Below, piece after piece: positions 1 to 64,000 of a DNA stretch of 64,000 nt (the stretch's first letter is position 1; every line of letters starts with the position of its first letter). Both the position numbers and the translations under genes were made by a program. The stretch comes from Candidatus Scatomonas merdigallinarum (GTDB taxonomy: Bacteria; Bacillota; Clostridia; Lachnospirales; Lachnospiraceae). A model generated the notes under the pieces. The model made no database searches and had not been told where the DNA came from. It saw nothing but the letters and a program-made list of their open reading frames with translations. The stretch is from the NCBI GenBank assembly GCA_018716305.1, contig DVKB01000016.1, forward strand, positions 937 to 64,936, given 5' to 3'.

Positions 1-80
1 TCCGTTGGTACATGCGTCTGCCCATTTCGCAAATCTGCTCTTTTATCATCTGTTCATCCATTTTCTGTCACCTGTCCCGC

Positions 81-1703
81 CTATTCTACCTTTGAAACCT
101 CACACGCCTTGCTTCCCTCTGTAAATTCCAGGTTCACCCGGTCTCCCACTTCTTTGCGGAGGATTTCCAGATTGTCCGCTACATTCACGTCAAAAAGCCG
201 TTCATCCCCCTCCAGCATAATATAATAGTGTGTGTTGCCTTCCTGCACAATGGAAGAAATTTTTTCAATGATTCCGCTGGTCTTCTGTTCTTCCGCCGTT
301 TCGCTGAGGATATGATTGGATTCCATCAGCTGATGATAGCTCTCCTGGCACTGCTCCAGGGTATCTCCAATGGCCACCACCTGGTATTTCTGCACATTAA
401 CCAGAGCATATTTTTTCACCAGCCCGCTGCCGTCCTTCAGCGTCAGGAAATACGTAGGCTGATTATCAATGTTCAGCAGCAGCGGAAAAGTCGCCACGTA
501 GCCAAGATCCTGAACCTGTCCCTCCGCGCTTCCCATTGCGCTGGCCTCCACCGCGCCGGTTACCGAAAAGAATTTTGTCTCTTTCGTCCGCTGATTCATC
601 AGCACAAATCCCACAATACTCTGATCGCTGGTTACAGATGTAACTCCCGTGTACACCCAGATATCATCATTAATCGCCAGATAATTGTATCCGTCCGTGG
701 TTTTCAGGCAGTCCTTCTGTCCCAGGACAGAATTCAGCCATCCATGCTTCAGGGTTCCGTAATAATCGTAGAACTGGGTCAGCATTTCCGCTGAATACAC
801 CTTATCCACCCACTGAGGCACATCTTCCACTGCCATATCCAGGCACTCTCCGGTCTGCGCGTTGCAGAGTACTACCCGGCCGATCGTCTGCCCCCCGAAC
901 AGGCCGATGGTATATTCTTTTACCGGGCAGATCCACCAGGGCGTCCCCTGGTCATCAATCTCAAAATTAATATTATCAAAAATATATGTGGGATATTTAA
1001 AGCGCAGGTGCCTGTAAATATTCCGGTTGAAGTATTCACCTTTTGAATACTTGATAGGCTGATCCAAACGCACCAGTTCTGTATTCTGGGTAGTCATATC
1101 AATTTGCATATAACCGGGGATGCCGTCGCTCTGATTGGTAAACCACTTGATAAATCCGGCGTATTTCAGCGGCGATACCCGCACCGGCACATCATTGAGG
1201 TTGATCTGGGTATAATCGTCCGCCACCTCAAACTGGGATACCATATCCGCCATGCTTCCCATTTTTCTGTTCCCCAGGATCGTGGCGCTGTCCTTATCCA
1301 GCAGCGGCACGGAATCAATGGCCACTTCCTGAATTTCATCTGCAAAGCTTCCGTCTTCCACCGTCAGCAGCTGCTGGTATTTTCTGGCATTTACAATGCT
1401 GGAAGAGAGAATGGAGCCCACAAGAAAGATAGCGATCAAACCGCCCACCGCCAGCAGACCGATTCGGAATGGCTTATCGTGCTTCAAGTCCGGTGTCTCT
1501 CCGTATTCTCTGGCATGTTTTGCCAGGGGCAGCACACGGAGCACCGCCACCAGAAGAATCGCCAGCAGAATCAGGAAACCCCAGAAGCCCTGTGAATGGA
1601 TATTGATGGCCGGAAGTTTGATGTAGTAGTACAAAAAGGCAATCGCAGCCACTATCACCGCCAGAATCACTTTTTTCAGCCAGCTTTTAGATTTCATATA
1701 CAT
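81..1703 (-). CDS. Conserved membrane-anchored protein of unknown function (about 3 N-terminal TM helices, large extracytoplasmic region)
   Basis: 540-aa ORF with RBS (acaggagaatgtatATG), hydrophobic N-terminal segments and a long soluble remainder; no catalytic motif recognised. Confidence 0.75.
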   Translation of the reverse strand: MYMKSKSWLKKVILAVIVAAIAFLYYYIKLPAINIHSQGFWGFLILLAILLVAVLRVLPLAKHAREYGETPDLKHDKPFRIGLLAVGGLIAIFLVGSILSSSIVNARKYQQLLTVEDGSFADEIQEVAIDSVPLLDKDSATILGNRKMGSMADMVSQFEVADDYTQINLNDVPVRVSPLKYAGFIKWFTNQSDGIPGYMQIDMTTQNTELVRLDQPIKYSKGEYFNRNIYRHLRFKYPTYIFDNINFEIDDQGTPWWICPVKEYTIGLFGGQTIGRVVLCNAQTGECLDMAVEDVPQWVDKVYSAEMLTQFYDYYGTLKHGWLNSVLGQKDCLKTTDGYNYLAINDDIWVYTGVTSVTSDQSIVGFVLMNQRTKETKFFSVTGAVEASAMGSAEGQVQDLGYVATFPLLLNIDNQPTYFLTLKDGSGLVKKYALVNVQKYQVVAIGDTLEQCQESYHQLMESNHILSETAEEQKTSGIIEKISSIVQEGNTHYYIMLEGDERLFDVNVADNLEILRKEVGDRVNLEFTEGSKACEVSKVE

Positions 1704-1765
1704 TTCTCCTGTCTTTGTTCTGTCTGTAATTGTACTGCCGGCAGCCTTCCGGCAATACTGATGTT

Positions 1766-1794
1766 AGAATATCATGGCCGGAAAGATCTGGCAA
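1766..1794 (-). promoter_or_regulatory. sigmaA-type promoter of the 540-aa membrane protein gene
   Basis: TTGCCA (1794-1789), 17 nt spacer, TG-a-TATTCT (1771-1766). Confidence 0.55.
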
Positions 1795-1807
1795 GGCTCT
1801 GCCGGAA

Positions 1808-1837
1808 ACTTTAAACAGACTTTAAAAACACTTTAAA
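1808..1837. repeat. Three ACTTTAAA direct repeats with 11-bp period
   Basis: actttaaa at 1808, 1819 and 1830, just upstream of the -35 box at 1794. Confidence 0.7.
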
Positions 1838-1861
1838 AAGCCCGCATCGCTGCGGGCTTTT
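1835..1861 (-). terminator. Rho-independent terminator of tRNA-Leu
   Basis: aaaagcccgca-tcgc-tgcgggctttt hairpin; the minus strand is followed by a T run. Confidence 0.85.
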
Positions 1862-1866
1862 GGGTC

Positions 1867-1948
1867 TGCCGGTGGCCGGACTCGAACCGGCACGGATCGC
1901 TCCGCATGATTTTGAGTCATGTGCGTCTGCCAATTCCGCCACACCGGC
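1867..1948 (-). tRNA. tRNA-Leu (anticodon CAA), CCA not encoded
   Basis: Minus strand GCCGGTGTGGCGGAATTGGCAGACGCACATGA-CTCAAAA-TCATGCGGAGCGATCCGTGCCGGTTCGAGTCCGGCCACCGGCA: acceptor stem, D arm, anticodon arm, long variable arm and GGTTCGAG T loop. Confidence 0.97.
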
Positions 1949-1975
1949 ATATGAAATTCTGTCTGAAAAGCGTCC

Positions 1976-2023
1976 TGCTTAACAGACAGATTTTATTTTA
2001 GCATATCTCTGTCTGTTAAGCAA
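1976..2023 (-). promoter_or_regulatory. tRNA promoter embedded in a perfect 15-bp inverted repeat (probably also the lysA 3' hairpin)
   Basis: TTGCTT (2023-2018), 17 nt, TG-c-TAAAAT (2000-1995); arms tgcttaacagacaga 1976-1990 and tctgtctgttaagca 2008-2022. Confidence 0.65.
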
Positions 2024-2034
2024 GCCTTTCCTTT

Positions 2035-3306
2035 TTATTCGCCAAACATCTTTTTATACTCAGGGGTAAAATCCAGAGTGGCAAAATAATCTTTCGGTTC
2101 CTCTGCCCGGCGGATCTTCTGAAAACTTCCATCCTCCTTCAAAAGAACTTCCGCGGACCAGAGTCTTCCGTTATAATTGTATCCCATAGAAAAACCGTGG
2201 GCCCCTGTGTCATGGATTACCAGAATGTCCCCCATATCGATTTTGGGCAGCATCCGGTCAATGGCGAATTTATCGTTGTTTTCACAGAGCGATCCCGTTA
2301 CATCATATTTATGATCGCAGGGCGCTTCTTCCTTGCCCATGACCGTAATGTGATGATAGGCTCCGTACATGGCCGGACGCATAAGATTGGCAGCGCAGGC
2401 ATCCAGTCCGATATACTCTTTATAAATGTGTTTTTCATGAATGGCTTTTGCCACCAGACAGCCATAGGGTCCCATCATGAAGCGGCCCATTTCCGTGCAG
2501 AGGCTCACATCTCCCATGCCCGCCGGAACCAATACCTTTTCGTACACTCTGCGCACGCCGTCGCCGATGGCCTGGATATCATTCGGCTCCTGATCCGGCC
2601 GGTAGGGAATGCCCACTCCTCCGGACAGATTGATAAAGGTAATGTGACAGCCTGTCTCTTTCTGAAGTTTTACCGCCACTTCAAACAGAACTTTCGCCAG
2701 CGCCGGATAATATTCGTTGGTCACCGTATTGCTGGCCAGAAAAGCGTGAATTCCAAACTCTTCCGCCCCCTTGGCTTTCAGCATCCGGAAAGCCTCAAAC
2801 AGCTGCTCGGTAGTCATTCCGTATTTGGCGTCTCCCGGATTGTCCATAATATCCGTGGTGATCTTGAACAATCCGCCCGGATTATAGCGGCAGCTGATCT
2901 TTTTGGGAATATAGCCCAAAGTCTTCTCCAGAAAATCCACATGGGTAATATCATCCAGATTAATGACGGCTCCCAGCTCCGCGGCTTTTTTATACTCCTC
3001 CGCCGGGGTGACATTGGAAGAAAACATGATATCGTCTCCCCCGAATCCCATGGCTTCCGAGAGCATCAGTTCTGTCAGGGAAGAACAGTCGCAGCCGCAG
3101 CCGTATTCCCCGAGAATCTTGATCAGATAGGGATTGGGATTGGCCTTGACAGCAAAATATTCCTTGAATCCGGGATTCCAGGAAAAGGCTTTCATCACTT
3201 TTTCCGCGTTTTCCCGGATCCCTTTTTCATCGTACAGATGAAACGGTGTGGGAATCTCCCGGATGATTTCCTCCAGCTTGTCCTTTGTCACAAATGGTTT
3301 TTTCAT
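2035..3306 (-). CDS. lysA: Diaminopimelate decarboxylase
   Basis: PTPFHLYDE, FAVKANPN (PLP lysine), INLSGGVG, GSLCENNDKF and HDTGAHG motifs. Confidence 0.93.
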   Translation of the reverse strand: MKKPFVTKDKLEEIIREIPTPFHLYDEKGIRENAEKVMKAFSWNPGFKEYFAVKANPNPYLIKILGEYGCGCDCSSLTELMLSEAMGFGGDDIMFSSNVTPAEEYKKAAELGAVINLDDITHVDFLEKTLGYIPKKISCRYNPGGLFKITTDIMDNPGDAKYGMTTEQLFEAFRMLKAKGAEEFGIHAFLASNTVTNEYYPALAKVLFEVAVKLQKETGCHITFINLSGGVGIPYRPDQEPNDIQAIGDGVRRVYEKVLVPAGMGDVSLCTEMGRFMMGPYGCLVAKAIHEKHIYKEYIGLDACAANLMRPAMYGAYHHITVMGKEEAPCDHKYDVTGSLCENNDKFAIDRMLPKIDMGDILVIHDTGAHGFSMGYNYNGRLWSAEVLLKEDGSFQKIRRAEEPKDYFATLDFTPEYKKMFGE

Positions 3307-3322
3307 ACGTATCTCCTAAGTC

Positions 3323-4768
3323 TCATTTTACCTGTATAATGTGAAGCATGTTTGTTATATTTGTAGTATTTCCCTCGCTGCTGACTTCATTCGTTGCCGG
3401 ATCCCCGGCTGTAAAAATTACCATTTCTCCTTTATGTACAAGATTCTCTCTGGTAACCATGTACAGGGCGTGGGAAATAATATTTTCCGTGGAATCCTCC
3501 TCGTATCCGGTCACAGAAATAACACCCCAGTAGAGCTGCATTTTCCGTTTTACCCACTCGTAGGGGGTTACCGCGTAAATGGGCACGCTGGGCCGCAGGT
3601 TGGAGATCAGGCGGGCAGTCTTGCCGGAAACGGTGGGCGTCACAATGCAGGACGCGCCGATGTGTTCCACCATGTCCACGGCCGCGAACCCCACCGCGCT
3701 GGATACGCTGGCGCGTCCCCGGGCAAATTCCACATCCCGGTACATTTCAAATTTCAGATATTTTTCAGATTCCAGAGCGATCTCCGCCATCATACGGACT
3801 GCTTCCCGGGAATATTTCCCCATGGCTGTCTCGCCGGAGAGCATAACCGCGTCGGTACCGTCATAAATGGCGTTGGCTACATCGGTCACCTCGGCTCTGG
3901 TGGGCCTGGGGTTGCGGATCATGGAGTCCAGCATCTGGGTGGCAGTGATGACCGGCAGATAGGCCCGGTTGCATTTTTCGATAATCGTTTTCTGGATATG
4001 GGGAACTTTGTAGGCTGGAATTTCCACTCCCAGATCTCCTCTGGCTACCATGATGCCGTCGCTGGCCGCGATGATCTCGTCAATATTCTCCACGCCCTCC
4101 GCGTTCTCGATTTTGGAGATCACATCAATATGTTCGCCGCCGTGCTCCTTCAGAAACCCTTTGATTTCCTTTACATCCTCCGCCTTGCGGATAAAGGAAG
4201 CCGCCACATAATCCACGCCCTGCTGAATGCCAAACAGCAGATCCTCTTTATCCTTGTCCGTGATAGCCGGAAGGTTCACAGAGACATTGGGCACGTTCAC
4301 TCCCTTTCTCTCGCCCAGCTCGCCGCCGTTGACCACTTCGCAGGTAATTTCCGCCTCCGTCAGGCTGAGAACCTTCAGTTCGATCAGGCCGTCATCCACC
4401 AGGATCCTGTCTCCCTCTTTGACATCTTCCGGAAGGCGGTCGTAGGTGACGGATACACAACTGCTGTTTCCGATGAGCTCCCGGGTGGTGAGAACGAATT
4501 TCTGGCCTTCTTTTAAAGTAACTTTCTGGCCGTTTTCCAGAACTCCGGTCCGGATTTCCGGCCCCTTGGTATCCAGAAGGATTGCCACCGGGATTTTCAT
4601 CTCCTTGCGGAGCTTTTTCAGACTGTCCATTCTCCCCTTATGCTCCTGGTGGCTTCCATGGGAGAAATTGAACCGCGCCACATCCATGCCTGCCTCGATC
4701 CAGCTTTTTACCATGCCGGGCTTATCCGCGTTGGGTCCCATCGTACAGATTATTTTCGTCCTCTTCAT
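3323..4768 (-). CDS. pyk: Pyruvate kinase
   Basis: KRTKIICTMGP, RFNFSHG, DTKGPEIRTG, MVARGDLGVE, ATQMLDSM, DAVMLSGETA. Confidence 0.98.
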   Translation of the reverse strand: MKRTKIICTMGPNADKPGMVKSWIEAGMDVARFNFSHGSHQEHKGRMDSLKKLRKEMKIPVAILLDTKGPEIRTGVLENGQKVTLKEGQKFVLTTRELIGNSSCVSVTYDRLPEDVKEGDRILVDDGLIELKVLSLTEAEITCEVVNGGELGERKGVNVPNVSVNLPAITDKDKEDLLFGIQQGVDYVAASFIRKAEDVKEIKGFLKEHGGEHIDVISKIENAEGVENIDEIIAASDGIMVARGDLGVEIPAYKVPHIQKTIIEKCNRAYLPVITATQMLDSMIRNPRPTRAEVTDVANAIYDGTDAVMLSGETAMGKYSREAVRMMAEIALESEKYLKFEMYRDVEFARGRASVSSAVGFAAVDMVEHIGASCIVTPTVSGKTARLISNLRPSVPIYAVTPYEWVKRKMQLYWGVISVTGYEEDSTENIISHALYMVTRENLVHKGEMVIFTAGDPATNEVSSEGNTTNITNMLHIIQVK

Positions 4769-4802
4769 ACAAAATCCCCTTCCTTATATCATCTGAACAG
4801 GT

Positions 4803-5672
4803 TCACTTTACGTGTACATGATTGAACAAGTGATCCTGACAGTATTCATAATTGCCGTTGCAGCGGGAGCAGAACCGGAATTCCAGATTGGGATCATCCA
4901 GCTCCGTGCGGCCGCAGACCGCGCATTTATGGATCGGTTTTCTTCCGCCTGAAGCAGCGCCGCTTCCCCGGACACGGGTGTACCCGGCGGCCCGGTAAAA
5001 TTCTTTTTTGCGTTTCTGCTCTCTGTAATTAAATCTGGAATAGTTCCGGGTGGCGAGGAAAAAGATGATGGTACTGGCCAGGGAGCAGAGAATCACTACC
5101 CTGGAAGCCCAGTTTCCTTCAATCATCTGATAGACAAGATACGCCACGTCTACCAGCGCCAGCCATTTCATCTTAATAGGGATAAAAAACATCAGAAGCA
5201 CCTGCTGATCCGGGAAGGTCATGGCAAACCCCAGGAAAATCGACAGGCTGACATAGTAGGTGGAGAACATCCATCCCCAGCCCATAATCGTATACCAGGG
5301 TCCCATAACCGCGTACAGGATGCAGGAACCCACCACTGTCATAATCAATCCGAAAAAGATATAGGCATTATAGCGGAAATCTCCCCAGACCCGTTCCAGC
5401 ACTGTGCCGATATTATAGTAAAACAGCAGCATGACCAAGGTAAAGATATCAAAGGCTCCCGGAGGCATCAGCACCCAGCTGACAATTCTCCAGACCTGAC
5501 CCTGGAGGATCAGGCCGGGATCCAGCGTCAGCCACCCCAGGATATTGACTGAAGATGCCTGCTGAATAAACCACAGCAGGTAGCCGATCCCGTAAGTGAT
5601 AATGATATACCTGGTCAGGTTCGGGATCGCGTATTTACCGAATTTGCGTTCCAGCTTGTTGAAAAACTTCAT
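4803..5672 (-). CDS. Rhomboid/derlin-like membrane protein lacking the catalytic GxSG motif, with C-terminal Cys/His zinc finger
   Basis: GQVWRIVSW (rhomboid WR motif), about 6 TM segments, FFIPIKMKWL; C-terminus HKCAVC...FCSRC...YCQDHLFNHVH. Confidence 0.7.
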   Translation of the reverse strand: MKFFNKLERKFGKYAIPNLTRYIIITYGIGYLLWFIQQASSVNILGWLTLDPGLILQGQVWRIVSWVLMPPGAFDIFTLVMLLFYYNIGTVLERVWGDFRYNAYIFFGLIMTVVGSCILYAVMGPWYTIMGWGWMFSTYYVSLSIFLGFAMTFPDQQVLLMFFIPIKMKWLALVDVAYLVYQMIEGNWASRVVILCSLASTIIFFLATRNYSRFNYREQKRKKEFYRAAGYTRVRGSGAASGGRKPIHKCAVCGRTELDDPNLEFRFCSRCNGNYEYCQDHLFNHVHVK

Positions 5673-5705
5673 TTTCTTCCTTTCTTTTTCCAGAAACCTT
5701 TAAGG

Positions 5706-6647
5706 TCAGAAAAACTTCTTTTTCGCCATAATAAAAACCAGAACCAGACAGACTCCCAGGGCAATGCCGCATAGAATCGGAAAGCCGTAGGGGCTGTCCG
5801 CGAAGGGCATGCTCTCGCTGCGGACATTCATGCCGTAGGCGGAGAAGATAATGTTCGGCACCGAGATCACCAGCGTGACTGTGGCCAGGAATTTCATGAC
5901 GATATTCAGATTATTATTGATGATGGAAGCCACCGCCTCCGTAGTATCCCGGAGAATGTTGCTGTATATATCCGCCATCTCAATGGCCTGTTTATTTTCA
6001 ATGATGACATCCTCCAGCAGATCTTCATCCTCCGGATAATGCTTGATAGAATCGATCTTCATGAGTTTTTCCAGCACCATCTCATTGGAACGCAGGGAAG
6101 TTGTAAAGTAGACCAGGCACTTTTCCAGTTCCAGCAGTTCGATCAGTTCTTTGTTTCTCTGGGAGCGGTGGAGCTGACTCTCAATCTGCTCGCTCTTCTT
6201 ATCAATAATCCGCAGATAATGCAGATACATATTGGCGTTTCTGTACAGAATCTGCAGGATAAAGCGGGTCTTCATATAAGTAAAAAAGTTGCGCACCCGG
6301 CCGTCCATAAAACTTCCCAGAATCGGCGTGTCTTCCAGGCAGACGGTGATCAGGACTTTCCCGGTTACTACAATACCCATGGGGATCGTCTCATACCAGT
6401 CCCTGTCATTTCTCTCCTCTATGGTAGGAATGTCCACCAGGATCAGCGTATAGTTGTCTTCCGCCTCAATACGGGAGCGTTCTTCTTCATCCAGAGGCGC
6501 CCGGAGATCGTCTACTTCTATATCATATTTCTGCGCAATATCAAAAATTTCCGTCGCCGTAGGGTCTGTCAGAGCAATCCAGCAGCCGTCTGCCGGTTCC
6601 TGAATCTGCTGCAGTCTCCCTTCTTCTGTCTTGAATATTCTCACCAT
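5706..6647 (-). CDS. corA: CorA-family Mg2+ transporter
   Basis: Large cytoplasmic domain, two C-terminal TM helices and the YGMN signature. Confidence 0.92.
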   Translation of the reverse strand: MVRIFKTEEGRLQQIQEPADGCWIALTDPTATEIFDIAQKYDIEVDDLRAPLDEEERSRIEAEDNYTLILVDIPTIEERNDRDWYETIPMGIVVTGKVLITVCLEDTPILGSFMDGRVRNFFTYMKTRFILQILYRNANMYLHYLRIIDKKSEQIESQLHRSQRNKELIELLELEKCLVYFTTSLRSNEMVLEKLMKIDSIKHYPEDEDLLEDVIIENKQAIEMADIYSNILRDTTEAVASIINNNLNIVMKFLATVTLVISVPNIIFSAYGMNVRSESMPFADSPYGFPILCGIALGVCLVLVFIMAKKKFF

Positions 6648-6710
6648 ATCCTCAGACTCCTTCTCTGTCCGCGGAAAGAACAGAAATATCCTCCCAATTT
6701 ACACTCATTA

Positions 6711-6739
6711 ATTATAAGCGGCTGAATTTTGTTTGTCAA
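6711..6739 (-). promoter_or_regulatory. Consensus sigmaA promoter of the corA-membrane protein-pyk-lysA run
   Basis: TTGACA (6739-6734), 17 nt, TATAAT (6716-6711). Confidence 0.85.
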
Positions 6740-6894
6740 ACGCTTTACAAAAAATTAACTGCTTCCCGGCCCGGCAGATAAGTGTAGCCACCGCCGGCTG
6801 TTTGTGATACACTGAAAACTGGACGGCGGGAACCCGCGCGCCGCGGGAAGGCAGACCCGCGTCCGGAAGTTTTTCTATAAAGGAGTATACACTT

Positions 6895-7992
6895 ATGGCA
6901 GGTTCATCATACGGAACAATATTCAGGATCACCACCTGGGGGGAATCTCACGGCAAAGGCCTGGGCGTTGTTGTAGACGGATGTCCGGCAGGGCTTCCCC
7001 TGAAGGCCTCCGATATACAGGAATATCTGAACCGGCGCCGTCCGGGGCGGAGCCGCTACAGCACCCAAAGAACTGAAAATGACCTGGTAGAGATTTTGTC
7101 AGGAGTTTTTGAGGGCAGGACTACCGGGACTCCCATTTCCCTTATGGTGCGCAACACCGATCAGCGCTCAAAAGATTACAGCAGCATTGCCGGCTCCTAC
7201 CGTCCCGGCCATGCGGATTACGGGTTTGATGTGAAATACGGATTCCGGGACTATCGGGGCGGGGGGCGGTCCTCCGGGCGGGAAACCATCGGCCGGGTAG
7301 CGGCAGGGGCTATCGCCTGCCTGCTGCTGCGGGAGCTGGGAATCACCCTCTGCACCTACACCCGCTCCATCGGCCCTGTGTCCATTCAAACTTTTGATGA
7401 AAACGAGATCCGGAACAATCATCTGAACATGCCGGATGCCCAGGCTGCAGAAAAGGCCGCCGCCTGGCTGGAGGAATGCATGTCCAAAAAGAATTCTTCC
7501 GGAGGCGTCATCGAATGCGTGGTCCACGGCATGCCTGCCGGGGCCGGGGATCCTGTGTTCGAAAAGCTGGACGCTAACCTTGCGAAAGCAGTCATGTCCA
7601 TCGGCGCTGTAAAAGGTGTAGAAATCGGAGATGGATTCCTGGCCGCGTCCGCCACAGGCCAGGAAAACAACGACGCCTTCTCCGCAGACGGAAACGGACG
7701 CATTTCCACCCTTACGAACCACGCCGGAGGTATCCTGGGCGGCATCAGCAACGGCAGTGATATTGTGCTGCGGGCCGCCGTCAAGCCCACTCCGTCTATT
7801 GCTTCTCCGCAGCAGACCGTGACCCGGGAGGGAAAAGCCGCCTCCATTGAGATCCACGGCCGCCACGATCCTGTGATTGTGCCCAGAGCGGTGGTAGTAG
7901 TAGAATCCATGACCGCGCTGACCCTGGCGGACGCCCTGCTGGTTGGAATGGGCAGCAGACTGGAAAATATGAAAAAGATCTGGCTGACATAA
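6895..7992 (+). CDS. aroC: Chorismate synthase
   Basis: TWGESHG, RPGHAD, GGGRSSGRET, NHAGGILGGIS, GRHDP. Confidence 0.97.
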   Translation: MAGSSYGTIFRITTWGESHGKGLGVVVDGCPAGLPLKASDIQEYLNRRRPGRSRYSTQRTENDLVEILSGVFEGRTTGTPISLMVRNTDQRSKDYSSIAGSYRPGHADYGFDVKYGFRDYRGGGRSSGRETIGRVAAGAIACLLLRELGITLCTYTRSIGPVSIQTFDENEIRNNHLNMPDAQAAEKAAAWLEECMSKKNSSGGVIECVVHGMPAGAGDPVFEKLDANLAKAVMSIGAVKGVEIGDGFLAASATGQENNDAFSADGNGRISTLTNHAGGILGGISNGSDIVLRAAVKPTPSIASPQQTVTREGKAASIEIHGRHDPVIVPRAVVVVESMTALTLADALLVGMGSRLENMKKIWLT

Positions 7993-8090
7993 GATTGTCC
8001 GCCGCCCAAGGGACGGGCGGGAAATAGATCGTTCCAAATAGGGGCAGGCGCGGCTCATGCAAGTCACGTCTGCCCCTGAAAATTTTCTTC

Positions 8091-8122
8091 AAAAAAAGAT
8101 GGCTCACCACAGCCATCTTTTT
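8091..8122. terminator. Bidirectional terminator between convergent aroC and rplT
   Basis: aaaaaaagatggct-caccac-agccatcttttt. Confidence 0.85.
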
Positions 8123-8140
8123 CTTTATACTTTCTGTTTG

Positions 8141-8497
8141 TCAGGCAACTTTGCTCTTGGCCAGTTCAGCCAGGGAAGCAAATCCCTCTTTGTCATTGAC
8201 CGCCATGTCAGCCAGCACCTTGCGGTTCAGCTCTACTCCGGCCTGCTTCAGTCCATACATAAACTTGCTGTAGGACAGTCCGTTCAGTCTGGCAGCCGCG
8301 TTGATTCTGGCGATCCACAGCTGACGGAACTGACGCTTTCTCTGTTTTCTTCCGGCATAAGCAGTTGCCAGAGCTCTCATAACAGACTGTTTTGCCACTC
8401 TGTACTGTTTGCTTCTGGCTCCTCTGTAGCCTTTTGCCAGTTTTAATACTCTATTATGTTTCTTCTTAGCGTTTAAACCGCCCTTGATTCTTGCCAT
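8141..8497 (-). CDS. rplT: 50S ribosomal protein L20
   Basis: [31 protein letters not shown]. Confidence 0.99.
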
Positions 8498-8519
8498 CTC
8501 TTAAAATCCTCCTTATCTC

Positions 8520-8717
8520 TTATAAATACGGTAAAATCTTCTTCATGCTCTTTACGTTGGTGGCGTCCACAACGGTCTGCTTGCGCAGATTTCTTTTTCT
8601 CTTCTGAGATTTTTTGGTTAAGATATGGCTCTTATAAGCTTTGTTTCTCACTAATTTACCGCTGCCCGTCACTTTAAAACGCTTTGCTGCGGCTCTGCTT
8701 GTTTTCATTTTCGGCAT
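8520..8717 (-). CDS. rpmI: 50S ribosomal protein L35
   Basis: [24 protein letters not shown]; between infC and rplT. Confidence 0.99.
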
Positions 8718-8741
8718 TGTCTGTTTCCTCCTTATAATCAG

Positions 8742-9248
8742 TTACTTTTTGGCTGCTAAAACAATGGTCATAGTCCTGCCTTCTACCTTGGGCGCTTTCT
8801 CAATCACCGCAATATCAGACAGGCTCTCAGCGAATTCATCCAGAATATGTCTGCTGCTGTTCATATGTGCCATCTCTCTTCCTCTGAACCGCAGAGTGAC
8901 CTTTACTTTGTCCCCTTTGGAGATGAACTTTCTGGCAGCACCTACCTTAGTGTTTAAGTCGTTGGTATCAATGTTGGGAGAAAGGCGCACTTCCTTAATC
9001 TCAATCGTCTTCTGTTTCTTGCGGGCTTCTTTCTCTTTCCGGGCCATCTCATATCTGTACTTCCCGTAGTCGATGATCTTGCAGACCGGCGGCTTCGCCA
9101 TGGGGGCGATCTTCACCAGGTCCAGACCTGCCTCCTGGGCTTTCAGATACGCGTCTCTGGCGGACATAATACCTAACTGTTCCCCACTCTCACTGACCAG
9201 ACGGACCTCCCTGTCACGAATCTGCTCATTAATCATTAAATCGCTAAT
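8742..9248 (-). CDS. infC: Translation initiation factor IF-3, AUU start codon
   Basis: INEQIR..EVRL, KEVRLSPNI..ND, LRFRGRE; GGAGG RBS at 9262-9258 is followed 9 nt later by an in-frame ATT at 9248 (the ORF-track start at 9350 lies inside the leader RNA). Confidence 0.95.
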   Translation of the reverse strand: MSDLMINEQIRDREVRLVSESGEQLGIMSARDAYLKAQEAGLDLVKIAPMAKPPVCKIIDYGKYRYEMARKEKEARKKQKTIEIKEVRLSPNIDTNDLNTKVGAARKFISKGDKVKVTLRFRGREMAHMNSSRHILDEFAESLSDIAVIEKAPKVEGRTMTIVLAAKK

Positions 9249-9312
9249 TGTAGTATACCTCCATCCAAATTCACTGTTGACTGCTGTCTCCTGAGAGACC
9301 TCTGACGCATAT

Positions 9313-9440
9313 GAAAAGGCGGATAGCTGACTATCCGCCTGAAAAATCATATTACTGAAACCCCGCCGGGATTCCTTTTATGACTGTATAAACCATTAGT
9401 CGCCTGCTTGCGCTAAGGTGAGAGCGGATACTCTTCTTTC
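9313..9440 (-). ncRNA. L20 leader (ribosomal protein leader with terminator) of infC-rpmI-rplT
   Basis: 5' GAAGAGTATCCGCTCTCACC segment that can pair with the terminator aggcggatag-tcag-ctatccgcctttt (9340-9314); located between the promoter and infC. Confidence 0.85.
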
Positions 9441-9455
9441 TTTTCATACGTTGCT

Positions 9456-9484
9456 ATCCTACCACGGATATCTGCTTAAGTCAA
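9456..9484 (-). promoter_or_regulatory. sigmaA promoter of the infC operon
   Basis: TTGACT (9484-9479), 17 nt, TAGGAT (9461-9456). Confidence 0.75.
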
Positions 9485-9540
9485 GAAAAAATCTCTTATT
9501 TTTCCAGAAAAGCCTGCACTCCGCCTCAACGCATTGAACA

Positions 9541-9578
9541 GAAACACCACCCGGCATTCCGTGTCCGGGTGGTGCTTT
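9541..9578 (-). terminator. Terminator after the DUF1540 gene
   Basis: caccacccgg / ccgggtggtg 10-bp stem followed by tttc on the minus strand. Confidence 0.65.
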
Positions 9579-9592
9579 CCATTACGCATTCC

Positions 9593-9919
9593 CTATCCGC
9601 GCATGAAGCTGCTGCAGCAGGTCTCGCTCATGCAGCAGGCATCGTGTCCGTCAATGTTGATGGCGCCTGCCACACATTTACAGTGGTCGTTGGACCGGCA
9701 GCCCGTGGCCTCGCAGTTTACCCCGATATTGGTGCATCCGCATCCGCTGTCCGCCATAGTCATACTGTTGCTCATGGCGTCCTTCCTTTCCATGAAGCTT
9801 TCGCAGCAGGTCTCATCCGCCCGGGTGGCCCCGCTGCCGCCCACTTTAATATCACCTTTGGAACAAAGTTCTCCTTTGTTGTAGACACAGGTCATGGCTG
9901 AGCACTTTAAAGCCGGCAT
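9593..9919 (-). CDS. Cys-rich tandem DUF1540-like protein
   Basis: 108 aa, 15 Cys, two repeats of C..xxC.yN...C....I.v.G......eTCCxSF; RBS aaaggagg. Confidence 0.8.
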   Translation of the reverse strand: MPALKCSAMTCVYNKGELCSKGDIKVGGSGATRADETCCESFMERKDAMSNSMTMADSGCGCTNIGVNCEATGCRSNDHCKCVAGAINIDGHDACCMSETCCSSFMRG

Positions 9920-9949
9920 ACATACTACCTCCTTTCAAGTTTACGGAAA

Positions 9950-9978
9950 CAGTATGCCCGGAATTTAACCGGCTATAC
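9950..9978 (-). promoter_or_regulatory. sigmaG-like (forespore) promoter
   Basis: GTATA (9978-9974), 17 nt, CATACTG (9956-9950), close to the Bacillus/Clostridium sigmaG consensus GHATR-N17/18-CATWHTA. Confidence 0.55.
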
Positions 9979-9987
9979 GCCTCTGCC

Positions 9988-11916
9988 TTATTTTTCTTCT
10001 ATTTCCACTTTCTTGATTTCTTTGGAAGCGATCTCCTTCTGAATCGCTTCTGTGAAACCGGCAAGACTGCTCTGGCCTTCATCGCCCTTAAACCGGCTTC
10101 TGACCGCCACCAGACTCTGCTCTTCCTCTTTGGCTCCCACCACCAGCATGTAGGGAATCTTCAGGCTCTGAGCCTCCCGGATCTTGTAACCGATCTTCTC
10201 GGAGCGCACATCCAGCTCCGCCCGGATGCCGGCCTTCTTTAACTCAGCCAGCACTTTTTCTCCATAGTCCAGGAATTTCTCGGAGATAGGCAGGACTTTC
10301 ACCTGCACCGGAGCCAGCCAGGTGGGGAAGGCTCCCGCAAAATGCTCGATGAGAATGCCGATGAACCGCTCAATGGAGCCGAAAGCTACCCGGTGGATCA
10401 TAATGGGACGGTGCTTCTCCCCGTCCGCTCCGGTGTACTCCAGCCCGAACCGCAGGGGCAGCTGGAAGTCCAGCTGAATGGTGCCGCACTGCCAGGTCCG
10501 GCCGATGGAGTCCTGCAGATGGAAGTCAATCTTGGGGCCGTAGAAAGCGCCATCCCCCTCGTTTACCGCGTAGGACAGGCCCAGGTCATCCAAGGCTCCC
10601 CGGAGGGCGTCAGTGGCCAGTTCCCAATCCTCATCGCTTCCCATAGAATCCTCGGGACGGGTGGAAAGCTCCACATGATACTTAAAGCCGAAAAGGCTGT
10701 ATACCTCATCAATGAGCCGGGCCACACCCTTGATCTCATCCCGGATCTGATCCGGGGTCATAAAGATGTGGGCGTCGTCCTGAGTAAAGCAGCGGACTCT
10801 CATGAGACCGTGGAGCTGCCCGGATTTCTCATGGCGGTGGACAATGCCCAGCTCGCCCAGCCGCAGAGGCAGATCCCGGTAAGAGCGGGGCTCCGACTGA
10901 TACACCAGCACGCCGCCGGGACAGTTCATGGGTTTGATGGCATAGTCCTGCTCGTCGATGACTGTGGTGTACATATTGTTTTTATAGTGATCCCAGTGGC
11001 CGGAGGTTTCCCAGAGACTCCGGTTCAGAATGATGGGCGTGGAGATCTCCTGATAGCCGTTTCTCTCATGGAGCTCGTGCCAGTAATCCAGCAGAGTGTT
11101 TTTAAGGATCATTCCTTTTGGCAGAAAGAAGGGGAATCCAGGTCCCGCCTCGTGCATCATGAACAGTCCCAGCTCTTTGCCCAGCTTCCGGTGATCTCTC
11201 TTCTTGGCCTCTTCCATCATGGTCAGATACTCGTCCAGCTCTGCCTTCTTGGGGAAGGCGGTACCATAGATCCGGGTCAGCATTTTGTTATGCTCGTCCC
11301 CTCTCCAGTAGGCGCCCGCCAGGCTGGTAAGCTTAAAGGCCTTCACCGGCTTGGTACTCATGAGATGAGGTCCGGCGCAGAGATCGATGAACTCTCCCTG
11401 CTGATAGAAGCTGATCTCCGCCCCCTCCGGCAGATCTTCGATCAGTTCCACTTTATAAGGCTCCTGACGCTCTTTCATAAGGGCGATGGCTTCCTCTCTG
11501 GGTTTTGTAAAACGGGTGATCTCCAGATTCTCTTTGACAATCTTCTTCATCTCCCCTTCCAGCTTCTCCAGGTCTTCCGGGGTAAATCCTCCCTCGATGT
11601 CAATGTCATAGTAAAATCCGTCAGCAATGGAGGGGCCGATGGCCAGTTTTGCCTGAGGATACAGACGCTTAACCGCCTGAGCCAGGATGTGGGAGGTAGT
11701 ATGTCGGTAGGCTGCCAGGCCCTCCGGATCGGAAGCAGTCAGGATGCTCAGGCTGCAGTCCCGGTCTACCCTATGCCGCAGATCCACCACCTCACCGTCC
11801 ATCTCGCCGGCAGTGGCAGCTCTGGCAAGGCCCTCGCTGATGTCTTTCGCAATCTCCAGCACCGTCATGGGGGCGCTGTATTCCTTAGTGCTGCCGTCTT
11901 TCAGTGTAATAATCAT
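9988..11916 (-). CDS. thrS: Threonine--tRNA ligase
   Basis: TGS domain (IITLKDGS), RDHRKLGKEL, KPMNCPG, GAFYGPKID; start moved to ATG 11916 after the AGGAG RBS (the upstream part of the ORF is the T-box). Confidence 0.98.
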   Translation of the reverse strand: MIITLKDGSTKEYSAPMTVLEIAKDISEGLARAATAGEMDGEVVDLRHRVDRDCSLSILTASDPEGLAAYRHTTSHILAQAVKRLYPQAKLAIGPSIADGFYYDIDIEGGFTPEDLEKLEGEMKKIVKENLEITRFTKPREEAIALMKERQEPYKVELIEDLPEGAEISFYQQGEFIDLCAGPHLMSTKPVKAFKLTSLAGAYWRGDEHNKMLTRIYGTAFPKKAELDEYLTMMEEAKKRDHRKLGKELGLFMMHEAGPGFPFFLPKGMILKNTLLDYWHELHERNGYQEISTPIILNRSLWETSGHWDHYKNNMYTTVIDEQDYAIKPMNCPGGVLVYQSEPRSYRDLPLRLGELGIVHRHEKSGQLHGLMRVRCFTQDDAHIFMTPDQIRDEIKGVARLIDEVYSLFGFKYHVELSTRPEDSMGSDEDWELATDALRGALDDLGLSYAVNEGDGAFYGPKIDFHLQDSIGRTWQCGTIQLDFQLPLRFGLEYTGADGEKHRPIMIHRVAFGSIERFIGILIEHFAGAFPTWLAPVQVKVLPISEKFLDYGEKVLAELKKAGIRAELDVRSEKIGYKIREAQSLKIPYMLVVGAKEEEQSLVAVRSRFKGDEGQSSLAGFTEAIQKEIASKEIKKVEIEEK

Positions 11917-11949
11917 GATCTTCTTCTCCTTTTTCACATATTTGGGGAA

Positions 11950-12182
11950 CAAAAATCCCTTACGGCATTTCTGCCATAAGGGACGATTCTCTTCTGAGTC
12001 CGCGGTTCCACCCTGCTTGCCCCGGGCGCTGCCCCGGGACCTCTTCATTCTGACGGTAACGGAGTCGCCGGGCCGGATTGGGGCCGCTCGGAGGTGGTCT
12101 TCAGCCGCCATCCGCCGGGATGCTCGCACCCTGCCATCCCTCTCTTCAGACTTCCCGCAGCCTACTCTTCTCTTCTTCGCTT
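11950..12182 (-). ncRNA. T-box riboswitch, Thr specifier ACC
   Basis: Stem I with AGAGA and GCTGAAG-ACC (12098-12096), T-box GGGTGGAACCGCG (12013-12001), terminator tcccttatggca/tgccgtaaggga plus T run. Confidence 0.95.
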
Positions 12183-12197
12183 TCTCTTATGTGGTTC

Positions 12198-12225
12198 ATT
12201 ATAGCACGATTCCCCGGGTTGTCAA
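12198..12225 (-). promoter_or_regulatory. sigmaA promoter of T-box/thrS
   Basis: TTGACA (12225-12220), 16 nt, TG-c-TATAAT (12203-12198). Confidence 0.8.
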
Positions 12226-12301
12226 CGGCGGAATTGCCCGGATTTACATGTCCGCTTACCCCGCGGCCGGGAGGCTTTCTCCGCATTTTCCGGATTGCGC
12301 C

Positions 12302-12347
12302 AAAAAGGAGGCAAAACCCGATACATTCAGCGGGTTTTGCCTCCTTT
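12302..12347 (-). terminator. Terminator of the sugar ABC operon
   Basis: aaaggaggcaaaacccg / cgggttttgcctccttt 17-bp stem. Confidence 0.85.
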
Positions 12348-12410
12348 GTACTTACTCATATAGATCCGGCAGCCGGCCTCATACCGGCAGCCTGGACTTT
12401 GCCGCGTTTG

Positions 12411-13460
12411 TTAAACAGCCGCTTTCTTCTTTCTGCTCTGAGCCATGATCACACTCTGGATTACCAGGAACAGGCAGAGCATAGCCGCTACGGTGATACC
12501 GGTCCACCAAGCCTGATCCAGACCGATGGAAGACACGATATTCTGGATCAGTCCCAGGGACAGAACACCCAGGAAAGTTCCGAAAATGTTGCCCACACCG
12601 CCGGTCAGCAGCGTACCGCCGATGATAGAGGTTGCGATGGCGTTCATCTCCATGCCGGAGGCATGAGAAGGTGAACCGGAACCAACATGCATAAAGTACA
12701 CATATCCGGCAATTCCTGCCAGCAGACCGCTGAGGAGCTGCGCGATGAAACGTGTTCTCTTTACATTGATTCCCAGCATCAGAGCACTCTGCTGATTTCC
12801 GCCTACCGCGTAGAAGCTGCGGCCCAGCTTCATCCAGCGAAGCACACAGAACAGAATCACAACAATGGCGATTGCCACCACAACGCCGATCTCTACGTAA
12901 GCATTTACAAAGACGCCCTTCGCGTTTACGGAACCAAACGGCAGTTTGATTCTGGTGTTTTTCAGCGCCTGGAAAGCCTCGTTGGCTACGTTAAAGGGCT
13001 GAGAATGAACGATGGTCGTCATACCTCTGGCAAAGAACATACCTGCCAGGGATACGATGAAGGGCTGGATGTCCAGATAAGCTACCAGGAATCCCTGCAC
13101 AATGCCGAAAGCCAGGCCGATGCCCAGAGCCACCATAATGGAGGTGAAGATATTTCCGTTCAGGTAGTCAAGATTTACCGCGCAGCTCATACTTACCAGA
13201 GCCACCACGCCTCCGACGGAGATATCGATACCGCCGGTAATCATGACGATGCTCAGACCGCAGGCCGTGATGATCAGAGCCGCGTTGTTGTTCAAAAGGT
13301 TGCAGAAGGTCTGAACCTTCAGGAAGCCTTCGCCCAGGAAGATCATGGCACCCGCATACATCGCCACAAAAACAATAATTGTAATCAGGAGCAGCTTATT
13401 GGAATCTGTCATGCCTCTTTTCGGCATGGCTTTGCTCTCCGCATTTCCTTTTCCTGCCAT
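12411..13460 (-). CDS. Monosaccharide ABC permease (YjfF-like)
   Basis: GGIDISVG, QPFIVSLAGMFFARG, MEMNAIATSIIGGT (BPD_transp_2 family). Confidence 0.88.
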   Translation of the reverse strand: MAGKGNAESKAMPKRGMTDSNKLLLITIIVFVAMYAGAMIFLGEGFLKVQTFCNLLNNNAALIITACGLSIVMITGGIDISVGGVVALVSMSCAVNLDYLNGNIFTSIMVALGIGLAFGIVQGFLVAYLDIQPFIVSLAGMFFARGMTTIVHSQPFNVANEAFQALKNTRIKLPFGSVNAKGVFVNAYVEIGVVVAIAIVVILFCVLRWMKLGRSFYAVGGNQQSALMLGINVKRTRFIAQLLSGLLAGIAGYVYFMHVGSGSPSHASGMEMNAIATSIIGGTLLTGGVGNIFGTFLGVLSLGLIQNIVSSIGLDQAWWTGITVAAMLCLFLVIQSVIMAQSRKKKAAV

Positions 13461-14537
13461 TTATGCGGCCTCCTTTCTTGCTCTCATTTTCTTTCCGATG
13501 GACGCGAATTTTGCCTTTACAGCCGGAGCGCTGATAACTACCAGCACGATTACGACTACTGCTTTGTATGCCGGCAGAGCGTCGGAGGAAACCTGCAGCT
13601 TGTACAGGGTGGTGGTCAGGAACTGAATGACATAGGCGCCCAGTACAGAAGACATAATGTTGAATTTACCGCCGCTCAGCGCGTTTCCGCCCAGAGCTAC
13701 CGCCAGGATGGCGTCCATCTCGATATCCTTGGCAATAACGGAATAGTTAATGGTGGAGATACGGCTGGTCTTAATCAGACCTACCACAGCCACGCACAGG
13801 CCCAGGATAACGAAGCTCAGGAACTTGATAAAGGTAGGATTGATACCGTTCAGTCTGGAGGAGCTGGCATTGATACCTACCGCCTGGGTATACAGGCCCA
13901 GGTTTGTAAATTTCAGAACCAGCATAATCACGATCACACAGATCGCCGCGATAAAGAAGGGCGTCGGGATCGGAATACCGGGGATAAATCCGCCGAAATA
14001 TGTATAGGAAGGATCGGTAACAATCGGAAGCTCGTTGTTGTTGATCCACGCGGCAATGGAACGGCCGGCTGTATACAGAATCAGCGTGGCCACCATGGGC
14101 TGGATGTTAAAGATTGAAACCAGCACGCCGTTGAAAGCGCCAAACAGCATAGATACAATACATGCTACCAGGAAAGCTACGATAATGGGGGCCTGGAGCT
14201 CTCCGTCTCCGCCGCCCACCAGGATCCGCAGGATTACGGAACCGGCAATAGCCGTGGTAGCACCTACGCTGATGTCCTGTCCGCCGCAGGCCGCAGTGAC
14301 AAGGGTCATACCGATGGCCAGAATGGCAACCTCAGAACCATTGTCCAGGATTGTGATCAGGTATCCGCTCAGGACCGGATCACCGGCACTGTTGGTACCC
14401 ATGGTAATTGAGAAAAATCCGGGATCCAGGATCAGGTTGAAAACCGCCAGAATGATCAGCGCAACGATCGGAATGAACATCTGCATCCGAAACAGGCGCG
14501 AGATTCCTCCGGGACTATTTAATTTCTTTTCCGCCAT
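13461..14537 (-). CDS. Monosaccharide ABC permease (YtfT-like)
   Basis: QDISVGA, IQPMVATLIL, EMDAILAVALGG. Confidence 0.88.
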   Translation of the reverse strand: MAEKKLNSPGGISRLFRMQMFIPIVALIILAVFNLILDPGFFSITMGTNSAGDPVLSGYLITILDNGSEVAILAIGMTLVTAACGGQDISVGATTAIAGSVILRILVGGGDGELQAPIIVAFLVACIVSMLFGAFNGVLVSIFNIQPMVATLILYTAGRSIAAWINNNELPIVTDPSYTYFGGFIPGIPIPTPFFIAAICVIVIMLVLKFTNLGLYTQAVGINASSSRLNGINPTFIKFLSFVILGLCVAVVGLIKTSRISTINYSVIAKDIEMDAILAVALGGNALSGGKFNIMSSVLGAYVIQFLTTTLYKLQVSSDALPAYKAVVVIVLVVISAPAVKAKFASIGKKMRARKEAA

Positions 14538-16063
14538 TATGCTTCACCTCCTGCAATCGTCTCCATAACCTTGGTCTGAGTCAGCTCCTGACCGGAGAGT
14601 TCTCCTACTACCCGGCGGTCTCTCATGACAATCAGTCTGGAGCAGGTTCGGAGCATCTCATCTGTCTCAGAGGAGATGAAGGTAACACTCATTCCCTCGG
14701 AGGCCAGCTTCAGCACCAGCTTCTGAATTTCAATCTTTGTTCCGATATCAATACCGCGGGTGGGCTCATCCAGGATCAGATACTTGGGATGAGTCAGCAG
14801 CCAGCGGGCCAGGATACATTTCTGCTGATTACCGCCGGACAGAGACTTAATGGGCGTGTCCGCGGAAGCCGTCTTGATCTCCAGAAGTTTTATGTATTCA
14901 TCCGCAAACTTATTGGCCTGCGCCTTGGAGAAGGGATGGAAAAAGCCCTTCAGAACCTGAGCCGCCAAGATAATATTCTCGCGGACAGAAAGGTCGCCTA
15001 CAATACCGTCAATCTTACGGTCTTCCGGAAGATACGCAATACCAGCTTTCATAGCATCCAGCGGTTTGTGGATCTTCACTGTCTTGCCCTCTACCTTTAC
15101 GCTGCCCTTCAGCACATGGTCGGCGCCGAAGATTGCCCGGACAGACTCGCTTCGTCCGGATCCCAGCAGACCTGTAAATCCGTTGACTTCGCCTTTTTTG
15201 ATATGGAAATTGAAAGGCTTGATACCGGCGTCGCTCTGCAGTCCCTCTGCCTCCAGCAGGTTCTGGTCCGCGTCCGCGCCGGAATATACGGCTGCCTCTC
15301 CCTTGATATCCTCCATGTCGTCCAGCTCCTTGCCCAGCATCTTGGCAACCAGCTGTACTCTCGGCAGATCCTCGATCACATATTCCCCTACCAGCTGTCC
15401 GTCTCTGAGAACTGTGATCTTATCACAGACCGCGTACACCTGATCCAGGAAGTGGGTAACGAAGATGATTCCTACGCCTCTGGCCTTCAGATCGTTCATC
15501 AGTCCGAACAGCTTCTCCACTTCGGAATCATCCAGAGAGGAGGTGGGCTCGTCCAGGATCAGAACCTTACAGTCCATATCCACCGCACGGGCGATTGCCA
15601 CCATCTGCTGAATGGCGATGGAGCAGCTGCCCAGCTGCTGGTTTGCCCTGGCCGGTATGCCCAGATTCTGGAGAATCTTGTCGGCATCCTTATTCATTTT
15701 GTTCCAGTTTGTAATCTGGCCTTTGCCTCGGCCGATGTACATGTTCTCCGCCACTGTCAGATTGGGGCAGAGGGTAATCTCCTGATACACAGTGCTGATT
15801 CCAAGATTCTGTGCATCCTGGGGAGATTTGATTACTGCCGGCTTGTTCAGGCCTTTGAGATAGATTTCACCTTCATCTTTCTCATAGACGCCGGTCAGAA
15901 CCTTGATCAGAGTTGATTTTCCAGCTCCGTTCTCACCCATCAACGCATGGATTTCACCTTCGCAGAGAGTAAAGTCCACGCCCTGCAGTGCACGTACTCC
16001 GGGAAAGCTTTTGTGTATGTTTCTCATTTCCAATACAGAATTCTCTTTCACCCGTACATTCAC
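14537..16063 (-). CDS. Monosaccharide ABC ATPase with two NBDs (YtfR/RbsA-like)
   Basis: GENGAGKST, LDEPT twice, LSGGNQQK. Confidence 0.95.
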   Translation of the reverse strand: MNVRVKENSVLEMRNIHKSFPGVRALQGVDFTLCEGEIHALMGENGAGKSTLIKVLTGVYEKDEGEIYLKGLNKPAVIKSPQDAQNLGISTVYQEITLCPNLTVAENMYIGRGKGQITNWNKMNKDADKILQNLGIPARANQQLGSCSIAIQQMVAIARAVDMDCKVLILDEPTSSLDDSEVEKLFGLMNDLKARGVGIIFVTHFLDQVYAVCDKITVLRDGQLVGEYVIEDLPRVQLVAKMLGKELDDMEDIKGEAAVYSGADADQNLLEAEGLQSDAGIKPFNFHIKKGEVNGFTGLLGSGRSESVRAIFGADHVLKGSVKVEGKTVKIHKPLDAMKAGIAYLPEDRKIDGIVGDLSVRENIILAAQVLKGFFHPFSKAQANKFADEYIKLLEIKTASADTPIKSLSGGNQQKCILARWLLTHPKYLILDEPTRGIDIGTKIEIQKLVLKLASEGMSVTFISSETDEMLRTCSRLIVMRDRRVVGELSGQELTQTKVMETIAGGEA

Positions 16064-16209
16064 TCCTTACATTTTTTATTTGCACAAGGCAGCCTGTCCT
16101 GCCGAAATGCTCACATCATACAAAGAGCGCAGAGCATACGTACTTTTATTCCGCTGCACCACGCTCTTTGACATTATGCTAAGCTACTTGTCTGTTCCTT
16201 CGTATCAGA

Positions 16210-17262
16210 TTAGATTCCGTACTGCTCGATATCTGCGTCTGTGATGGTATCGCAGTCGAAACCTTTCTCCTCCATAATGATCTTCTTCTCGGTGATCTCC
16301 TCGCCGGCCTGATCTTTCTGGATGATCTCATCGATGTAGGATGCCTGATAAGGATTGCACTGTCCGTCGTAGTTCCAATTTCCGGCCTTAACCTCTTCCA
16401 GAGCCCACTTATTGGTATCGAAGCCCATGATGATTACATCGCCGTCTTTTCCGTGGGAGATATTTGCCTTATCCAGAGCTGCCACAGCGCCTTTAGCCAT
16501 ATCATCGTTCTCCGCGTAGATTACGTTGAACTCAGTACCCTGATCGATTACAGACTGAACGATCTGCTGAGCTTTCTCTGCGTTCCACTCTGCGGTCTGC
16601 TGGGTTACGATGTTCCATCCCTCAGCTTTAGCCATCTCATTCAGCGCCTCTGTACGTCCTACCTGAGCGGCAGAGCCCATAACACCCTGAATGTGAATGA
16701 TGTTGTAGGAATCCAGTCCCTCATCTTTCAGCCAGTTGCAGGCGGTGTCGCCCTCAGCTCTCATATCGGAAACGATGGAAGCCAGATACATGCTCTCATC
16801 AGCATCGATGGTACGGTCGAACAGGATTACGCCGATTCCGTTGTCAGCAGCGTCCTGCAGAACGCCGTCCCAGCCTGATGTATCAGCCGCGGACAGAAGC
16901 AGGTAATCTACACCGTCCTGGATGAACTTCTGAGCGGCTGCGATCTGCTCATCGTTCTTCAGGCTGTATGCGAAAGAAGCCTCGTATCCGTTAGCCTCGG
17001 TGAACATTTTTTTCATATCCGCATCGTTGGCGGTACGGTATCCGGACTCGTTGGGGTCGTTGTTGATGATACCAACTTTGATCAGCTCTCCGTCTGCTGC
17101 CGCGGAACCCTCATCTGCGTCCGCCGCGCTTCCATTGCTGGTAGTGGTGGTGTCAGATCCGCTGTTTGTGCTGACATCTTTGGTCTCCTCGGAAGAGCCG
17201 CATGCCGCCAGGCTTACTGCCATAGCGGAAACCAGTAATGCTGCAATTAATTTTCTTTTCAT
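16210..17262 (-). CDS. Sugar-binding lipoprotein (YtfQ-like; arabinose/galactofuranose class inferred)
   Basis: Lipobox LAAC; NESGYRTAN, QIAAAQKFI, YAENDDMAKG, GQCNP motifs resembling YtfQ-type SBPs. Confidence 0.85.
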   Translation of the reverse strand: MKRKLIAALLVSAMAVSLAACGSSEETKDVSTNSGSDTTTTSNGSAADADEGSAAADGELIKVGIINNDPNESGYRTANDADMKKMFTEANGYEASFAYSLKNDEQIAAAQKFIQDGVDYLLLSAADTSGWDGVLQDAADNGIGVILFDRTIDADESMYLASIVSDMRAEGDTACNWLKDEGLDSYNIIHIQGVMGSAAQVGRTEALNEMAKAEGWNIVTQQTAEWNAEKAQQIVQSVIDQGTEFNVIYAENDDMAKGAVAALDKANISHGKDGDVIIMGFDTNKWALEEVKAGNWNYDGQCNPYQASYIDEIIQKDQAGEEITEKKIIMEEKGFDCDTITDADIEQYGI

Positions 17263-17316
17263 TATGTTACCTCCCTATTTCTTAGTGATTAGAACCACTT
17301 GTTCTCTTGTGGTTTA

Positions 17317-17345
17317 ATCCTATCACTTTTTTGATTTCTTTATCA
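17317..17345 (-). promoter_or_regulatory. Candidate promoter of the sugar ABC operon
   Basis: TTGATA, 17 nt (agaaatcaaaaaagtga), TAGGAT on the minus strand. Confidence 0.55.
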
Positions 17346-17545
17346 ATGCTTATATGCAGCTGAATTTCATCTTTGTTGGTCATTTACAATACAATTTTTT
17401 TCTGCTAGAATATATTTTGAATACAAGACTGCTTTTTTTGTTGAATTTTTTCCGATAATCGTGTGTTTTTTTCTGATGAAGCTCTTTTTTCCAGAATTTT
17501 ACAGAGGATTTTCTTTGTGTATTTTTACCAAAACTTGCCAGAAAG

Positions 17546-17579
17546 TTTGATTTTTTCATCTGTTTTTTTGATTTTTTCA
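17546..17579. repeat. 13-bp direct repeat (TTTGATTTTTTCA) with 21-bp period
   Basis: Copies at 17546-17558 and 17567-17579 in the AT-rich intergenic region. Confidence 0.7.
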
Positions 17580-17650
17580 CATATTAAAATAGGAAAATTC
17601 CTTTTCCAGTAAAATATTTATCCCCGTACATACTTTCAGGAGGTAAAAAC

Positions 17651-18733
17651 ATGGCTATTAAATACAAATGGCTCGCTCTCCGATTAGAGGAGCTGATCCC
17701 CTCTTATATAAAGAAGGGAATCAATCAGCTTCCTACCGAGCAGGCTTTATGCGATCAATACATGGTCAGCCGCCAGACTGTCCGCCAGGCCCTTTCCCTT
17801 TTAGAGTCCAAGGGACTGATTACAAAAAAGAGAGGAAGCGGCTCCTATATTACCGGGCTCTCTTCCGATCTTTCCCGCAATGTAGTAGCTGTCCTTGTCT
17901 CCAGCGATACAGACTATATTTACCCGGGAATCCTGGAGGATATCAGCCATTCTTTGTCCGACAGCGGTTTTTCCTGTAAAGCATATGTCACAGAAAACAG
18001 AGTGGACAAAGAACGGCGGATTCTGAGCGCTCTGCTGAAAGAACCTGTAAAGGGCATCATTGTGGAAGGCTGCAAAAGCGCTCTGCCCAATCCCAATCTG
18101 GATCTTTACCGCCGGCTGATGCGCCGGGGAACCGCGGTTGTATTTCTTCATAATTATTATCCTGATCTTCCAAATTGTCTCTACGTCAAGGATGATAATC
18201 TTCACGGCAGTTCCCTGCTGATCCAGCATCTGGCTTCTCAGGGGCATACTTCCATCGGAGCTGTTTTTAAATCGGATGATATGCAGGGCATCGAGCGGTA
18301 TCAGGGTTTTACGGAAGCCATACAAAGCGCCGGCCTATCCATTGACGACAGCATCATACGCTGGTACGACAGTTATGATCTGGAACGCCTGGTTCAGGCT
18401 CACGATACACGGTTCCTCCAGGATATGATCCGTCATTCGCTGAACGGATGCACGGCAGTGGTCTGCTACAATGACCAGATCGCCTATTACCTGCTTCAGG
18501 AACTGCGGCTCCGGGGCTTTCTGATTCCGGAGGATCTGGCTGTGGTCTCCTTCGACAACACCTACCTCAGCCGTTCAGATATATTTTCCCTGACCACCCT
18601 TTCCCACCATCCCCACGAAATGGGTACTCTGGCCGCGGAAATGATGCTTCATAAATTAAAAGGACTTCCCGCTGGCCCGCAGGAAGTCCCCTGGTTTCTG
18701 AATACCCGGTCCAGCACAAATGCCGGCCTCTGA
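17651..18733 (+). CDS. AraR-type regulator (GntR wHTH plus LacI-type sensor domain)
   Basis: LPTEQALCDQYMVSRQTVRQAL..L...G wHTH followed by a periplasmic-binding-fold domain (VVCYNDQIA, VVSFDN). Confidence 0.85.
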   Translation: MAIKYKWLALRLEELIPSYIKKGINQLPTEQALCDQYMVSRQTVRQALSLLESKGLITKKRGSGSYITGLSSDLSRNVVAVLVSSDTDYIYPGILEDISHSLSDSGFSCKAYVTENRVDKERRILSALLKEPVKGIIVEGCKSALPNPNLDLYRRLMRRGTAVVFLHNYYPDLPNCLYVKDDNLHGSSLLIQHLASQGHTSIGAVFKSDDMQGIERYQGFTEAIQSAGLSIDDSIIRWYDSYDLERLVQAHDTRFLQDMIRHSLNGCTAVVCYNDQIAYYLLQELRLRGFLIPEDLAVVSFDNTYLSRSDIFSLTTLSHHPHEMGTLAAEMMLHKLKGLPAGPQEVPWFLNTRSSTNAGL

Positions 18734-18734
18734 T

Positions 18735-20354
18735 TTAAGTCGTTCTTTTTTTCCCCGCGCGGTATTCCTTGGGACTGATCCCCTGTGTTTTCTTGAACAC
18801 AAAGCTGAAATAGTGGGGATCTTTGTATCCCACCGCCCGGGCAATTTCTCCGGAAGAACGGTCTGTGTCCCGCAGGAGCTTTTTCGCTTTCTCCATTCGT
18901 TTTCCGGTGACATATTCTATAAATGTTTTCTGCATATTCTGGCTGAAAATGGTACTCAGATAATTGGCGCTGACGCTGACCTCCGCCGCTACGCTGTTTA
19001 AGGTCAGGGTCTCGTTTTCAAAATTTCTGTCTATATATTCCAGGGCGCGCCGGAGCATTTTTTTGCTCTGGTTGTCGCTGTCTTCATCCCTAAGACTGAT
19101 GGCCGCCTGAAGCATATCTACAAAATAATCCCGGACCTGATCCGGCTTCATCTGCATATCGTGCTGCCATGCGTTCATTTTTCCCCGGAATTCTTCCCGG
19201 GCGCCTGCCAGAGAATCCACAAAGCCAAGCACCGCGAAACGGATGTTCATAATTACATAATCCCGGAACATCCGGGACTTCAGCGCCTCACGAATATTCA
19301 TCAGATAGCTTTCCGCAAACTCCTGAATCTCCCCGATGCTTCCTCTGACCAGAAAGTCCCGGATGATCTCCGGATCCATCTTGGCCGGATCCACTACATC
19401 AAAATCTTTTTCGTCCTGGGTGTTAAAGTAATCCACCAGGGTATTTTCCCCCAGCACATGAATATTCGGCGCGATAAACCGGTAGGCGAAATAGTGGTTC
19501 ACCTGCTTGTAGCACTCAGGAAGGACACTGAGCCGTTCCACCGGATTTCCCACCGCTACGTACCACTCCAGATACGCTTCATGTTCCTCGCAGATCTGGC
19601 GCACATGGTCCATTCCCTTTTCCGTCAGTTTGTCAATCTGATCCGCCTCTCCCTTGATCAGCACGCCGTAGCAGTTTACATTCCAGCGAAACAGAATGTA
19701 CTGCGGATGTCTCAGAAAATAGTGGAGTATTTCCTCCTGGGTCCGCATAAATTTCATCTGCTCTTCCATGGTACCCGAATTCTTTTCCTGCAGATACAGC
19801 AGCAGCAGATTATAGCATGGCGCGGCGATTTCAATGGAACGTTTGGCCGCCTCGTCATAAATCTCCCGGACGGTCAGTTCTCCTTCCAGCACCCGCTCAA
19901 AAAAACGCCGTCTGGAAAACTGCTCATATTCATGCATTTCATTCTGGAACTGAGCCTGGTAATCATTCTGTTCCTGCTCAGATTCAATTTTTTCCTTCAT
20001 TTCCAGCAGGGTTTTCCGCATGGCCTGCCTGGTAATAGGCTTCAGCAGATATTGGTCCACGCCTACCTCGATGGCCTGCCTGGCGTACTCGAAATCATCG
20101 TATCCGCTGATGATGACGATCTTGGTTTTGGGCAGTTCCATATGCACTACCTTGCTGAGAGACAGACCGTCCATAAACGGCATTTTTATATCCGTAATCA
20201 GCACGTCCGGACGGGTTTTTCGGATCAGCGGCAGCGCCATTTCCCCGTCCGCCGCCTCCCCGGCAAACCGGAAGCCGTACTGCTCCCACGGTATTTCATC
20301 CCGAAGCCCCTCCCGGATCAGGCTTTCATCTTCCACCAAAAAAACTTTTAACAT
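18735..20354 (-). CDS. Response regulator with C-terminal AraC HTH (YesN-like)
   Basis: VFLVEDE, LITDIKMPFMDG, LLKP; C-terminal SANYLSTIF...YKDPHYFSFVFKK. Confidence 0.92.
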   Translation of the reverse strand: MLKVFLVEDESLIREGLRDEIPWEQYGFRFAGEAADGEMALPLIRKTRPDVLITDIKMPFMDGLSLSKVVHMELPKTKIVIISGYDDFEYARQAIEVGVDQYLLKPITRQAMRKTLLEMKEKIESEQEQNDYQAQFQNEMHEYEQFSRRRFFERVLEGELTVREIYDEAAKRSIEIAAPCYNLLLLYLQEKNSGTMEEQMKFMRTQEEILHYFLRHPQYILFRWNVNCYGVLIKGEADQIDKLTEKGMDHVRQICEEHEAYLEWYVAVGNPVERLSVLPECYKQVNHYFAYRFIAPNIHVLGENTLVDYFNTQDEKDFDVVDPAKMDPEIIRDFLVRGSIGEIQEFAESYLMNIREALKSRMFRDYVIMNIRFAVLGFVDSLAGAREEFRGKMNAWQHDMQMKPDQVRDYFVDMLQAAISLRDEDSDNQSKKMLRRALEYIDRNFENETLTLNSVAAEVSVSANYLSTIFSQNMQKTFIEYVTGKRMEKAKKLLRDTDRSSGEIARAVGYKDPHYFSFVFKKTQGISPKEYRAGKKRTT

Positions 20355-20371
20355 GCTTTGCTCTTCTCCTG

Positions 20372-21424
20372 TTAATAAGTTCTGTCTTCAATATAACGGC
20401 TTACATTGTCCCTGGTAAATATTTTTTCCGGAACATAATAGATTCTTTCAATTTCCTGTCCGGCCTCCAGCTTCTGGATCACCTCTTCCAGATACTCCCC
20501 CTGCTGGGGATTGCATTCCAGATCCGCGTAAATCACCCCGGACTCCACCAGCTCCAGCGCTTTCCGGGTCCCGTCAAAGGATAAAATGATTATATCATCT
20601 CCGGACTCCGGCGATCTTCCGGCCGCCCGCAGAGCGTCCAGCGCCCCGAAGGTCATATCATCATTCTGGGAAATCAGCACATCAATGTCCTCATATTTTG
20701 TCAGCAGACGGCTCATCTCTTCCCTGGCTTTGGCAGTCGTAAACTCTCCGTCAGCCTGTTCCAGGATTTTCCAGTTTTCATGAAGGGCGACGATCTGCCC
20801 GAACCCTTCCGTGCGCCCGATGGTAGGGCTGGAACCTTCCGTTCCCTTCAGGACTACAATATTGATGTCTTCCTCCTGTCTGCCCTGCCCTTCCAGACAT
20901 TTCTCCAGAATCCGCCCTGCTTCTGTCCCCTCCTTTTCAAAATCGGAACCGATCCAGGTGCTGTACAGGGAGGGATCTTCCACATCCACCATACGGTCGA
21001 TGAGAATCACCGGAATCCCCGCGTCTTTGGCCTCCTGCAGAACCGTATCCCAGCCTTCCTCCATCAGCGGAGAAAAGATAATATAATCCACTTCCTGGGA
21101 AATAAAGCTTCGCAGGGCTTTGATCTGATTTTCCTGCTTTTGCCTGGCGTTATCAAAAATCAGAAAATAACCCTTTTCTTTTGTAAAAACCTCCTGGATG
21201 GAGGCGGTATTGGCTGTCCTCCAGACAGACTCGCTGCCCAGCTGGGAAACTCCCACAACGATGAGATTCTCATCCACCGGAGTCCTCATATCATCCTCCT
21301 CCGGCGCGGAAATCCGGCTGGAGCACCCGGACAGAAAAAGCAGGGCCGACGCCAGAAGCGCCGCCGCGCCGCGAAGCTTTCGCCGGAGATTCCGGGCCGG
21401 ATATATTTTTTCTCTGTTTTTCAT
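20372..21424 (-). CDS. Sugar-binding lipoprotein associated with the two-component system
   Basis: Lipobox LSGC; SESVWRTANT, QENQIKALRSFI, SQNDDMTFGA; lies between kinase and regulator and overlaps the kinase stop. Confidence 0.85.
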   Translation of the reverse strand: MKNREKIYPARNLRRKLRGAAALLASALLFLSGCSSRISAPEEDDMRTPVDENLIVVGVSQLGSESVWRTANTASIQEVFTKEKGYFLIFDNARQKQENQIKALRSFISQEVDYIIFSPLMEEGWDTVLQEAKDAGIPVILIDRMVDVEDPSLYSTWIGSDFEKEGTEAGRILEKCLEGQGRQEEDINIVVLKGTEGSSPTIGRTEGFGQIVALHENWKILEQADGEFTTAKAREEMSRLLTKYEDIDVLISQNDDMTFGALDALRAAGRSPESGDDIIILSFDGTRKALELVESGVIYADLECNPQQGEYLEEVIQKLEAGQEIERIYYVPEKIFTRDNVSRYIEDRTY

Positions 21425-22929
21425 TTTTCTTCTCTGCCGCCCTCTTCCTCTTTGATGGCCGGAATCCGGATTTCCACAGTGGTTCCTTTACCCTTTTCCG
21501 AGTTGATGGTCATGCCGTATTCCTTTCCAAAATACATGCGGATCCTCTCGTTTACATTGGCGAGCCCGAATCCTTTCTCCGTCTCCTGGCAGGGCTGGCT
21601 GATCTCCCTCTGGATACTTTCCAGCTCTTCCCTGTCCATTCCCACTCCGTTGTCCCGCACAGTCAGGTAAATCACATCCCCCTTCTTTTCGCCGTTAATG
21701 TGAATGTATCCCCGGGCTCTCTTATATTTGATCCCGTGGTAAAGGGCATTCTCCACCACCGGCTGCAACGTCAGCTTGAGGATTTTATACTCATACAGCA
21801 CCTGGTCAAACTGGATATTATATTCCAGAATATCCCGGTAGCGGACCTCCTGGATTTCCAGATAGCTGCGGATATGCCGCTCCTCTTCCCCCAGAGTAAT
21901 AAATTCCTTCCCCTTGCTGAGGGAGAGCCGGAACAGTTCCGACAGAGCCACTACCATATTCACAGCCTGGTCTGGCTTTTTCCCCTCGATGAGCCACACA
22001 ATGGTATCCAGGGTATTGTACAGAAAATGGGGGTTGATCTGCTCCTGAAGAATCCGCAGATCCGCCCGGCGCATTTTCCCTTCATCCTCCTTAATCTTCT
22101 CGATGAGATTCTGCATGTTGCCCGCCATCTCATTGAAGCCCCGGGCCAGCACGGCAATCTCGTCCCGGGAATTCACATCGGCCTCCACTTCAAAATTTCC
22201 CTCGGCGATTTTCTGGGTAGCGTCATACAGCTGCCTCACCGGCCGCAGAATGTGGGAAGTAATGAGACGGACCAAAAATGCCGTCAGCAGGGCCAAAACA
22301 GCGATCAAAACACTGCACAGAGCGATAAAGCGGGAGATCTGCAGATGAAGATTGTTGTTGACCGCCTCCATGCTCCGGGTCTGATAATAAATATAGTACT
22401 GAATATCGTCCTGGATCAATTCCGTGAGGATATAAATGTTATTATCCAGCTCTTTGATATTTTCATCGTACCTGCCGCCGATTTTTATATTTTCCACCAC
22501 GTCATCCACCCGTTCCTCCAGGGTGTCGATATTTCTCAGCAGGCTCCGCAGCCAGACCCGGCTCTCCGGATCTGTGGTTATGTCCAGCAGATTTGAAAAT
22601 TCACTTCTGAGTTCATCGATCAGCTGGTAGGGATCTTCCAGATTCTCTTTGTCGGAAATATTCTCAAAAGACACATAGCCTACTACCAGTTTATACAGGC
22701 TCTCGTCCATCTCCTCTTTAAAATCCAGATTGTAATTATTGGCCACTGTCATATTGCTTACAATCTGGTCATAATTCCGGCTGTACCCGGTCATATAGAT
22801 CAGAATCACTACTGCCAGCAAAAGAAAAGGGAAGGTCACTGTCAGCGCCAGCAGCGCGATTTTTTTCCTGACAGAAAAACGGACATCCTGTCCGCTTCCG
22901 CTTTTATAATCACTTTTTTTCTTTTTCAC
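21421..22929 (-). CDS. Sensor histidine kinase (YesM/LytS-like, HAMP domain)
   Basis: Two TM helices, HAMP, QINPHFLYNTL H-box, LQPVVENALYHG, DNGVGM; GTG 22929 preferred because the upstream TTG/ATG fall inside the promoter. Confidence 0.92.
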   Translation of the reverse strand: MKKKKSDYKSGSGQDVRFSVRKKIALLALTVTFPFLLLAVVILIYMTGYSRNYDQIVSNMTVANNYNLDFKEEMDESLYKLVVGYVSFENISDKENLEDPYQLIDELRSEFSNLLDITTDPESRVWLRSLLRNIDTLEERVDDVVENIKIGGRYDENIKELDNNIYILTELIQDDIQYYIYYQTRSMEAVNNNLHLQISRFIALCSVLIAVLALLTAFLVRLITSHILRPVRQLYDATQKIAEGNFEVEADVNSRDEIAVLARGFNEMAGNMQNLIEKIKEDEGKMRRADLRILQEQINPHFLYNTLDTIVWLIEGKKPDQAVNMVVALSELFRLSLSKGKEFITLGEEERHIRSYLEIQEVRYRDILEYNIQFDQVLYEYKILKLTLQPVVENALYHGIKYKRARGYIHINGEKKGDVIYLTVRDNGVGMDREELESIQREISQPCQETEKGFGLANVNERIRMYFGKEYGMTINSEKGKGTTVEIRIPAIKEEEGGREEK

Positions 22930-22960
22930 CGCCGATTTCCCGTTCTCTGTTATTTTTCTC

Positions 22961-22989
22961 ATTATATACAATATTCTTTCTACTTTCAA
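22961..22989 (-). promoter_or_regulatory. sigmaA promoter of the kinase-SBP-regulator operon
   Basis: TTGAAA (22989-22984), 17 nt, TATAAT (22966-22961). Confidence 0.7.
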
Positions 22990-23094
22990 TCAAAACAGGC
23001 TCTGCCCATTGGGGTTCCGCCCCGGCGCGGGTGACTTTTCCAACCGGAAATAATATGGTACAATTCCCTTAACAAGGCAAAGGAGCGTTTCCTC

Positions 23095-24000
23095 ATGGAT
23101 ATCAATTATGAATTATATAAGGTTTTTTACCATGTGGCCTCTTCCTTAAGCTTTTCCGAGGCCTCCAAACAGCTTTTTATCTCTCAGTCAGCGGTAAGCC
23201 AGTCCATCAAAGTTCTGGAAAAAAAGCTGGGCATCACCCTCTTTATCCGCAGCACCAAACGGGTGCAGCTGACCCCCGAAGGGGAAATCCTCTTCCGCTA
23301 CGTGGAGCCGGCGGTAAACCTGATCCAGCGGGGGGAGGCTCAGATCATGGAGTCCAGCGCCCTGGGGGGCGGCCAAATCCGTATCGGAGCCAGCGACACC
23401 ATCTGCCGCTATTTCCTGGTACCCTATCTGAACCGGTTTCACCGGGAGCACGCCGGGGTTCACATTAAGGTCACCAATCAGACCTCTACCCGCTGCGTGG
23501 ATCTGCTGGAATCCGGCCAGGTGGATCTCATTGTCACCAACTATCCCAATTCCCGGCTTACGGACCGGACGGCAGCCATTCCCATCCACACCTTTCAGGA
23601 TGTATTTATTGCCAGCCGGGAGCACTATCCGGAATTGATGGATAAAACCCTCACCCTGAAAGAACTGCTGCGGCACCCCATTCTCATGCTGGACCGAAAA
23701 AGCACTACCAGCGAATTTCTCCACCAGCTGTTTCAGCAGCACCAACTGGATCTGGTACCGGAGATCGAGCTGGGCAGCAATGATCTGCTGGTGGATCTGG
23801 CCAGCATCGGCCTTGGCATAGCCTTCGTGCCGGATTACTGCCTGACCCGGGCCTCCAGCCTGTTCAAGGTGCGGATCACCGAGGAACTGCCTGCCAGGCA
23901 GCTGGTCATCGCCCACAACGCCCAGCTGCCGGTACCCCAGGCAGCCCGGGCCTTTATCCGTTTTTTTACAGACGCCGCCGGGACAGGGATTCATTCCTGA
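23095..24000 (+). CDS. LysR-family transcriptional regulator
   Basis: SFSEASKQLFISQSAVSQSIKVLEKKLG.LF.RSTKRVQLTPEG HTH and a LysR substrate domain. Confidence 0.95.
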   Translation: MDINYELYKVFYHVASSLSFSEASKQLFISQSAVSQSIKVLEKKLGITLFIRSTKRVQLTPEGEILFRYVEPAVNLIQRGEAQIMESSALGGGQIRIGASDTICRYFLVPYLNRFHREHAGVHIKVTNQTSTRCVDLLESGQVDLIVTNYPNSRLTDRTAAIPIHTFQDVFIASREHYPELMDKTLTLKELLRHPILMLDRKSTTSEFLHQLFQQHQLDLVPEIELGSNDLLVDLASIGLGIAFVPDYCLTRASSLFKVRITEELPARQLVIAHNAQLPVPQAARAFIRFFTDAAGTGIHS

Positions 24001-26351
24001 GCCCGATCCCAGAATTCCCGCAGAATGTCCGGCAGCTCTCTCAGAGTAACGACCGCCGCGTCGGACCACTCCCTGGGAAACAGCGCCCGGTATTCCCGGC
24101 TGCAGAATCGGTCGTCCAGCAGCGCAATGACGCCCCGGTCCTCCGTGGTGCGGATCACCCGCCCGGCGGACTGGAGAACTTTGTTCATTCCGGGGAAGCG
24201 GTAGGCATAGTCAAAGCCGTTTTCCCCCTTCTCCTCATAAAATCTCCGCAGAAGCTCTCTCTCATCGCTGATCTGGGGAAGACCGGTGCCTGCCACCAGG
24301 GCGCCGATGAGTTTCTCTCCGGAAAGGTCGATGCCCTCCGCAAAGATTCCTCCCATGACGCAGAAGCCGATCAGCGTCTCCCCTGTATTCTCCCGGAAAG
24401 CCTGAAGAAATTCTTCCCGCTCCCGCTCCTGCATGGAAGGGGTCTGACAGAGGCAGTTCTCCCCTCCGTATTCCCTCCGGTAAGTGTCATAGACCTCTTC
24501 CAGCATTAAATAGGAAGGAAAGAATACCATGTAATTTCCCTGCCTGGCCCGCACGAACGCATGGATATATTCCGCCATCCGCCGGTACTCCTCCGGACCC
24601 CGGCGCTTGTAGCGGCTGCTGACATCCCGTCCGATGAGCAGCCGGCGCTTCCCGGGATCAAAAGGCGAGGGAATATAGACCGCGTAATCCTCCTCCCCCC
24701 TGCCGCTGAGAAGGGTTTTATAATAGGTTACCGGCAGCAGAGTGGCGGAAAAGAACACGGCGCCGCGGCCTTTGTCCAGACAGTTCTGAAGGTTCGCGGC
24801 CGGGTTTACGCAGCAGAGCTTCAGGCAGAAACGTCCGTCCTCCCCATGGCGCCCGTAGATCAGATAATTGCTGTCCACCAGATCATAAATAGAAACGAAG
24901 GCCCGCACGCGAAAATAAAACTCCAAAACTTCCTTCCTCAGAGGACCTTCCTCCAGATCTTGAAGAAATTCCTCCAGCTCTCCCAGAAGTCCCGCGGCCA
25001 GCATAGCGAAGGCGCCCACGGATTCAAATCTCTGAATCCTGTCACATTCCCTCTTATAGAGCAGCAGCTGGTGATTGCACCGCTCCAGGGCCCGCTCCAG
25101 CTTTTTGCTGTAAACCCGGATTTTTTTCTTCATTTCCAGAAAATCCTCCTTGCAGACCTCCGCGCTGTACATCTCCCGTCCCCGCTCCACCAGGTTATGG
25201 GCCTCATCGATGAGAAAGATAAAATCCTCCTTCCGGATGCCCTCCCCGAAAAAGCGGCGCAGCTTCACATCCGGATCAAAAACATAATTATAGTCGCAGA
25301 TAATAGCGTCCATCCAGGACGCCAGCTCCAATTCCAGTTCATAGGGACAGACCTGCCGCTTCTCACTCTGAGCCAGGATATCCTCCCGCTGATACCGGCT
25401 CTGTCCGGTGAGAATTTCAAATACCGCCTGATTGATCCGGTCGTAGTGCCCCCGGGCTCTGGGACAGGCGGCGGGACTGCAGTCCGGCTCTTCCAGCACG
25501 CACATCTTTTCTTTTGCGGTAATGGTCAGGACTTTAAACGCCAGGCCGCGGTCCTTCAGAAGGGAAAAAGCCTCCTCCGCCACCGTCCTGGTAATGGTCT
25601 TGGCTGTCAGATAGAAGATCCTGCTTCCCAGGCCTTCCCCGCAGGCCCGCACTGCCGGGAACACGGTGGACATGGTTTTCCCCACTCCGGTGGGAGCCTG
25701 AACGAACAGCTGCTTCCGCCGGAGAATGCTCCTGTAAACCGCGGCGACCAGGTCCCGCTGGCCGGGACGGTAGGGGAAGGGAAACTCCAGCCCTTTCATG
25801 GAGGCATCCCGCTTCTGCTCCCACTGCCACTGGGCCTCCGCCCAATTCCGGTACTGATCCAGAAGCTCCGAAAACCACAGATCCAGTTCCTCCAGAGTAT
25901 ACGTTTCCCGGAATCTCAGGATCTCCTCTGTCTCTATCTGGCAGTAAGTCAGCTGCACGCCGATTTTTTCAAATTTCCGTTCCAGACCGTAGATATACGC
26001 ATAACACTTTGCCTGGGCCAGGTGCAGGGGCAGGGGTTCCTCCAGCCGTTCCAGATTCTGGAAGATGCCTTTGATCTCATCGACGGCCGTCCCCTGCTGG
26101 TCCGTAAAAATCCCGTCCGCCCGGCCTTCCACAGAAAGGACAAAATGCTCGTACTCTTTTTCAAACCGCAGAGGCACCTCGGCCTGATACGCCCCGCCCA
26201 TGCTCTTCTGAATTTTCCGGTGGAGCCGGCTGCCCATCTGCATGGCCTCCCGCTCCGCGAAACCGCCCCTGCGGTTGTCCAGATCGCCACTGCGAAGCAA
26301 AAACTCCACCAGACCGCGGACGGAAATGCGGATTTTCTTTTTTATCTCCAT
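23991..26351 (-). CDS. DinG/Rad3(XPD)-like Fe-S DNA helicase with N-terminal PD-(D/E)XK nuclease domain
   Basis: GSRLH..EGRADG..DEIKG..QAKCY nuclease motifs; APTGVGKT, Fe-S Cys (CVLEEPDCSPAAC), DEAH, QSAGRVIR; RBS aaggagg before ATG 26351. Confidence 0.9.
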   Translation of the reverse strand: MEIKKKIRISVRGLVEFLLRSGDLDNRRGGFAEREAMQMGSRLHRKIQKSMGGAYQAEVPLRFEKEYEHFVLSVEGRADGIFTDQQGTAVDEIKGIFQNLERLEEPLPLHLAQAKCYAYIYGLERKFEKIGVQLTYCQIETEEILRFRETYTLEELDLWFSELLDQYRNWAEAQWQWEQKRDASMKGLEFPFPYRPGQRDLVAAVYRSILRRKQLFVQAPTGVGKTMSTVFPAVRACGEGLGSRIFYLTAKTITRTVAEEAFSLLKDRGLAFKVLTITAKEKMCVLEEPDCSPAACPRARGHYDRINQAVFEILTGQSRYQREDILAQSEKRQVCPYELELELASWMDAIICDYNYVFDPDVKLRRFFGEGIRKEDFIFLIDEAHNLVERGREMYSAEVCKEDFLEMKKKIRVYSKKLERALERCNHQLLLYKRECDRIQRFESVGAFAMLAAGLLGELEEFLQDLEEGPLRKEVLEFYFRVRAFVSIYDLVDSNYLIYGRHGEDGRFCLKLCCVNPAANLQNCLDKGRGAVFFSATLLPVTYYKTLLSGRGEEDYAVYIPSPFDPGKRRLLIGRDVSSRYKRRGPEEYRRMAEYIHAFVRARQGNYMVFFPSYLMLEEVYDTYRREYGGENCLCQTPSMQEREREEFLQAFRENTGETLIGFCVMGGIFAEGIDLSGEKLIGALVAGTGLPQISDERELLRRFYEEKGENGFDYAYRFPGMNKVLQSAGRVIRTTEDRGVIALLDDRFCSREYRALFPREWSDAAVVTLRELPDILREFWDRAQE

Positions 26352-26494
26352 AGCGGCAGCCTCCTTCCGGAACATGTTTCAATCAGCCGCTTCAATGAGG
26401 AAAGCCGCCCAAAAGCACTGCTGCTCTCAGACGGCTCTCTGTTCTGTATCCAACTTCAGCCTTTACGGCTTTCCCTTCACAGGAATTGTCACTT

Positions 26495-26731
26495 TCAGGC
26501 TACTGCGAATTTCCGCAGCGTCTTATTGAATTCAGGATTCTCGCCGTAACACTGTACTGTCAGCGCCCGGGAAAGCCCCATGCTCAGAATACCCAGAATA
26601 GACTTGGCATCGATCACGATGCGGTTATAAAAAATGTCAATGTCAAAATCGCATCGGGAAGCGGCGTTTACAAATTCTTCAACTTCTTCTGCATCGTGAA
26701 ACATTACTTTTGTTTCAGGCATTTTGATCAT
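26495..26731 (-). CDS. HPr-like protein
   Basis: IDAKSILG (Ser46 region) present; the canonical HARP motif is absent. Confidence 0.8.
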   Translation of the reverse strand: MIKMPETKVMFHDAEEVEEFVNAASRCDFDIDIFYNRIVIDAKSILGILSMGLSRALTVQCYGENPEFNKTLRKFAVA

Positions 26732-26926
26732 CCTTTCTTATATGAGACTTTTGGGTACAAGAAATTTTCCTGTTTTTTTACAGGTCCTTTTCTTTGCTCT
26801 GTAGTATCTCACTTTTTGGCTGAAAATGTCAATGCGGGAAATGACGAATTTCCCGGCGCTTTCCCTCTATTCTTATGCAGATTATACATTTTCTGTCTGC
26901 AATTTCCGGCATTCTGCCCGAATCTT

Positions 26927-27772
26927 TTACTCCTCAGCGCTTAGTTTTCTCATAGCCACAGCGGCGTCGTCCAGATTTTCATTCAGGACTTCCGCAAACC
27001 GTCCCTGGTCCGCCAGGGCTGCCAGACGGCTCACAATGGGAAGTTTTCCCAGAACCGGAATTCCCATCTGCCCCGCCACATGATCCACATTGCTCTCCCC
27101 GAACACCGGGATTTTCTTTCCGCAGTCCGGACAGACAATATAGCTGTAATTCTCAACCAGGCCCAGCACCGGAATATTCATCATCAGAGCCATCTTATAG
27201 GCTTTGGTGACGATCATCTCCACCAGTTCCTGGGGAGAGGTCACTACCAGGATTCCATCCACCGGCAGAGACTGGAATACCGTCAGCGGCACATCCCCGG
27301 TTCCCGGAGGCATATCCACAAAAAGATAATCCAGATCTCCCCAGACTACATCGCTCCAGAACTGTTTCACCATACTGGCGATCACCGGCCCTCTCCAGAT
27401 TACCGGCTCGTCCTCACCCGGCAGCAGCAGATTGACGGACATCACTTTGATTCCGTTGGCCGTTTCCGGCGGCTGGATGCCCTGGTCATCCACCCCTGCC
27501 GTTCCGTGAAGGCCGTACATCCGGGGAATGGAGGGTCCGGTAATATCCGCGTCCAGGATTCCCACCCGGTATCCCATCGCTGCCATGGCATTGGCCATAG
27601 ACGCTGTCACAAATGATTTGCCTACGCCGCCTTTTCCGCTGACCACTCCCACCACATGGGACACGCGGGAATACTGGTTCAGATCCACATGAAAATCCGG
27701 CTTTTTCTCCCTGCTGGGGCATCCCTCGCAGCTCTCTTTTGAGCAATTTTCATTGCTGCATTCCTTAGCCAT
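26927..27772 (-). CDS. mrp: Mrp/NBP35 family Fe-S carrier ATPase
   Basis: N-terminal CxxxxCxxxxCxxC, SGKGGVGKS, DADITGPS, DMPPGTGD, CPDC. Confidence 0.92.
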   Translation of the reverse strand: MAKECSNENCSKESCEGCPSREKKPDFHVDLNQYSRVSHVVGVVSGKGGVGKSFVTASMANAMAAMGYRVGILDADITGPSIPRMYGLHGTAGVDDQGIQPPETANGIKVMSVNLLLPGEDEPVIWRGPVIASMVKQFWSDVVWGDLDYLFVDMPPGTGDVPLTVFQSLPVDGILVVTSPQELVEMIVTKAYKMALMMNIPVLGLVENYSYIVCPDCGKKIPVFGESNVDHVAGQMGIPVLGKLPIVSRLAALADQGRFAEVLNENLDDAAVAMRKLSAEE

Positions 27773-27884
27773 TGTTTCTCCTCCTCGCATAAATTGGTGT
27801 TAATTTTATAGCGCAAAGCTTCATCCACCGCGAAACACAATTCATTGTAGTCATCCTGTCAGAAAGTGTCAAGGGCGCCCTGCC

Positions 27885-28238
27885 TTACTTAATAAACTGA
27901 TCGATGGCCGCGTTCAGTTCTTCCAGAGCCTTCATGTCGCCGCTCTCCACCGCGTCTACAATACAGTGTTCTATGTGATCGTGAAGAATCACTTTTCCTG
28001 TATTATTGATAGCCGCCTTCACCGCGGAGAGCTGAACCAGCACTTCGCTGCAGTCCCGTCCATCCTCCACCATGCGTTTGATGGATTCCAGGTGGCCGAT
28101 GGCCCGGGACAGCCGGTTCAGCACTGCCTTGGTATTCTGATGGGTATGGGCATGGGTGTGCTCATGGGTATGTTCAATGACTGTGCCGTCTTCCAGCACA
28201 TGCCTGTGCTTTCCTGCTGATGTATGCTCTGTATGCAT
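27885..28238 (-). CDS. CsoR/RcnR-family metal-sensing repressor with His-rich N-terminus (InrS-like)
   Basis: VLNRLSRAIGHL..I..M.E.GRDCSEVL.QL.AV, HIEHC (C-H-C ligands); N-terminal HTHEHTHAHTH. Confidence 0.9.
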   Translation of the reverse strand: MHTEHTSAGKHRHVLEDGTVIEHTHEHTHAHTHQNTKAVLNRLSRAIGHLESIKRMVEDGRDCSEVLVQLSAVKAAINNTGKVILHDHIEHCIVDAVESGDMKALEELNAAIDQFIK

Positions 28239-28250
28239 CCGATCTCTCCT

Positions 28251-28478
28251 CTAGCATTCTGTAAAACTGTACCTCTGCCTGATTCCGGAAGTCACAATAT
28301 CGAAGATAATCGTGCCGTCTTCCTGGACGGTCTTATCGTAGGTGAATTCTTTGTCCTTGAATTTTTCCTGAATATATTTCTCCGGATCCTCGATTTCCAG
28401 TTCCTCAAAGAAAACATCCCGCATCTGATTGTTGGGACACTGGTTAAATATCTCCCACACTGCTTCATAGCTCTTCAT
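28251..28478 (-). CDS. Small acidic hypothetical protein (75 aa)
   Basis: ATG 28478 after a ggaggg RBS; own promoter TTGCCA (28534-28529), 17 nt, TATAAT (28511-28506). Confidence 0.7.
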   Translation of the reverse strand: MKSYEAVWEIFNQCPNNQMRDVFFEELEIEDPEKYIQEKFKDKEFTYDKTVQEDGTIIFDIVTSGIRQRYSFTEC

Positions 28479-28549
28479 ACGATTTCCCTCCTGCTCTGTC
28501 TTCTGATTATACAGATTTTCCCCCGAATTGGCAAGGGCTCGCTCCCGGC

Positions 28550-28792
28550 TCACACGGGCTCTTCTTCCTCAAACTCCACAATGGTATAATATCCTCTGCT
28601 GGTCTGCCGGATCTCCCTCACAATCCCCGCGGTGGATTTCAGCCGCTCATAGGCCTGATAATTTTTGCTCATAGCCACAGCCGGAACAATGGTATAATAA
28701 TAGGAAGTGGGAAGCGCGCTTTCTGTCACCTGCACCTCCTGTCCCACCTCCAGCAGCCCCTGCCGTTCCATTTTGAATTCCATCTGACGCAT
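28550..28792 (-). CDS. Small hypothetical protein (80 aa)
   Basis: ATG 28792 after a ggagga RBS, downstream of the purH terminator; the ORF-track extension upstream crosses that terminator. Confidence 0.65.
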
Positions 28793-28826
28793 CTTTTCTC
28801 CTCCGCCTTTCTGATTTTCTCCGCCG

Positions 28827-28860
28827 AAAAAAGGGCAGCCTGTCAGCAGCCGCCCTTTTT
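28827..28860 (-). terminator. Terminator after purH
   Basis: aaaaagggc...gcccttttt hairpin with a T run. Confidence 0.75.
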
Positions 28861-28911
28861 GTTTTCTGAACTTTTTCTGGTATTCAATGACCCGATGAAA
28901 CCACGCGCGGA

Positions 28912-30090
28912 TCAGTGATGGAACAGACGGATTCCGGTAAAGGCCATAACCATTCCATACTTGTTGCAGCACTCAATCACCGCGTCGTCCCGAACAGAAC
29001 CGCCGGGCTCCGCCACATATTTCACGCCGCTCTTATGGGCTCTCTCGATGTTGTCAGAGAAGGGGAAGAAGGCGTCAGAGCCCAGGGTCACGCCCTCCAT
29101 CTTGTCCAGCCAGGCCCTCTTTTCCTCTCTGGTAAATACCGCCGGTTTTACCTTGAAGATCTTCTGCCATGCGCCTTCTGCCAGCACATCCATGTACTCT
29201 TCCCCAATATAAACATCAATGGCGTTGTCCCGGTCCGCTCTGCGGATGCCGTCTACAAACTGCAGTCCCAGTACCTGGGGGCTCTGGCGCAGCCACCAGT
29301 TGTCCGCCTTCTGGCCGGCCAGTCTGGTGCAGTGTACACGGGACTGCTGTCCGGCGCCGATGCCGATGGCCTGTCCGTCTTTCACAAAGCAGACAGAGTT
29401 GGACTGGGTGTATTTCAGGGTAATCAGGGAGATCTTCAAATCTCTCAGAGCGCTCTCCGGCAGATCCTTGTTCTCTGTCACAATGTTGGACAGCAGGGCA
29501 TCGTCGATGGGCAGCTCCTGTCTTCCCTGCTCAAAGCAGACGCCGAAAACCTCCTTGTGCTCCAGGGGAGCGGGAACATAGTCCTCATCGATCTGGATCA
29601 CGCAGTAGTTGCCGTTTTTCTTGGATTTCAGGATTTCCAGAGCCTCCTCGGTATATCCGGGGGCGATGACGCCGTCGGAAACCTCTCTCTTAATGAGAGA
29701 AGCGGTATCTTTATCGCAGACATCGGACAGAGAAATGAAATCGCCGAAGGAGGACATTCTGTCCGCGCCTCTGGCTCTGGCGTAAGCGCAGGCCAGGGGA
29801 GACAGCTCGCCCATATCGTCCACCCAGTAGATCTTCCGCAGCGTATCATCCATGGGAAGTCCCACAGCGGCTCCCGCCGGGGAAACATGCTTAAAGGAGG
29901 TGGCCGCCGGAAGGCCGGTGGCTTTCTTCAGCTCTCTTACCAGCTGCCAGCCGTTGAAGGCATCCAGGAAGTTGATGTATCCGGGGCGTCCGGAAAGCAC
30001 CTTGATGGGCAGTTCGCTTCCGTCAGTCATGTAGATCCGGGACGGTTTCTGATTGGGGTTGCATCCGTACTTTAACTGCAGCTCATTCAT
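28912..30090 (-). CDS. purH: AICAR transformylase (stand-alone PurH formyltransferase domain)
   Basis: [39 protein letters not shown]; no N-terminal MGS-like cyclohydrolase domain. Confidence 0.92.
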
Positions 30091-30104
30091 TTGAAAAATC
30101 CTCC

Positions 30105-30818
30105 TTATTTGTTTTTGTTGACGATCCTGGTCTGAAAGGTTCCGTCTTCAATGTTGATATATCTTACGAAAAGAGAAACTTTGTTATCCTCGTTGAGGCT
30201 GTTCCACAGCATATCCGTAAAGGCGTCCATGTCGTCCGGAATGGCTACCAGCTTGGGCTCTCCCTCAAAGCTGGGCAGGGGATCGCCGTCGTGCATATAG
30301 GTGTGGATGAAATGTCCTTCTCCGGGAACACAGTCGCTGTAGGCAAAGGTAAAGCGGTTGCACTGGGCGGGATCGCCGTTGTTGCTCTTCAGAATGGAAA
30401 GGGCGTAGCTGTAGGAGCCGCCTTCCACATGCATAATGCCGGAGATCCTGGGGGTGTAGTTGGGGGCGTCCGGCTCAAATTCCCGGGTGCGCAGGCACTG
30501 CTCAAAGGTCAGCTGCTTGTCCATTCCCTCATAGATAGTATCTGTCTGGTCGCCGTTGGTAACGATGGTCTTATTTCCCAGCACTCGCACCGGGGCGTAG
30601 ATGATCAGGCTGGGATCCTTCATCTTGGAAGGGTCGAAGGCCTGGGTGCGGATTCCGTCTCCGTCCTCCACAAACACCCGGTTGCGGCTGTTCTCGCTTC
30701 TTCCCATAATAAAATAGGCAGCTACCGCGGACTTTCCGTTCGCGGAACGTCCGATGACAATTCCTCTTCCAGGGTAGGAGTTATTCTTCAGATCCTGTTC
30801 CAGAGATAACATTTCCAT
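30105..30818 (-). CDS. IMP cyclohydrolase (PurO-like, Ntn fold)
   Basis: YPGRGIVIG, YFIMGRS.NSRNR, EPDAPNYTPRISG; immediately upstream of the split purH. Confidence 0.88.
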   Translation of the reverse strand: MEMLSLEQDLKNNSYPGRGIVIGRSANGKSAVAAYFIMGRSENSRNRVFVEDGDGIRTQAFDPSKMKDPSLIIYAPVRVLGNKTIVTNGDQTDTIYEGMDKQLTFEQCLRTREFEPDAPNYTPRISGIMHVEGGSYSYALSILKSNNGDPAQCNRFTFAYSDCVPGEGHFIHTYMHDGDPLPSFEGEPKLVAIPDDMDAFTDMLWNSLNEDNKVSLFVRYINIEDGTFQTRIVNKNK

Positions 30819-30839
30819 AGCTTTTCTCCTTTTCTCAAA

Positions 30840-30942
30840 AAATTAAGGCCTGACAATCCAAGCGTTCTGCCCAGACGGTCGGCCTACTCATAGGATCATG
30901 CTCCCTGTGGTTTCTTCCACTTCCGTCAGTCGCATGACCATT
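30840..30942 (-). ncRNA. ZMP/ZTP (pfl) riboswitch with overlapping terminator
   Basis: GGTCATGCGACTGACGGAAGTGG..CCACAGGGAGCATGATC..GCCGACCGTCTGGGCA; the 3' aptamer strand can pair with gcttggattgtcaggcct followed by a T run; promoter TTGACA (30974-30969), 17 nt, TATGTT (30951-30946). Confidence 0.93.
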
Positions 30943-31021
30943 TTTAACATAGCATTATCCCCCGGAAATGTCAATCGTTTTTTCCGGGGGATTATCTCAA
31001 ATTTTCTTATAATGTTACTAA

Positions 31022-32260
31022 TCACATCAGCGGATATTTTTCCGTCAGGGCTTTTACGTTTGCTCTTGCCTGGTCCGCAAAGCCTTCCGGATCCTTCAGC
31101 ATCCTGGCGATGGTTTCGGCAATGACCTCCATGTCCTCTTCTTTCATGCCTCTGGAGGTAACTGCCGGCGTGCCCAGACGCAGGCCGCTGGTCACAAAGG
31201 CTGACTGGGGATCGTTGGGGATGGTGTTCTTGTTGGCTGTGATATTCACGCTGTCCAGCAGGTTTTCCACTTCCTTGCCGGTTCTGCCGATAGCTGCCAG
31301 ATTGACCAGCATCAGGTGATTGTCCGTGCCGCCGGACACAATGGGCACGCCCCGGTCCATAAGGCCCTGGCAGAGAGTCTTGGCGTTCAGGACCACCTGT
31401 TTTCCGTATTCCTGGAATTCCGGACTTAAAGCCTCCTTCAGGCACACCGCCTTGGAAGCGATGACGTGCATCAGGGGGCCTCCCTGGATCCCCGGGAATA
31501 CTGCTTTATTCAGCTTATGCTCTTTGGCGAATTCCTCACTGGAGAGAATCAGGCCGCCTCTGGGGCCTCTTAAGGTCTTGTGGGTGGTGGTGGTGGTCAC
31601 ATCCGCGTAGGGGATGGGGCTGGGATGCTGTCCCGTAGCTACCAGGCCCGCGATGTGGGCGATATCTACCATCAGATAAGCGCCTACCATATCGGCGATC
31701 TCCCGGAATCTCTTGAAATCCAGAGTCCTTCCGTAGGCGCTGGCTCCTGCCACGATCAGTTTCGGACGGCACTCTTTGGCGATCCGCTCCACCTCATCGT
31801 AGTCAATGAAGCCCTCCCCATTGACTCCGTAGGGAACGATGTGGAAGTAAGCGCCGGAAAAATTGGCCGGGCTTCCATGGGACAGATGTCCTCCCTCGGA
31901 GAGATTCATACCCATGACTGTATCGCCGGGTTTCAGCAGGGCAAAGAACACGGCCATGTTGGCCTGGGCACCGGAATGGGGCTGTACATTGGCGTAGGTG
32001 CAGCCAAACAGCTTCTTGGCTCTCTCAATGGCCAGAGTCTCCACCTGATCCACACACTGGCAGCCTCCGTAGAAACGTTTTCCCGGATAACCTTCCGCAT
32101 ATTTATTGGTAAGAGGGCTTCCCATGGCGGCCATCACCGCTTTGGATACCCAGTTTTCAGACGCGATCAGTTCAATATGGCTGTTCTGGCGCTTCAGCTC
32201 CGCCATGATCAGATCCGCAATTTCGGGATCCACCGCCCTTACTTCCTCTAATGAATACAT
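31022..32260 (-). CDS. glyA: Serine hydroxymethyltransferase
   Basis: [38 protein letters not shown]. Confidence 0.98.
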
Positions 32261-32384
32261 GTATTCCTGTTCCTCCTAGGCAAACTTTTGTAGTTTCCGC
32301 GCAAACACGGTATGGAACCATAATACGTACATTCTCCGGAAAAGTCAAGCCCCAGCTCCGTTTTCCGGCAAAAGCCCCGGGGTT

Positions 32385-33443
32385 TTACAGTTCCATCAGT
32401 TCTTTGGGGGAAAGGGTGAGATTCTCGCAGCCCTCCTCCGTCACCGCCACCATATCCTCGATGCGGACGCCCCCGAAGCCCGGCACATAGATCCCCGGCT
32501 CCACCGTTTCGATCATTCCCGGCTCCAGGATGGTGTCGTCCCCCGGGGAAAGCCTTGGTTCCTCATGGATGTAAAGGCCTACGCTGTGGCCCAGGCCGTG
32601 GCCGAAGCAGTCTCCGTATCCGGCCTTTTCGATGATCTCCCTGGCCTCCCGGTCCACCCGGCTGCCGGGAAGTCCCGCCCGGATCAGCTCCAGGGCCGCT
32701 CTCTGGGCTTTCAGTACAATGCCGTAGATCTCCTTCTGTTTTTCATCGGCTTTCCCCAGCACCACCGTCCGGGTCATATCGGAGCAGTAGCCCCGGTACA
32801 CGCAGCCGAAATCCATGGTGATAAAATCTCCCTTCTCCAGCTTCTTTTCCGAGGGAATGGCGTGGGGCATGGAAGAATGGATGCCGGAGGCCATAATGGT
32901 ATCGAAGGAAAAGCCTTCCGCTCCCCGCTTCTTCATCTGATATTCCAGTTCCGCCGCCGCTTCCAGCTCTGTCATGCCGGGCTTCAGCAGGGGCAGCAGG
33001 GCCTGGAAGGCTTCGTCCCCGATGGCCTCGGCTCTTCTCAGGTATTCCAGTTCCTCCGGGGTTTTGATCCTGCGGAGGCAGTCTGCGCTCCCTCCCAGGG
33101 GGATCCAGTGTTTCACCTCCGGCAGGGCGTTCCGCAGGACCGCGAATTCCGAACAGCGCAGAGACTGATCCTCATATCCCGCCGCCTCCGCCCCGGTTTC
33201 CGAAAACAGTTCCCTTAAAATGGCCGTCCGGCGGTGTCCCCGGTTCTCCTCTATGACTTCAAAGTCTGTTTCCTGTGACGCCGCCTCGGTGTAGCGGGAA
33301 TCTGTGATCAGGGCCCGGCGGTCCCGGGTCAGGAACAGCATGCCCTCCCCGCCCCGGAAGCCGGAAATATAACGCATATTATAAGGGTCCGTGATCAGCA
33401 GGGCCTCCGCCTTCTTCTCCCGGAAAATATCCTCCAGTTTCAT
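32385..33443 (-). CDS. Xaa-Pro aminopeptidase (M24B)
   Basis: TDSRY, SMPHA, DFGC...YCSDMTRT, GHGLGHSVG..IHE, EPGIY, GGVRIED. Confidence 0.93.
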   Translation of the reverse strand: MKLEDIFREKKAEALLITDPYNMRYISGFRGGEGMLFLTRDRRALITDSRYTEAASQETDFEVIEENRGHRRTAILRELFSETGAEAAGYEDQSLRCSEFAVLRNALPEVKHWIPLGGSADCLRRIKTPEELEYLRRAEAIGDEAFQALLPLLKPGMTELEAAAELEYQMKKRGAEGFSFDTIMASGIHSSMPHAIPSEKKLEKGDFITMDFGCVYRGYCSDMTRTVVLGKADEKQKEIYGIVLKAQRAALELIRAGLPGSRVDREAREIIEKAGYGDCFGHGLGHSVGLYIHEEPRLSPGDDTILEPGMIETVEPGIYVPGFGGVRIEDMVAVTEEGCENLTLSPKELMEL

Positions 33444-33456
33444 GCTGCTTCTCCTT

Positions 33457-34734
33457 TTACACGGCCTGCAAAGCCTGATCCAGATCCGCGATAATGTCGT
33501 CGGCATCCTCGATGCCCACAGAAAGGCGGATCAGATCCGGCAGTACGCCGGCTTCCGCCAGCTGCTCGTCGTTGAGCTGGCGGTGGGTATGGCTGGCGGG
33601 ATGCAGGACGCAGGACTTGGCATCCGCCACATGGGTCTCAATGGCCACCATCTTCAGGGCGTTGGTAAACCGCAGGGCTCCGTCCCGGCCGCCCTTGGGC
33701 CCGAAGCAGAGCACGCCGCAGACGCCCTTGGGCATATATTTCTGAGCCAGATCATAGTATTTGTCTCCCGGCAGTCCGGCGTATTCCACCCAAGCCACCT
33801 TGGGATGATTTTTCAGGAAAGCCGCCACTTTCGTGGCATTCTCACAGTGTCTCGGCACCCGCAGATGCAGGGTTTCCAGACCGATATTGGTGAGGAAGGC
33901 GTTCTGGGGAGACTGGCAGGCTCCCATATCCCGCATGAGCTGGGCCGTGGCCTTGGTAATATAGGCGGCCTTGCCGAACTTCTCCGCGTAGACGATGCCG
34001 TGGTAGGATTCATCGGGAGTGGTCAGTCCCGGGAACTTGTCCTTGTGGGCCATCCAGTCAAAATTTCCGGAGTCTACAATGGCTCCGCCCACCGCCATGG
34101 CGTGTCCGTCCATATATTTGGTAGTGGAATGGGTCACAATGTCCACGCCCCATTCAAAGGGACGGCAGTTAATGGGCGTGGCAAAGGTATTGTCGCAGAT
34201 CATGGGAACTCCGTGATCGTGAGCCAGTTTTACGAATTTCTCAATATCCAGAATGACTCCCGCCGGGTTGGAGATGGTCTCCGCGAACACCGCCTTGGTA
34301 TTGGGGCGGAAGGCCTTTTCCAGTTCCTCCGCCGGAGCGTCCTGATCCACCAGGGTGGTCTCCAGGCCGAACCGCTTCAGGGTCACCGTCAGCAGGTTGG
34401 AAGTGCCTCCGTAGCACTTGGCTCCGCAGATCACATGGTCTCCCGCTTCGCAGATATTGGTAATGGCCAGCATGGTAGCCGCCTGGCCGGAAGAAGTCAG
34501 CATGGCTGCCGCGCCTCCCTCCAGCTGGCAGATCTTGGAAGCCACCACGTCACAGGTGGGATTCTGCAGCCTGGAGTAGAAATATCCTTCTTTCTCCAGA
34601 TCGAACAGGGCTCCCATCTCCTCGCTGGTGTCATACTTATAGGTTGTACTCTGATAGATAGGCAGCATTCTGGGCTCGCCGTTTTTCGGCTGCCAGCCGC
34701 CCTGCAAACAGATTGAATCCACTTTCAGTCCCAT
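33457..34734 (-). CDS. metY: O-acetylhomoserine aminocarboxypropyltransferase
   Basis: PIYQSTTY, YSRLQNPT, SSGQAA, HSTTKYMDGH, LIRLSVGIED. Confidence 0.88.
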   Translation of the reverse strand: MGLKVDSICLQGGWQPKNGEPRMLPIYQSTTYKYDTSEEMGALFDLEKEGYFYSRLQNPTCDVVASKICQLEGGAAAMLTSSGQAATMLAITNICEAGDHVICGAKCYGGTSNLLTVTLKRFGLETTLVDQDAPAEELEKAFRPNTKAVFAETISNPAGVILDIEKFVKLAHDHGVPMICDNTFATPINCRPFEWGVDIVTHSTTKYMDGHAMAVGGAIVDSGNFDWMAHKDKFPGLTTPDESYHGIVYAEKFGKAAYITKATAQLMRDMGACQSPQNAFLTNIGLETLHLRVPRHCENATKVAAFLKNHPKVAWVEYAGLPGDKYYDLAQKYMPKGVCGVLCFGPKGGRDGALRFTNALKMVAIETHVADAKSCVLHPASHTHRQLNDEQLAEAGVLPDLIRLSVGIEDADDIIADLDQALQAV

Positions 34735-34750
34735 AATTTTTTCCTCTTTT

Positions 34751-37159
34751 CTATTGATTGTTCATGGAGAGGCTGTCCACGTACCGCTGGATATTGGAGA
34801 CGTTCACATACTTGAAGGTCTCCCCGTGGTCCAGCACCACCAGAGTGGGGGCCTGGAGAATCCCGTATTTCTGTACCAGTTCCGGATGCCGCTCCGCGTC
34901 GATGACCTCATAGGGCTCCTCCGCCAGCATCTCCCTGGCAACCCGGCAGTTGGGGCAGGTGCTGGTGGTAAACAGATACCGCGCTGTTCCTTCTCCCGGC
35001 CGCTCCGGGGAGCTCTTTGCCGTATTCTTTGCCGTATTCTCCGCCGCTCTTTTCTCCTCCCGGACAGCTTCGTTCCTATTATACCCGGAAATGTCCATGC
35101 GGTAAACCCTTCTGTCCTTATATTCCTGGGCTTTTCCGTCATTCCAGTTCTGCACCGGCCGGTAGTAGCCGGTGATCCGGCTGTAAACCTCCGCCGGTTT
35201 TCCGCAGGCGGGGCAGGTGAAATGCTCCCCGGCAATGTAGCCGTGATCCCGGCAGACCGAGTAGGTGGGGGACAGCGTATAATAGGGAAGCTTATAGTTT
35301 TCCGCGATGGTCCGCACCAGGGCGGCGGCGGATTTCCAGTCAGGCAGCTTTTCTCCCAGGAACGCGTGGAACACCGTACCGGAGGTATAAAGGGTCTGCA
35401 TCTGATCCTGAATGTCCAGGGCGGCAAAAATATCTTCCGTGAAATTCACCGGCAGGTGGGAGCTGTTGGTGTAATAGGGAGTCTCCCCCTCTTCTCCGGC
35501 CGTTTTGATCTCCGGCCATTTAGCCCGGTCGTGCTTGGCCAGCCGGTAGCTGGTGGATTCCGCCGGGGTGGCCTCCAGATTGTAAAGATCCCCGTACTCC
35601 TCCTGGTACTTCACCAGACGCTCCCGCATGTGGCTCAGCACATCCCTGGTGAATCTCTGGGTGGCGGGATCGGTCATATCCTTTCCCAGCCAGCGGGCGT
35701 TGAGGCCCGCCTCATTCATGCCCACCAGGCCGATGGTGGAAAAATGATTGGCAAAGCTGCCCAGATACCGTTTTGTGTAAGGATACAGTCCCTCGTTCAG
35801 CAGGCGGGTGATCACCTCTCTCTTTACCTTCAGGGAGCGGGCGGAGAGATCCATCATGTGATCCAGACGGCGGTAAAACTCTTCTTCATTCCTGGACAGA
35901 TACGCGATCCGGGGCATATTGATGGTGACCACGCCCACGGACCCGGTGCTCTCCCCGGAGCCGAAGTATCCTCCGGTCTTCTTCCGCAGTTCCCGCAAAT
36001 CCAGCCGGAGGCGGCAGCACATGGAGCGCACGTCGCTGGGCTGCATATCGCTGTTGATATAGTTGGAGAAATACGGGGTTCCGTACTTGCTGGTCATCTC
36101 GAACAGCAGGCGGTTGTTCTCCGTATCGGACCAGTCGAAATCCGAAGTGATGGAGTAGGTGGGAATGGGGTACTGGAAGCCCCGTCCGTTGGCGTCTCCT
36201 TCGATCATGGTCTCGATGAAAGCCTTGTTGACCATATCCATCTCTTTTTTGCAGTCTTTGTAGCGGAAATCCATTTCCTTTCCCCCTACGATGGCCGGCA
36301 GCTCCGCCAGATCCTCGGGCACGGTCCAGTCCAGGGTGATGTTGGAGAAAGGCGCCTGGGTCCCCCAGCGGCTGGGGGTGTTGACCCCGTAGATAAAGGA
36401 CTCAATGCATTTTTTCACCTCCGGGTAGGTCAGATGATCCGCCTTGACAAAAGGCGCCAGGTACGTGTCAAAGGAAGAAAAAGCCTGGGCCCCCGCCCAC
36501 TCGTTCTGCATGATCCCCAGGAAGTTTACCATCTGGTTGCAGAGGACGCTTAAGTGTTTGGCGGGGGAGGATGTGATCTTCCCCTCGATGCCTCCCAGTC
36601 CCTCCCGGATCAGCTGCTTTAAGGACCAGCCGGCGCAGTATCCGGTGAGCATGGAAAGGTCGTGGATATGGATGTCCGCGTTCCGGTGGGCCTGGGCGAT
36701 CTCGTTGTCATAGATCTCCGACAGCCAGTAATTGGCGGTCACCGCCCCGGAGTTACTGAGGATCAGTCCTCCTACGGAGTAGGTGACGGTGGAATTCTCC
36801 TTGACCCGCCAGTCTTCCACCTTCACGTAGCTGTTGACGATCTCCTTATAATCCAGGATGGTGGACTTCATATTGCGCATTTTTTCCCGCTGCTTCCGAT
36901 ACAGGATATAGGCTTTCGCCACATCCCCGTACCCGCACTGGATCAGCACGTTTTCCACGGAATCCTGGATCTTTTCCACCTGGATCCGGTCCTCCCGGAT
37001 CTTTTCCTGGAAATCCGCCGTCACCCGCAGCGCCAGCATATCCAGCATATCCCGGCTGTAGTTTTTCTGTTCCGCCTCAAAGGCCTTGCCGATGGCGTCC
37101 GATATCTTGGAGAGCTGAAATTCCGCCACCGCTCCGTCCCGTTTTTCTACCTGAAACAT
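34751..37159 (-). CDS. nrdD: Anaerobic (class III) ribonucleotide reductase with ATP cone and C-terminal glutaredoxin-like domain
   Basis: VEKRDG ATP cone, GYCAG, SMCCRL, EATPAES, CxxH/CxxC Zn site, glycyl radical loop YSRITGYYRP, then an extra domain with TCPNC and QAPTL. Confidence 0.95.
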   Translation of the reverse strand: MFQVEKRDGAVAEFQLSKISDAIGKAFEAEQKNYSRDMLDMLALRVTADFQEKIREDRIQVEKIQDSVENVLIQCGYGDVAKAYILYRKQREKMRNMKSTILDYKEIVNSYVKVEDWRVKENSTVTYSVGGLILSNSGAVTANYWLSEIYDNEIAQAHRNADIHIHDLSMLTGYCAGWSLKQLIREGLGGIEGKITSSPAKHLSVLCNQMVNFLGIMQNEWAGAQAFSSFDTYLAPFVKADHLTYPEVKKCIESFIYGVNTPSRWGTQAPFSNITLDWTVPEDLAELPAIVGGKEMDFRYKDCKKEMDMVNKAFIETMIEGDANGRGFQYPIPTYSITSDFDWSDTENNRLLFEMTSKYGTPYFSNYINSDMQPSDVRSMCCRLRLDLRELRKKTGGYFGSGESTGSVGVVTINMPRIAYLSRNEEEFYRRLDHMMDLSARSLKVKREVITRLLNEGLYPYTKRYLGSFANHFSTIGLVGMNEAGLNARWLGKDMTDPATQRFTRDVLSHMRERLVKYQEEYGDLYNLEATPAESTSYRLAKHDRAKWPEIKTAGEEGETPYYTNSSHLPVNFTEDIFAALDIQDQMQTLYTSGTVFHAFLGEKLPDWKSAAALVRTIAENYKLPYYTLSPTYSVCRDHGYIAGEHFTCPACGKPAEVYSRITGYYRPVQNWNDGKAQEYKDRRVYRMDISGYNRNEAVREEKRAAENTAKNTAKSSPERPGEGTARYLFTTSTCPNCRVAREMLAEEPYEVIDAERHPELVQKYGILQAPTLVVLDHGETFKYVNVSNIQRYVDSLSMNNQ

Positions 37160-37241
37160 GATCTATCTCCTCTGTATGATATTTCCGCAAAATCTGCCCC
37201 GGGGAAAGATTCCGCCTCTCTCCCCGGAGCGGTACACTGCC

Positions 37242-37270
37242 ATCATAGCAGAGATACTCCTGTGCGTCAA
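37242..37270 (-). promoter_or_regulatory. nrdD promoter
   Basis: TTGACG (37270-37265), 17 nt, TG-c-TATGAT (37247-37242). Confidence 0.75.
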
Positions 37271-37278
37271 CAGAAAAA

Positions 37279-37325
37279 ACACCACATATTGTATGCGGTG
37301 TTTTCTGTATATCTATATATAGAAT
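37279..37325. promoter_or_regulatory. Tandem NrdR boxes
   Basis: acaccacatattgtat (37279-37294) and tatctatatatagaat (37310-37325) match acaCwAtATaTwGtgt with the typical 31-bp spacing. Confidence 0.85.
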
Positions 37326-37376
37326 ATTAATCAAAAAAAACCTCGACTGGAATACCTGGAAATTTCAGCTGAAGAG

Positions 37377-38615
37377 TCAGATTTTCCCGTAGATTTCTTT
37401 TGGCACGTAAGCCTTTACCTGAATGCCCTCCGCCAGATATTCCTCGGATACCAGCCGTCCCCGGCGGCGGATCAGGGCGATTTTGCCCGCTTCGCTGTAG
37501 GGATACAGCCGCTCCACATAAATCTGCTGTTCCAGCAGAATCTTCTCCAGAACCGCCCGGAACTCCTCCAGTCCCTGACCGGTTTTTGCGGAGATCCGCA
37601 GGCTGTAATCCGCCTGCAAATCTTTGCAGCTTTTTTCTGCCTCCAGCTTGTCCTGCTTGTTGAACAGAGTTACCACCGGTTTTCCCTCTGCTCCCAGTTC
37701 CCGGAGGGTCTCATAGACCACATGCATCTGCTCTTCCATCTGAGGGCTGGAGGCGTCCACTACATGGACGATGATGTCCGCCAGCACCGCCTCCTCCAGG
37801 GTGCTTTTGAATGCGTCGATGAGATGATGGGGCAGCTTGCGGATAAAGCCCACGGTATCTGTCAGCAGGATCTCTCCGCCGCCCGGAAGATCCAGCAGGC
37901 GGGTGGTGGGATCCAGAGTGGCGAAAAGGGCGTCCTCCTCCAGGACCTCCGCTCCGGTCAGCACATTTAAAAGGGTGGACTTTCCCGCATTGGTGTAGCC
38001 CACAATAGCCGCAGTGCGGAAATTTCCTTTTTCCCTGCCCTCCCGCAGAACGTCCCTGTGCTGCCGCACCTCCTCCAGCTCTTTTCGAAGGGCGGCGATT
38101 CTGCTGGAAATCAGCCGCCGGTCCATCTCCAGTTTTTTCTCTCCGGGGCCCCTGGTGCCGATGCCGCCTCCCAGACGGGAAAGAGAACTGCGCAGACCTA
38201 CCAGACGGGCCTGCCGGTATTTCAGCTGGGCCATCTCCACCTGAAGCTTTCCCTCGCTGGTTCTTGCCCTGGAGGCGAAGATATCCAGAATCAGCAGCGT
38301 CCGATCCACAATTTTACAGGACAATTCCTCCTCCAGATTTTTCATCTGGGCCGGGGTCAGCTCGTCGTCGCAGATCACCCCATCGGCCTCCAGATGATAG
38401 AGCAGCTGGCGGATCTCCTCCAGCTTTCCCTTTCCCACGTAGGTGGCCGGATGGATCCCCTCCCGATTCTGAAGAATTTTGGAAGCCACCTCCGCTCCCG
38501 CCGTCTCCGCCAGCTCCTCCAGCTCTTTCAGAGACGCGTAAGCATCCATCTGGTTTCCCTCGGAAACTCCCACCAGGATCATTCTCTCTTTTTCTTGCTC
38601 CATACTGTAAATCAT
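37377..38615 (-). CDS. hflX: GTPase HflX
   Basis: GKGKLEEI, EGKLQVEMAQL, GIGTRGPGE, GYTNAGKST, DTVGF, NKQD (start may be ATG 38603). Confidence 0.96.
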   Translation of the reverse strand: MIYSMEQEKERMILVGVSEGNQMDAYASLKELEELAETAGAEVASKILQNREGIHPATYVGKGKLEEIRQLLYHLEADGVICDDELTPAQMKNLEEELSCKIVDRTLLILDIFASRARTSEGKLQVEMAQLKYRQARLVGLRSSLSRLGGGIGTRGPGEKKLEMDRRLISSRIAALRKELEEVRQHRDVLREGREKGNFRTAAIVGYTNAGKSTLLNVLTGAEVLEEDALFATLDPTTRLLDLPGGGEILLTDTVGFIRKLPHHLIDAFKSTLEEAVLADIIVHVVDASSPQMEEQMHVVYETLRELGAEGKPVVTLFNKQDKLEAEKSCKDLQADYSLRISAKTGQGLEEFRAVLEKILLEQQIYVERLYPYSEAGKIALIRRRGRLVSEEYLAEGIQVKAYVPKEIYGKI

Positions 38616-38642
38616 CCGCCCACTCCTTCTCCTTAACCGGCG

Positions 38643-39677
38643 CTACCGGCTCTGTAAAAACTGATTTTCCCTGAGCGCCTCCTCATCTCCCGGATACCGT
38701 TCCAGAAACTCCCTCATCTTGGACTGTGCCGTCTCAAAATCCAGCTGCCGCTCATATACCACGATCTCATTATACAGCAGATCCCTCATTACGCTTTCGT
38801 CCCGGCAGCTGATTCCCTGCCGGATATTTCGAAGGGCGCTCTCATAGTCTTCCTCCAGAATATCGCACAAAGCCAGTCCATTGTAGGCTGCCGCCGGATG
38901 GCTGCCCTCCTCCAGGGCATTCTCATAAAGGGTTCTGGCTCCGGCAGTCTCCCCTGTTTCCAGATACAGACTGCCCAGCATACGAAGAGAATCCTCGTCC
39001 CCGTCCTCCGCGGCAGCGCTTAGACCTGCCTGCGCCTTCTGATAATCTCCCAGGTAATAGTAAACCTGAGCCTGAAGCCTGGACTCCTCCGCTCCCTCCG
39101 GGGTAAGCTCCAAAGCTCTCTCCAGATACTCCGCGCCGTCCGCCTCCCGGTTTGCCTCCGTACAGACCTGATAGATCTGCAGACAGATCTGATAGGTAGT
39201 TTCCTGTTCCAGGGCCCGTTCAAAATCTTCCCTGGCTCCCTGCGCGTCGCCTTCCCGGAGTTTGCCGCCGCCCCGGAGTACGTAAGATACGGCATCCTTG
39301 TCTTCCTTGATCAGCTGGTCATAGATCGCCCCGGCCTGGCTGCTCTGCCGGTTCTTCTCATAGGCCTCCGCCTGATAGAGAAGAACATCTCTGCGGAATT
39401 TTCTGTTGCTGTGTTTCATCTCCTCCAGGCTCTGGGAAAACAGCGCGATGGCGCCGGCGTAATCCCCCTGCCGCAGGCTGGCGATTCCCTGCCCCCGGTA
39501 AGCCTCCGCTTTCCTCCCGTCCTGATCCGCTGCCGTCTGAAATTCCTGGACAGCCGCGGAGTAATCTCCCCGGCTTAAGGCGTCCATTCCCCGGTCATAG
39601 GCGCCGGAATCCCGGGCTGCGCATCCCAGCATCAAAAGGCAGAACCCAAGCGCAAATACAGACGCAATTTTTCTCAC
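38643..39677 (-). CDS. Tetratricopeptide-repeat lipoprotein
   Basis: Lipobox-like MLGC; repeated A..Y...G..A TPR helices. Confidence 0.8.
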   Translation of the reverse strand: MRKIASVFALGFCLLMLGCAARDSGAYDRGMDALSRGDYSAAVQEFQTAADQDGRKAEAYRGQGIASLRQGDYAGAIALFSQSLEEMKHSNRKFRRDVLLYQAEAYEKNRQSSQAGAIYDQLIKEDKDAVSYVLRGGGKLREGDAQGAREDFERALEQETTYQICLQIYQVCTEANREADGAEYLERALELTPEGAEESRLQAQVYYYLGDYQKAQAGLSAAAEDGDEDSLRMLGSLYLETGETAGARTLYENALEEGSHPAAAYNGLALCDILEEDYESALRNIRQGISCRDESVMRDLLYNEIVVYERQLDFETAQSKMREFLERYPGDEEALRENQFLQSR

Positions 39678-41017
39678 TGTACTAAATCCTCTTCCTCCAT
39701 GACTACAGCCACCTGCTCCACATAGTTCCGGCAGATTTCATCGGTCTGTGCCTCCACCATAATGCGGATCACCGGCTCTGTGCCGCTTTCCCGGACCAGA
39801 ATACGTCCGTTCTCTCCCAGAGCTTCCTCCACGGCCTTTACCGCCGCCTGTACCCGGGGATTCTCTCTGGCCGCTTTTTTGTCCGCTACACGGACGTTTT
39901 TCAGGAGCTGCGGATAGATGGAAACCTCTCCGGCCAGGGCGCTTAAGGGCCGTTTTTTCTCCAGCAGCACCTCCATAACCATCAGGGAAGTGAGAATTCC
40001 GTCCCCGGTCATGGAATGCTTTCCGAAAATAATATGTCCGGACTGCTCGCCTCCCAGAGAATAGCCGTTGGCTGTCATGTTTTCGCTGACATATTTGTCT
40101 CCCACCGCCGTCTGCTCACAGCGGATCCCTTCCCGCCGGCAGGCCTTGTACAGCCCCAGGTTGGACATGACTGTGGTCACAATGGTATTTTTGTTGAGTT
40201 TTCCCTGCTCCATGAGGTATTTGCCGCAGACATACATAATCCGGTCGCCGTCCACTACATTTCCCTGTTCGTCCACAGCGATGCAGCGGTCCGCGTCCCC
40301 GTCGTAGGCAAATCCCACATCCAGACCCCGCTCCGCTACAAAGCGCTGCAGTTCTTCAATGTGGGTGGAGCCGCAGTTCTCATTGATATTCAGTCCGTTG
40401 GGCTCATTGTGGATCACAGAAGTTCTGGCTCCCAGCGCGTCGAAGACTCCCTTAGCAATAGAAGAGGCGCTGCCATTGGAGCAGTCCAGTCCTACCTTCA
40501 TATTGCTGTAGGAGCGGCTGGGAATAGACAGCAGGTGTCCGATATAGCGGCTGCGGCCGGCAGCGAAGTCTACGGTGCGGCCGATTTTTTCTCTTTTTGC
40601 CAGAGGCAGCTCCGGACGGAGTCCGTCCATATATTCCTCTATCTCCTGTTCCACAGAAGCCTCCAGCTTCTGTCCCAGACCATTGATAACTTTAATTCCG
40701 TTGTCATAATAGGGATTGTGGCTGGCGGAGATCATAATGCCGCAGTCAAACCCCTCTGTCCGGACCACATAGGAAACACTGGGTGTAGTGGTCACATGGA
40801 GCAGATAGGCGTCCGCGCCGGAAGCCGTCAGACCTGCCGCCAGAGAATACTCAAACATATAGCTGGAGCGGCGGGTATCCTTTCCAATGACAATTTTCGC
40901 TTTATGCTCCCGCCCGAAATACCATCCCAGGTAGCGCCCCACCTGGTAGGCATGTTCTACCGTAAGATTTACATTGGCTTCTCCCCGGAAGCCGTCGGTT
41001 CCGAAATATTTACCCAT
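39674..41017 (-). CDS. glmM: Phosphoglucosamine mutase
   Basis: KYFGTDGFRG, ISASHNP, DGDADR, GGEQSGH, VRESGTEP. Confidence 0.96.
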   Translation of the reverse strand: MGKYFGTDGFRGEANVNLTVEHAYQVGRYLGWYFGREHKAKIVIGKDTRRSSYMFEYSLAAGLTASGADAYLLHVTTTPSVSYVVRTEGFDCGIMISASHNPYYDNGIKVINGLGQKLEASVEQEIEEYMDGLRPELPLAKREKIGRTVDFAAGRSRYIGHLLSIPSRSYSNMKVGLDCSNGSASSIAKGVFDALGARTSVIHNEPNGLNINENCGSTHIEELQRFVAERGLDVGFAYDGDADRCIAVDEQGNVVDGDRIMYVCGKYLMEQGKLNKNTIVTTVMSNLGLYKACRREGIRCEQTAVGDKYVSENMTANGYSLGGEQSGHIIFGKHSMTGDGILTSLMVMEVLLEKKRPLSALAGEVSIYPQLLKNVRVADKKAARENPRVQAAVKAVEEALGENGRILVRESGTEPVIRIMVEAQTDEICRNYVEQVAVVMEEEDLVQ

Positions 41018-41040
41018 ACTCTATGCCTCCCGATTTTGAC

Positions 41041-42117
41041 TTACGCGCTTTCCTGCAGGTTTGCCAGCTTGGCGGCCTGATCCGCCGCTGTCAGGCTGTC
41101 GATGAGTTCGTCCAGATCCCCGTCCATAATACTGTCAATCTTGTGCAGGGTCAGCTTGATCCGGTGGTCTGTCACCCTTCCCTGGGGGAAATTGTAGGTG
41201 CGTATCTTTTCTGAACGGTCTCCGGTGCCCACCTGGCTCTTCCGCAGCTGCGCCTCTTCATCGTGCTGCTTCTCCAGTTCCATCTCATAGAGACGGGAGC
41301 GGAGGACCTTCAGCGCCTTCTCTTTGTTCTTTAACTGTGATTTTTCGTCCTGGCAGGAAATCACGATCCCCGTAGGAATGTGGGTCAGGCGCACCGCCGA
41401 GTCTGTGGTATTGACGCACTGGCCGCCGTTTCCGGAAGCACGGAACACATCAAATCTGCAGTCGTTCAGATCCAGATGGAAATCAATCTCCTCCGCCTCC
41501 GGCATAATTGCCACTGTGATGGTGGAAGTATGGATTCTGCCTCCGCTCTCCGTCTCCGGCACCCGCTGTACCCGGTGCACGCCGCTTTCGTATTTCAGCC
41601 GGGAATAGGCCCCGCTGCCGCTGAGCAGGAACGTCACCTCTTTAAACCCGCCGATGCCGTTTTCGTTGAGGCTCAGCATTTCTGTCTTCCAGCGGCGGGA
41701 TTCCGCGTATTTCACATACATCCGGTAGATCTCCGCCGCGAACAGGGCCGCCTCGTCTCCCCCGGCCCCGGCCCGGATCTCCACAATCACATTCTTGCTG
41801 TCGTTGGGGTCCTTGGGAAGCAGCAGGATCTTCAGCTGGTGTTCCAGCTCTTCCTCTTTTTTTCTGGCTTCCGCCAATTCCTCCTTCAGCATCTCCCGCA
41901 TTTCCTCGTCGTTTTCTCCCTCCAGAAGCTCCAGACTGTCGGAAATGGTCTCTTTATTTTTTTTGTAGGCCAGATAGGTATCGGCAATGGGCTGAAGTTC
42001 CGCCTGCTCTTTCATCAGCCGCTGAAACCGGCCGGCGTCCTCCGCCACTCCGGGTTCATTCAGCTGCCGCAGGATCTCCTCCAGCCGGATCAGAATATCC
42101 TCCAGCTTATCAAACAT
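41041..42117 (-). CDS. prfA: Peptide chain release factor 1
   Basis: [11 protein letters not shown] (PET recognition tripeptide), GGQ motif, RTYNFPQ. Confidence 0.97.
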
Positions 42118-42121
42118 TTTC

Positions 42122-42994
42122 TCACTCCTTCTGATCTGGCGCCGGCCCCAGGCAGCCTGCCGCTACCCGATCCAGACCTGCCAGATCTTTTATGATCTCC
42201 ACGGATGAAAAACCGGCCTCCCGCAAAAGGCTTCGCAGGCTTTCCCCCTGGTCATATCCGATTTCCAGGCAGAGCCAGCCGCCCGGTTTCAGGTACTCCG
42301 GGGCCTCCCGGACAATTCTTCTGTAAAAATCCAGGCCGTCCTCTCCGCCGTCCAGAGCCTGCCGAGGCTCATGGTCCCTGACCTCCGGATCCAGTTCCGG
42401 AATCACTCCCGCCGCGATATAGGGGGGATTGGAAAGAATCATGTCAAACCTTCCCCCTACCTTTTCAAAAAGATCGCTCTCGATCCATCCCGCTTTCGCC
42501 TTCAGCCGTTTCCGGTTCAGCTCCGCCATCCGCAGGGCCGCCGGGGAAATATCCGTGCCCACGCCGCTGACAGAAGCTTCCTTGAGGATCGTCAGCAGAA
42601 TGCAGCCGCTGCCGGTACACAGATCCAGAATCCGCATGCCCGGTATGATCCGTTTCAAGGCCTCCTCCACCAGCACCTCCGTGTCCTGCCGGGGAATCAG
42701 CACATCCGGATTTACCCGGAAGGAGCGGCCGTAAAACCAGGCCTCCCCGGTGAGATACTGCGCCGGCACATGCTCTCCCCGGCGGATCACAAGGTTCCGG
42801 TAATCTTCCCGGTCCTCCTCCGGCATCTCCTCGTACATATGCATATAGTAAAAACTGCGGTCAATATTGGCCGCGTATTCCATTAAGAGCCAGGCGTCCG
42901 TCTTCGCGTCGGCGATTCCCCGCTGCCGCAGATAAGCGGCGGCTGAATCCCGGCACTCTTTAAAAGAGCGGCCGCTGCCGCCGGGCCTAACCAA
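42122..42994 (-). CDS. prmC: Release factor glutamine methyltransferase (start uncertain)
   Basis: [32 protein letters not shown]; TTG 42994 is a tentative start. Confidence 0.92.
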
Positions 42995-44003
42995 CCCGGC
43001 CGGAAAGAATTTCTCTCTCCGCCTCGCAGGAAGCTTCTTTGCCGGAGTACCCGAAATTTTCCCGCAGATATGCCTTCCAGTCAAACACCGCCTCCACCGC
43101 GGCGATGGCCACCTCCGCCTGAGCGGCGTCCGGCTCCCGGGTAGTCAGCTTCTGCAGCGCCAGGCCGGGTTTGCTTAAGGCGTTGACCAGGGGATTGTCG
43201 GAACGTCCGGCCAGCCGGATGATCTCAAAGGATACCCCGGCAATCACCGGCACCAGCAGCAAACGCACCACAATCCGCAGCACCGGAGATTCCATCTGCA
43301 CAAACATCAGCAGTACGGCGCTGACGATAATGACAAAAAACAGGAAGCTGGTGCCGCAGCGCTTGTGAAGTCTGGAACTTTTCAGGACATTTTCCACATT
43401 CAGCTCCATGCCGTGCTCAATGCAGTTGATGCACTTGTGTTCCGCCCCATGATACATAAAGGTTCTCTGGATATCCTTCATCCTGGAAATCAGGATCAGA
43501 TATGCCAGGAAAATCCCCACCCGCACCAGAGCCTCTGTGACGGAAAGGATCCAGGTGGTGTCTGTCACATTCCGCAGAAGGCTGGTAAGAAAATAGGGCA
43601 GCATCATAAACACCGCCACCGCGATAACAAGGGAAAACGCCACTACCCCGTACATCAGGGCGGACTCCTGCTTCTTTTCTTTTTCTCTGTGCTTCTCCAG
43701 TTCCTCGGCGGACATTTTTTCTTCCCGCTTCCGCCGCTGCTCCTTTTCCTCCTCGTCCTCCTCGATGAAGGAGGCGGAATACATGAGACATTTCATACCC
43801 ACCACCAGAGAATCCACGAAACTGATGACTCCCCGGATAATGGGAATTTTTCTTAAGGTTTTGCATTCAATGAAGCTTTTGTAAGGCTCCACCTTTACCT
43901 TAATCTCGTTGTCGGGCGTGCGCACCGCAATGGAATATTCCTCCTCATGACGCATCATGATTCCCTCCATCACCGCCTGGCCGCCAATGTTGGATGATTT
44001 CAT
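42987..44003 (-). CDS. DUF1385 (YqhQ-like) membrane protein
   Basis: IGGQAVMEG, YHGAEHK, HKRCGTSF, TTREPD; usual position between rpmE and prmC. Confidence 0.9.
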   Translation of the reverse strand: MKSSNIGGQAVMEGIMMRHEEEYSIAVRTPDNEIKVKVEPYKSFIECKTLRKIPIIRGVISFVDSLVVGMKCLMYSASFIEEDEEEKEQRRKREEKMSAEELEKHREKEKKQESALMYGVVAFSLVIAVAVFMMLPYFLTSLLRNVTDTTWILSVTEALVRVGIFLAYLILISRMKDIQRTFMYHGAEHKCINCIEHGMELNVENVLKSSRLHKRCGTSFLFFVIIVSAVLLMFVQMESPVLRIVVRLLLVPVIAGVSFEIIRLAGRSDNPLVNALSKPGLALQKLTTREPDAAQAEVAIAAVEAVFDWKAYLRENFGYSGKEASCEAEREILSGRVG

Positions 44004-44052
44004 CTCTCTTCTCCCTGTAGGCTGCCCGCAGGACGGGCAGTGTCTTTATAGT

Positions 44053-44090
44053 AAAACAGGTTGAGATTTTGCAACCTCAACCCTGTCTTT
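44053..44090 (-). terminator. Terminator after rpmE
   Basis: acaggttgag / ctcaaccctgt stem with a T run on the minus strand. Confidence 0.65.
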
Positions 44091-44126
44091 CCTGCATTGT
44101 CGCTGTACCTTCAGGCACACCGCTTT

Positions 44127-44324
44127 TTACATGCCATATTTTTTGTTGAATTTCTCAATACGTCCCCGGGCTGCCGCTGCCTTCTGCTGTCCGGTGTAGA
44201 ACGGATGGCATTTGGAGCAGATTTCTACGTGGATGTCCTGCTTGGTGGAACCGGTCTTAAACGTATTGCCGCAGTTGCATGTAACGGTTGCCTCATAATA
44301 TTCCGGATGGATTCCCTCTTTCAC
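44127..44324 (-). CDS. rpmE: 50S ribosomal protein L31, Zn-binding type
   Basis: [11 protein letters not shown]...[10 protein letters not shown]; GTG start after a gagg RBS. Confidence 0.97.
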
Positions 44325-44462
44325 TGTTTTCACCTCTTCCATAATTGTTTATCATATCCTATTGGAATATCTGTCGTGTTCGATTGCCGGATTCGCTGTT
44401 CTGCAATCCGACAGCTAATAGATTATAGCATACCTTTTCAGCAAATGCAAGCTGAGAAATGA

Positions 44463-45104
44463 TTAAAATCCCCCTGTTTTTTTCAGGATTTTTTCATGAA
44501 CGCGGCCCATCAGACAGTTTACCACATAATAAGTGGTCTCGTAATGCATATACTGCAGGGTATTTTCATCAAACAAAACAGACAGCTGGGCCGGAAATTC
44601 CTCATCTCCGTAATAAAACCGCAGGCGCAGGGGAAAGAAGGGGAACACCGGGATCTCATATCCCATATCGCCCATAGGCACTTCCCGTCCCCCCAATTCC
44701 CCGCAGGCTTCCCGGAAGGCCTCCGGATACCGGTCAATCTCCTGCTCATACCGCTGCACCGCATTGTCCCCCAGGCCGTTGTTCTGTCCCACTCCCGGAA
44801 GGCTGTTGACCAGGCACCAGCGGCCGCTTAAGGCAGCCTCCGGCCTGGAGTAGCAGAGGATATCATAGATCGATAAAACCTCCTCATAATTTCCGGGTAC
44901 TGCCCCCCTGCGGAAATCCCCGTCTCCCTCCGGGCTTTTTTCCACCACTCCGGTACTTCTCTCAATCCGGTATCTTGCTCCGCAGAAATCTAAATAAAGA
45001 TACTTCTCGCTGTAATCCAGTCCGAAACGGCGGATCATGTCCTCCTGGCTGTACTTCAGAAACTCCGGCCGGATCCTTTCTTTTGTGATCTCATAATTAT
45101 TCAT
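44463..45104 (-). CDS. DUF3786-like protein
   Basis: 213 aa; IPVFPFFPLRLRFYYGDEEFPAQLSVLFD resembles the DUF3786 C-terminal pattern. Confidence 0.75.
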   Translation of the reverse strand: MNNYEITKERIRPEFLKYSQEDMIRRFGLDYSEKYLYLDFCGARYRIERSTGVVEKSPEGDGDFRRGAVPGNYEEVLSIYDILCYSRPEAALSGRWCLVNSLPGVGQNNGLGDNAVQRYEQEIDRYPEAFREACGELGGREVPMGDMGYEIPVFPFFPLRLRFYYGDEEFPAQLSVLFDENTLQYMHYETTYYVVNCLMGRVHEKILKKTGGF

Positions 45105-45201
45105 GGTCTTTCCCGTTTCCTTTCGAAACTGATTCTGAGATCAGTATACATGGCCCGGCAAAATTCGTAAAGTGCCGATCTGCTTTCTGCCCGTTTCACT
45201 T

Positions 45202-45891
45202 TCAGGCCGGCGTATCCGCTGTTTTTCCGGAAGCACCGCTCTTTCTGCTTTCCTTTTTAGAAAACAGCAGCGGTTCCAGAAATTTCAGCATTTTTCCAAA
45301 CATTCTGGCAATAAAGCCCACCAGAAGGGCAACGATGATGGTTCCCTCTCTGACTCCTTCCAGGCGGCGGGCCAGCAGCAGAGACAGAAGGGCGGCGCAC
45401 ACTGCCATCGTCACATCAAACAGAACCTTTGTAATCCCAAATTCTTTTTTAGACACGGCAGAAACAGCCCGTACAAAAGACTCCCCCGGCAGCATAACTA
45501 CATTGGCCAGTACTTCCAGATACACACCGAAGCCGAGAACCAGACACCCTATCAGCAAAGCAAGAATTTTTGCCGGATAGGCCGCCGGATGGATAAAATG
45601 GAACAGCTCCATGGTCAGATCAATAAAATATCCAAATAAAATAGTAGCGGGAATCTGGAGAAAATATTCCGGTTTAAAATCTTTCCGAAGGATCAAAAGC
45701 TGAAGAAGGATCAGAAATGCATTGAAAATAACGGTAAACGCTCCCAGGGTCAGAGGAAAATTCAGGCTGAGCACATAGGGAACAGATGAGATGGGAGAAG
45801 TTCCCAGATCTGCCAGGGTAATCAGGCTGACCCCCAGTGAGTTAATAAAAAGTCCAACAAAAAACACCACATAACGTTTCATTTTTTCCAT
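45202..45891 (-). CDS. YczE/YitT-like membrane protein
   Basis: LGTSPISSVPYVL, VREGTII; about 6 TM segments; downstream of marR. Confidence 0.85.
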   Translation of the reverse strand: MEKMKRYVVFFVGLFINSLGVSLITLADLGTSPISSVPYVLSLNFPLTLGAFTVIFNAFLILLQLLILRKDFKPEYFLQIPATILFGYFIDLTMELFHFIHPAAYPAKILALLIGCLVLGFGVYLEVLANVVMLPGESFVRAVSAVSKKEFGITKVLFDVTMAVCAALLSLLLARRLEGVREGTIIVALLVGFIARMFGKMLKFLEPLLFSKKESRKSGASGKTADTPA

Positions 45892-45895
45892 ATAT

Positions 45896-46321
45896 TTAGG
45901 CCTCCTCTTCTGTCATATTCTTATATATATGAAAAAACAGTTCCATAAATTGCTGTCTGTCTTCCGCCGAAAAACCCCGAAACGCGGTTTCCTCCAGTTT
46001 TTTAAATTTGTCCTGTATGATCCCCAGAAGTTCCTCTCCCTTGTCCGTCAGGAAAATATAATAGGTTCTGCGGTTTCCGCCCAGCATCCGGCGCTCTACC
46101 ATTCCCTTTTCTTCCATGCGGTTTAAGATAGAAGTCAGAGAACCCGGCTCGATCCTGCAGCCTTCCGCCAGTTCTTTCTGGCTGGCCCCGTTGTGATCCT
46201 GAAGATAGTCCAGCACCTTGGGCTGTCCCGCTGTCAGTTCTGTCTCTTTCAGATCTGTCAGCAGCTTCTTCTGCAGCAGCATGTGATTGGTCATCAGCAT
46301 ATAATGATAGGTCGGTTTCAC
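45896..46321 (-). CDS. MarR-family regulator
   Basis: LTAGQPKVL.YL, QKELA, SLTSILNRME.KG.VER, RR.Y.I.LT.KG. Confidence 0.93.
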   Translation of the reverse strand: MKPTYHYMLMTNHMLLQKKLLTDLKETELTAGQPKVLDYLQDHNGASQKELAEGCRIEPGSLTSILNRMEEKGMVERRMLGGNRRTYYIFLTDKGEELLGIIQDKFKKLEETAFRGFSAEDRQQFMELFFHIYKNMTEEEA

Positions 46322-46359
46322 TTTACTCCCTCCTTTCCCCGGCCACGGCTGCCAGGAAT

Positions 46360-46434
46360 ATAGTTATAATTATAATTATTTGAATTATAACTATTTCATC
46401 ACACAATTATACGCAGTCTTTGTTCCCGCGTCAA
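46360..46434 (-). promoter_or_regulatory. marR promoter and candidate MarR operator
   Basis: TTGACG (46434-46429), 17 nt, TATAAT (46411-46406); perfect 12-bp inverted repeat atagttataatt (46360-46371) / aattataactat (46383-46394). Confidence 0.75.
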
Positions 46435-46510
46435 GCATAAATCGGGCAGAGATGCCTGCAGATCCGGCAGGATAAGTTACTTTCCCGGATCCTTTCCCAC
46501 GGAAGATCGC

Positions 46511-46543
46511 AAAACGCACCCTACCCATGGCAGAGTGCGTTTT
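46511..46543. terminator. Hairpin/terminator after the LacI-SBP gene
   Basis: aaaacgcac / gtgcgtttt stem. Confidence 0.6.
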
Positions 46544-46550
46544 CAACGTT

Positions 46551-48599
46551 TTATTTTTCAAACACATAATTGGGATTTTCTTTAAAGGCCTGGGTCAGTT
46601 CCTCCCCGGCTTCCTCTTTGAAGACCTGTTTCCAGGCGCGGAGAAGATTTTCCGGCGTCACCGTAATGGGTTCTACTCCCACAAAGGAGGGCACCTCTTC
46701 TCCCAATACAGATTTTACAGCCGCCAGGGCAATGGCCTGGCCCTGTTCAAAGGGGCACTGGGCGCTGAGGGCTTTGACCATGCCTCCTTTTGCCATGTTC
46801 ATGGCCACGGCGTAATCCAGGTCTCCGGTGGAGATGGCGATATCCGTGCGTCCCAGCTCCGTCAGGGCCTCAATGCTTTCTATGGCCGGACCGTCCCAGG
46901 AAATGTAGAGGGCCTCGATCTCCGGATATCTTTTTATCAGTTCCCGGGTTTTTCTGTAAACCTCTCCCTCATTTTCAAACCGGACTTCTCCGCACAGCCG
47001 CAGATCCGGATATTCTTCCGCAAGGACCTGTTTCGCCGCGTTGTCCCGCTGATTGGTGGCGTAGAAATCCGCGTTGTGCACAATCACGCCGTAGTTTTTC
47101 AGCCCATGCCGGTACATGTACTCCCCCAGCCCGTGCCCCATATTCTGTCCATGGGAGCGCTCGTTGACAGAGACACAGGTGACGTAATCCTCCCGGGAGA
47201 GGCCTTCCGGCACACTGTTGATCAGCACCAGCTTCATGCCGCTTTCCGCGATCTTCCGGAAAGCTTCGGAGGTGCGCTTGTTGTCCGAGGGGATGGCGAT
47301 CATGATATCCGGCTTCAGAAGTGCCAGACTTTCCAGCTGCCTGCACTGCAGCTGGGGATCAAAATGCGCGTCTGTAATGGCGATGACAGAGATCCCCATC
47401 CTGTCAAAAACGTTGCGGATCCCCCTCTGATGAAGTTCCATCCAGGCCTTCCCGGCATAGTGGAAGGAAATGGCCGCTGTCAGCTTTTTCTGCCGGATAA
47501 CGGAAATCTTATCTTCCGGAACGATCAGCTCCTCCATGGCGGCCGCCCGCTCGCCAAAGGGGCCTCTGCCGATCCCCCGGGTGGAATCCCGGATGACCAG
47601 CTTCATGGACAGGGTCTCCGTTTTATAGACCTCTTTGAAGGCCGGCTGGTTGGCCGGTTCCTGACGGGCGATGCGCTTCAGCAGTGTATCCGCCGCCAGC
47701 TCCGCATAGGGCTCCACATCCTGCTCGATGGTGGTGAGGGCCGGCGTGTACAGAGGCGCCCATTCAAAAAAGTCAAAGCAGACCACGGAAATGTCCCCCG
47801 GACATTGAATGTTGTGAGCGCTGATATATTTTAAAAAGGGCGTTACTACCGCGTAATTTGCCAGCAGCACCGCTGTGGGCATATGATCTTTTTCCAGCAG
47901 CCGGTCCATGGCCTCAAAAAAATCCATGTCATTCTGGAGATGGGGATAAATGTACGCCTCCTCGGCCGGGATCCCCGACTCTTCCAGCGCTTTTTTATAG
48001 CCCTCCAGGCGCATGGGCATCCGGTCGCTGCTTCGGCCAAGAAAGGCGATCCGTTCGTGTCCCTTGTTGATCAGGTGCTTGGTCCCTTTGTAGGCCCCCT
48101 CAAAGGTATCAGTGCAGACCGTATCCGCCAGATAGCCTTCCACCTCTCTTCCCAGAATGACCACCGGTACCCGGGCGTCCGCCAGCACATGCTTAATCAG
48201 GAGATCTTTTTCATCAGGAAAAACAATGAGCCCGGCGGCTGCGTTCCCCTGGACCACCGCCTGCAGGAACCCTGCCATCCCATCGATGTCCGCTCCGCAT
48301 TCAATGGTGACCAGCGTGTATTCCGTACTCTTTAGTTTTTCATCTATCTTCCGCTCCACCCGGCGCTGAAAATTGCTCTGCTTGTCCGAGAGCAGCATAA
48401 AGATATATTTTCCGTCTTTTTCAAAGAACGGCGTCATCTTTTTTTTCAATACAAAATTCGGAGGCGTCTCCAGCTCCCGTATGGCCCTCTCAACTTTTTC
48501 CACCTTCTCCGGGCTTACATAACGGGTTTTATTTACTACGTGTGAAACTGTGGAGACGGAAACCCCCGCCATTTTTGCTATGTCATTGATCGTTGCCAT
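46551..48599 (-). CDS. LacI-family regulator fused to a second C-terminal sugar-binding domain (682 aa)
   Basis: MATINDIAKMAGVSVSTVSHV HTH, LacI core (LGR..E..RLEGY, VVCFD, LTTI.Q), then an uninterrupted domain alignable to the SBP at 52383-53576. Confidence 0.88.
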   Translation of the reverse strand: MATINDIAKMAGVSVSTVSHVVNKTRYVSPEKVEKVERAIRELETPPNFVLKKKMTPFFEKDGKYIFMLLSDKQSNFQRRVERKIDEKLKSTEYTLVTIECGADIDGMAGFLQAVVQGNAAAGLIVFPDEKDLLIKHVLADARVPVVILGREVEGYLADTVCTDTFEGAYKGTKHLINKGHERIAFLGRSSDRMPMRLEGYKKALEESGIPAEEAYIYPHLQNDMDFFEAMDRLLEKDHMPTAVLLANYAVVTPFLKYISAHNIQCPGDISVVCFDFFEWAPLYTPALTTIEQDVEPYAELAADTLLKRIARQEPANQPAFKEVYKTETLSMKLVIRDSTRGIGRGPFGERAAAMEELIVPEDKISVIRQKKLTAAISFHYAGKAWMELHQRGIRNVFDRMGISVIAITDAHFDPQLQCRQLESLALLKPDIMIAIPSDNKRTSEAFRKIAESGMKLVLINSVPEGLSREDYVTCVSVNERSHGQNMGHGLGEYMYRHGLKNYGVIVHNADFYATNQRDNAAKQVLAEEYPDLRLCGEVRFENEGEVYRKTRELIKRYPEIEALYISWDGPAIESIEALTELGRTDIAISTGDLDYAVAMNMAKGGMVKALSAQCPFEQGQAIALAAVKSVLGEEVPSFVGVEPITVTPENLLRAWKQVFKEEAGEELTQAFKENPNYVFEK

Positions 48600-48715
48600 T
48601 TTTTCCACCCATCTGTCTGTTCTACTAAACTCCATTATACAGGCCCGGCAAAAAAAAATCAATTTCTCATATTGCCGGACGGGAAAGGGGCCGCATTTCT
48701 GCAGCCCCTGTCTGT

Positions 48716-49891
48716 TTAATCCTCAACCTTTTCCCACTGTTTACTTTCCGCGGATTTTCTCACCGCCTCGCATACCCGTTCTACCCGATAGCCCACCTCA
48801 AAGCAGGTGCTGGGCTGATATCCCTCGGTGATGGCCTTAATAAACTCATACATCTCGATGGTCTTTAATTCCCCATAACCGATGTTCATGCCGGGAATAT
48901 TCCAGGTAACTTCCCCGTGGAAATGGGCGGGGCCTGTATAGATGGTCTTGAAGCCTCTTCTGTCGTCGGGATCATCGGCAAAGCATACCTGCAGTTCATT
49001 TAATCTTTCATAATTAAACGCGATGCTGCCTTTGGTTCCGTGAAGTTCCACTGTAATAAAGTTATTTCTTCCCCAGGCGTTTCTTGTGGCCTCGATGCTT
49101 CCCACCGCGCCGTTTTTAAATTTCACAAGGAAGGAATCCTCGTCATCCACATCCACGGCCTTTCTGGGCGCGTCCGCTCCCAGTTTCACGGTTCCCAGAA
49201 GATCCACGCCGCCTTCCTGCACCGGTCTTTCTTTGATGTAGGTCTTCATCAGGGAAACAACTTCATCGATATCTCCCGCCAGGTACTGGGCAATATCAAT
49301 TACATGAGACGCGATGTCTCCCAGGGCGCCGGCGCCGGCAATATCCTTCTGGAATCTCCAGGAAAGAGGAGAGTCCGGATCCGCGGACCAGCTCTGCAGA
49401 TAGGTACAGCGGATGTTCAGGATCTGCCCGATAGCGCCCTCGTCGATAAATTTTTTGGCCAGATCCAGGGCCGGAACCCTGCGGTACTGGTACGCGTTCA
49501 TGCTGATTACCCCTTTGGCCGCCGCTTCTTTGGCTGCCTCCGCCATCGCCTTGGCGTCTTCCAGGGTGGAGGCGATGGGTTTTTCACAGAGAACGTGTTT
49601 TCCCGCCTTCAGCGCCGCGATGGCAATGGGCGCATGGGCGTTGTTGGGAGTACATACGCTTACCACATCGATCTCCGGATCATTCACGATATCCTGCCAG
49701 TCCGTACAGTATTTTTCAAAGCCAAACCGGTCTTTGGCGTCTCTGGCAATATCCGGATCGATATCACAGATGGTTTTCAGCACAGGCACCGCCGGCGCCG
49801 GCCAGAAGAATTTCGGCATATTCGAGTATGCCACCACATGGGCTTTGCCCATAAACCCTGCTCCTACCAAGCCTACATTTAAAGTTTTCAT
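48716..49891 (-). CDS. Gfo/Idh/MocA oxidoreductase, levoglucosan-dehydrogenase-like (divergent paralog)
   Basis: VGLVGAGFMGKAH, MPKFFWPAP, CEKP, YLQSWSADPDSPLSWRFQK, GALGDIASH, EATRNAWGRNN. Confidence 0.85.
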   Translation of the reverse strand: MKTLNVGLVGAGFMGKAHVVAYSNMPKFFWPAPAVPVLKTICDIDPDIARDAKDRFGFEKYCTDWQDIVNDPEIDVVSVCTPNNAHAPIAIAALKAGKHVLCEKPIASTLEDAKAMAEAAKEAAAKGVISMNAYQYRRVPALDLAKKFIDEGAIGQILNIRCTYLQSWSADPDSPLSWRFQKDIAGAGALGDIASHVIDIAQYLAGDIDEVVSLMKTYIKERPVQEGGVDLLGTVKLGADAPRKAVDVDDEDSFLVKFKNGAVGSIEATRNAWGRNNFITVELHGTKGSIAFNYERLNELQVCFADDPDDRRGFKTIYTGPAHFHGEVTWNIPGMNIGYGELKTIEMYEFIKAITEGYQPSTCFEVGYRVERVCEAVRKSAESKQWEKVED

Positions 49892-49932
49892 GATTTTGTC
49901 CTCCTTAAACAAATAATAGTTTTCGCTGCCGA

Positions 49933-50895
49933 TCAGTTTTTCTTTTTCCTCTGACTCAGATTGCTGATGGCTACTGCCAGGATAATGATCCCGCCTTTAA
50001 TCATGGTCTGCTGCGCAGAGCTCAGATTTGCCAGGATTACGGCATTGTTCATCATTCCCATGAGAACCGAGCCAAACAAAGCGCCGATCACCGAACCGGT
50101 TCCGCCTGACATAGCGGTTCCGCCCAGTACCACCGCGGCGATCACGGACATTTCATCTCCATCGCCGTAGGAATACCGGCCGGCCTGCATACGGGCCGCG
50201 TACATAATGCCGGCAAAAGCCGCGAAGGCTCCGGACATGGTGAAGGCAATGATCTTTACCTTCTGGGTGTTAATACCGCTGTAGATGGCGGAGTTCTCAT
50301 TTCCTCCTGTGGCAAGCACATGTCTTCCAAAAGCAGCTTTATTGAAAATGAGGATTCCGGCGATATAGAACAGCACCGTCCAGATTACCAGCACCGGGAT
50401 TCCGGCGACATCTCCGATTCCGAAAATATTGCAGAAAAGTTTATTCTCAATGGGAACGGCGGCGGTGTCCGTGATCCACATGGCGGCTCCACGAACCAGT
50501 TCCATGGTTCCCAGTGTGGCCAGGAACGCCGGAAGCTTCAGTTTTGTAACCAGCAGTCCATTGACCAGGCCGACCAAAGCGCCGAATCCCAGGCCTACAA
50601 TCAGGGCCAGGAAAATGTTATTGGTCGCCTGCAGGACCAGGGAGACCAGCATGGCGGTCATGGCGGTGATAGAGCCTACCGTCAGATCGATCTGTCCCGC
50701 TGCCATAACAAACACGCCTGCCACAGACATAACAGAAATCATGGCTGTCTGTCTGAGAATATTGATCAGGTTCCTCGGCTGCAGAAAGCCTTTATTCCCC
50801 AGGATCAGCGCGAACAGGACAAATACCACGGCAAAGATGATATAGACCATATATTTGTCCCACTGTATATTTCTTTTACTTTTGCTGGATTGCAT
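49933..50895 (-). CDS. Monosaccharide ABC permease (RbsC-like)
   Basis: GQIDLTVG, PAFLATLG, EMSVIAAVVLGGT. Confidence 0.92.
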   Translation of the reverse strand: MQSSKSKRNIQWDKYMVYIIFAVVFVLFALILGNKGFLQPRNLINILRQTAMISVMSVAGVFVMAAGQIDLTVGSITAMTAMLVSLVLQATNNIFLALIVGLGFGALVGLVNGLLVTKLKLPAFLATLGTMELVRGAAMWITDTAAVPIENKLFCNIFGIGDVAGIPVLVIWTVLFYIAGILIFNKAAFGRHVLATGGNENSAIYSGINTQKVKIIAFTMSGAFAAFAGIMYAARMQAGRYSYGDGDEMSVIAAVVLGGTAMSGGTGSVIGALFGSVLMGMMNNAVILANLSSAQQTMIKGGIIILAVAISNLSQRKKKN

Positions 50896-52372
50896 ACTGC
50901 AGTACCTCCTCTGTTTCTATGTCTTTTCTGTCGATCTCTCCAGTGATATGTCCGTCAAAGATCGTAATGATCCTGTCGCACACAGCCATCAGTTCCGCCA
51001 GTTCTGAAGAAACAAACAAGACACCCTTCCCCTGATCCGCGTAATCCCGGATCAGAGAAATAATCTCCGCTTTCGCGCCGACATCCACTCCCGCGGTGGG
51101 TTCATCCAGCATCATTACCTCCGGATCCATATTCATCCATTTGGCGATTACGACTTTCTGCTGATTCCCTCCGGAAAGAAGGTTGATTCTTTTATGGATA
51201 TCATCTGTCACAATATTCAGCTTCCGGACATTGTCCTCCACGATCTGGTCGGCCTTTTTTTCATCGATAAAAAAGCCGTGCTTTCTTAACTGTTGTATCT
51301 TGGGAAGAACCGCGTTTTCCTTCACCGAATGGATCAGCACAAGTCCCTGCTTCCTTCGGTCTTCAGGGATCAGGGCAAATCCGCTGCGGATCGCCTCGCC
51401 CGGATTCTTCGCCCTCACAATCTCCCCCTTCAGACGGACGGTCCCGCCTTCCTGGTGCCGGAGTCCGAACAAGGTTTCCAGAATTTCCGTCCTCCCGCTT
51501 CCCATAAGCCCGGCAAAGCCAAGGATCTCTCCTTTTTTCAGGCGGAAAGAAATATCCTTGATCCGGTCGTTGATTTTCAGATGATCCACTTCCAGAAGAT
51601 CCGGGCCGTCTTTGTCGTATGTCCTGGGAACCCAGTCAAACTTTTTCCCGGTGCTTTCACCCATCATATGGGTGATGATCTCTTCCAGCGTAATATCGGC
51701 GATCCGGCCTGTGTGCACGATTTTCCCGTCCCGCAGAATGGAGATCCGGTCCGCGATCTCCATGATTTCATTCATCCGGTGGGATATGTAGATCATGGAA
51801 ACCCCTTTTTTCTGGAGATCCCGCATCATTTTAAACAGGTATTTCGTCTCGGCGTCTGACAGAGAGGCCGTAGGCTCATCCAGCACCAGGATCTTCGCCT
51901 CTTTTTCCATCGCTTTGGCGATCTCCACCATCTGGCTCATTCCCACGCTCAGATCCCCCACTACATCTTTGGGACTCACATCAATGCCCAGTTCGTCCAG
52001 AACCTGCTGGGCTCTCTCCGTCATATACCCTGTTTTCCGAAGTCCTTTTTCCACAACCTCAGAACCCAGAAAAATGTTTTCTTCCACCGTCATGCTCTGA
52101 ACAAGAGATAACTCCTGAAAGATCATTCCGATACCGTTTTTCTTCGCGTCATGGGTATCGTGGATCACCGTTTCCGTTCCGTTGACCAGAATCGTGCCGG
52201 CATCTTTGGTGTACACGCCTGTCATGATCTTCATCAGAGTGGATTTTCCGGCTCCATTGCCGCCCACCAGGGCGTGGATCTCTCCCTTTTCCAGAGAGAA
52301 ATCCACTCCCTTCAGCACCGGTACGCCAAAAGATTTTTCAATCCCTTTCATTTCCAGTACGTATGGATTCAT
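50876..52372 (-). CDS. Monosaccharide ABC ATPase (RbsA-like)
   Basis: GGNGAGKST, LDEPT twice, LSGGNQQK; ATG 52372 after ggagg. Confidence 0.95.
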   Translation of the reverse strand: MNPYVLEMKGIEKSFGVPVLKGVDFSLEKGEIHALVGGNGAGKSTLMKIMTGVYTKDAGTILVNGTETVIHDTHDAKKNGIGMIFQELSLVQSMTVEENIFLGSEVVEKGLRKTGYMTERAQQVLDELGIDVSPKDVVGDLSVGMSQMVEIAKAMEKEAKILVLDEPTASLSDAETKYLFKMMRDLQKKGVSMIYISHRMNEIMEIADRISILRDGKIVHTGRIADITLEEIITHMMGESTGKKFDWVPRTYDKDGPDLLEVDHLKINDRIKDISFRLKKGEILGFAGLMGSGRTEILETLFGLRHQEGGTVRLKGEIVRAKNPGEAIRSGFALIPEDRRKQGLVLIHSVKENAVLPKIQQLRKHGFFIDEKKADQIVEDNVRKLNIVTDDIHKRINLLSGGNQQKVVIAKWMNMDPEVMMLDEPTAGVDVGAKAEIISLIRDYADQGKGVLFVSSELAELMAVCDRIITIFDGHITGEIDRKDIETEEVLQYAIQQK

Positions 52373-52382
52373 TTTATCCTCC

Positions 52383-53576
52383 TTACTCAGCAACTGCCTC
52401 CTTCAGCCAGTCCGGAGCCTCGACATGGTATACGTCCTCGTATGCTTCCAGAACATTGGAACGCTCTACTCTCTTGGCGTCAACGACCACATAGGGCGGA
52501 GCTTCCTTGCCCAGCAGAGAATACGCGGCCAGGGTGGCTTCGGCTACGCCCTGGTCATAGGGCAGCTGCGCTCCCAGTCCCACGACATTTCCCTCGGCAA
52601 TTTCTTTTGCCATATTGTTTCCAAGGTCGATGGTGGTCAGCTTCACGTCATCTCCGGTAAGTCCCGCGGCTCTCACAGAAGACAGAACTCCTTCCATAGG
52701 AATATCCCAGCTGGCGTAAATGCCGTCGATCATGGGATACTGGGTCAGGATCGCATCTCCCTGCTCGGAACATCCGTTCTCATCGGTAAAGCCCTGCTCG
52801 GAAACGATCTCGATGCCGGGATATTTCTCAGCGATGGTATCCTTGAATCCCTGATCCCTCTGGTTGGTTACGAAGTACACGGTGTCATAGTAAACCATGG
52901 CGATCTGGCCTTCGCCTCCAAGGGCCTCGCCCATTAAGTCCGCGGCGATGCAGCCGTTTCCGTAATTATCCGCGGAAACACAGCTTACATAGTCTTCACC
53001 GGCTGTCATGCCTTCCGGCACATTGTCCATGAAGACAAGCTTGATTCCTGCCTCCGTTACGCTCTGGAAAGCATCCGCAGTGGCCGTGGCGTCCGTGGGA
53101 ATGCTGACGATGATATCCGGGTTTTTCGCCATAATGGTCTCGATATCGGATACCTGCTGCTCCGCGGAAAAATCCGCGTCGGTAACAGCCACAACCTCGA
53201 TCCCCAGATCCTCAAAGGTAGCCTGAAGCCCCTCCAGCTGTGAGGAGGCCCAGTCGTTTCCGCCATAGTGAAGGGAAATGGCAGCTGTATATCCGCCGTC
53301 CCGGATCTGCTGTTTTTCTTCTTCGGTCAGCTGGATCTCGGAAGCGGGGGTGGCAGCTTCCCCGTTGGGTCCGGTGGCTCCGCCCTTATTTTCCGTCTCT
53401 GTTCCTGTTTCTGTCTCCGGAGCTTCCCCCTGGGAGCTTCCGCTCTCAACAGACCCGCTCTCAGCGCCCACGGAACTTCCGCCGGGTTCAGTCTCCCCGC
53501 TCTGACCTCCGCAGCCGGCTGTCAAAGACAGCGCCATACCCAAAGCCAACATCACACTGACTGTTTTTCTCTTCAT
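52383..53576 (-). CDS. Sugar-binding lipoprotein of the anhydro-sugar cluster
   Basis: Lipobox LTAGC, Ser/Glu/Gly-rich tether, periplasmic-binding fold (TDADF, VSADNYGNG, LGAQLPYDQG). Confidence 0.92.
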   Translation of the reverse strand: MKRKTVSVMLALGMALSLTAGCGGQSGETEPGGSSVGAESGSVESGSSQGEAPETETGTETENKGGATGPNGEAATPASEIQLTEEEKQQIRDGGYTAAISLHYGGNDWASSQLEGLQATFEDLGIEVVAVTDADFSAEQQVSDIETIMAKNPDIIVSIPTDATATADAFQSVTEAGIKLVFMDNVPEGMTAGEDYVSCVSADNYGNGCIAADLMGEALGGEGQIAMVYYDTVYFVTNQRDQGFKDTIAEKYPGIEIVSEQGFTDENGCSEQGDAILTQYPMIDGIYASWDIPMEGVLSSVRAAGLTGDDVKLTTIDLGNNMAKEIAEGNVVGLGAQLPYDQGVAEATLAAYSLLGKEAPPYVVVDAKRVERSNVLEAYEDVYHVEAPDWLKEAVAE

Positions 53577-53610
53577 ATTCTTTTCCCCTTTCTACTCTAT
53601 GTACCTGGTC

Positions 53611-54429
53611 TTACAGGAGTTTTCCTTTCAAAAAATCATAGGAGGTCTGGCAGGCAAACACCGGATCTCCCGCGTAGCCGTCCACTTCTACCAAATAGTC
53701 TCCCGCATAGCCCTTTTCCTTCAGGAAATCCAATACTCCGTCAATATCCAGACGGCCGGTTCCCAGGGGCGCAAAGCCGTTATCATCCAGATCCTTCAGG
53801 TGAACAAAGGAGATGCGGTCATAATATTTTTTAACAATCGTGAGAGGATCCCCGCCGCCGGCTGCCAGGTGTGCCAGGTCCGGACAGATCTTAATGGATG
53901 TCTCCGCGAACAGCCGGTCCACCTGTTCCGGCGCTTCCGCCATAGAACCCAGATGGGGGTGATAACTGGCCTCAATCCCATATTCCGCGAATACTTTCGC
54001 CGCCATATCCAGGCCTTTGCCCAGCAGGCAGTAGTCCTGATCCTGAATGCCTTTGCCCCGGATCGCTCCGCCGCAGAGCGCGGCGTAGGTAACGCCTACC
54101 GCCTGACCTGCTTTCGCCACCTGCTCCATATGGAACATTTCATCTTCCAGGGCGTCCTGATAAATAAAGTTCGCGCCCACACAGACGCTCATCATCTCAG
54201 CGGAATATTTCTGAAGCATGTCTTTGAGCACGGAAAGGTCGCTGCTGTACTTTGTAAGGTTTCCTTCCAGTACTTCAATGCTTTTGAATCCCACCCCGGT
54301 GATCTTCTTAAGGATTTCTTCATCGTCACCCATGGTAAGATAACGGATATCTTTCACACTGGTGACACCTGCTCCTTCCCCTACAAGAGGGCCGAACCCA
54401 TTGGTCATATAACCAACTCTCATTTTCAT
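53611..54429 (-). CDS. Sugar phosphate isomerase/epimerase TIM barrel (IolE/AP-endonuclease-2 fold; candidate 3-keto-sugar eliminase or hydratase)
   Basis: ASYHPHLG, ICPDLAHL, SFVHLKD, LVEVD metal motifs; ATG 54429 after aggagg. Confidence 0.8.
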   Translation of the reverse strand: MKMRVGYMTNGFGPLVGEGAGVTSVKDIRYLTMGDDEEILKKITGVGFKSIEVLEGNLTKYSSDLSVLKDMLQKYSAEMMSVCVGANFIYQDALEDEMFHMEQVAKAGQAVGVTYAALCGGAIRGKGIQDQDYCLLGKGLDMAAKVFAEYGIEASYHPHLGSMAEAPEQVDRLFAETSIKICPDLAHLAAGGGDPLTIVKKYYDRISFVHLKDLDDNGFAPLGTGRLDIDGVLDFLKEKGYAGDYLVEVDGYAGDPVFACQTSYDFLKGKLL

Positions 54430-54447
54430 GTACCTCCTTTTCTCATA

Positions 54448-54465
54448 AAAATTTGCGCAAATTTT
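54448..54465. promoter_or_regulatory. LacI-type operator 1 (perfect 18-bp palindrome)
   Basis: AAAATTTGCGCAAATTTT, downstream of the leftward promoter TTGACG (54504-54499), 17 nt, TATAGT (54481-54476). Confidence 0.85.
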
Positions 54466-54617
54466 ATTTACGCCCACTATACACCTCTTGTGCTTTTTCG
54501 TCAATCCTTTCTTTCCCATCCCTTGATTTTTGTAAATTTTTCACATTTTTCGCATGCTGATTTTATGCTGTTTGCTTATTGATTTTCTCTCCCGCTTTCG
54601 TCATAATTATTTTTAAG

Positions 54618-54635
54618 AAAATTTGCGCAAATATT
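54618..54635. promoter_or_regulatory. LacI-type operator 2
   Basis: AAAATTTGCGCAAATATT (one mismatch to operator 1), downstream of the rightward promoter TTGATT (54579-54584), 17 nt, CATAAT (54602-54607). Confidence 0.85.
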
Positions 54636-54668
54636 GTTTGTACAAAACCATCCGAAAGGAGTATCCCT

Positions 54669-55583
54669 ATGAAATTAGGTTTTATCAGTTCTATTCTGGA
54701 CACTTCTTCCTTCGAAGAAGTCATCGATACCGCGGCGGCCCTTGGCTACGAATGCGTTGAAGTAGCCTGCTGGCCCAAAGAAAAAGCAGCCCGCCGGTAC
54801 GCCGGCATCACCCACATTGATATAGAAGCCCTTACCGATGAAAAAATCGCTTCTATTCATGAAACCTGTCTCAAAAAAAATGTGGCCATTTCCGCTCTGG
54901 CCTACTATCCCAACACGCTGACCGATGATCTTCCCCAGCGCCAGAAAGCGGTAGATCACCTGAAAGCCATGATCGAGGCAGCGCCCAAGCTGCACGTCGA
55001 CACGGTTACTACCTTTATCGGCCGGGTGCAGAACCTTACCGTAGAAGAAAATCTGGAGATTTTCAAAGAGGTGTGGACTCCCATTATCCGCTTTGCCGAA
55101 GAACACAAGGTAAAAATCGCCATCGAAAACTGTCCCATGCTCTTCGGGCCGGACCAGTGGCCCGGAGGCCAGAACCTGATGACGACTCCCGCCATCTGGC
55201 GCAGGGCATTCCAGATGATCCCCAGCGATTTCTTCGGCCTGAATTACGATCCCTCTCATTTTGTATGGCAGCAGATCGATTACATCAAACCTTTGTATGA
55301 ATTCAAGGACAAAATTTTCCACGTACACTACAAGGACATCAAGGTGTACCCCGACAAGCTGGACGACGTGGGCATCATGGCTTATCCTCTGGATTTTATG
55401 TCCCCGAAGCTTCCGGGACTGGGGGATGTGGACTGGGGAAAATACGTGTCCGCGCTGACAGACATCGGATATGACGGGTACACCTGTATAGAGATCGAGG
55501 ATAAAGCATTTGAGGGCTCCCCGGAAAGGATCCTGGACGCCCTGCGCATTTCCTACCGCTACATGAGGCAATTTGTTATCTGA
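54669..55583 (+). CDS. Sugar phosphate isomerase/epimerase TIM barrel (candidate 3-keto-sugar eliminase or hydratase)
   Basis: IAIENCPM, GLNYDPSHFVW, FHVHYKD, PGLGDVDW, CIEIED; ATG 54669 after aaggag. Confidence 0.85.
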   Translation: MKLGFISSILDTSSFEEVIDTAAALGYECVEVACWPKEKAARRYAGITHIDIEALTDEKIASIHETCLKKNVAISALAYYPNTLTDDLPQRQKAVDHLKAMIEAAPKLHVDTVTTFIGRVQNLTVEENLEIFKEVWTPIIRFAEEHKVKIAIENCPMLFGPDQWPGGQNLMTTPAIWRRAFQMIPSDFFGLNYDPSHFVWQQIDYIKPLYEFKDKIFHVHYKDIKVYPDKLDDVGIMAYPLDFMSPKLPGLGDVDWGKYVSALTDIGYDGYTCIEIEDKAFEGSPERILDALRISYRYMRQFVI

Positions 55584-55606
55584 CCTAACAGAAAAGGAGT
55601 TTACTT

Positions 55607-56791
55607 ATGGAAATAAAGAAAATGAACATCGGACTGATCGGGGCCGGTTTTATGGCCAAAGCGCATTCTATCGCTTACGCGGGAATGCCCATGTTTTTCT
55701 GGCCGGCGCCGGCCATTCCGGTCAAAAAAATGATCGTAGATATGAATGAGGCTATCGCCAGAGACGCGAAGGAAAAACTGGCCTTTGAGTCCTATTCTAC
55801 GGACTGGCACGACGTCATCAGCGATCCCTCCATTGATATTGTGGATATCTGCACCCCCAACAACGCTCACGCGGAGATCGCCATTGCCGCGGCAAAAGCC
55901 GGAAAGCATATCATCTGCGAAAAACCTCTGGCCCTTACTTCCGAGGAAGCAAAGCAGATGTACCTGACCGCCAAGGAAAATCACGTAAAGACCATGGTGG
56001 CTTTTAATTACCGCAGAACACCGGCGGTTCAGCTGGCAAAAAAATATATTGACGAAGGAGCCATCGGCGAGATCCTGGATTTCCGGGGCACGTATCTGCA
56101 GGACTGGTCCGCGGATCCCGATTCTCCTCTGTCCTGGCGGTTCCAGAAAGCCATCTGCGGAAGCGGCGCCCTGGGCGACATAGGCACCCATGTAGTAGAT
56201 ATGCTCCGTTTCCTGGTGGGCGACTTTAAACGGGTCAACGCCAGAGCCGCCACCTACATCAAAGAGCGTCCCTGCCAGACTGGTCTTTCCGATTCTCTGG
56301 GAAATGCCCGGGTACAGGAGGGAACTCCCAAAAAGGCCGTAGACGTAGACGACCAGTGCATTTTTATGGTGGAATGCGCCAACGGAGCCTTCGGCAGCAT
56401 CGAGGCCACCCGGAACGCCTGGGGCCGCAACAACTACATCACCTTTGAGATCCACGGAACCAAAGGTTCTCTCTACTTCAATTATGAGCGCCGGGACGAG
56501 CTCCAGGTCTGCTTTGCTGACGACGCTTCTGACCGCCGGGGCTTCCGCACCATTTATACCGGCCCCAACCATCCTTACGGCGAAGGCCTGTGGCCCATCC
56601 CTGCTCTGGGAATCGGATACACCGAGACGAAGATCATCGAATGCTACGATTTCTTCCGGGCCCTCCAGGGCGACGGCGAAGCCTCTCCCAACTTCCGGGA
56701 CGGTTATGCCATTGAGCTGATCTCCGACGCGATCCTGGAATCCGCCAAGACCCAGACCTGGGTGGATGTAAAATCCCCCGTTGAGAAATAA
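55607..56791 (+). CDS. Levoglucosan dehydrogenase-like oxidoreductase (Gfo/Idh/MocA)
   Basis: AHSIAYAGMPMFFWPAP, AFNYRRTPAV.LAKKYI.EGAIG, YLQDWSADP.SPLSWRFQK, NYITFEIHGT, HPYGEGLWPIPALGIGY; these strings match my recollection of characterised LGDH (LgdA). Confidence 0.85.
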   Translation: MEIKKMNIGLIGAGFMAKAHSIAYAGMPMFFWPAPAIPVKKMIVDMNEAIARDAKEKLAFESYSTDWHDVISDPSIDIVDICTPNNAHAEIAIAAAKAGKHIICEKPLALTSEEAKQMYLTAKENHVKTMVAFNYRRTPAVQLAKKYIDEGAIGEILDFRGTYLQDWSADPDSPLSWRFQKAICGSGALGDIGTHVVDMLRFLVGDFKRVNARAATYIKERPCQTGLSDSLGNARVQEGTPKKAVDVDDQCIFMVECANGAFGSIEATRNAWGRNNYITFEIHGTKGSLYFNYERRDELQVCFADDASDRRGFRTIYTGPNHPYGEGLWPIPALGIGYTETKIIECYDFFRALQGDGEASPNFRDGYAIELISDAILESAKTQTWVDVKSPVEK

Positions 56792-56821
56792 ACAAAAGAA
56801 ACGTGTGCCGCCAGGCGCACA

Positions 56822-56881
56822 AAGAAGCCGCAGACCCGACGCTGCTCACAGCGTCCACCGGGTTTGCGGCTTCTTCTTTTT
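56822..56881. terminator. Terminator between the convergent LGDH-like and NSS transporter genes
   Basis: aagaagccgcagacccg / cgggtttgcggcttctt stem with inner acgctg/cagcgt hairpin and a T run. Confidence 0.85.
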
Positions 56882-56917
56882 GGCTTATACAAAAATGCTC
56901 TGTTTTTCAACCGGCGG

Positions 56918-58255
56918 TCAGCCGATCCCTCCGAAGAAAATTCCCAGAATATACACTCCCAGAGCCACCCCACAGAAAACATACCGGGTCATGGGCTCGA
57001 ACCAGCGGCCCAGGGGACGTTTCCGGCCCTGCTGCACCGCGTCTCTGGCAAATTTCTTTCCGCAGATCCAGAACATGGCGATCCCGGCCAGCAAAGCCCC
57101 TAGGGGGATTACATAAATGGAGATACTGTCCATCCAGGGGCTTAAGATATCCCCCTCCACAAACAGTCCCACTCCGGCAGCCGCAGCCCCCACCAGGGCC
57201 AGGGCCGCTTTTCTGGACCAGCCAAACCGGGACTGCAGTGCCTCCGCCGGACTTTCCAGCAGATTGATCAGAGAAGTCATGCCGGCGAACAGCACCGCTA
57301 TAAAAAACAGCACAGCAAACAGCTGCCCGAAGGGAAGGCTGCGGATCACGGAAGGAATGGTGATGAATAAAAGTCCGGGGCCGGAATTGGGCTCCATGCC
57401 GTAGGCAAACACTGCCGGGATAATCACCAGTCCCGCCAGCAGGGCCGCCAGTGTGTCAAAAATAGCCACATATTTGGCGCTGCTGACTACATCCACGTCC
57501 GACTTCAGGTAGCTTCCGTACACTACGGTTCCGCTGCCCGCCACAGACAGGGAGAAAAACGCCTGTCCCATGGCGTAGACCCAGGTCTGGGGATTTGCCA
57601 TGGCGGACCAGTCGGGTTTAAACAGATAGGCATACCCCGGACCGGAACCCGGAAGCATGGCGATCCGCACTGCCAGAAACAGAAACAGTATATAGAAGGC
57701 CGGCATCATGATCTTGTTGACCTTTTCAATCCCCCGGGCAATACCGAAGGACATAATCACCAACGCCAGGATCAGCCCCACCATATGCCAGGGAATGCTC
57801 CCGAAATTTCCGGAAAGCTCCGCGAATACCCGCGCGGGATCCTCCCGGCTGACGATGCTTCCCGAAATAGAATCCCACAGAAACTTCAAAATCCAGCCGA
57901 TAATGACGCTGTAGCCGATGGCAATACCCAGGGAGCCGATTACCGGAATCAGCCCTACAGCGGTTCCTATCCTGGAATTTTTCTTGTTCAGTTTTCGGTC
58001 AAAGGCCTTCTGAAAAGCCCCCAGAGGCCCGGTGTGCATGGCCCGTCCGAATCCCATCTCGCCGATGACCCCGGTGAATCCGATGAGGGCTACAAAGATC
58101 AGGTAGGGAATCAGAAAGGCGGCCCCTCCGAATTCCCCGATCCGGTAGGGGAACATCCAGATATTGGCCATGCCCACAGAACTCCCGATACAGGAAATCA
58201 CAAAGCCGAATTTATTATTAAATTTATCCTCAGATACCGATTTCACTTTACTCAT
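56918..58255 (-). CDS. Sodium-dependent transporter (NSS/SNF family)
   Basis: GSSVGMANIWMFPY, GGAAFLIPY, GQAFFSLS, GPGLLFITIP. Confidence 0.93.
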   Translation of the reverse strand: MSKVKSVSEDKFNNKFGFVISCIGSSVGMANIWMFPYRIGEFGGAAFLIPYLIFVALIGFTGVIGEMGFGRAMHTGPLGAFQKAFDRKLNKKNSRIGTAVGLIPVIGSLGIAIGYSVIIGWILKFLWDSISGSIVSREDPARVFAELSGNFGSIPWHMVGLILALVIMSFGIARGIEKVNKIMMPAFYILFLFLAVRIAMLPGSGPGYAYLFKPDWSAMANPQTWVYAMGQAFFSLSVAGSGTVVYGSYLKSDVDVVSSAKYVAIFDTLAALLAGLVIIPAVFAYGMEPNSGPGLLFITIPSVIRSLPFGQLFAVLFFIAVLFAGMTSLINLLESPAEALQSRFGWSRKAALALVGAAAAGVGLFVEGDILSPWMDSISIYVIPLGALLAGIAMFWICGKKFARDAVQQGRKRPLGRWFEPMTRYVFCGVALGVYILGIFFGGIG

Positions 58256-58278
58256 TTTGCCGCAGCCTTCCAGTTTTC

Positions 58279-58791
58279 TTACAGGTACACCACCGTCTCC
58301 GAAAGCTCCCTGCGCTGCCCGTGGGCAGGAAGCGGACCGGCCCCCTCCGCGGCGTAGCCCAGATCCAGCAGCATGAGGATCTCCTCATTCTCCGGCAGCC
58401 CCAGCTCCTTGGCAGCGATCTCCGGATCAAAAAAATTCAGCCAGCAGCTCTCCACTCCCGCGTTTTGGGCCGCCAGAAGCATATGGGTGGCCACAATAGA
58501 AGCGTCCTCAATCCCGGAATCTCTTTCTCCGCCGGGATATACAAACACATTGTTTTTATCAAAAGCCACCGCCAGCACTGTGGGCGCCCCGTAACGGCAG
58601 GGAGTGATCTTATCGATCTTTTCCAGTCCCTCCGGAGACTGCACTACATAGATCCTCTGCTCCTGAAGATTTTTGGCAGTAGGAGCCAAACGTCCCGCCT
58701 CCAGGATCTGGTCCAGCTGTTCCTTTTCAATCTGGCGGCTGTCAAATTTTTTACAAGAATAACGGTTTTTAATTACTTCTGAAAATTCCAT
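58279..58791 (-). CDS. Nitroreductase family protein
   Basis: IKNRYSCKKF, AGRLAPTAKNLQ, MLLAA...GVESCW, LGY. Confidence 0.92.
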   Translation of the reverse strand: MEFSEVIKNRYSCKKFDSRQIEKEQLDQILEAGRLAPTAKNLQEQRIYVVQSPEGLEKIDKITPCRYGAPTVLAVAFDKNNVFVYPGGERDSGIEDASIVATHMLLAAQNAGVESCWLNFFDPEIAAKELGLPENEEILMLLDLGYAAEGAGPLPAHGQRRELSETVVYL

Positions 58792-58844
58792 GCTGTTCCT
58801 CCTCTTTTACCTATTGTTTTATGCTCAATGGCTGTCTCCGCCAA

Positions 58845-59741
58845 TCACTCCCACTCAATGGTTCCTGTGGGCTTAGGGGTCAAATCGTAGCACACCCGGT
58901 TCACTCCCGGCACTTCTTTGGTGATCCGCTCCGTAATATGCTGCAGCAGGGCAAAGGGCACATCCTCTACCGTGGCCGTCATAGCGTCCTTCGTGTTCAC
59001 GGCGCGGAGGATCACCGGCCACTCGAAGGAGCGCTTTCCCTCTTTTACACCCACAGATTTGAAATCCGGAATAATAGTAAAATACTGCCATACCTTGCCT
59101 TCCAGACCGTTCTTCGCGAATTCTTCTCTGAGGATAGCGTCAGATTCCCGGACTGCTTCCAGGCGGTCTCTGGTGATGGCTCCCAGGCACCGCACGCCAA
59201 GTCCCGGCCCCGGGAAGGGCTGGCGGTATACCATACCGTCCGGCAGGCCCAGGGCCTTTCCCACCACCCGCACTTCATCCTTAAACAGCAGCTTCAGAGG
59301 CTCTACCAGCTGAAACTGCAGATCCTCCGGCAGGCCGCCTACATTGTGATGGGCCTTTACGCCGTCGCTTTCCAGAATGTCGGGATAAATGGTACCCTGA
59401 GCCAGGAACCGGATCCCCTCCTGCTTTCTGGCCTCCTCCTCGAACACCCGGATAAACTCCGCGCCGATGATCTTTCTCTTCTGCTCCGGATCCTCTACCC
59501 CTTCCAGCTTGTCCAGGAATCGGTCGATGGCGTCTACATACACCAGATTCGCGTCCATCTGATGGCGGAATACTTCCACTACCTGTTCCGGCTCCCCTTT
59601 GCGGAGAAGCCCGTGATTCACATGAACGCACACCAGCTGTTTGCCGATGGCTTTGATCAGCAGCGCCGCTACCACGGAAGAATCCACACCTCCTGACAGG
59701 GCGAGCAGTACTTTTTTATCTCCCACCTGCTCCTGAATGGC
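58845..59741 (-). CDS. guaA: GMP synthase ATPPase domain only, apparently 5'-truncated (possible pseudogene)
   Basis: [12 protein letters not shown]-loop, [33 protein letters not shown]; homology (AIQEQV) runs 5 codons upstream of GTG 59726 and meets TAA at 59747-59745; no GATase domain. Confidence 0.8.
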
Positions 59742-59766
59742 GCTTTAACATCATACTATAAAGAAA

Positions 59767-59813
59767 CCTGCGGGAACCGGGAGGTTTTCTTTTGCCCTCC
59801 CGGTTCCCGCAGG
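59767..59813 (-). terminator. Terminator of the GH43 gene
   Basis: Perfect 18-bp stem cctgcgggaaccgggagg / cctcccggttcccgcagg followed by tttcttt on the minus strand. Confidence 0.92.
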
Positions 59814-59854
59814 GATTACTGCCTAGTCCGGAGCGTTATCTGCCCTTCCGGCTC

Positions 59855-62800
59855 TCAGGCTTTTCTGCTTTTTCTCTTCCAGGTATAAGCCGCCGCGGCT
59901 CCGCCTGCTCCGGCCAGCAGAAGGACTGCCCATACAGTCATTTCCGCGGGATCTCCGGTGGCGGCAGATCCGCCCTGATTCTGGCTTCCGCTGCCCGGCT
60001 TGCCGGATGTTCCAGGTTTGTCCGCGTCATCTCCCGGTTTCGTTCCGGGTTTGTCCGTGTCATCTCCCGGAGTGGTTCCCGGCTTGTCAGGATCGGTTCC
60101 CGGATCTACTTCAGGCAATTTTTCCAGGCCGTCGATGGCCGCGTTCAGGGCTGCCGCCGCCTCATCCACTGCCGCCTGCTCCGCGGTTTCATCCTCATAC
60201 AGAGTCTGAGCCGTATCCAGGGCCGCGTACAGTTTCTCCAGACTCGCGGTGGTGTACTTGCTGCTGTCCACTGCGGAAGCTTTGTCGATGGCTTCTTTCA
60301 GGGCCGTCTTGTCTGCCTTAGGCCCTTCCACAGGAGCTTTCTCCAGAGCGTCAATGGCCGCCTGAAGAGCTGCCGCCGCACTGTCTACATCCTCCTGAGA
60401 CGCGTCATGATCCGCGTCCACGGCTGCCGCCGCTTCCAGAGCTTCCTGCAGCGCGTTCCAGGTTTCCGCTGTGTAGTCGGTTTCTGACAGTTCGTTCGCC
60501 TCAGCCATCAGGGCCTGAAGCTCTGTCTTGTCAGATACGCGCACCAGGGCATCATAGGCGCTGTTCAGATCTGCTGCCGCAGTATCTACCGCTGCCTGCT
60601 CCGCGGTTTCATCCTCGTACACATCCTTCGCCGCCTCCAGAGCCTCATACAATTTCTCCAGGCTTGCGTTGGTGTACTCGCTGCTGTTGATCTCGGAAGC
60701 CTTGTCGATAGCTTCTTTCAGAGCTGTCTTGTCAACTTCCGGCTGGGGCTCTTTCTCAGTGAACTGCCAGGACTGAATCTCCATGAGATCATCCTCACCC
60801 TCGCCGTTGTAAACGAAGAACAGGGTGTGCTCGCCTACCGCGTTTTCCACGCTGCAGGACATTGCGGTAAATTCGCCGTTTCCGCCCTCTACGTTCAGAG
60901 TACCGATCAGCTGGCCGTCAGGGCTGTCCAGGCGAAGCTCGATGGTTCCGCCGGCCAGTCCGGCAATCTGCGCTTCAAAAGTATCCGCGCCAACCTCGCC
61001 GAAGTCCACGCCGCCGATGGCAACCCAGTCTCCATTGTTAATGGAGGAAAGCACCATGTCGTTGCCGCCCAGATCTCTGGGAGCAATGCCGGAGTTCCAT
61101 CCGATGGTAGTTCCCGGCACTTCACTGTAGGGCGAGAAGGCTTTCAGCTGGGAAATACCTGCCATGTCCGCGTCAATGGGTTTGATGGAGCCGTCTTCAT
61201 AGTATTCTACCTCATTAATATGGGTAGAACGGTATCCTTTTTCAATGCCCAGGGCTTTTCCAAGGGTCTGCGCATGATAGGTAATGTAGGTTGTTCCGTT
61301 AAACTCAAAGAGCGCATGGTGGTTGTTTCCGCCGACGTTGAAGTAATAGGAGGGATTCTGAAGAATCTCGCCCACATAGGTATACGGTCCCATGGGATCA
61401 TCACTTACCATGCAGCAGATGATTCCGTATCCGGGATATCCGGGGATAGCGGAATGATCGCCAGAGAAGTTGGAGCAGTAAGTGTAGTAATATTTTCCGT
61501 TTGCCTTGTGAATGCCGCCGTCCTCAAACATGCAGGGGGCGTCGATCATCTTCGGGATTCCGTCCTCATCGTCTGCCAGGCTGGTCATATTGTCCGCCAG
61601 TTTTACGATTCGCGCGCTCTTGGGATTCAGATCCTGTCCCGCCGGCACACCGCCGCCGAATGCCAGGTATCCGGTTCCGTCGTCATCTACCATAACCGCC
61701 GGGTCAAACACCCAGGGAACTCCCTGTACGCCCGGAGTACTTCCGGTAATGAGCGCCTTTCCGTTGGGATCTCTCCAGGGGCCTACCGGTGAATCGCCTT
61801 CCAGCACGCCGATGCCGCCGCCGCTGTTGCAGAAATACAGGAAGAACTTGTCTACGCCGTCAATCTGCTTGTAGGCAATGGCCGGAGCCCAGGAATAGGT
61901 TGCCCATTTCGCTACGCCGTTGGGTCCTGCTACCTGGATAAATCCGTGGTCCGTCCAGTTCACCATATCGGCAGAAGAGATTACGTGCAGCTTGTTAATC
62001 AGCTGATAGGTGTTGTCAATCAGGTTGCCTTCCTCATCATACTCGTACTGGTCCGCGGTCATGTACACATAGACACGTCCGCCATATACCAGCGCGAAGG
62101 GATCCGCGCCGTAATCGTAATCGATCAGGGGGTTGGAGTTGCCCAGCAGCTTGGCAATGGCATTGTTCTCGGATTTTACCAGAGGAATGGAGGCTGTGGC
62201 ATTGCTCACGTTAAATGCCGCGTCAACGCCCTCCGCCGTTACATAGTCCACCCGCAGGGTTACGGTGGTATTCTCCGCCGCGTAATTGTTCAGCTTCAGT
62301 TTCAGAGTGGCGAACAGGCGGTCGCCGCTGTTGTCGGCATAGCCCGCGCCCTCTCCGGTTACGCTGAGCTTCAGCTGATGGTTGGCAAAAGTCCAGGAAG
62401 CAGTTCCGCTGACATTCTCCTCATTGAACGCAACCTCTTCCACATCCAGGATAGACGGAATATTCACGGAAACTTCCATGCTGTCCGCCGTTCCCTCCGG
62501 CAGCGCGTCCATGTAAAGGGGTACTTCTACTTCCGTATTGATGATGCCCTCTACCTCCTGCGCGTCTGCCATATTTACGTTCAGGGTATTTTCCGCAGCC
62601 TGCGCTCCGTCATTGACATGGAAGTAATCCACATCCACATAGCCGCCCGCGGACTGGGTCGCGTAGTTAAAGATAGCGAAACGATATCCCATGAAATGAG
62701 GCAAGGTGTAGGACATATTCAGGGTATTGCCGATCTTGTTCCAGGTCGTTCCGTCCAGGCTGTAGTAAAAGTCCGCGTCATCCGCATGCTGATAGAAATT

Positions 62801-64000
62801 GAAATCCGCTCTTAAATATACCCGGTTCTGGTCAATGGGAATGCTCTCGATTTCCTGAGCGGTTCCGCCGTCCGCGTTTACCATGACGATGGATTTCTGT
62901 CCGTTTTCCATCTTCACGCCTACATAACCGTAATTGGCCTGCAGCGCGCCGAGACCTGCGATATCGCCGTTCTTCATGTTGGCGGTTTCAATGGCAATGT
63001 CTCCGGAACAGGTGGGTCCGTAGGTTCTCTGAGTCAGCGTATTGCGGGCCTGGGTAAAGTCATCTACCACATCGCCGGTTGTAAGACGCAGATAGCCGTC
63101 TCTCTCTGTCAGGGACCAGTTGTTGTTGTTGGGGTTATGGTTCCACTGCCATTCCAGCTTCAGGTTGGAACCATTGTAATCATTTTCGCCGGCTTCTACG
63201 GGATCCAGCACCACCGGCTGAGCGATGGCCGAAATATTGTCCGCGTAGAAATCAAACAGGTCGTTTTCCGGATCCGGATTTCCTGTCCATGCGGTTTCAA
63301 TAAAGATGCCGCTGGAAGACAGATCCGCGTCCTCCGGGATCGTATAGGTTCCTTCGATCAGGGTCCACTGGCCCTTCGGCACTGTGGCGGAAGCCGCCAC
63401 ATCAATTCCTGTCCAGTCTCCGTTCTGGATACAGATGTTAAAGCCTTTGCTGTCCGGGCCTTCGGTATATTTCACCATAGCGGAAACTTTGATTACCTGT
63501 CCCGCCTTGATTTTTCCGGTGAGATCCTGTTTGGGGCCGGAAGAGGTAGTGGTTCTGTCTGTAATCTTGACCGCCATGGATCCGCTGGCTTTATCCTCTG
63601 TCACCGCGGTGACGGTGCAGGGATCCTGGTAGGTCCAGTTCTCCATGCCGTCCTCAAAGCCGCCGTTGAGAATCAGATCATTGGGATCTACATACTCCTC
63701 AGCGATAATGGAAACATCATCCAGGTAGAAATCCATCAGGTCATTTTCCGGATCCTGGTCAGCTGTCCAGGATGTTTCTACGAATACGAGGACTCTGGAA
63801 AGATCCGCATCCTGCGGAACCGTATAATCGGCCTGAATCGTGTTCCACTCGCCTTTTTTAACATCCACATACCCCACCGCGGGATCGGTGCCGGCGTAAT
63901 CATTTGTCCCATACTGCATGGTAACATTAAACTTTCTGGTGTCGGGACCTGTGGTATATTTCACCTTGGCGCTGATATGAAGCTTCTGTCCCGGCTGCAC
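59855..64000 (-). CDS. Large cell-wall-anchored modular GH43 glycosidase, 5'-partial: CBM4_9/22 x2, GH43 C-terminal beta-sandwich, cohesin-like module, GH43 (XynD-like arabinoxylan arabinofuranohydrolase), CBM6, 3 FIVAR-like repeats, sortase signal
   Basis: LILNGGFEDG; LEWQWNHNP; ADPFAL, SSADMVNWTDHG, FDPAV, FEDGG, GGNNHH; WVAIGGVDFG; DKTALKEAI repeats; AATGD plus TM helix and KRKSRK. The frame is open to the window edge. Confidence 0.9.
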   Translation of the reverse strand: MQPGQKLHISAKVKYTTGPDTRKFNVTMQYGTNDYAGTDPAVGYVDVKKGEWNTIQADYTVPQDADLSRVLVFVETSWTADQDPENDLMDFYLDDVSIIAEEYVDPNDLILNGGFEDGMENWTYQDPCTVTAVTEDKASGSMAVKITDRTTTSSGPKQDLTGKIKAGQVIKVSAMVKYTEGPDSKGFNICIQNGDWTGIDVAASATVPKGQWTLIEGTYTIPEDADLSSSGIFIETAWTGNPDPENDLFDFYADNISAIAQPVVLDPVEAGENDYNGSNLKLEWQWNHNPNNNNWSLTERDGYLRLTTGDVVDDFTQARNTLTQRTYGPTCSGDIAIETANMKNGDIAGLGALQANYGYVGVKMENGQKSIVMVNADGGTAQEIESIPIDQNRVYLRADFNFYQHADDADFYYSLDGTTWNKIGNTLNMSYTLPHFMGYRFAIFNYATQSAGGYVDVDYFHVNDGAQAAENTLNVNMADAQEVEGIINTEVEVPLYMDALPEGTADSMEVSVNIPSILDVEEVAFNEENVSGTASWTFANHQLKLSVTGEGAGYADNSGDRLFATLKLKLNNYAAENTTVTLRVDYVTAEGVDAAFNVSNATASIPLVKSENNAIAKLLGNSNPLIDYDYGADPFALVYGGRVYVYMTADQYEYDEEGNLIDNTYQLINKLHVISSADMVNWTDHGFIQVAGPNGVAKWATYSWAPAIAYKQIDGVDKFFLYFCNSGGGIGVLEGDSPVGPWRDPNGKALITGSTPGVQGVPWVFDPAVMVDDDGTGYLAFGGGVPAGQDLNPKSARIVKLADNMTSLADDEDGIPKMIDAPCMFEDGGIHKANGKYYYTYCSNFSGDHSAIPGYPGYGIICCMVSDDPMGPYTYVGEILQNPSYYFNVGGNNHHALFEFNGTTYITYHAQTLGKALGIEKGYRSTHINEVEYYEDGSIKPIDADMAGISQLKAFSPYSEVPGTTIGWNSGIAPRDLGGNDMVLSSINNGDWVAIGGVDFGEVGADTFEAQIAGLAGGTIELRLDSPDGQLIGTLNVEGGNGEFTAMSCSVENAVGEHTLFFVYNGEGEDDLMEIQSWQFTEKEPQPEVDKTALKEAIDKASEINSSEYTNASLEKLYEALEAAKDVYEDETAEQAAVDTAAADLNSAYDALVRVSDKTELQALMAEANELSETDYTAETWNALQEALEAAAAVDADHDASQEDVDSAAAALQAAIDALEKAPVEGPKADKTALKEAIDKASAVDSSKYTTASLEKLYAALDTAQTLYEDETAEQAAVDEAAAALNAAIDGLEKLPEVDPGTDPDKPGTTPGDDTDKPGTKPGDDADKPGTSGKPGSGSQNQGGSAATGDPAEMTVWAVLLLAGAGGAAAAYTWKRKSRKA
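60009..60090 (-). repeat. 33-bp tandem repeat encoding the DKPGT(T/K)PGDD(T/A) wall-spanning linker
   Basis: Units start at 60009, 60042 and 60075. Confidence 0.8.
60125..60736 (-). repeat. Three FIVAR-like helical repeats (copies 1 and 3 nearly identical)
   Basis: DKTALKEAIDKAS...Y.TASLEKLY.AL..A...YEDETAEQAAVD.AAA.LN; ccgcggtttcatcctc recurs at about 60181 and 60601. Confidence 0.8.

Follow-up and report, generated by a model that had tools for sequence, protein, structure and literature searches.

Levoglucosan (1,6-anhydro-beta-D-glucose) is converted to glucose by the lgd system of Bacillus smithii S-2701M in four steps, which begin with an oxidation, continue with an elimination and a hydration and end with a reduction (Kuritani et al. 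2020, PMC7676230). Related lgdA-lgdB1-lgdC(-lgdB3) loci are found in Pseudarthrobacter and Paenarthrobacter (Sugiura 2018; Kaur et al. 2023, PMC10066097), as well as in plasmid clusters of Arthrobacter agilis, Klebsiella pneumoniae and Metabacillus. The logic of oxidation, beta-elimination, hydration and reduction also underlies the GlycDH/AtOGE/AtHYD/Gfo operon of Agrobacterium tumefaciens, in which a flavoenzyme serves as the oxidase and O-glycosides are degraded (Kastner et al. 2023, PMC10628242; PDB 8BVK, 8RO4). Among gut Clostridia, a Gfo/Idh/MocA 3-oxidoreductase combined with a xylose-isomerase-like TIM-barrel lyase is represented by the DgpA/DgpB-C system of the gut Lachnospiraceae strain PUE, which acts on aromatic C-glycosides. 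The literature searched contained no report of gut anaerobes using levoglucosan, and the statement of an earlier sequence-only reading that this lineage holds no characterised example stands to that extent; however, Lachnospiraceae LgdA homologues were already listed, uncommented, in Supplementary file 2 of Kaur et al. 2023 (PMC10066097).

Organization of the gene cluster and comparison with lgd loci

The analysis of the window (the whole 64-kb stretch of DNA) revealed eight genes within positions 46551-56791, arranged as two divergent operons and a regulator gene with its own promoter. The cluster is interpreted here, with a probability of about 0.7, as an LGDH-type system for levoglucosan uptake and conversion in a variant typical of Clostridia. 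Its features are:

46504..46552, minus strand: terminator-like hairpin 3' of the regulator gene (-24.9 kcal/mol, z -5.4, then UUUUG)
46551-48599, minus strand: LacI-family regulator, 682 aa (Pfam LacI, Peripla_BP_1/3, Peripla_BP_4)
48662-48634, minus strand: promoter-like site of the regulator gene, TTGATT-17-TATAAT, between the Gfo2 hairpin and the regulator
48672-48718, minus strand: hairpin 3' of Gfo2 (-21.5 kcal/mol, z -3.2)
48716-49891, minus strand: Gfo2, a Gfo/Idh/MocA dehydrogenase, 391 aa
49933-50895, minus strand: ABC permease of ribose/arabinose (CUT2) type, 320 aa (PF02653; AraH/RbsC-like)
50876-52372, minus strand: double-cassette ABC ATPase, 498 aa (PF00005 twice; XylG/AraG-like)
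52383-53576, minus strand: substrate-binding lipoprotein, 397 aa (Peripla_BP_4)
53611-54423, minus strand: TIM1, a xylose-isomerase-like TIM barrel, 270 aa, 29.2 kDa (PF01261)
54504-54476, minus strand: promoter-like site 5' of TIM1, TTGACG-17-TATAGT
54579-54607, plus strand: promoter-like site 5' of TIM2-LGDH, TTGATT-17-CATAAT
54669-55583, plus strand: TIM2, a metal-type xylose-isomerase-like TIM barrel, 304 aa, 34.8 kDa (PF01261)
55607-56791, plus strand: LGDH, LgdA orthologue, a Gfo/Idh/MocA dehydrogenase, 394 aa, 43.7 kDa (NF052479)
56818..56884, plus strand: strong intrinsic terminator 3' of LGDH (-40.4 kcal/mol, z -7.5, then a U-run), common to LGDH and a convergent SNF transporter gene

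The divergent regulon described from the sequence alone, with two TIM barrels, two related dehydrogenases, an ABC transporter, a regulator and terminators, was thus recovered in full, and the gene calls agreed that the cluster (46551-56791) contains neither a kinase nor a glycosidase gene. The two barrels are scarcely related to each other by sequence, and no further Gfo or PF01261 homologue is encoded elsewhere in the 64-kb window. Contigs from metatranscriptomes contained no usable signal of expression for the cluster.

With the lgd system of B. smithii the cluster has in common an LgdA-clade dehydrogenase together with a further Gfo/Idh/MocA enzyme, a barrel that resembles LgdB1 in size and type alongside a larger one of metal type, an ABC transporter for sugars, LacI-family control, the lack of kinase and glycosidase, and the same predicted four-step chemistry. 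It differs in having one permease instead of two, a regulator with an extra binding-protein domain and a strictly anaerobic host, as well as in the identity of the larger barrel and of the second dehydrogenase (see below). The Pseudarthrobacter/Paenarthrobacter and plasmid loci share with it LgdA (66-68% identity), LgdB1 (41-45%) and the binding protein (49-58%), but contain LgdC-type reductases, LgdB3-type barrels and ROK or plain LacI regulators.

LGDH, the TIM barrels and the binding protein

The product of 55607-56791 scored 733.6 bits with the NCBIfam equivalog NF052479 (LevoglcsnDh), whose curated whole-protein cut-off is 650 bits, and matched the crystallised and characterised Pseudarthrobacter enzyme PpLGDH (PDB 6A3F) with an E-value of 1.7e-183 and 67.9% identity. 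Its identity to the LgdA proteins of the reference loci, including PpLgdA, was 66-68%, while the two characterised LgdA enzymes share 70% with each other. The strings MPMFFWPAP, YLQDWSADP and GEGLWPIPALGIGY, attributed beforehand to the Pseudarthrobacter enzyme, occur both in the 394-aa protein and in 6A3F. LGDH carries the GLIGAGF (GxGxxG NAD fold), CEKP (EKP motif) and GTHVVD (catalytic His, His193 in PpLGDH) sequences, and the NAD-selecting position (Glu43 in PpLGDH) is occupied by Asp. Low identity to LgdA and clustering with IolG had been named in advance as findings that would speak against the assignment; the protein is 68% identical to PpLgdA, and in the neighbour-joining tree it grouped with PpLgdA (6A3F) and with LgdA of Arthrobacter, Klebsiella and Metabacillus. 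The gene is a clear LgdA orthologue, and its product is predicted to be an NAD+-dependent levoglucosan 3-dehydrogenase.

An inositol or inosose catabolic module, consisting of a dehydrogenase that resembles IolG and a barrel that resembles IolE or IolI, would account for the weak secondary matches, which include the models of IolG, IolE and IolO as well as the structures of IolE and IolI in the PDB. The scores were nevertheless far below the cut-offs, at 139 and 128 bits for IolG (TIGR04380; cut-off 355) and 96 and 38 bits for IolE (TIGR04379; cut-off 290), whereas the score with the LGDH model was five times higher, and iolB, iolC, iolD and iolJ are absent among the cluster genes. This already disfavoured explanation is considered extremely improbable.

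Over its full length, TIM1 was 41-45% identical to the barrels of 271-274 aa that adjoin LgdA in Klebsiella, Arthrobacter and Metabacillus, with E-values from 1e-72 to 1e-78, and TIM1 and these LgdB1-type barrels were reciprocal best matches. The reference barrels, which are 51-62% identical among themselves in agreement with Table S4 of Kaur, served as anchors, as did those for LgdB2 and LgdC, on the basis of the plasmid-borne clusters of A. agilis, K. pneumoniae and Metabacillus and not of the B. smithii proteins. The size of TIM1 agrees with that of LgdB1 (about 275 aa, 30 kDa), and barrels of this type are known to adjoin LgdA almost exclusively (253/265). TIM1 is therefore placed in the LgdB1 type and proposed as a candidate 3-keto-levoglucosan beta-eliminase.

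The larger barrel belongs to a separate family. TIM2 (304 aa) was only 24% identical (E 1e-16) to the LgdB2-like 322-aa protein of Metabacillus, an anchor itself inferred from the masses of this protein and its neighbours (43.0, 30.2, 36.8 and 43.9 kDa), which match those of BsLgdA, B1, B2 and C, and 30% identical to the LgdB3-like 332-aa barrel of Arthrobacter; at these identities, orthology to LgdB2, the 2-hydroxy-3-keto-glucal hydratase of B. smithii, or to LgdB3 was rejected. The AF2 model of TIM2 (pLDDT 82) gave as best Foldseek match 2ZDS, a protein of unknown function, followed by 8RO4, the hydratase AtHYD, which is the closest functionally named fold match and acts on 2-hydroxy-3-keto-glucal, with a sequence identity of 18-19%. 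The canonical Glu/Asp/His/Glu positions of TIM2 are invariant. In other anaerobes, members of its family mostly adjoin DgpA-like dehydrogenases, which they follow in most of 80 genomes, and the family occurs mainly outside levoglucosan contexts. Operon position and structural likeness to AtHYD suggest that TIM2 is a candidate 2-hydroxy-3-keto-glucal hydratase from a separate, widespread family. The two barrels, which the sequence-only reading had regarded as impossible to assign by eye to elimination and hydration, can thus be given candidate roles.

These likenesses also bear on a role in the deglycosylation of plant C- or O-glycosides, of the DgpA/DgpBC or GlycDH/AtOGE/AtHYD kind, given that the pathway logic is alike and that DgpA, DgpB-C and AtHYD are among the distant sequence or fold matches. 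Nevertheless, DgpA matched with E-values of only 1e-24 to 1e-29, compared with 1e-156 to 1e-183 in the case of LGDH, a DgpB-like small subunit is absent from the cluster, AtOGE was barely detectable from TIM1 (profile E 0.002 only), and a CUT2 transporter of monosaccharide type is ill-suited to flavonoid glycosides, so that such a role is very unlikely.

The binding lipoprotein, with the lipobox LTAGC and a linker rich in Gly, Ser, Glu and Thr, was 49-58% identical to its counterparts in the lgd clusters of the A. agilis, K. pneumoniae and Metabacillus plasmids, from three phyla. Together with the LgdA orthologue and the LgdB1-type barrel, this lgd-type binding protein lends sequence-based support to the original suggestion that the organism imports and opens anhydro-sugars.

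Gfo2 and the predicted pathway

Gfo2 was 58% identical to LGDH and 59-60% identical to four LgdA proteins, in contrast to 26-27% with LgdC-like proteins, anchors inferred as LgdC from plasmid-borne clusters and not B. smithii sequences. Orthology to LgdC, a glucose 3-dehydrogenase or 3-keto-glucose reductase, was rejected on these values; LgdA and LgdC are known to share about 32-33%, and where B. smithii has LgdC (about 33% identical to its LgdA), the present cluster has an LgdA paralogue (58-60%). The score of Gfo2 with NF052479 (628.4 bits) falls below the cut-off of 650, and in the tree Gfo2 forms a separate clade, sister to the LgdA clade. Gfo2 and LGDH share the GxGxxG, EKP and catalytic His features and an acidic NAD-selecting residue, and the fixed differences of the Gfo2 clade concentrate at PpLgdA positions 325-332, in one C-terminal loop. 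By its sequence, Gfo2 is an NAD-type LgdA paralogue in its own clade. An LgdC orthologue was not found, as Gfo2 does not match and the window contains no other Gfo gene; of the LgdA/B1/B2/C scheme put forward earlier by analogy with B. smithii, LgdA and LgdB1 have orthologues here, whereas LgdB2 (TIM2, 24%) and LgdC (Gfo2) do not.

Gfo2 is proposed to be a 3-keto-glucose reductase or a second anhydrosugar 3-dehydrogenase. Minimal Clostridial loci comprise exactly LgdA, TIM1 and Gfo2, a set that mirrors lgdA-lgdB1-lgdC of Actinobacteria and thus supports Gfo2 as the reductase candidate. On the other hand, the same chemistry may serve a different sugar amenable to activation at C3, such as mannosan or galactosan, cellobiosan-derived units, 1,5-anhydro-D-glucitol, L-sorbose or a small O-glycoside, with Gfo2, TIM1 and TIM2 as the core and the LgdA-clade enzyme as an accessory. 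In Lachnoanaerobaculum and a Neobacillus, TIM1, TIM2 and Gfo2 indeed occur together with the transporter and the fused regulator while no LgdA-clade gene lies within 10 kb, and Gfo2, which may accordingly be the primary dehydrogenase, is better conserved across loci (69-90% identity) than LgdA (63-89%). The substitutions fixed in its C-terminal loop are compatible with an altered specificity, the usual partner of TIM2 is a DgpA-like glycoside 3-dehydrogenase, and PpLGDH itself is reportedly weakly active on L-sorbose and 1,5-anhydroglucitol. Against this, the LgdA-clade enzyme lies above the curated equivalog cut-off, the binding protein resembles those of clusters from genera that include known levoglucosan users (49-58%), and LgdB1-type barrels keep to the neighbourhood of LgdA (253/265). 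A different sugar is therefore regarded as an unlikely substrate, although a more serious candidate than inositols or plant glycosides.

Since the key enzyme is a clear LgdA orthologue, import of levoglucosan and its conversion to glucose are most likely. In this levoglucosan pathway, the CUT2 transporter (binding lipoprotein, double ATPase and one permease) would import the anhydrosugar, a ligand suggested by the orthology of the binding protein. LgdA, orthologous to characterised enzymes, would then oxidise C3 with NAD+, and TIM1, as a member of the LgdB1 family, would open the 1,6-anhydro bridge by beta-elimination to give 2-hydroxy-3-keto-D-glucal. The metal-dependent TIM2, co-transcribed with LgdA, may hydrate this intermediate to 3-keto-D-glucose, and Gfo2 might finally reduce 3-keto-glucose to glucose with the NADH from the oxidation step, in place of the missing LgdC; of all the steps, this reduction is the least certain. 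Overall, the pathway would amount to a redox-neutral hydrolysis and would for this reason suit a strict anaerobe; a dedicated kinase or glycosidase would be unneeded. The pathway itself is known, and the enzyme set found here represents a variant of predicted function.

Operators, regulator and distribution

Two copies of a CG-centred palindrome, AAATTTGCGCAAATTT, are located at both regulated promoters, about 11-12 nt downstream of the sigma-70-like -10 boxes:

54448-54465, minus strand: operator 1, perfect palindrome AAAATTTGCGCAAATTTT, 5' of TIM1
54619-54634, plus strand: operator 2, AAATTTGCGCAAATAT, 5' of TIM2-LGDH

The sequence AAATTTGCGCAAAT occurs in the 64-kb window solely at 54449-54464 and 54619-54634. 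The motif gave four strand-matches in the window compared to 0.54 expected, and at least four were reached in 0 of 100 shuffles. Of 12 orthologous loci, 11 have the operator at the corresponding places 5' of TIM1 and 5' of TIM2/LgdA, compared with 8 matches in 1.24 Mb of other loci. The twin operators noticed initially thus proved to be a unique pair in the window that is conserved across orthologous loci.

The regulator consists of a LacI HTH with a LacI-type sugar-binding core (residues ~1-340) and of a second domain resembling transporter binding proteins (residues ~343-682), which was 35% identical (E 2e-70) to the binding protein of the cluster itself. The fusion is kept in the regulators of orthologous clusters (670-695 aa), and about 48 representative clusters at the 50% identity level matched the regulator along its whole length. 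As expected of a LacI repressor, the protein has an N-terminal HTH, a type-1 binding-protein core and palindromes at the promoters as predicted sites; judged from its domains, it is a LacI-family repressor whose second part is a copy of the transporter binding protein. When inducer is lacking, the 682-aa repressor would occupy both palindromic operators just 3' of the divergent -10 boxes, and its extra C-terminal domain probably senses the sugar of the transporter.

Orthologous clusters with the same operator were found across Clostridia, including the cultured Blautia producta DSM 2950. The gene arrangement is not due to chance, because many genomes contain this set of genes and the operator is kept 5' of the same genes. 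Blautia producta was the best genome match and TIM2 was 90% identical to a protein of Candidatus Blautia intestinavium, in line with the Lachnospiraceae origin proposed from the sequence.

A broader proposal, to which slightly less than an even chance is assigned, is that Clostridia, including the Blautia common in chicken and human gut, run a distinct levoglucosan pathway. In such a pathway, the ancient paralogue represented by the Gfo2 clade would have replaced LgdC or would add a second anhydrosugar specificity, a barrel from a widespread module of DgpA-like dehydrogenase and TIM2 would have replaced LgdB2/LgdB3, and the repressor would have captured a copy of the binding protein as sensor. 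If this is true, the pyrolysis sugars of cooked food or heat-pelleted feed would provide obligate anaerobes of the gut with a genuine carbon source that is redox-neutral.

Gene content and surroundings of the cluster

The cluster at 46551-56791 is predicted, with a probability of roughly 70% as judged from sequence comparison, to import levoglucosan (1,6-anhydro-beta-D-glucose) or a very close 1,6-anhydrohexose and to convert it to glucose. It comprises eight genes, two of which, TIM2 and LgdA, are transcribed divergently from the remaining six.

Genes of the cluster (window positions, strand, predicted product)
46551-48599, minus: regulator, 682 aa, preceded by a hairpin and its own promoter-like site (TTGATT-17-TATAAT)
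48716-49891, minus: Gfo2, Gfo/Idh/MocA dehydrogenase, 391 aa
49933-50895, minus: single permease
50876-52372, minus: two-cassette ABC ATPase
52383-53576, minus: substrate-binding lipoprotein
53611-54423, minus: TIM1, PF01261 barrel, 270 aa
54669-55583, plus: TIM2, PF01261 barrel, 304 aa, divergent from TIM1
55607-56791, plus: LgdA, second Gfo/Idh/MocA dehydrogenase, 394 aa

The 245-bp divergent region contains two sigma-70-like promoters, and at both of them the palindrome AAATTTGCGCAAAT(TT) lies 11-12 nt past the -10 box. Both ends of the cluster are closed by strong hairpins followed by U-runs (-40.4 and -24.9 kcal/mol). No kinase or glycosidase was found within the cluster, and no additional Gfo or PF01261 gene in the 64-kb window. 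Everything that the sequence-only reading had described here, namely the genes, the twin operators, the terminators and the lack of a kinase or glycosidase, was found at the locus.

The flanks consist of ordinary chromosomal genes. Genes for a MarR-family regulator and a DUF6198 membrane protein (45202-46321, minus strand) directly adjoin the cluster and are preceded by a strong promoter-like site (TTGACG-17-TATAAT, 46434-46406), and no tie of this pair to the lgd genes was seen. In the MarR-regulator intergenic region, 147 bp (46333-46479), including the AT-rich ATAATTATAATTATAAC repeat, are missing from contigs of four chicken-gut runs and from loci L002 and L004, which indicates an indel polymorphism in the population. 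Strains diverge just past the cluster (L002:14823-17160 and L004:13531-21185, corresponding to the window from about 58800 onward), where one carries an IS21-type element (IstB and transposase) and another a TraC/TraG-like conjugation gene block after a nitroreductase gene. The gene of a secreted glycoside hydrolase of very large size (59855-64000, minus strand; two GH43 domains, CBM4_9, CBM6, FIVAR) continues past the window end; its product has 1843 aa in full contigs, and the gene showed the top contig depth of the region in one metatranscriptome. Another sugar ABC transporter of the CUT2 type (12411-17262, minus strand), which has two permeases and a double ATPase, is unrelated to the lgd cluster, and a 350-aa ORF there is probably its binding protein.

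Levoglucosan dehydrogenase, candidate eliminase and binding protein

The 394-aa LgdA scored 733.6 bits, above the 650-bit cut-off, against NF052479 (levoglucosan dehydrogenase), the curated equivalog that NCBI already holds as a naming model for this enzyme. With the inositol dehydrogenase model it reached 139 bits against a cut-off of 355, and a role in inositol catabolism was rejected because scores were far under the model cut-offs. The closest solved relative was the LGDH of Pseudarthrobacter phenanthrenivorans (PpLGDH; PDB 6A3F-6A3J; E 1.7e-183), and the identity to this enzyme, low identity to LgdA having been named by the sequence-only reading as a counter-argument, was 67.9%; the strings listed in that reading occur in both proteins. 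The characterised LgdA enzymes of Pseudarthrobacter and Bacillus smithii share 70.1% identity (Kaur et al., 2023, PMC10066097, Table S3). In alignments, the protein retains the GxGxxG fold, EKP motif and catalytic histidine, and it has Asp at the position of Glu43, the NAD-over-NADP selector of PpLGDH. In a neighbour-joining tree, the protein fell inside the clade of PpLgdA and the plasmid-encoded LgdA of Arthrobacter, Klebsiella and Metabacillus.

Stand-ins for LgdB1, LgdB2 and LgdC of B. smithii were obtained by tblastn from three annotated plasmid-borne lgd clusters (Arthrobacter, Klebsiella, Metabacillus). B. smithii was not among the best 80 loci, from at least 594 species, in the TIM2 genome scan, nor among the 120 best matches listed in a protein search with the Metabacillus LgdB2-like query; the plasmid locus of Deinococcus gobiensis has no LgdB2-like gene. 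The barrels of about 272 aa adjoining LgdA in the reference clusters share 51-62% mutual identity (published for BsLgdB1 and PnLgdB1, 55.5%), the 322-aa Metabacillus and 332-aa Arthrobacter barrels share 25% (LgdB2 and LgdB3, 26.7%), and identity between the extra Gfo proteins and LgdA is 31-32% (LgdC and LgdA, 32-33%; all published values from Kaur et al., PMC10066097). The Metabacillus LgdA-, B1-, B2- and C-like proteins have masses of 43.0, 30.2, 36.8 and 43.9 kDa, as compared to 44, 30, 36 and 43 kDa in B. smithii (Kuritani, 2020, PMC7676230). Since the published identity pattern was reproduced and the masses were alike, the plasmid proteins were used as putative LgdB1-, LgdB2-, LgdB3- and LgdC-type references, serving as indirect anchors.

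TIM1 aligned over its full length with the LgdB1-type barrels at 41-45% identity (E 1e-72 to 1e-78) as reciprocal best match, and is a candidate beta-eliminase. The binding protein is 49-58% identical to those inside the three reference clusters, and this strong conservation over three phyla argues for the same ligand as in those clusters.

Gfo2 and TIM2

Of the B. smithii Lgd set cited by the sequence-only reading, LgdA and an LgdB1-type protein have counterparts here, but orthologues of LgdB2 and LgdC were not recovered. Gfo2 is 59-60% identical to every LgdA compared and 58% to that of the window, but only 26-27% to LgdC-type proteins; it is thus a paralogue of LgdA, and its assignment as LgdC was ruled out on identity. 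On the LGDH model it scored 628 bits, slightly under the 650 cut-off, and in the neighbour-joining tree it formed its own sister clade to LgdA. Ten positions are fixed differently between the two clades, five of them in a single loop (LgdA, GEGLWPIPALGIGY; Gfo2, GEVTWNIPGMNIGY). In PpLgdA numbering, these differences include N132, R293, D294, L325, P327, A330, L331 and G332.

Around 40% of lgdA neighbourhoods lack LgdC according to Kaur et al. (PMC10066097), who also raise the possibility that 3-keto-glucose is reduced by LgdA itself. In clostridial loci, Gfo2 always accompanies TIM1, and a minimal locus (L009) consists of exactly LgdA, TIM1 and Gfo2, paralleling lgdA-lgdB1-lgdC; on these grounds, Gfo2 is tentatively proposed as a 3-keto-glucose reductase. 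Alternatively, Gfo2 may serve as an additional dehydrogenase specific for another anhydrosugar, or could even be the primary one, as favoured by loci of Lachnoanaerobaculum (L054, L060) and a Neobacillus (L013) that carry TIM1, Gfo2, TIM2, transporter and regulator, with the LgdA-clade gene absent nearby. If Gfo2 is the reductase, as the constant pairing with TIM1 and the minimal locus would have it, it would recycle the NADH made in the LgdA step, reoxidising it while reducing 3-keto-glucose.

In Neobacillus sp. PS3-12, the coding sequence of the Gfo2 orthologue (L013:5510-6681; 82-85% identical) is divided between two frames, which points either to a frameshifted pseudogene or to a sequencing error. 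The same Bacillaceae locus encodes the fused regulator too, and its TIM2 is 77% identical to that of the window, which suggests transfer between Clostridia and Bacilli.

TIM2 is 24% identical to the LgdB2-type and 30% to the LgdB3-type barrel; its assignment as LgdB2 was ruled out on the former value, and by these comparisons it is a member of a separate PF01261 family. A scan of one genome per species revealed relatives in at least 594 species, the best 80 being 66-86% identical. TIM1 and Gfo2 are also present in only 8 of these 80 loci, and in most of the others TIM2 lies right behind a 344-351-aa Gfo/Idh/MocA protein and an ABC transporter. This partner is 65-71% conserved, and among solved structures it is closest to DgpA, the enzyme that acts as glycoside 3-oxidoreductase in the C-glycoside pathway of the gut. 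Across L016-L090 (e.g., L078:4108-10915, L057:5091-10915, L080:4228-10915), in Clostridia and Anaerolineae, TIM2 proteins 66-73% identical usually form a tight two-gene module with the DgpA-like dehydrogenase, preceded by genes for a LacI protein and a CUT2 ABC transporter.

The AlphaFold2 model of TIM2 (mean pLDDT 82, pTM 0.85) gave SCO6571 (2ZDS, function unknown) as top Foldseek match, followed by the Agrobacterium 2-hydroxy-3-keto-glucal hydratase AtHYD (8RO4; Kastner et al., 2023, PMC10628242). Ketose epimerases and DgpB-C ranked not far below, and hydratase and epimerase/isomerase folds were not sharply separated (E 1e-16 vs 1e-14), so the comparison is supporting only. The usual metal-ligand positions are invariant. 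Co-transcription with LgdA, the C3-sugar-oxidising partner in other genomes and the likeness to AtHYD, taken together, make a hydratase the most economical role and on balance our favoured one, in which TIM2 would act on the eliminated 3-keto-glucal. Because LgdB2 of B. smithii, an Mn2+-dependent enzyme, is partly bifunctional (Kuritani, 2020, PMC7676230), some overlap between TIM1 and TIM2 activities is possible. In Blautia caecimuris, whose cluster is collinear on one strand, an extra 350-aa Gfo/Idh/MocA protein (L005:7984-9036) lies between Gfo2 and TIM2; at 24-30% identity, it resembles neither LgdC nor the usual TIM2 partner.

Regulation, distribution and significance

By domain content, the regulator is a LacI repressor (HTH plus type-1 binding-protein core) to which a second domain has been appended; this domain shares 35% identity with the mature portion of the binding protein encoded in the cluster (E 2e-70). 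The fusion is retained in orthologous clusters (670-695 aa), and its full-length architecture occurred in about 48 clusters at 50% identity within a library of 1.84 billion representatives. It is also encoded at L005:1-1999, L008:7873-9885, L010:981-3035 and L011:1779-3830. We know of no characterised example of such a LacI-binding-protein fusion, whose appended copy would sense the transported sugar. The operator motif is absent elsewhere in the 64-kb window (0.54 matches expected; the observed count arose in 0 of 100 shuffles). With up to three substitutions allowed, AAATTTGCGCAAATTT was present upstream of both TIM1 and TIM2/LgdA in 11 of the 12 orthologous loci, and upstream of the regulator gene in one locus, with only 8 matches in 1.24 Mb of unrelated loci. 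Its position directly past the -10 box fits classical repression, in which the regulator would act by occupying the operator.

The best genome match was Blautia producta DSM 2950, which has the full set of eight genes in synteny (72-90% identity), and a Candidatus Blautia intestinavium protein matches TIM2 at 90% identity. The exact LgdA protein was found in 313 indexed blocks of the assembly collection, and the sequencing runs containing cluster DNA are mostly chicken-gut metagenomes. Metatranscriptome contigs from four runs covered genes, intergenic regions and flanks evenly, probably reflecting DNA or assembly flattening, and those of a fifth run gave patchy, low cover.

Levoglucosan is the main sugar released by heating starch or cellulose, and to our knowledge the bacteria in which its degradation has been demonstrated are all soil or industrial isolates with an aerobic or facultative lifestyle; a 2018 study by Sugiura is reportedly among those that established the pathway. 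The pathway itself is known (Kuritani, 2020, PMC7676230; Kaur, 2023, PMC10066097). The claim that this lineage has no characterised example agreed with a full-text literature search, which turned up no work on gut anaerobes using levoglucosan; however, LgdA homologues of Blautia producta, Wansuia hejianensis, a Lachnospiraceae bacterium and several human-gut 'Ruminococcus sp.' isolates already appear in Supplementary file 2 of Kaur (PMC10066097), a paper with no mention of the gut or anaerobes. The literature searched held no description of the Gfo2 paralogue clade in LgdC's usual place, of the TIM2 family and its link to DgpA-like dehydrogenases in many genomes, or of the LacI-binding-protein fusion with a conserved operator. 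If the pathway operates as proposed, functions would be assigned to three groups that have none so far, the Gfo2 clade, the TIM2 family of at least 594 species and the fusion regulators, and direct testing is feasible in B. producta DSM 2950, a cultured type strain with an orthologous cluster. If true, the cluster would provide oxygen-independent enzymes for the bioconversion of pyrolysis sugars, and its operation in Lachnospiraceae that abound in the gut would tie heat-processed diets to a specific microbial niche.

Follow-up and report, generated by a model that had tools for sequence, protein, structure and literature searches.

LacI/GalR regulators serve as the textbook case of allostery in gene control and are heavily used in synthetic biology; by definition they have two domains, an HTH and one effector-binding domain (PMC4052901). 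The lgd cluster comprises LgdA, LgdB1, LgdB2 and LgdC together with an ABC importer and a regulator (PMC7676230), and in published clusters of this kind the importer is accompanied by a regulator of the LacI type (PMC7676230, PMC10066097). One such cluster, with a LacI family regulator, is that of Bacillus smithii S-2701M, which is able to grow on levoglucosan (PMC7676230). Solute-binding protein (SBP) paralogs used for signalling are described in systems of the XylFII-LytS-YesN type, where they control the transcription of sugar operons; the same review makes no mention of cytoplasmic SBP paralogs coupled to transcription factors (PMC8050422).

The DNA analysed here, referred to as the window, is a stretch of 64,000 nucleotides from a chicken-gut Candidatus Scatomonas. 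It encodes a LacI-family regulator that departs from the two-domain plan, as it possesses a complete third domain of the Peripla_BP_4 type, which is kept family-wide. The gene, its domains and its flanking signals are located as follows.

48634 to 48662, minus strand: promoter-like TTGATT-17-TATAAT before the regulator gene, predicted by consensus scan and sequence reading
46551 to 48599, minus strand: gene for the 682-aa three-domain LacI-family regulator, from the ORF and its start (stop codon 46551-46553)
48462 to 48599, minus strand: LacI-type HTH DNA-binding domain, residues 1-46 (PF00356, family identity)
48432 to 48461, minus strand: atypical hinge PPNFVLKKKM, residues 47-56 (family alignment, mapping onto LacI Y47/P49/N50/A53/L56)
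47595 to 48416, minus strand: LacI/GalR-type core of type I PBP fold, residues 62-335 (PF00532/PF13377, Foldseek)
47544 to 47594, minus strand: linker VIRDSTRGIGRGPFGER, residues 336-352 (alignment conservation)
46572 to 47543, minus strand: SBP-derived domain (Peripla_BP_4, RbsB-like) with no signal peptide, residues 353-676 (PF13407, BLASTP, Foldseek)
46511 to 46543, minus strand: hairpin and T-run right after the regulator stop, a likely intrinsic terminator read from the sequence

The ORF is single and unbroken (46551..48662, minus strand), and its product, counted from the ATG at 48599, has 682 aa and begins with MATINDIAK at a start position shared by the orthologs, in agreement with the one continuous product expected by the initial annotation. 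The extra domain that had been noticed after a complete HTH and LacI core is likewise confirmed by Pfam, BLASTP and full-length relatives. Pfam places the LacI HTH at residues 3-48 (PF00356, E 3.4e-15, 56 bits, the cut-off being 27), Peripla_BP_1/3 at 68-340 and Peripla_BP_4 at 376-634 (E 4e-37), the core being matched by PF13377 (E 5e-31) and PF00532 (E 2.5e-13). The AF2 model of the whole protein has a pLDDT of 87 and a pTM of 0.72. Foldseek returned PurR, RbsR, CcpA and LacI as the top structural matches of residues 1-340 (E about 1e-23), while every PDB entry matched covers at most about half of the regulator model. According to Pfam, AF2 and Foldseek, the core is a complete and confidently modelled PBP fold. 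The third domain is joined at the DNA-distal end of the core.

A fusion of this kind could be an assembly or gene-calling artefact of a LacI gene and a neighbouring SBP gene, the refutation foreseen when it was first noticed, but the probability of this is negligible. The exact 682-aa protein is present on 29 contigs; it belongs to a cluster of 84, of which the 15 listed members are without exception 682 aa long, and 100% of the sampled words across the junction (47300-47900) occur in 20 independent sequencing runs. Among orthologs, where the same fusion was to be looked for, over 100 full-length proteins with at least 50% identity carry it, and the relatives that cover the full length fall into about 50 clusters (formed at 50% identity) from at least 70 genomes, the most distant being about 31% identical. 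They include isolates, among others Blautia producta DSM 2950, whose chromosome is complete, as well as Clostridium magnum DSM 2767 and Enterococcus raffinosus, both in draft form. Moreover, the linker (residues 336-352) is the most conserved segment of the family, with 89% mean pairwise identity and 65% invariant columns. Short matches without signal peptide were considered as split genes and set aside, P0179 starting 99 bp from a contig end and P0167 starting inside the core-to-linker sequence (fusion residues from about 335), so that both are probably fragments; P0221, instead, represents a real free-standing signal-less family. The fusion family is thus widespread and already in databases under generic names, and no description of the three-domain architecture was found in open-access papers and preprints, where absence is no proof. 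Consequently, the suggestion that it lies outside the standard LacI paradigm holds against the two-domain definition (PMC4052901) but not in the sense of an unlisted or rare protein.

Regarding the origin of the third domain, BLASTP aligns regulator residues 341-674 with residues 64-397 of the lipoprotein SBP encoded at 52383-53576 (35% identity over 337 aa, E 1e-66), and all the motif pairs first pointed out between the two proteins are found within this alignment. PF13407 covers profile positions 2-257 of 258 in the domain, and Foldseek superposes it on 2ioy with a TMt of 0.89 and an rmsd of 2.4. It is ~36% identical to the SBPs of lgd-type transporters vs 18-23% to E. coli RbsB. The absence of a signal peptide, also remarked initially, is confirmed, as the domain is internal (from residue ~341 of a cytoplasmic DNA-binding protein) and has no export signal, while the SBP bears the lipobox LTAGC. 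Delivery of substrate by this domain to the cognate ABC permease is implausible for a cytoplasmic domain.

The identity between C-domain and SBP is the same within a locus (35.8%) as between loci (35.7%), and C-domains and SBPs each form a monophyletic clade. These two features indicate an ancient SBP paralog, which would have arisen by one old duplication and fusion and then been co-inherited; they rule out a recent duplication or the repeated recruitment of each operon's own SBP, and the idea that the domain is a copy of the SBP of its own operon does not stand. The fusion and the transporter SBP also co-diverge (r = 0.82). The GP.GE.A part of the linker recurs in conserved form in two other places, the mature N-terminus of proteins of the SBP clade and the first residues of free-standing alphaproteobacterial proteins, so the GPFGE motif belongs to the SBP-type domain. 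A role of this linker as a tethered pseudo-ligand of the LacI core was dropped, because the motif is also present in the secreted and free-standing proteins.

The three domains are not equally conserved in the family alignment. The LacI HTH has a mean pairwise identity of 79% and the third domain of 68%, vs 44% in the LacI core, which is the least conserved structured part, with 8% invariant columns. The hinge, whose atypical form had been noted for the single sequence, is common to the family, as seen in the alignment of 35 sequences: it reads (L/P)PNF(I/V)xKK, where P47 and F49 never vary and N48 is found in 34/35. The position of LacI Leu56 is occupied by T/S/A/K/N and by Leu in 0/35 fusions, and that of A53 by L/V/A/I; the family therefore does not have the Leu-lever hinge of the YxPxxxAxxL type of LacI/GalR (LacI L56 / PurR L54). 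AF2 proposes a short helix at hinge residues 48-53, with pLDDT <50 at 55-57. As the hinge has no Leu lever, DNA recognition may, in its details, depart from that by PurR and LacI.

The pocket of the core is only partly kept and seems to be under relaxed constraint. D149 is replaced by an invariant Gly, D274 by N/D/G/S/A/H and Q291 by Q/K/R among orthologs, and the W220 equivalent varies between them; meanwhile, the R197 equivalent is retained in 33/35 and that of N246 in 31/35, for which reason the core may still bind some ligand.

In the third domain, by comparison, W386, R518, F541, W568, D593 and Q614 are invariant in 49/49 C-domains and the same in the SBP clade. When aligned by sequence with RbsB, to which the domain is about 20% identical, they are the predicted equivalents of E. 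coli RbsB F15, R141, F164, N190, D215 and Q235, that is, 6/10 ribose-contacting positions (RbsB numbering verified), the contacts being those of 2DRI. A seventh contact, the RbsB R90 position, is Asn in 44/49 C-domains and in all SBPs. Since an invariant RbsB-type pocket and a stronger conservation are combined with a relaxed core pocket, the third domain is probably the main sensor. Three pocket positions are systematically unlike those of the SBP (K384 vs N, M387 vs S/A and T/S/N461 vs D), and the ligand may consequently not be the transported sugar. In addition, the pocket core is kept in a second subfamily, which regulates a different operon (GH32), so the conserved residues may read a generic sugar ring only or serve another conserved role.

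The best reading of these features is that a transporter receptor would have been recruited as an inducer sensor, because the nearest relatives of the domain are such SBPs and its RbsB-type pocket is kept. This part of the initial proposal stands in its kinship and its pocket but not in the details, as the donor was not the operon's own SBP and a similar SBP need not accompany the fusion.

The same proposal had included a possible two-input repressor. Here, the core cleft and the C-terminal cleft would bind different ligands (e.g., a substrate and an intermediate or catabolite signal) and both signals would be integrated. Such a device is possible but unsupported, and it is considered unlikely. 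A complete, confidently modelled core that keeps the R197 and N246 equivalents would be suited to it, as would the three deviating positions of the C-domain pocket, which fit a distinct ligand; nevertheless, the core is the part with the lowest conservation, its D149 and D274 positions are lost or variable among orthologs of the same operon, and the alphaproteobacterial partner treated below is a ROK protein, which has no LacI core.

The genes and signals that the regulator would control are arranged as a divergon between the following positions.

53611 to 54429, minus strand: TIM_A, xylose-isomerase-like TIM barrel (IolE/LgdB-like), first gene of the minus-strand operon, with its true start at MKMRVGY after the RBS AAGGAGG
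52383 to 53576, minus strand: lipoprotein SBP of the ABC importer (Peripla_BP_4 by Pfam, lipobox LTAGC)
50876 to 52393, minus strand: ABC transporter ATPase with two ABC domains
49933 to 50895, minus strand: ABC transporter permease
48716 to 49891, minus strand: GFO_A, Gfo/Idh/MocA dehydrogenase, levoglucosan-dehydrogenase-like (reading frame 48716-49912 with NF052479 628 bits, just under the cut-off of 650; PDB 6a3f, E 1e-155)
54669 to 55583, plus strand: TIM_B, second xylose-isomerase-like TIM barrel, first gene of the plus-strand operon
55607 to 56791, plus strand: GFO_B, levoglucosan dehydrogenase family (NF052479 733.6 bits, above the cut-off of 650)
54476 to 54504, minus strand: promoter-like TTGACG-17-TATAGT of the minus-strand operon, predicted by consensus scan
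54579 to 54607, plus strand: promoter-like TTGATT-17-CATAAT of the plus-strand operon, predicted by consensus scan
54448 to 54465: operator 1, AAAATTTGCGCAAATTTT, an 18-bp palindrome with no mismatch (core 54450-54463), immediately after the -10 box of the promoter for the minus-strand operon
54618 to 54635: operator 2, AAAATTTGCGCAAATATT, with one mismatch (core 54620-54633), immediately after the -10 box of the promoter for the plus-strand operon

By its score against NF052479, GFO_B is a levoglucosan dehydrogenase of the LgdA type, and TIM_A and TIM_B are two conserved xylose-isomerase-like genes at the locus. Both operators expected by the initial annotation are present, the 18-bp palindrome and its one-mismatch copy lying 170 bp apart, centre to centre, and these two copies are the only matches of the motif AATTTGCGCAAATT in the 64-kb window. 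The motif is a palindrome with a central CpG near the promoters, as in LacI/GalR-type systems, and is hence a candidate operator. Some 30 distant loci contain its 14-bp core without a mismatch, where it lies between the orthologous divergent operons and frequently also 80-110 bp ahead of the gene for the fusion; in the genome of the window, no operator lies ahead of the regulator gene. Matches with up to three mismatches number 185, vs 56-85 in shuffles. From these positions, the regulator very probably represses the levoglucosan-dehydrogenase-type divergon via the two AATTTGCGCAAATT operators.

The third domain sits at the topological position of the LacI C-terminal tetramerisation segment, and a pair of operators 170 bp apart could be bridged by it. 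It might then be a ligand-free structural or oligomerisation module, comparable to the LacI tetramerisation helix, that bridges operators or stabilises the dimer, with the inducer bound in the core; the persistence of the pocket core in the subfamily with a different operon could also reflect such a structural role. This is improbable, however, because the spacing of operators across genomes ranges from 171 to 279 bp, the helical phase is not maintained, and only one operator is present in several loci. Besides, a structural role would not predict the invariance of exactly those RbsB-type cleft positions that are common to a true transporter SBP, and the relaxed pocket is that of the core. DNA looping between operators, as the purpose of the third domain, is unsupported by the same spacing and single-operator loci.

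The gene context is kept across Bacillota. TIM_A orthologs adjoin the fusion in most loci, lipoprotein SBP orthologs are found in most loci at 55-98% identity, and the fusion is co-inherited with the ABC transporter in most of them. The transporter is absent in six fetched fusion loci (from Oscillospiraceae, Hominenteromicrobium, Emergencia, Catabacter and an unclassified bin), two of which, L031 and L054, have full 10-kb flanks and hold the regulator with its operator and enzymes; as the regulator is found with enzymes but no transporter, the third domain needs no transporter. The second subfamily adjoins an unrelated SBP, at about 20% identity, so that the pairing of the fusion with a like SBP is not obligatory. 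Proteins of ~850 aa also exist, in which two ABC_tran domains are followed by such a Peripla_BP_4 domain.

These contexts bear on another explanation, where the third domain reports the state of the transporter by docking to its ATPase or permease from the inside, like MalK-MalT or Mlc-PtsG. The co-inheritance with the transporter, its co-divergence with the fusion (r = 0.82) and the ~850-aa proteins, as a hint of ATPase association, are in line with it. Still, it is very unlikely, considering that L031 and L054 lack an ABC transporter within 10 kb, that the second subfamily is paired with an unrelated transporter and that conserved cleft residues favour the binding of a small molecule.

Taking these observations together, a three-domain LacI repressor of an lgd-type divergon, with the third domain sensing a sugar and the core acting as scaffold, appears moderately probable. 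In this mechanism, a dimer would place its LacI HTH domains on the palindrome AATTTGCGCAAATT with its central CpG, and the bound repressor, sitting just past the -10 box at both divergent promoters, would block the transcription of two TIM-barrel enzymes, two LGDH-like dehydrogenases and the ABC importer. The cytoplasmic C-terminal domain, of the importer-receptor SBP lineage, would bind the imported sugar or a close derivative in its RbsB-type cleft. Ligand-induced closure would then be passed through the nearly invariant linker and the domain contacts to the LacI core, mainly a dimerisation and transmission scaffold, resulting in the release of DNA. The attachment of the third domain to the side of the core most remote from the DNA weighs against this mechanism.

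A counterpart to the fusion is seen in Alphaproteobacteria, where a free-standing, signal-less SBP paralog lies directly after a ROK regulator gene in the same catabolic cluster (7/7 loci). The cluster comprises a TIM barrel, an SBP, a Gfo/Idh/MocA protein and an ABC importer, and the transporter SBPs carry signal peptides. The free-standing paralog has the same pocket core as the C-domain of the fusion. Both cytoplasmic clades, fused and free-standing, may be independent recruitments, because they are only 30% identical and each is nearer to SBPs than to the other. A published description of a ROK protein paired with a signal-less SBP paralog was not found in open-access papers and preprints; the pairing is new here and is an independent parallel to the fusion. 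More broadly, and as a tentative generalisation that is somewhat doubtful, a cytoplasmic transporter receptor could be a portable co-sensor for unrelated families of transcription factors, whose closed, liganded form would govern DNA binding via protein-protein docking, as periplasmic SBPs do with transporters, chemoreceptors or kinases, with the LacI pocket vestigial in Bacillota and a ROK partner in Alphaproteobacteria.

Compared with the LacI/GalR proteins PurR, RbsR, LacI and CcpA, the regulator shares the HTH with a type I PBP core, a palindromic CpG operator over the promoter and a local sugar operon, but differs by the extra ~340-aa PBP domain, the absence of the Leu lever and a relaxed core pocket next to an invariant pocket in the extra domain. 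With the RbsB-type SBPs of lgd clusters it shares the fold, 36% identity, the N-terminal GP.GE.A motif and seven residues of the pocket (W, N, R, F, W, D and Q); unlike them, the domain has no signal peptide or lipobox, is cytoplasmic, is fused to a transcription factor and forms its own clade, with K384/M387/T461. The ROK system has a like cluster, SBP lineage, pocket core and coupling to a transcription factor, whereas its paralog is a separate polypeptide with a ROK instead of a LacI partner and only 30% identity; this split version offers a second, separate way to study the proposed design. In gut Lachnospiraceae, the locus marks a pathway for a levoglucosan-type anhydrosugar or a 3-keto-sugar, and the proposed sensor domain could reveal its ligand directly.

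Regulators of the AraR type (GntR-HTH and PBP) and E. coli XylR (PBP and AraC) also have a PBP sensor wired to a DNA-binding domain, with one PBP module vs two in tandem in the present regulator. The window itself encodes an AraR-like regulator (17651-18733). The eukaryotic iGluR has two PBP-fold modules one after the other, its ATD and LBD, which divide sensing vs assembly and transmission. The tandem Venus-flytrap domains VFT1-VFT2 of BvgS likewise place two PBP folds in series, with sensing separated from assembly and transmission, but in a membrane receptor with another output (PMC4352136). The likeness to BvgS and iGluR is one of analogy, with no homology beyond the fold. Engineered biosensors that join an SBP to a DNA-binding domain have one PBP module (PMC6079105), whereas the regulator has two, of which the second alone looks like a constrained sensor. 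If true, the handing over of sensing to a second flytrap domain of transporter-receptor origin would be a new allosteric wiring, in which closure of a domain on the far side of the core has to free the DNA. It would also provide nature's own model for modular biosensors, given how many different ligands are covered by SBPs.

Finally, a system of the XylFII-LytS-YesN type is encoded in the window at 18735-22989. In such systems the SBP paralog is an extracytoplasmic sensor acting on a membrane histidine kinase (PMC8050422), whereas no kinase or response regulator is present at the fusion locus and the SBP-derived domain of the regulator is cytoplasmic and fused to a DNA-binding protein. If the proposed sensing is true, cytoplasmic SBP-mediated signalling would be a type outside current reviews.

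The regulator gene occupies a single open frame at 46551..48662 on the minus strand, and translation from the ATG at 48599 gives a product of 682 amino acids beginning with MATINDIAK, a start common to its orthologs. According to Pfam, it is organized as follows:

Residues 3-48: LacI HTH
Residues 68-340: LacI-type core (Peripla_BP_1/3)
Residues 376-634: full Peripla_BP_4 domain (E 4e-37)

Residues 341-674 have their counterpart in residues 64-397 of the lipoprotein solute-binding protein (SBP) of the adjoining ABC importer (35% identity, 337 aa aligned, E 1e-66), and all motif pairs quoted by the initial annotation are present in this alignment. Its proposal of one 682-aa LacI plus SBP-like product is likewise sustained by the open frame, the Pfam domains and the orthologs, as well as by the identical protein on 29 contigs and the junction region (47300-47900) in 20 independent sequencing runs, chiefly from chicken-gut metagenomes. 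The fusion is therefore real, and an artefact, against which this recurrence speaks, has a practically negligible probability. In addition, the cluster at 90% identity has 84 members, the 15 listed all being 682 aa long, and the window shares 94-98% protein identity with Candidatus Scatomonas MAGs.

The best 120 homologs, which extend to about 50% identity, all measure 670-700 aa and share the regulator's Pfam set. An exhaustive search of 50%-identity representatives gave about 50 full-length fusion clusters, the lowest at about 31% identity, and remoter proteins (27-29%) have the same three domains. Of the 77 loci from a one-genome-per-species scan, 74 carry the fusion. Carriers include Blautia producta, B. 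hominis, B. schinkii, Robinsoniella and Sellimonas among Lachnospiraceae, as well as Oscillospiraceae, Clostridium magnum, Neobacillus, Paenibacillus abyssi, several Enterococcus, Anaerovoracaceae, Christensenellaceae and MAGs labelled Fusobacterium and Spirochaetales. These sequences are already public under generic names, such as 'LacI family DNA-binding transcriptional regulator', 'substrate-binding domain-containing protein' and 'ribose transport system substrate-binding protein'.

Regarding the gene context, the regulator gene is the last of the minus-strand operon, from which a second operon diverges; together they also encode xylose-isomerase-like TIM-barrel enzymes (TIM_A, TIM_B) and Gfo/Idh/MocA dehydrogenases (GFO_A, GFO_B):

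53611-54429, minus: TIM_A, first gene of the minus-strand operon
52383-53576, minus: SBP, second gene
50876-52393, minus: ABC ATPase, third gene
49933-50895, minus: permease, fourth gene
48716-49891, minus: GFO_A, fifth gene, with the regulator gene next
54669-55583, plus: TIM_B, divergent
55607-56791, plus: GFO_B, divergent

Orthologs of these genes are found with the fusion in most Bacillota loci. GFO_B scores above the NCBIfam levoglucosan-dehydrogenase cut-off (733.6 vs 650 bits) and GFO_A slightly under it (628 bits), the latter matching PDB 6a3f (E 1e-155). The two dehydrogenases are paralogs, 58% identical, one per divergent operon, and their joint conservation alongside the fusion in most Lachnospiraceae loci probably reflects different steps or substrates. 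A predicted promoter-like site of its own stands in front of the regulator gene, and the stop codon of this gene is followed by a likely terminator hairpin. Another hairpin, short and GC-rich (GGGGCTGC...GCGGCCCC), separates that promoter-like site from the GFO_A stop codon (48663-48715, minus strand); just three T residues come after it, and it may be a weak terminator partly uncoupling the regulator from the operon. In published lgd clusters, too, TIM-barrel enzymes and an ABC importer occur together with a 'LacI family regulator' (PMC7676230, PMC10066097), on whose architecture neither paper comments.

The third domain had been described as a copy of its own operon's SBP; however, the comparison of 49 matched loci contradicts this. 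Its identity to the SBP is 35.8% for pairs from one locus and 35.7% for pairs from different loci, third domains are 59% identical among themselves and SBPs 69%, both groups are monophyletic in the neighbour-joining tree, and their divergences are correlated (r = 0.82). The equal identities, correlated divergence and monophyly thus indicate an ancient paralog co-inherited with the SBP. This pairing is not obligatory, as six fetched loci possess the fusion, operator, TIM_A and GFO_A and lack an ABC transporter within the fetched flanks (L029, L030, L031, L047, L054 and L056; full 10-kb flanks in L031 and L054 only), from Oscillospiraceae, Hominenteromicrobium, Emergencia, Catabacter and an unclassified bin. 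One example is Hominenteromicrobium mulieris (L031:10001-14539), with a GH31 gene upstream. A second subfamily, from Sellimonas and others (L062-L064, L066, L067, L069 and L073; third-domain identity 42-46%), adjoins a GH32 hydrolase gene and an ABC system with an unrelated SBP (about 20% identity to the third domain), and has the operator variant AATTTACGTAAATT, as in Sellimonas intestinalis (L066:9989-17198). A sensor coupled to the transporter, for which the usual adjacency to the importer could speak, is considered very improbable beside these loci. Both subfamilies occur in Aequitasia and Ohessyouella. In proteins of about 850 aa (P0176, P0184, P0186 and P0194), a Peripla_BP_4 domain 32-36% identical to that of the fusion comes after two ABC_tran ATPase domains; unless these proteins are gene-call merges, an SBP-like domain would here too have a cytoplasmic position.

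A split counterpart is found in Alphaproteobacteria, being a free-standing, signal-less protein of 332-350 aa from the same SBP lineage, whose N-terminus M(S/A)I(T/A)GLGPHGER corresponds to the linker motif of the fusion. This family exceeds 1,000 proteins, with named members from Mesorhizobium, Acidisoma, Chelativorans and Bauldia. In 7/7 distinct loci (L079-L086; e.g., L080:5425-7999 of Acidisoma cellulosilytica and L081:5593-8014 of Mesorhizobium sp.), its gene directly follows that of a ROK-family regulator, and the pair is divergent from an lgd-like cluster with a signal peptide-bearing SBP, Gfo/Idh/MocA and an ABC importer; in six of the seven, a TIM-barrel gene comes before these. The transporter SBPs of Bacillota and Alphaproteobacteria are orthologs (55% identity). 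Meanwhile, the two cytoplasmic clades are 30% identical mutually and 36-37% to the SBPs, and may thus have been recruited independently; the pocket core is common to all four groups. This gene-fusion ('Rosetta stone') relation offers independent comparative support for a cytoplasmic SBP paralog working with the cluster's transcription factor. No published description of the ROK and signal-less SBP pair was found.

In the AF2 model (35-sequence alignment; pLDDT 87, pTM 0.72), residues 48-53 are predicted to form a short hinge helix and residues 55-57 a disordered spacer. Matches to PurR, RbsR, CcpA and LacI are confined to its N-terminal half (TMq <=0.39), the C-terminal half resembles ribose-binding proteins (2ioy, TMt 0.89), and the three-domain arrangement is absent from the PDB entries compared. 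The hinge, previously noticed as atypical, has the family form (L/P)PNF(I/V)xKK, where the Leu56 lever position is never Leu.

Mean pairwise identity is 79% in the HTH, 44% in the LacI core (8% invariant columns), 89% in the linker VRxSTxGIGRGPFGE and 68% in the Peripla_BP_4 domain. The pocket reference was E. coli RbsB, in a sequence matching 2DRI/1URP over 271 residues with one mismatch, whose contact residues we take to be N13, F15, F16, D89, R90, R141, F164, N190, D215 and Q235. In the alignment, F15, R141, F164, N190, D215 and Q235 correspond to W386, R518, F541, W568, D593 and Q614 of the third domain, invariant in 49/49 third domains and shared with the SBP clade. Asn takes the place of R90 in 44/49 third domains and in all SBPs, and clade-specific positions, third domain vs SBP, are K384 vs N, M387 vs S/A and T/S/N461 vs D. 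In the LacI-core pocket, R197 is retained in 33/35 and N246 in 31/35, the D149 position is an invariant Gly, and D274 (N/D/G/S/A/H), Q291 (Q/K/R) and W220 (F/Y/H/I/R) vary. The constrained cleft thus lies in the third domain; a true two-input regulator, to which the retained R197 and N246 could be ascribed, is unlikely next to this variation. Subfamily 2 keeps the pocket core with the three variable positions changed, and in the most distant fusions the pockets differ, changes compatible with, and no proof of, drifting specificity.

The operators put forward earlier at 54448 and 54618 are both present, each directly after a predicted -10 box and directly preceding the RBS of a first gene:

54448-54465: predicted operator AAAATTTGCGCAAATTTT, a perfect 18-bp palindrome
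54618-54635: predicted operator AAAATTTGCGCAAATATT, a copy with one mismatch
Minus strand: predicted promoter TTGACG-17-TATAGT
Plus strand: predicted promoter TTGATT-17-CATAAT

No further matches occur in the window. The longest ORFs of TIM_A (53611-54519, minus) and TIM_B (54579-55583, plus) extend upstream across operators and promoters, the peptide repeat 'KICANF/KICANI' being the operator translated; RBS positions and ortholog starts place the true starts at 54429 (MKMRVGY) and 54669 (MKLGFIS). The exact 14-mer AATTTGCGCAAATT is found in about 30 distant loci between orthologous divergent operons, a conservation that fits the highly conserved HTH, and matches with <=3 mismatches number 185 vs 56-85 in shuffles. 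In many genomes it is also located 80-110 bp upstream of the fusion gene, which suggests autoregulation. Across loci, the operators are 171-279 bp apart with no conserved phase, and in some loci a single operator is present, so looping is not indicated. The same pattern argues against two-operator bridging by the third domain, whose role as a non-binding structural or oligomerisation module is quite improbable, less likely still than two inputs. In the preferred reading, a dimeric repressor would occupy the operators downstream of the -10 boxes, and the SBP-derived domain would bind the imported sugar or a close derivative; its closure may then act through the invariant linker and domain contacts on the LacI core, chiefly a scaffold, leading to DNA release.

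The same window contains other sugar-sensing genes, including a XylFII-LytS-YesN-type three-component system (18735-22989, minus):

21421-22989, minus: LytS-type histidine kinase
20372-21424, minus: SBP-like protein
18735-20354, minus: REC-AraC response regulator
12411-17262: adjoining separate sugar ABC transporter (SBP 16210-17262; ATPase 14537-16063; permeases 12411-14537)
17651-18733, plus: regulator of 360 aa, an AraR-like chimera joining a GntR-type HTH to a LacI-type PBP core

The chimera is a third way in the window of wiring a PBP-fold sensor to transcription. The housekeeping neighbours, a threonyl-tRNA synthetase, a DinG/Rad3-type helicase and a sodium:neurotransmitter-family symporter (9988-12129, 23991-26375 and 56918-58255, all minus), have no unusual feature seen.

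The fusion architecture was not found described in the open-access literature; three-domain LacI-SBP proteins are not mentioned in a LacI-regulon survey (PMC4052901), nor cytoplasmic SBP-transcription factor proteins in a review of SBP signalling (PMC8050422). By its HTH, core and operator, the fusion is a member of the LacI/GalR family, from whose definition it is set apart by its third domain, by its hinge and by the sensing having apparently been transferred. As in SBP-dependent signalling systems, a paralog of the transporter receptor would serve as the sensor, but here it is cytoplasmic, by fusion.
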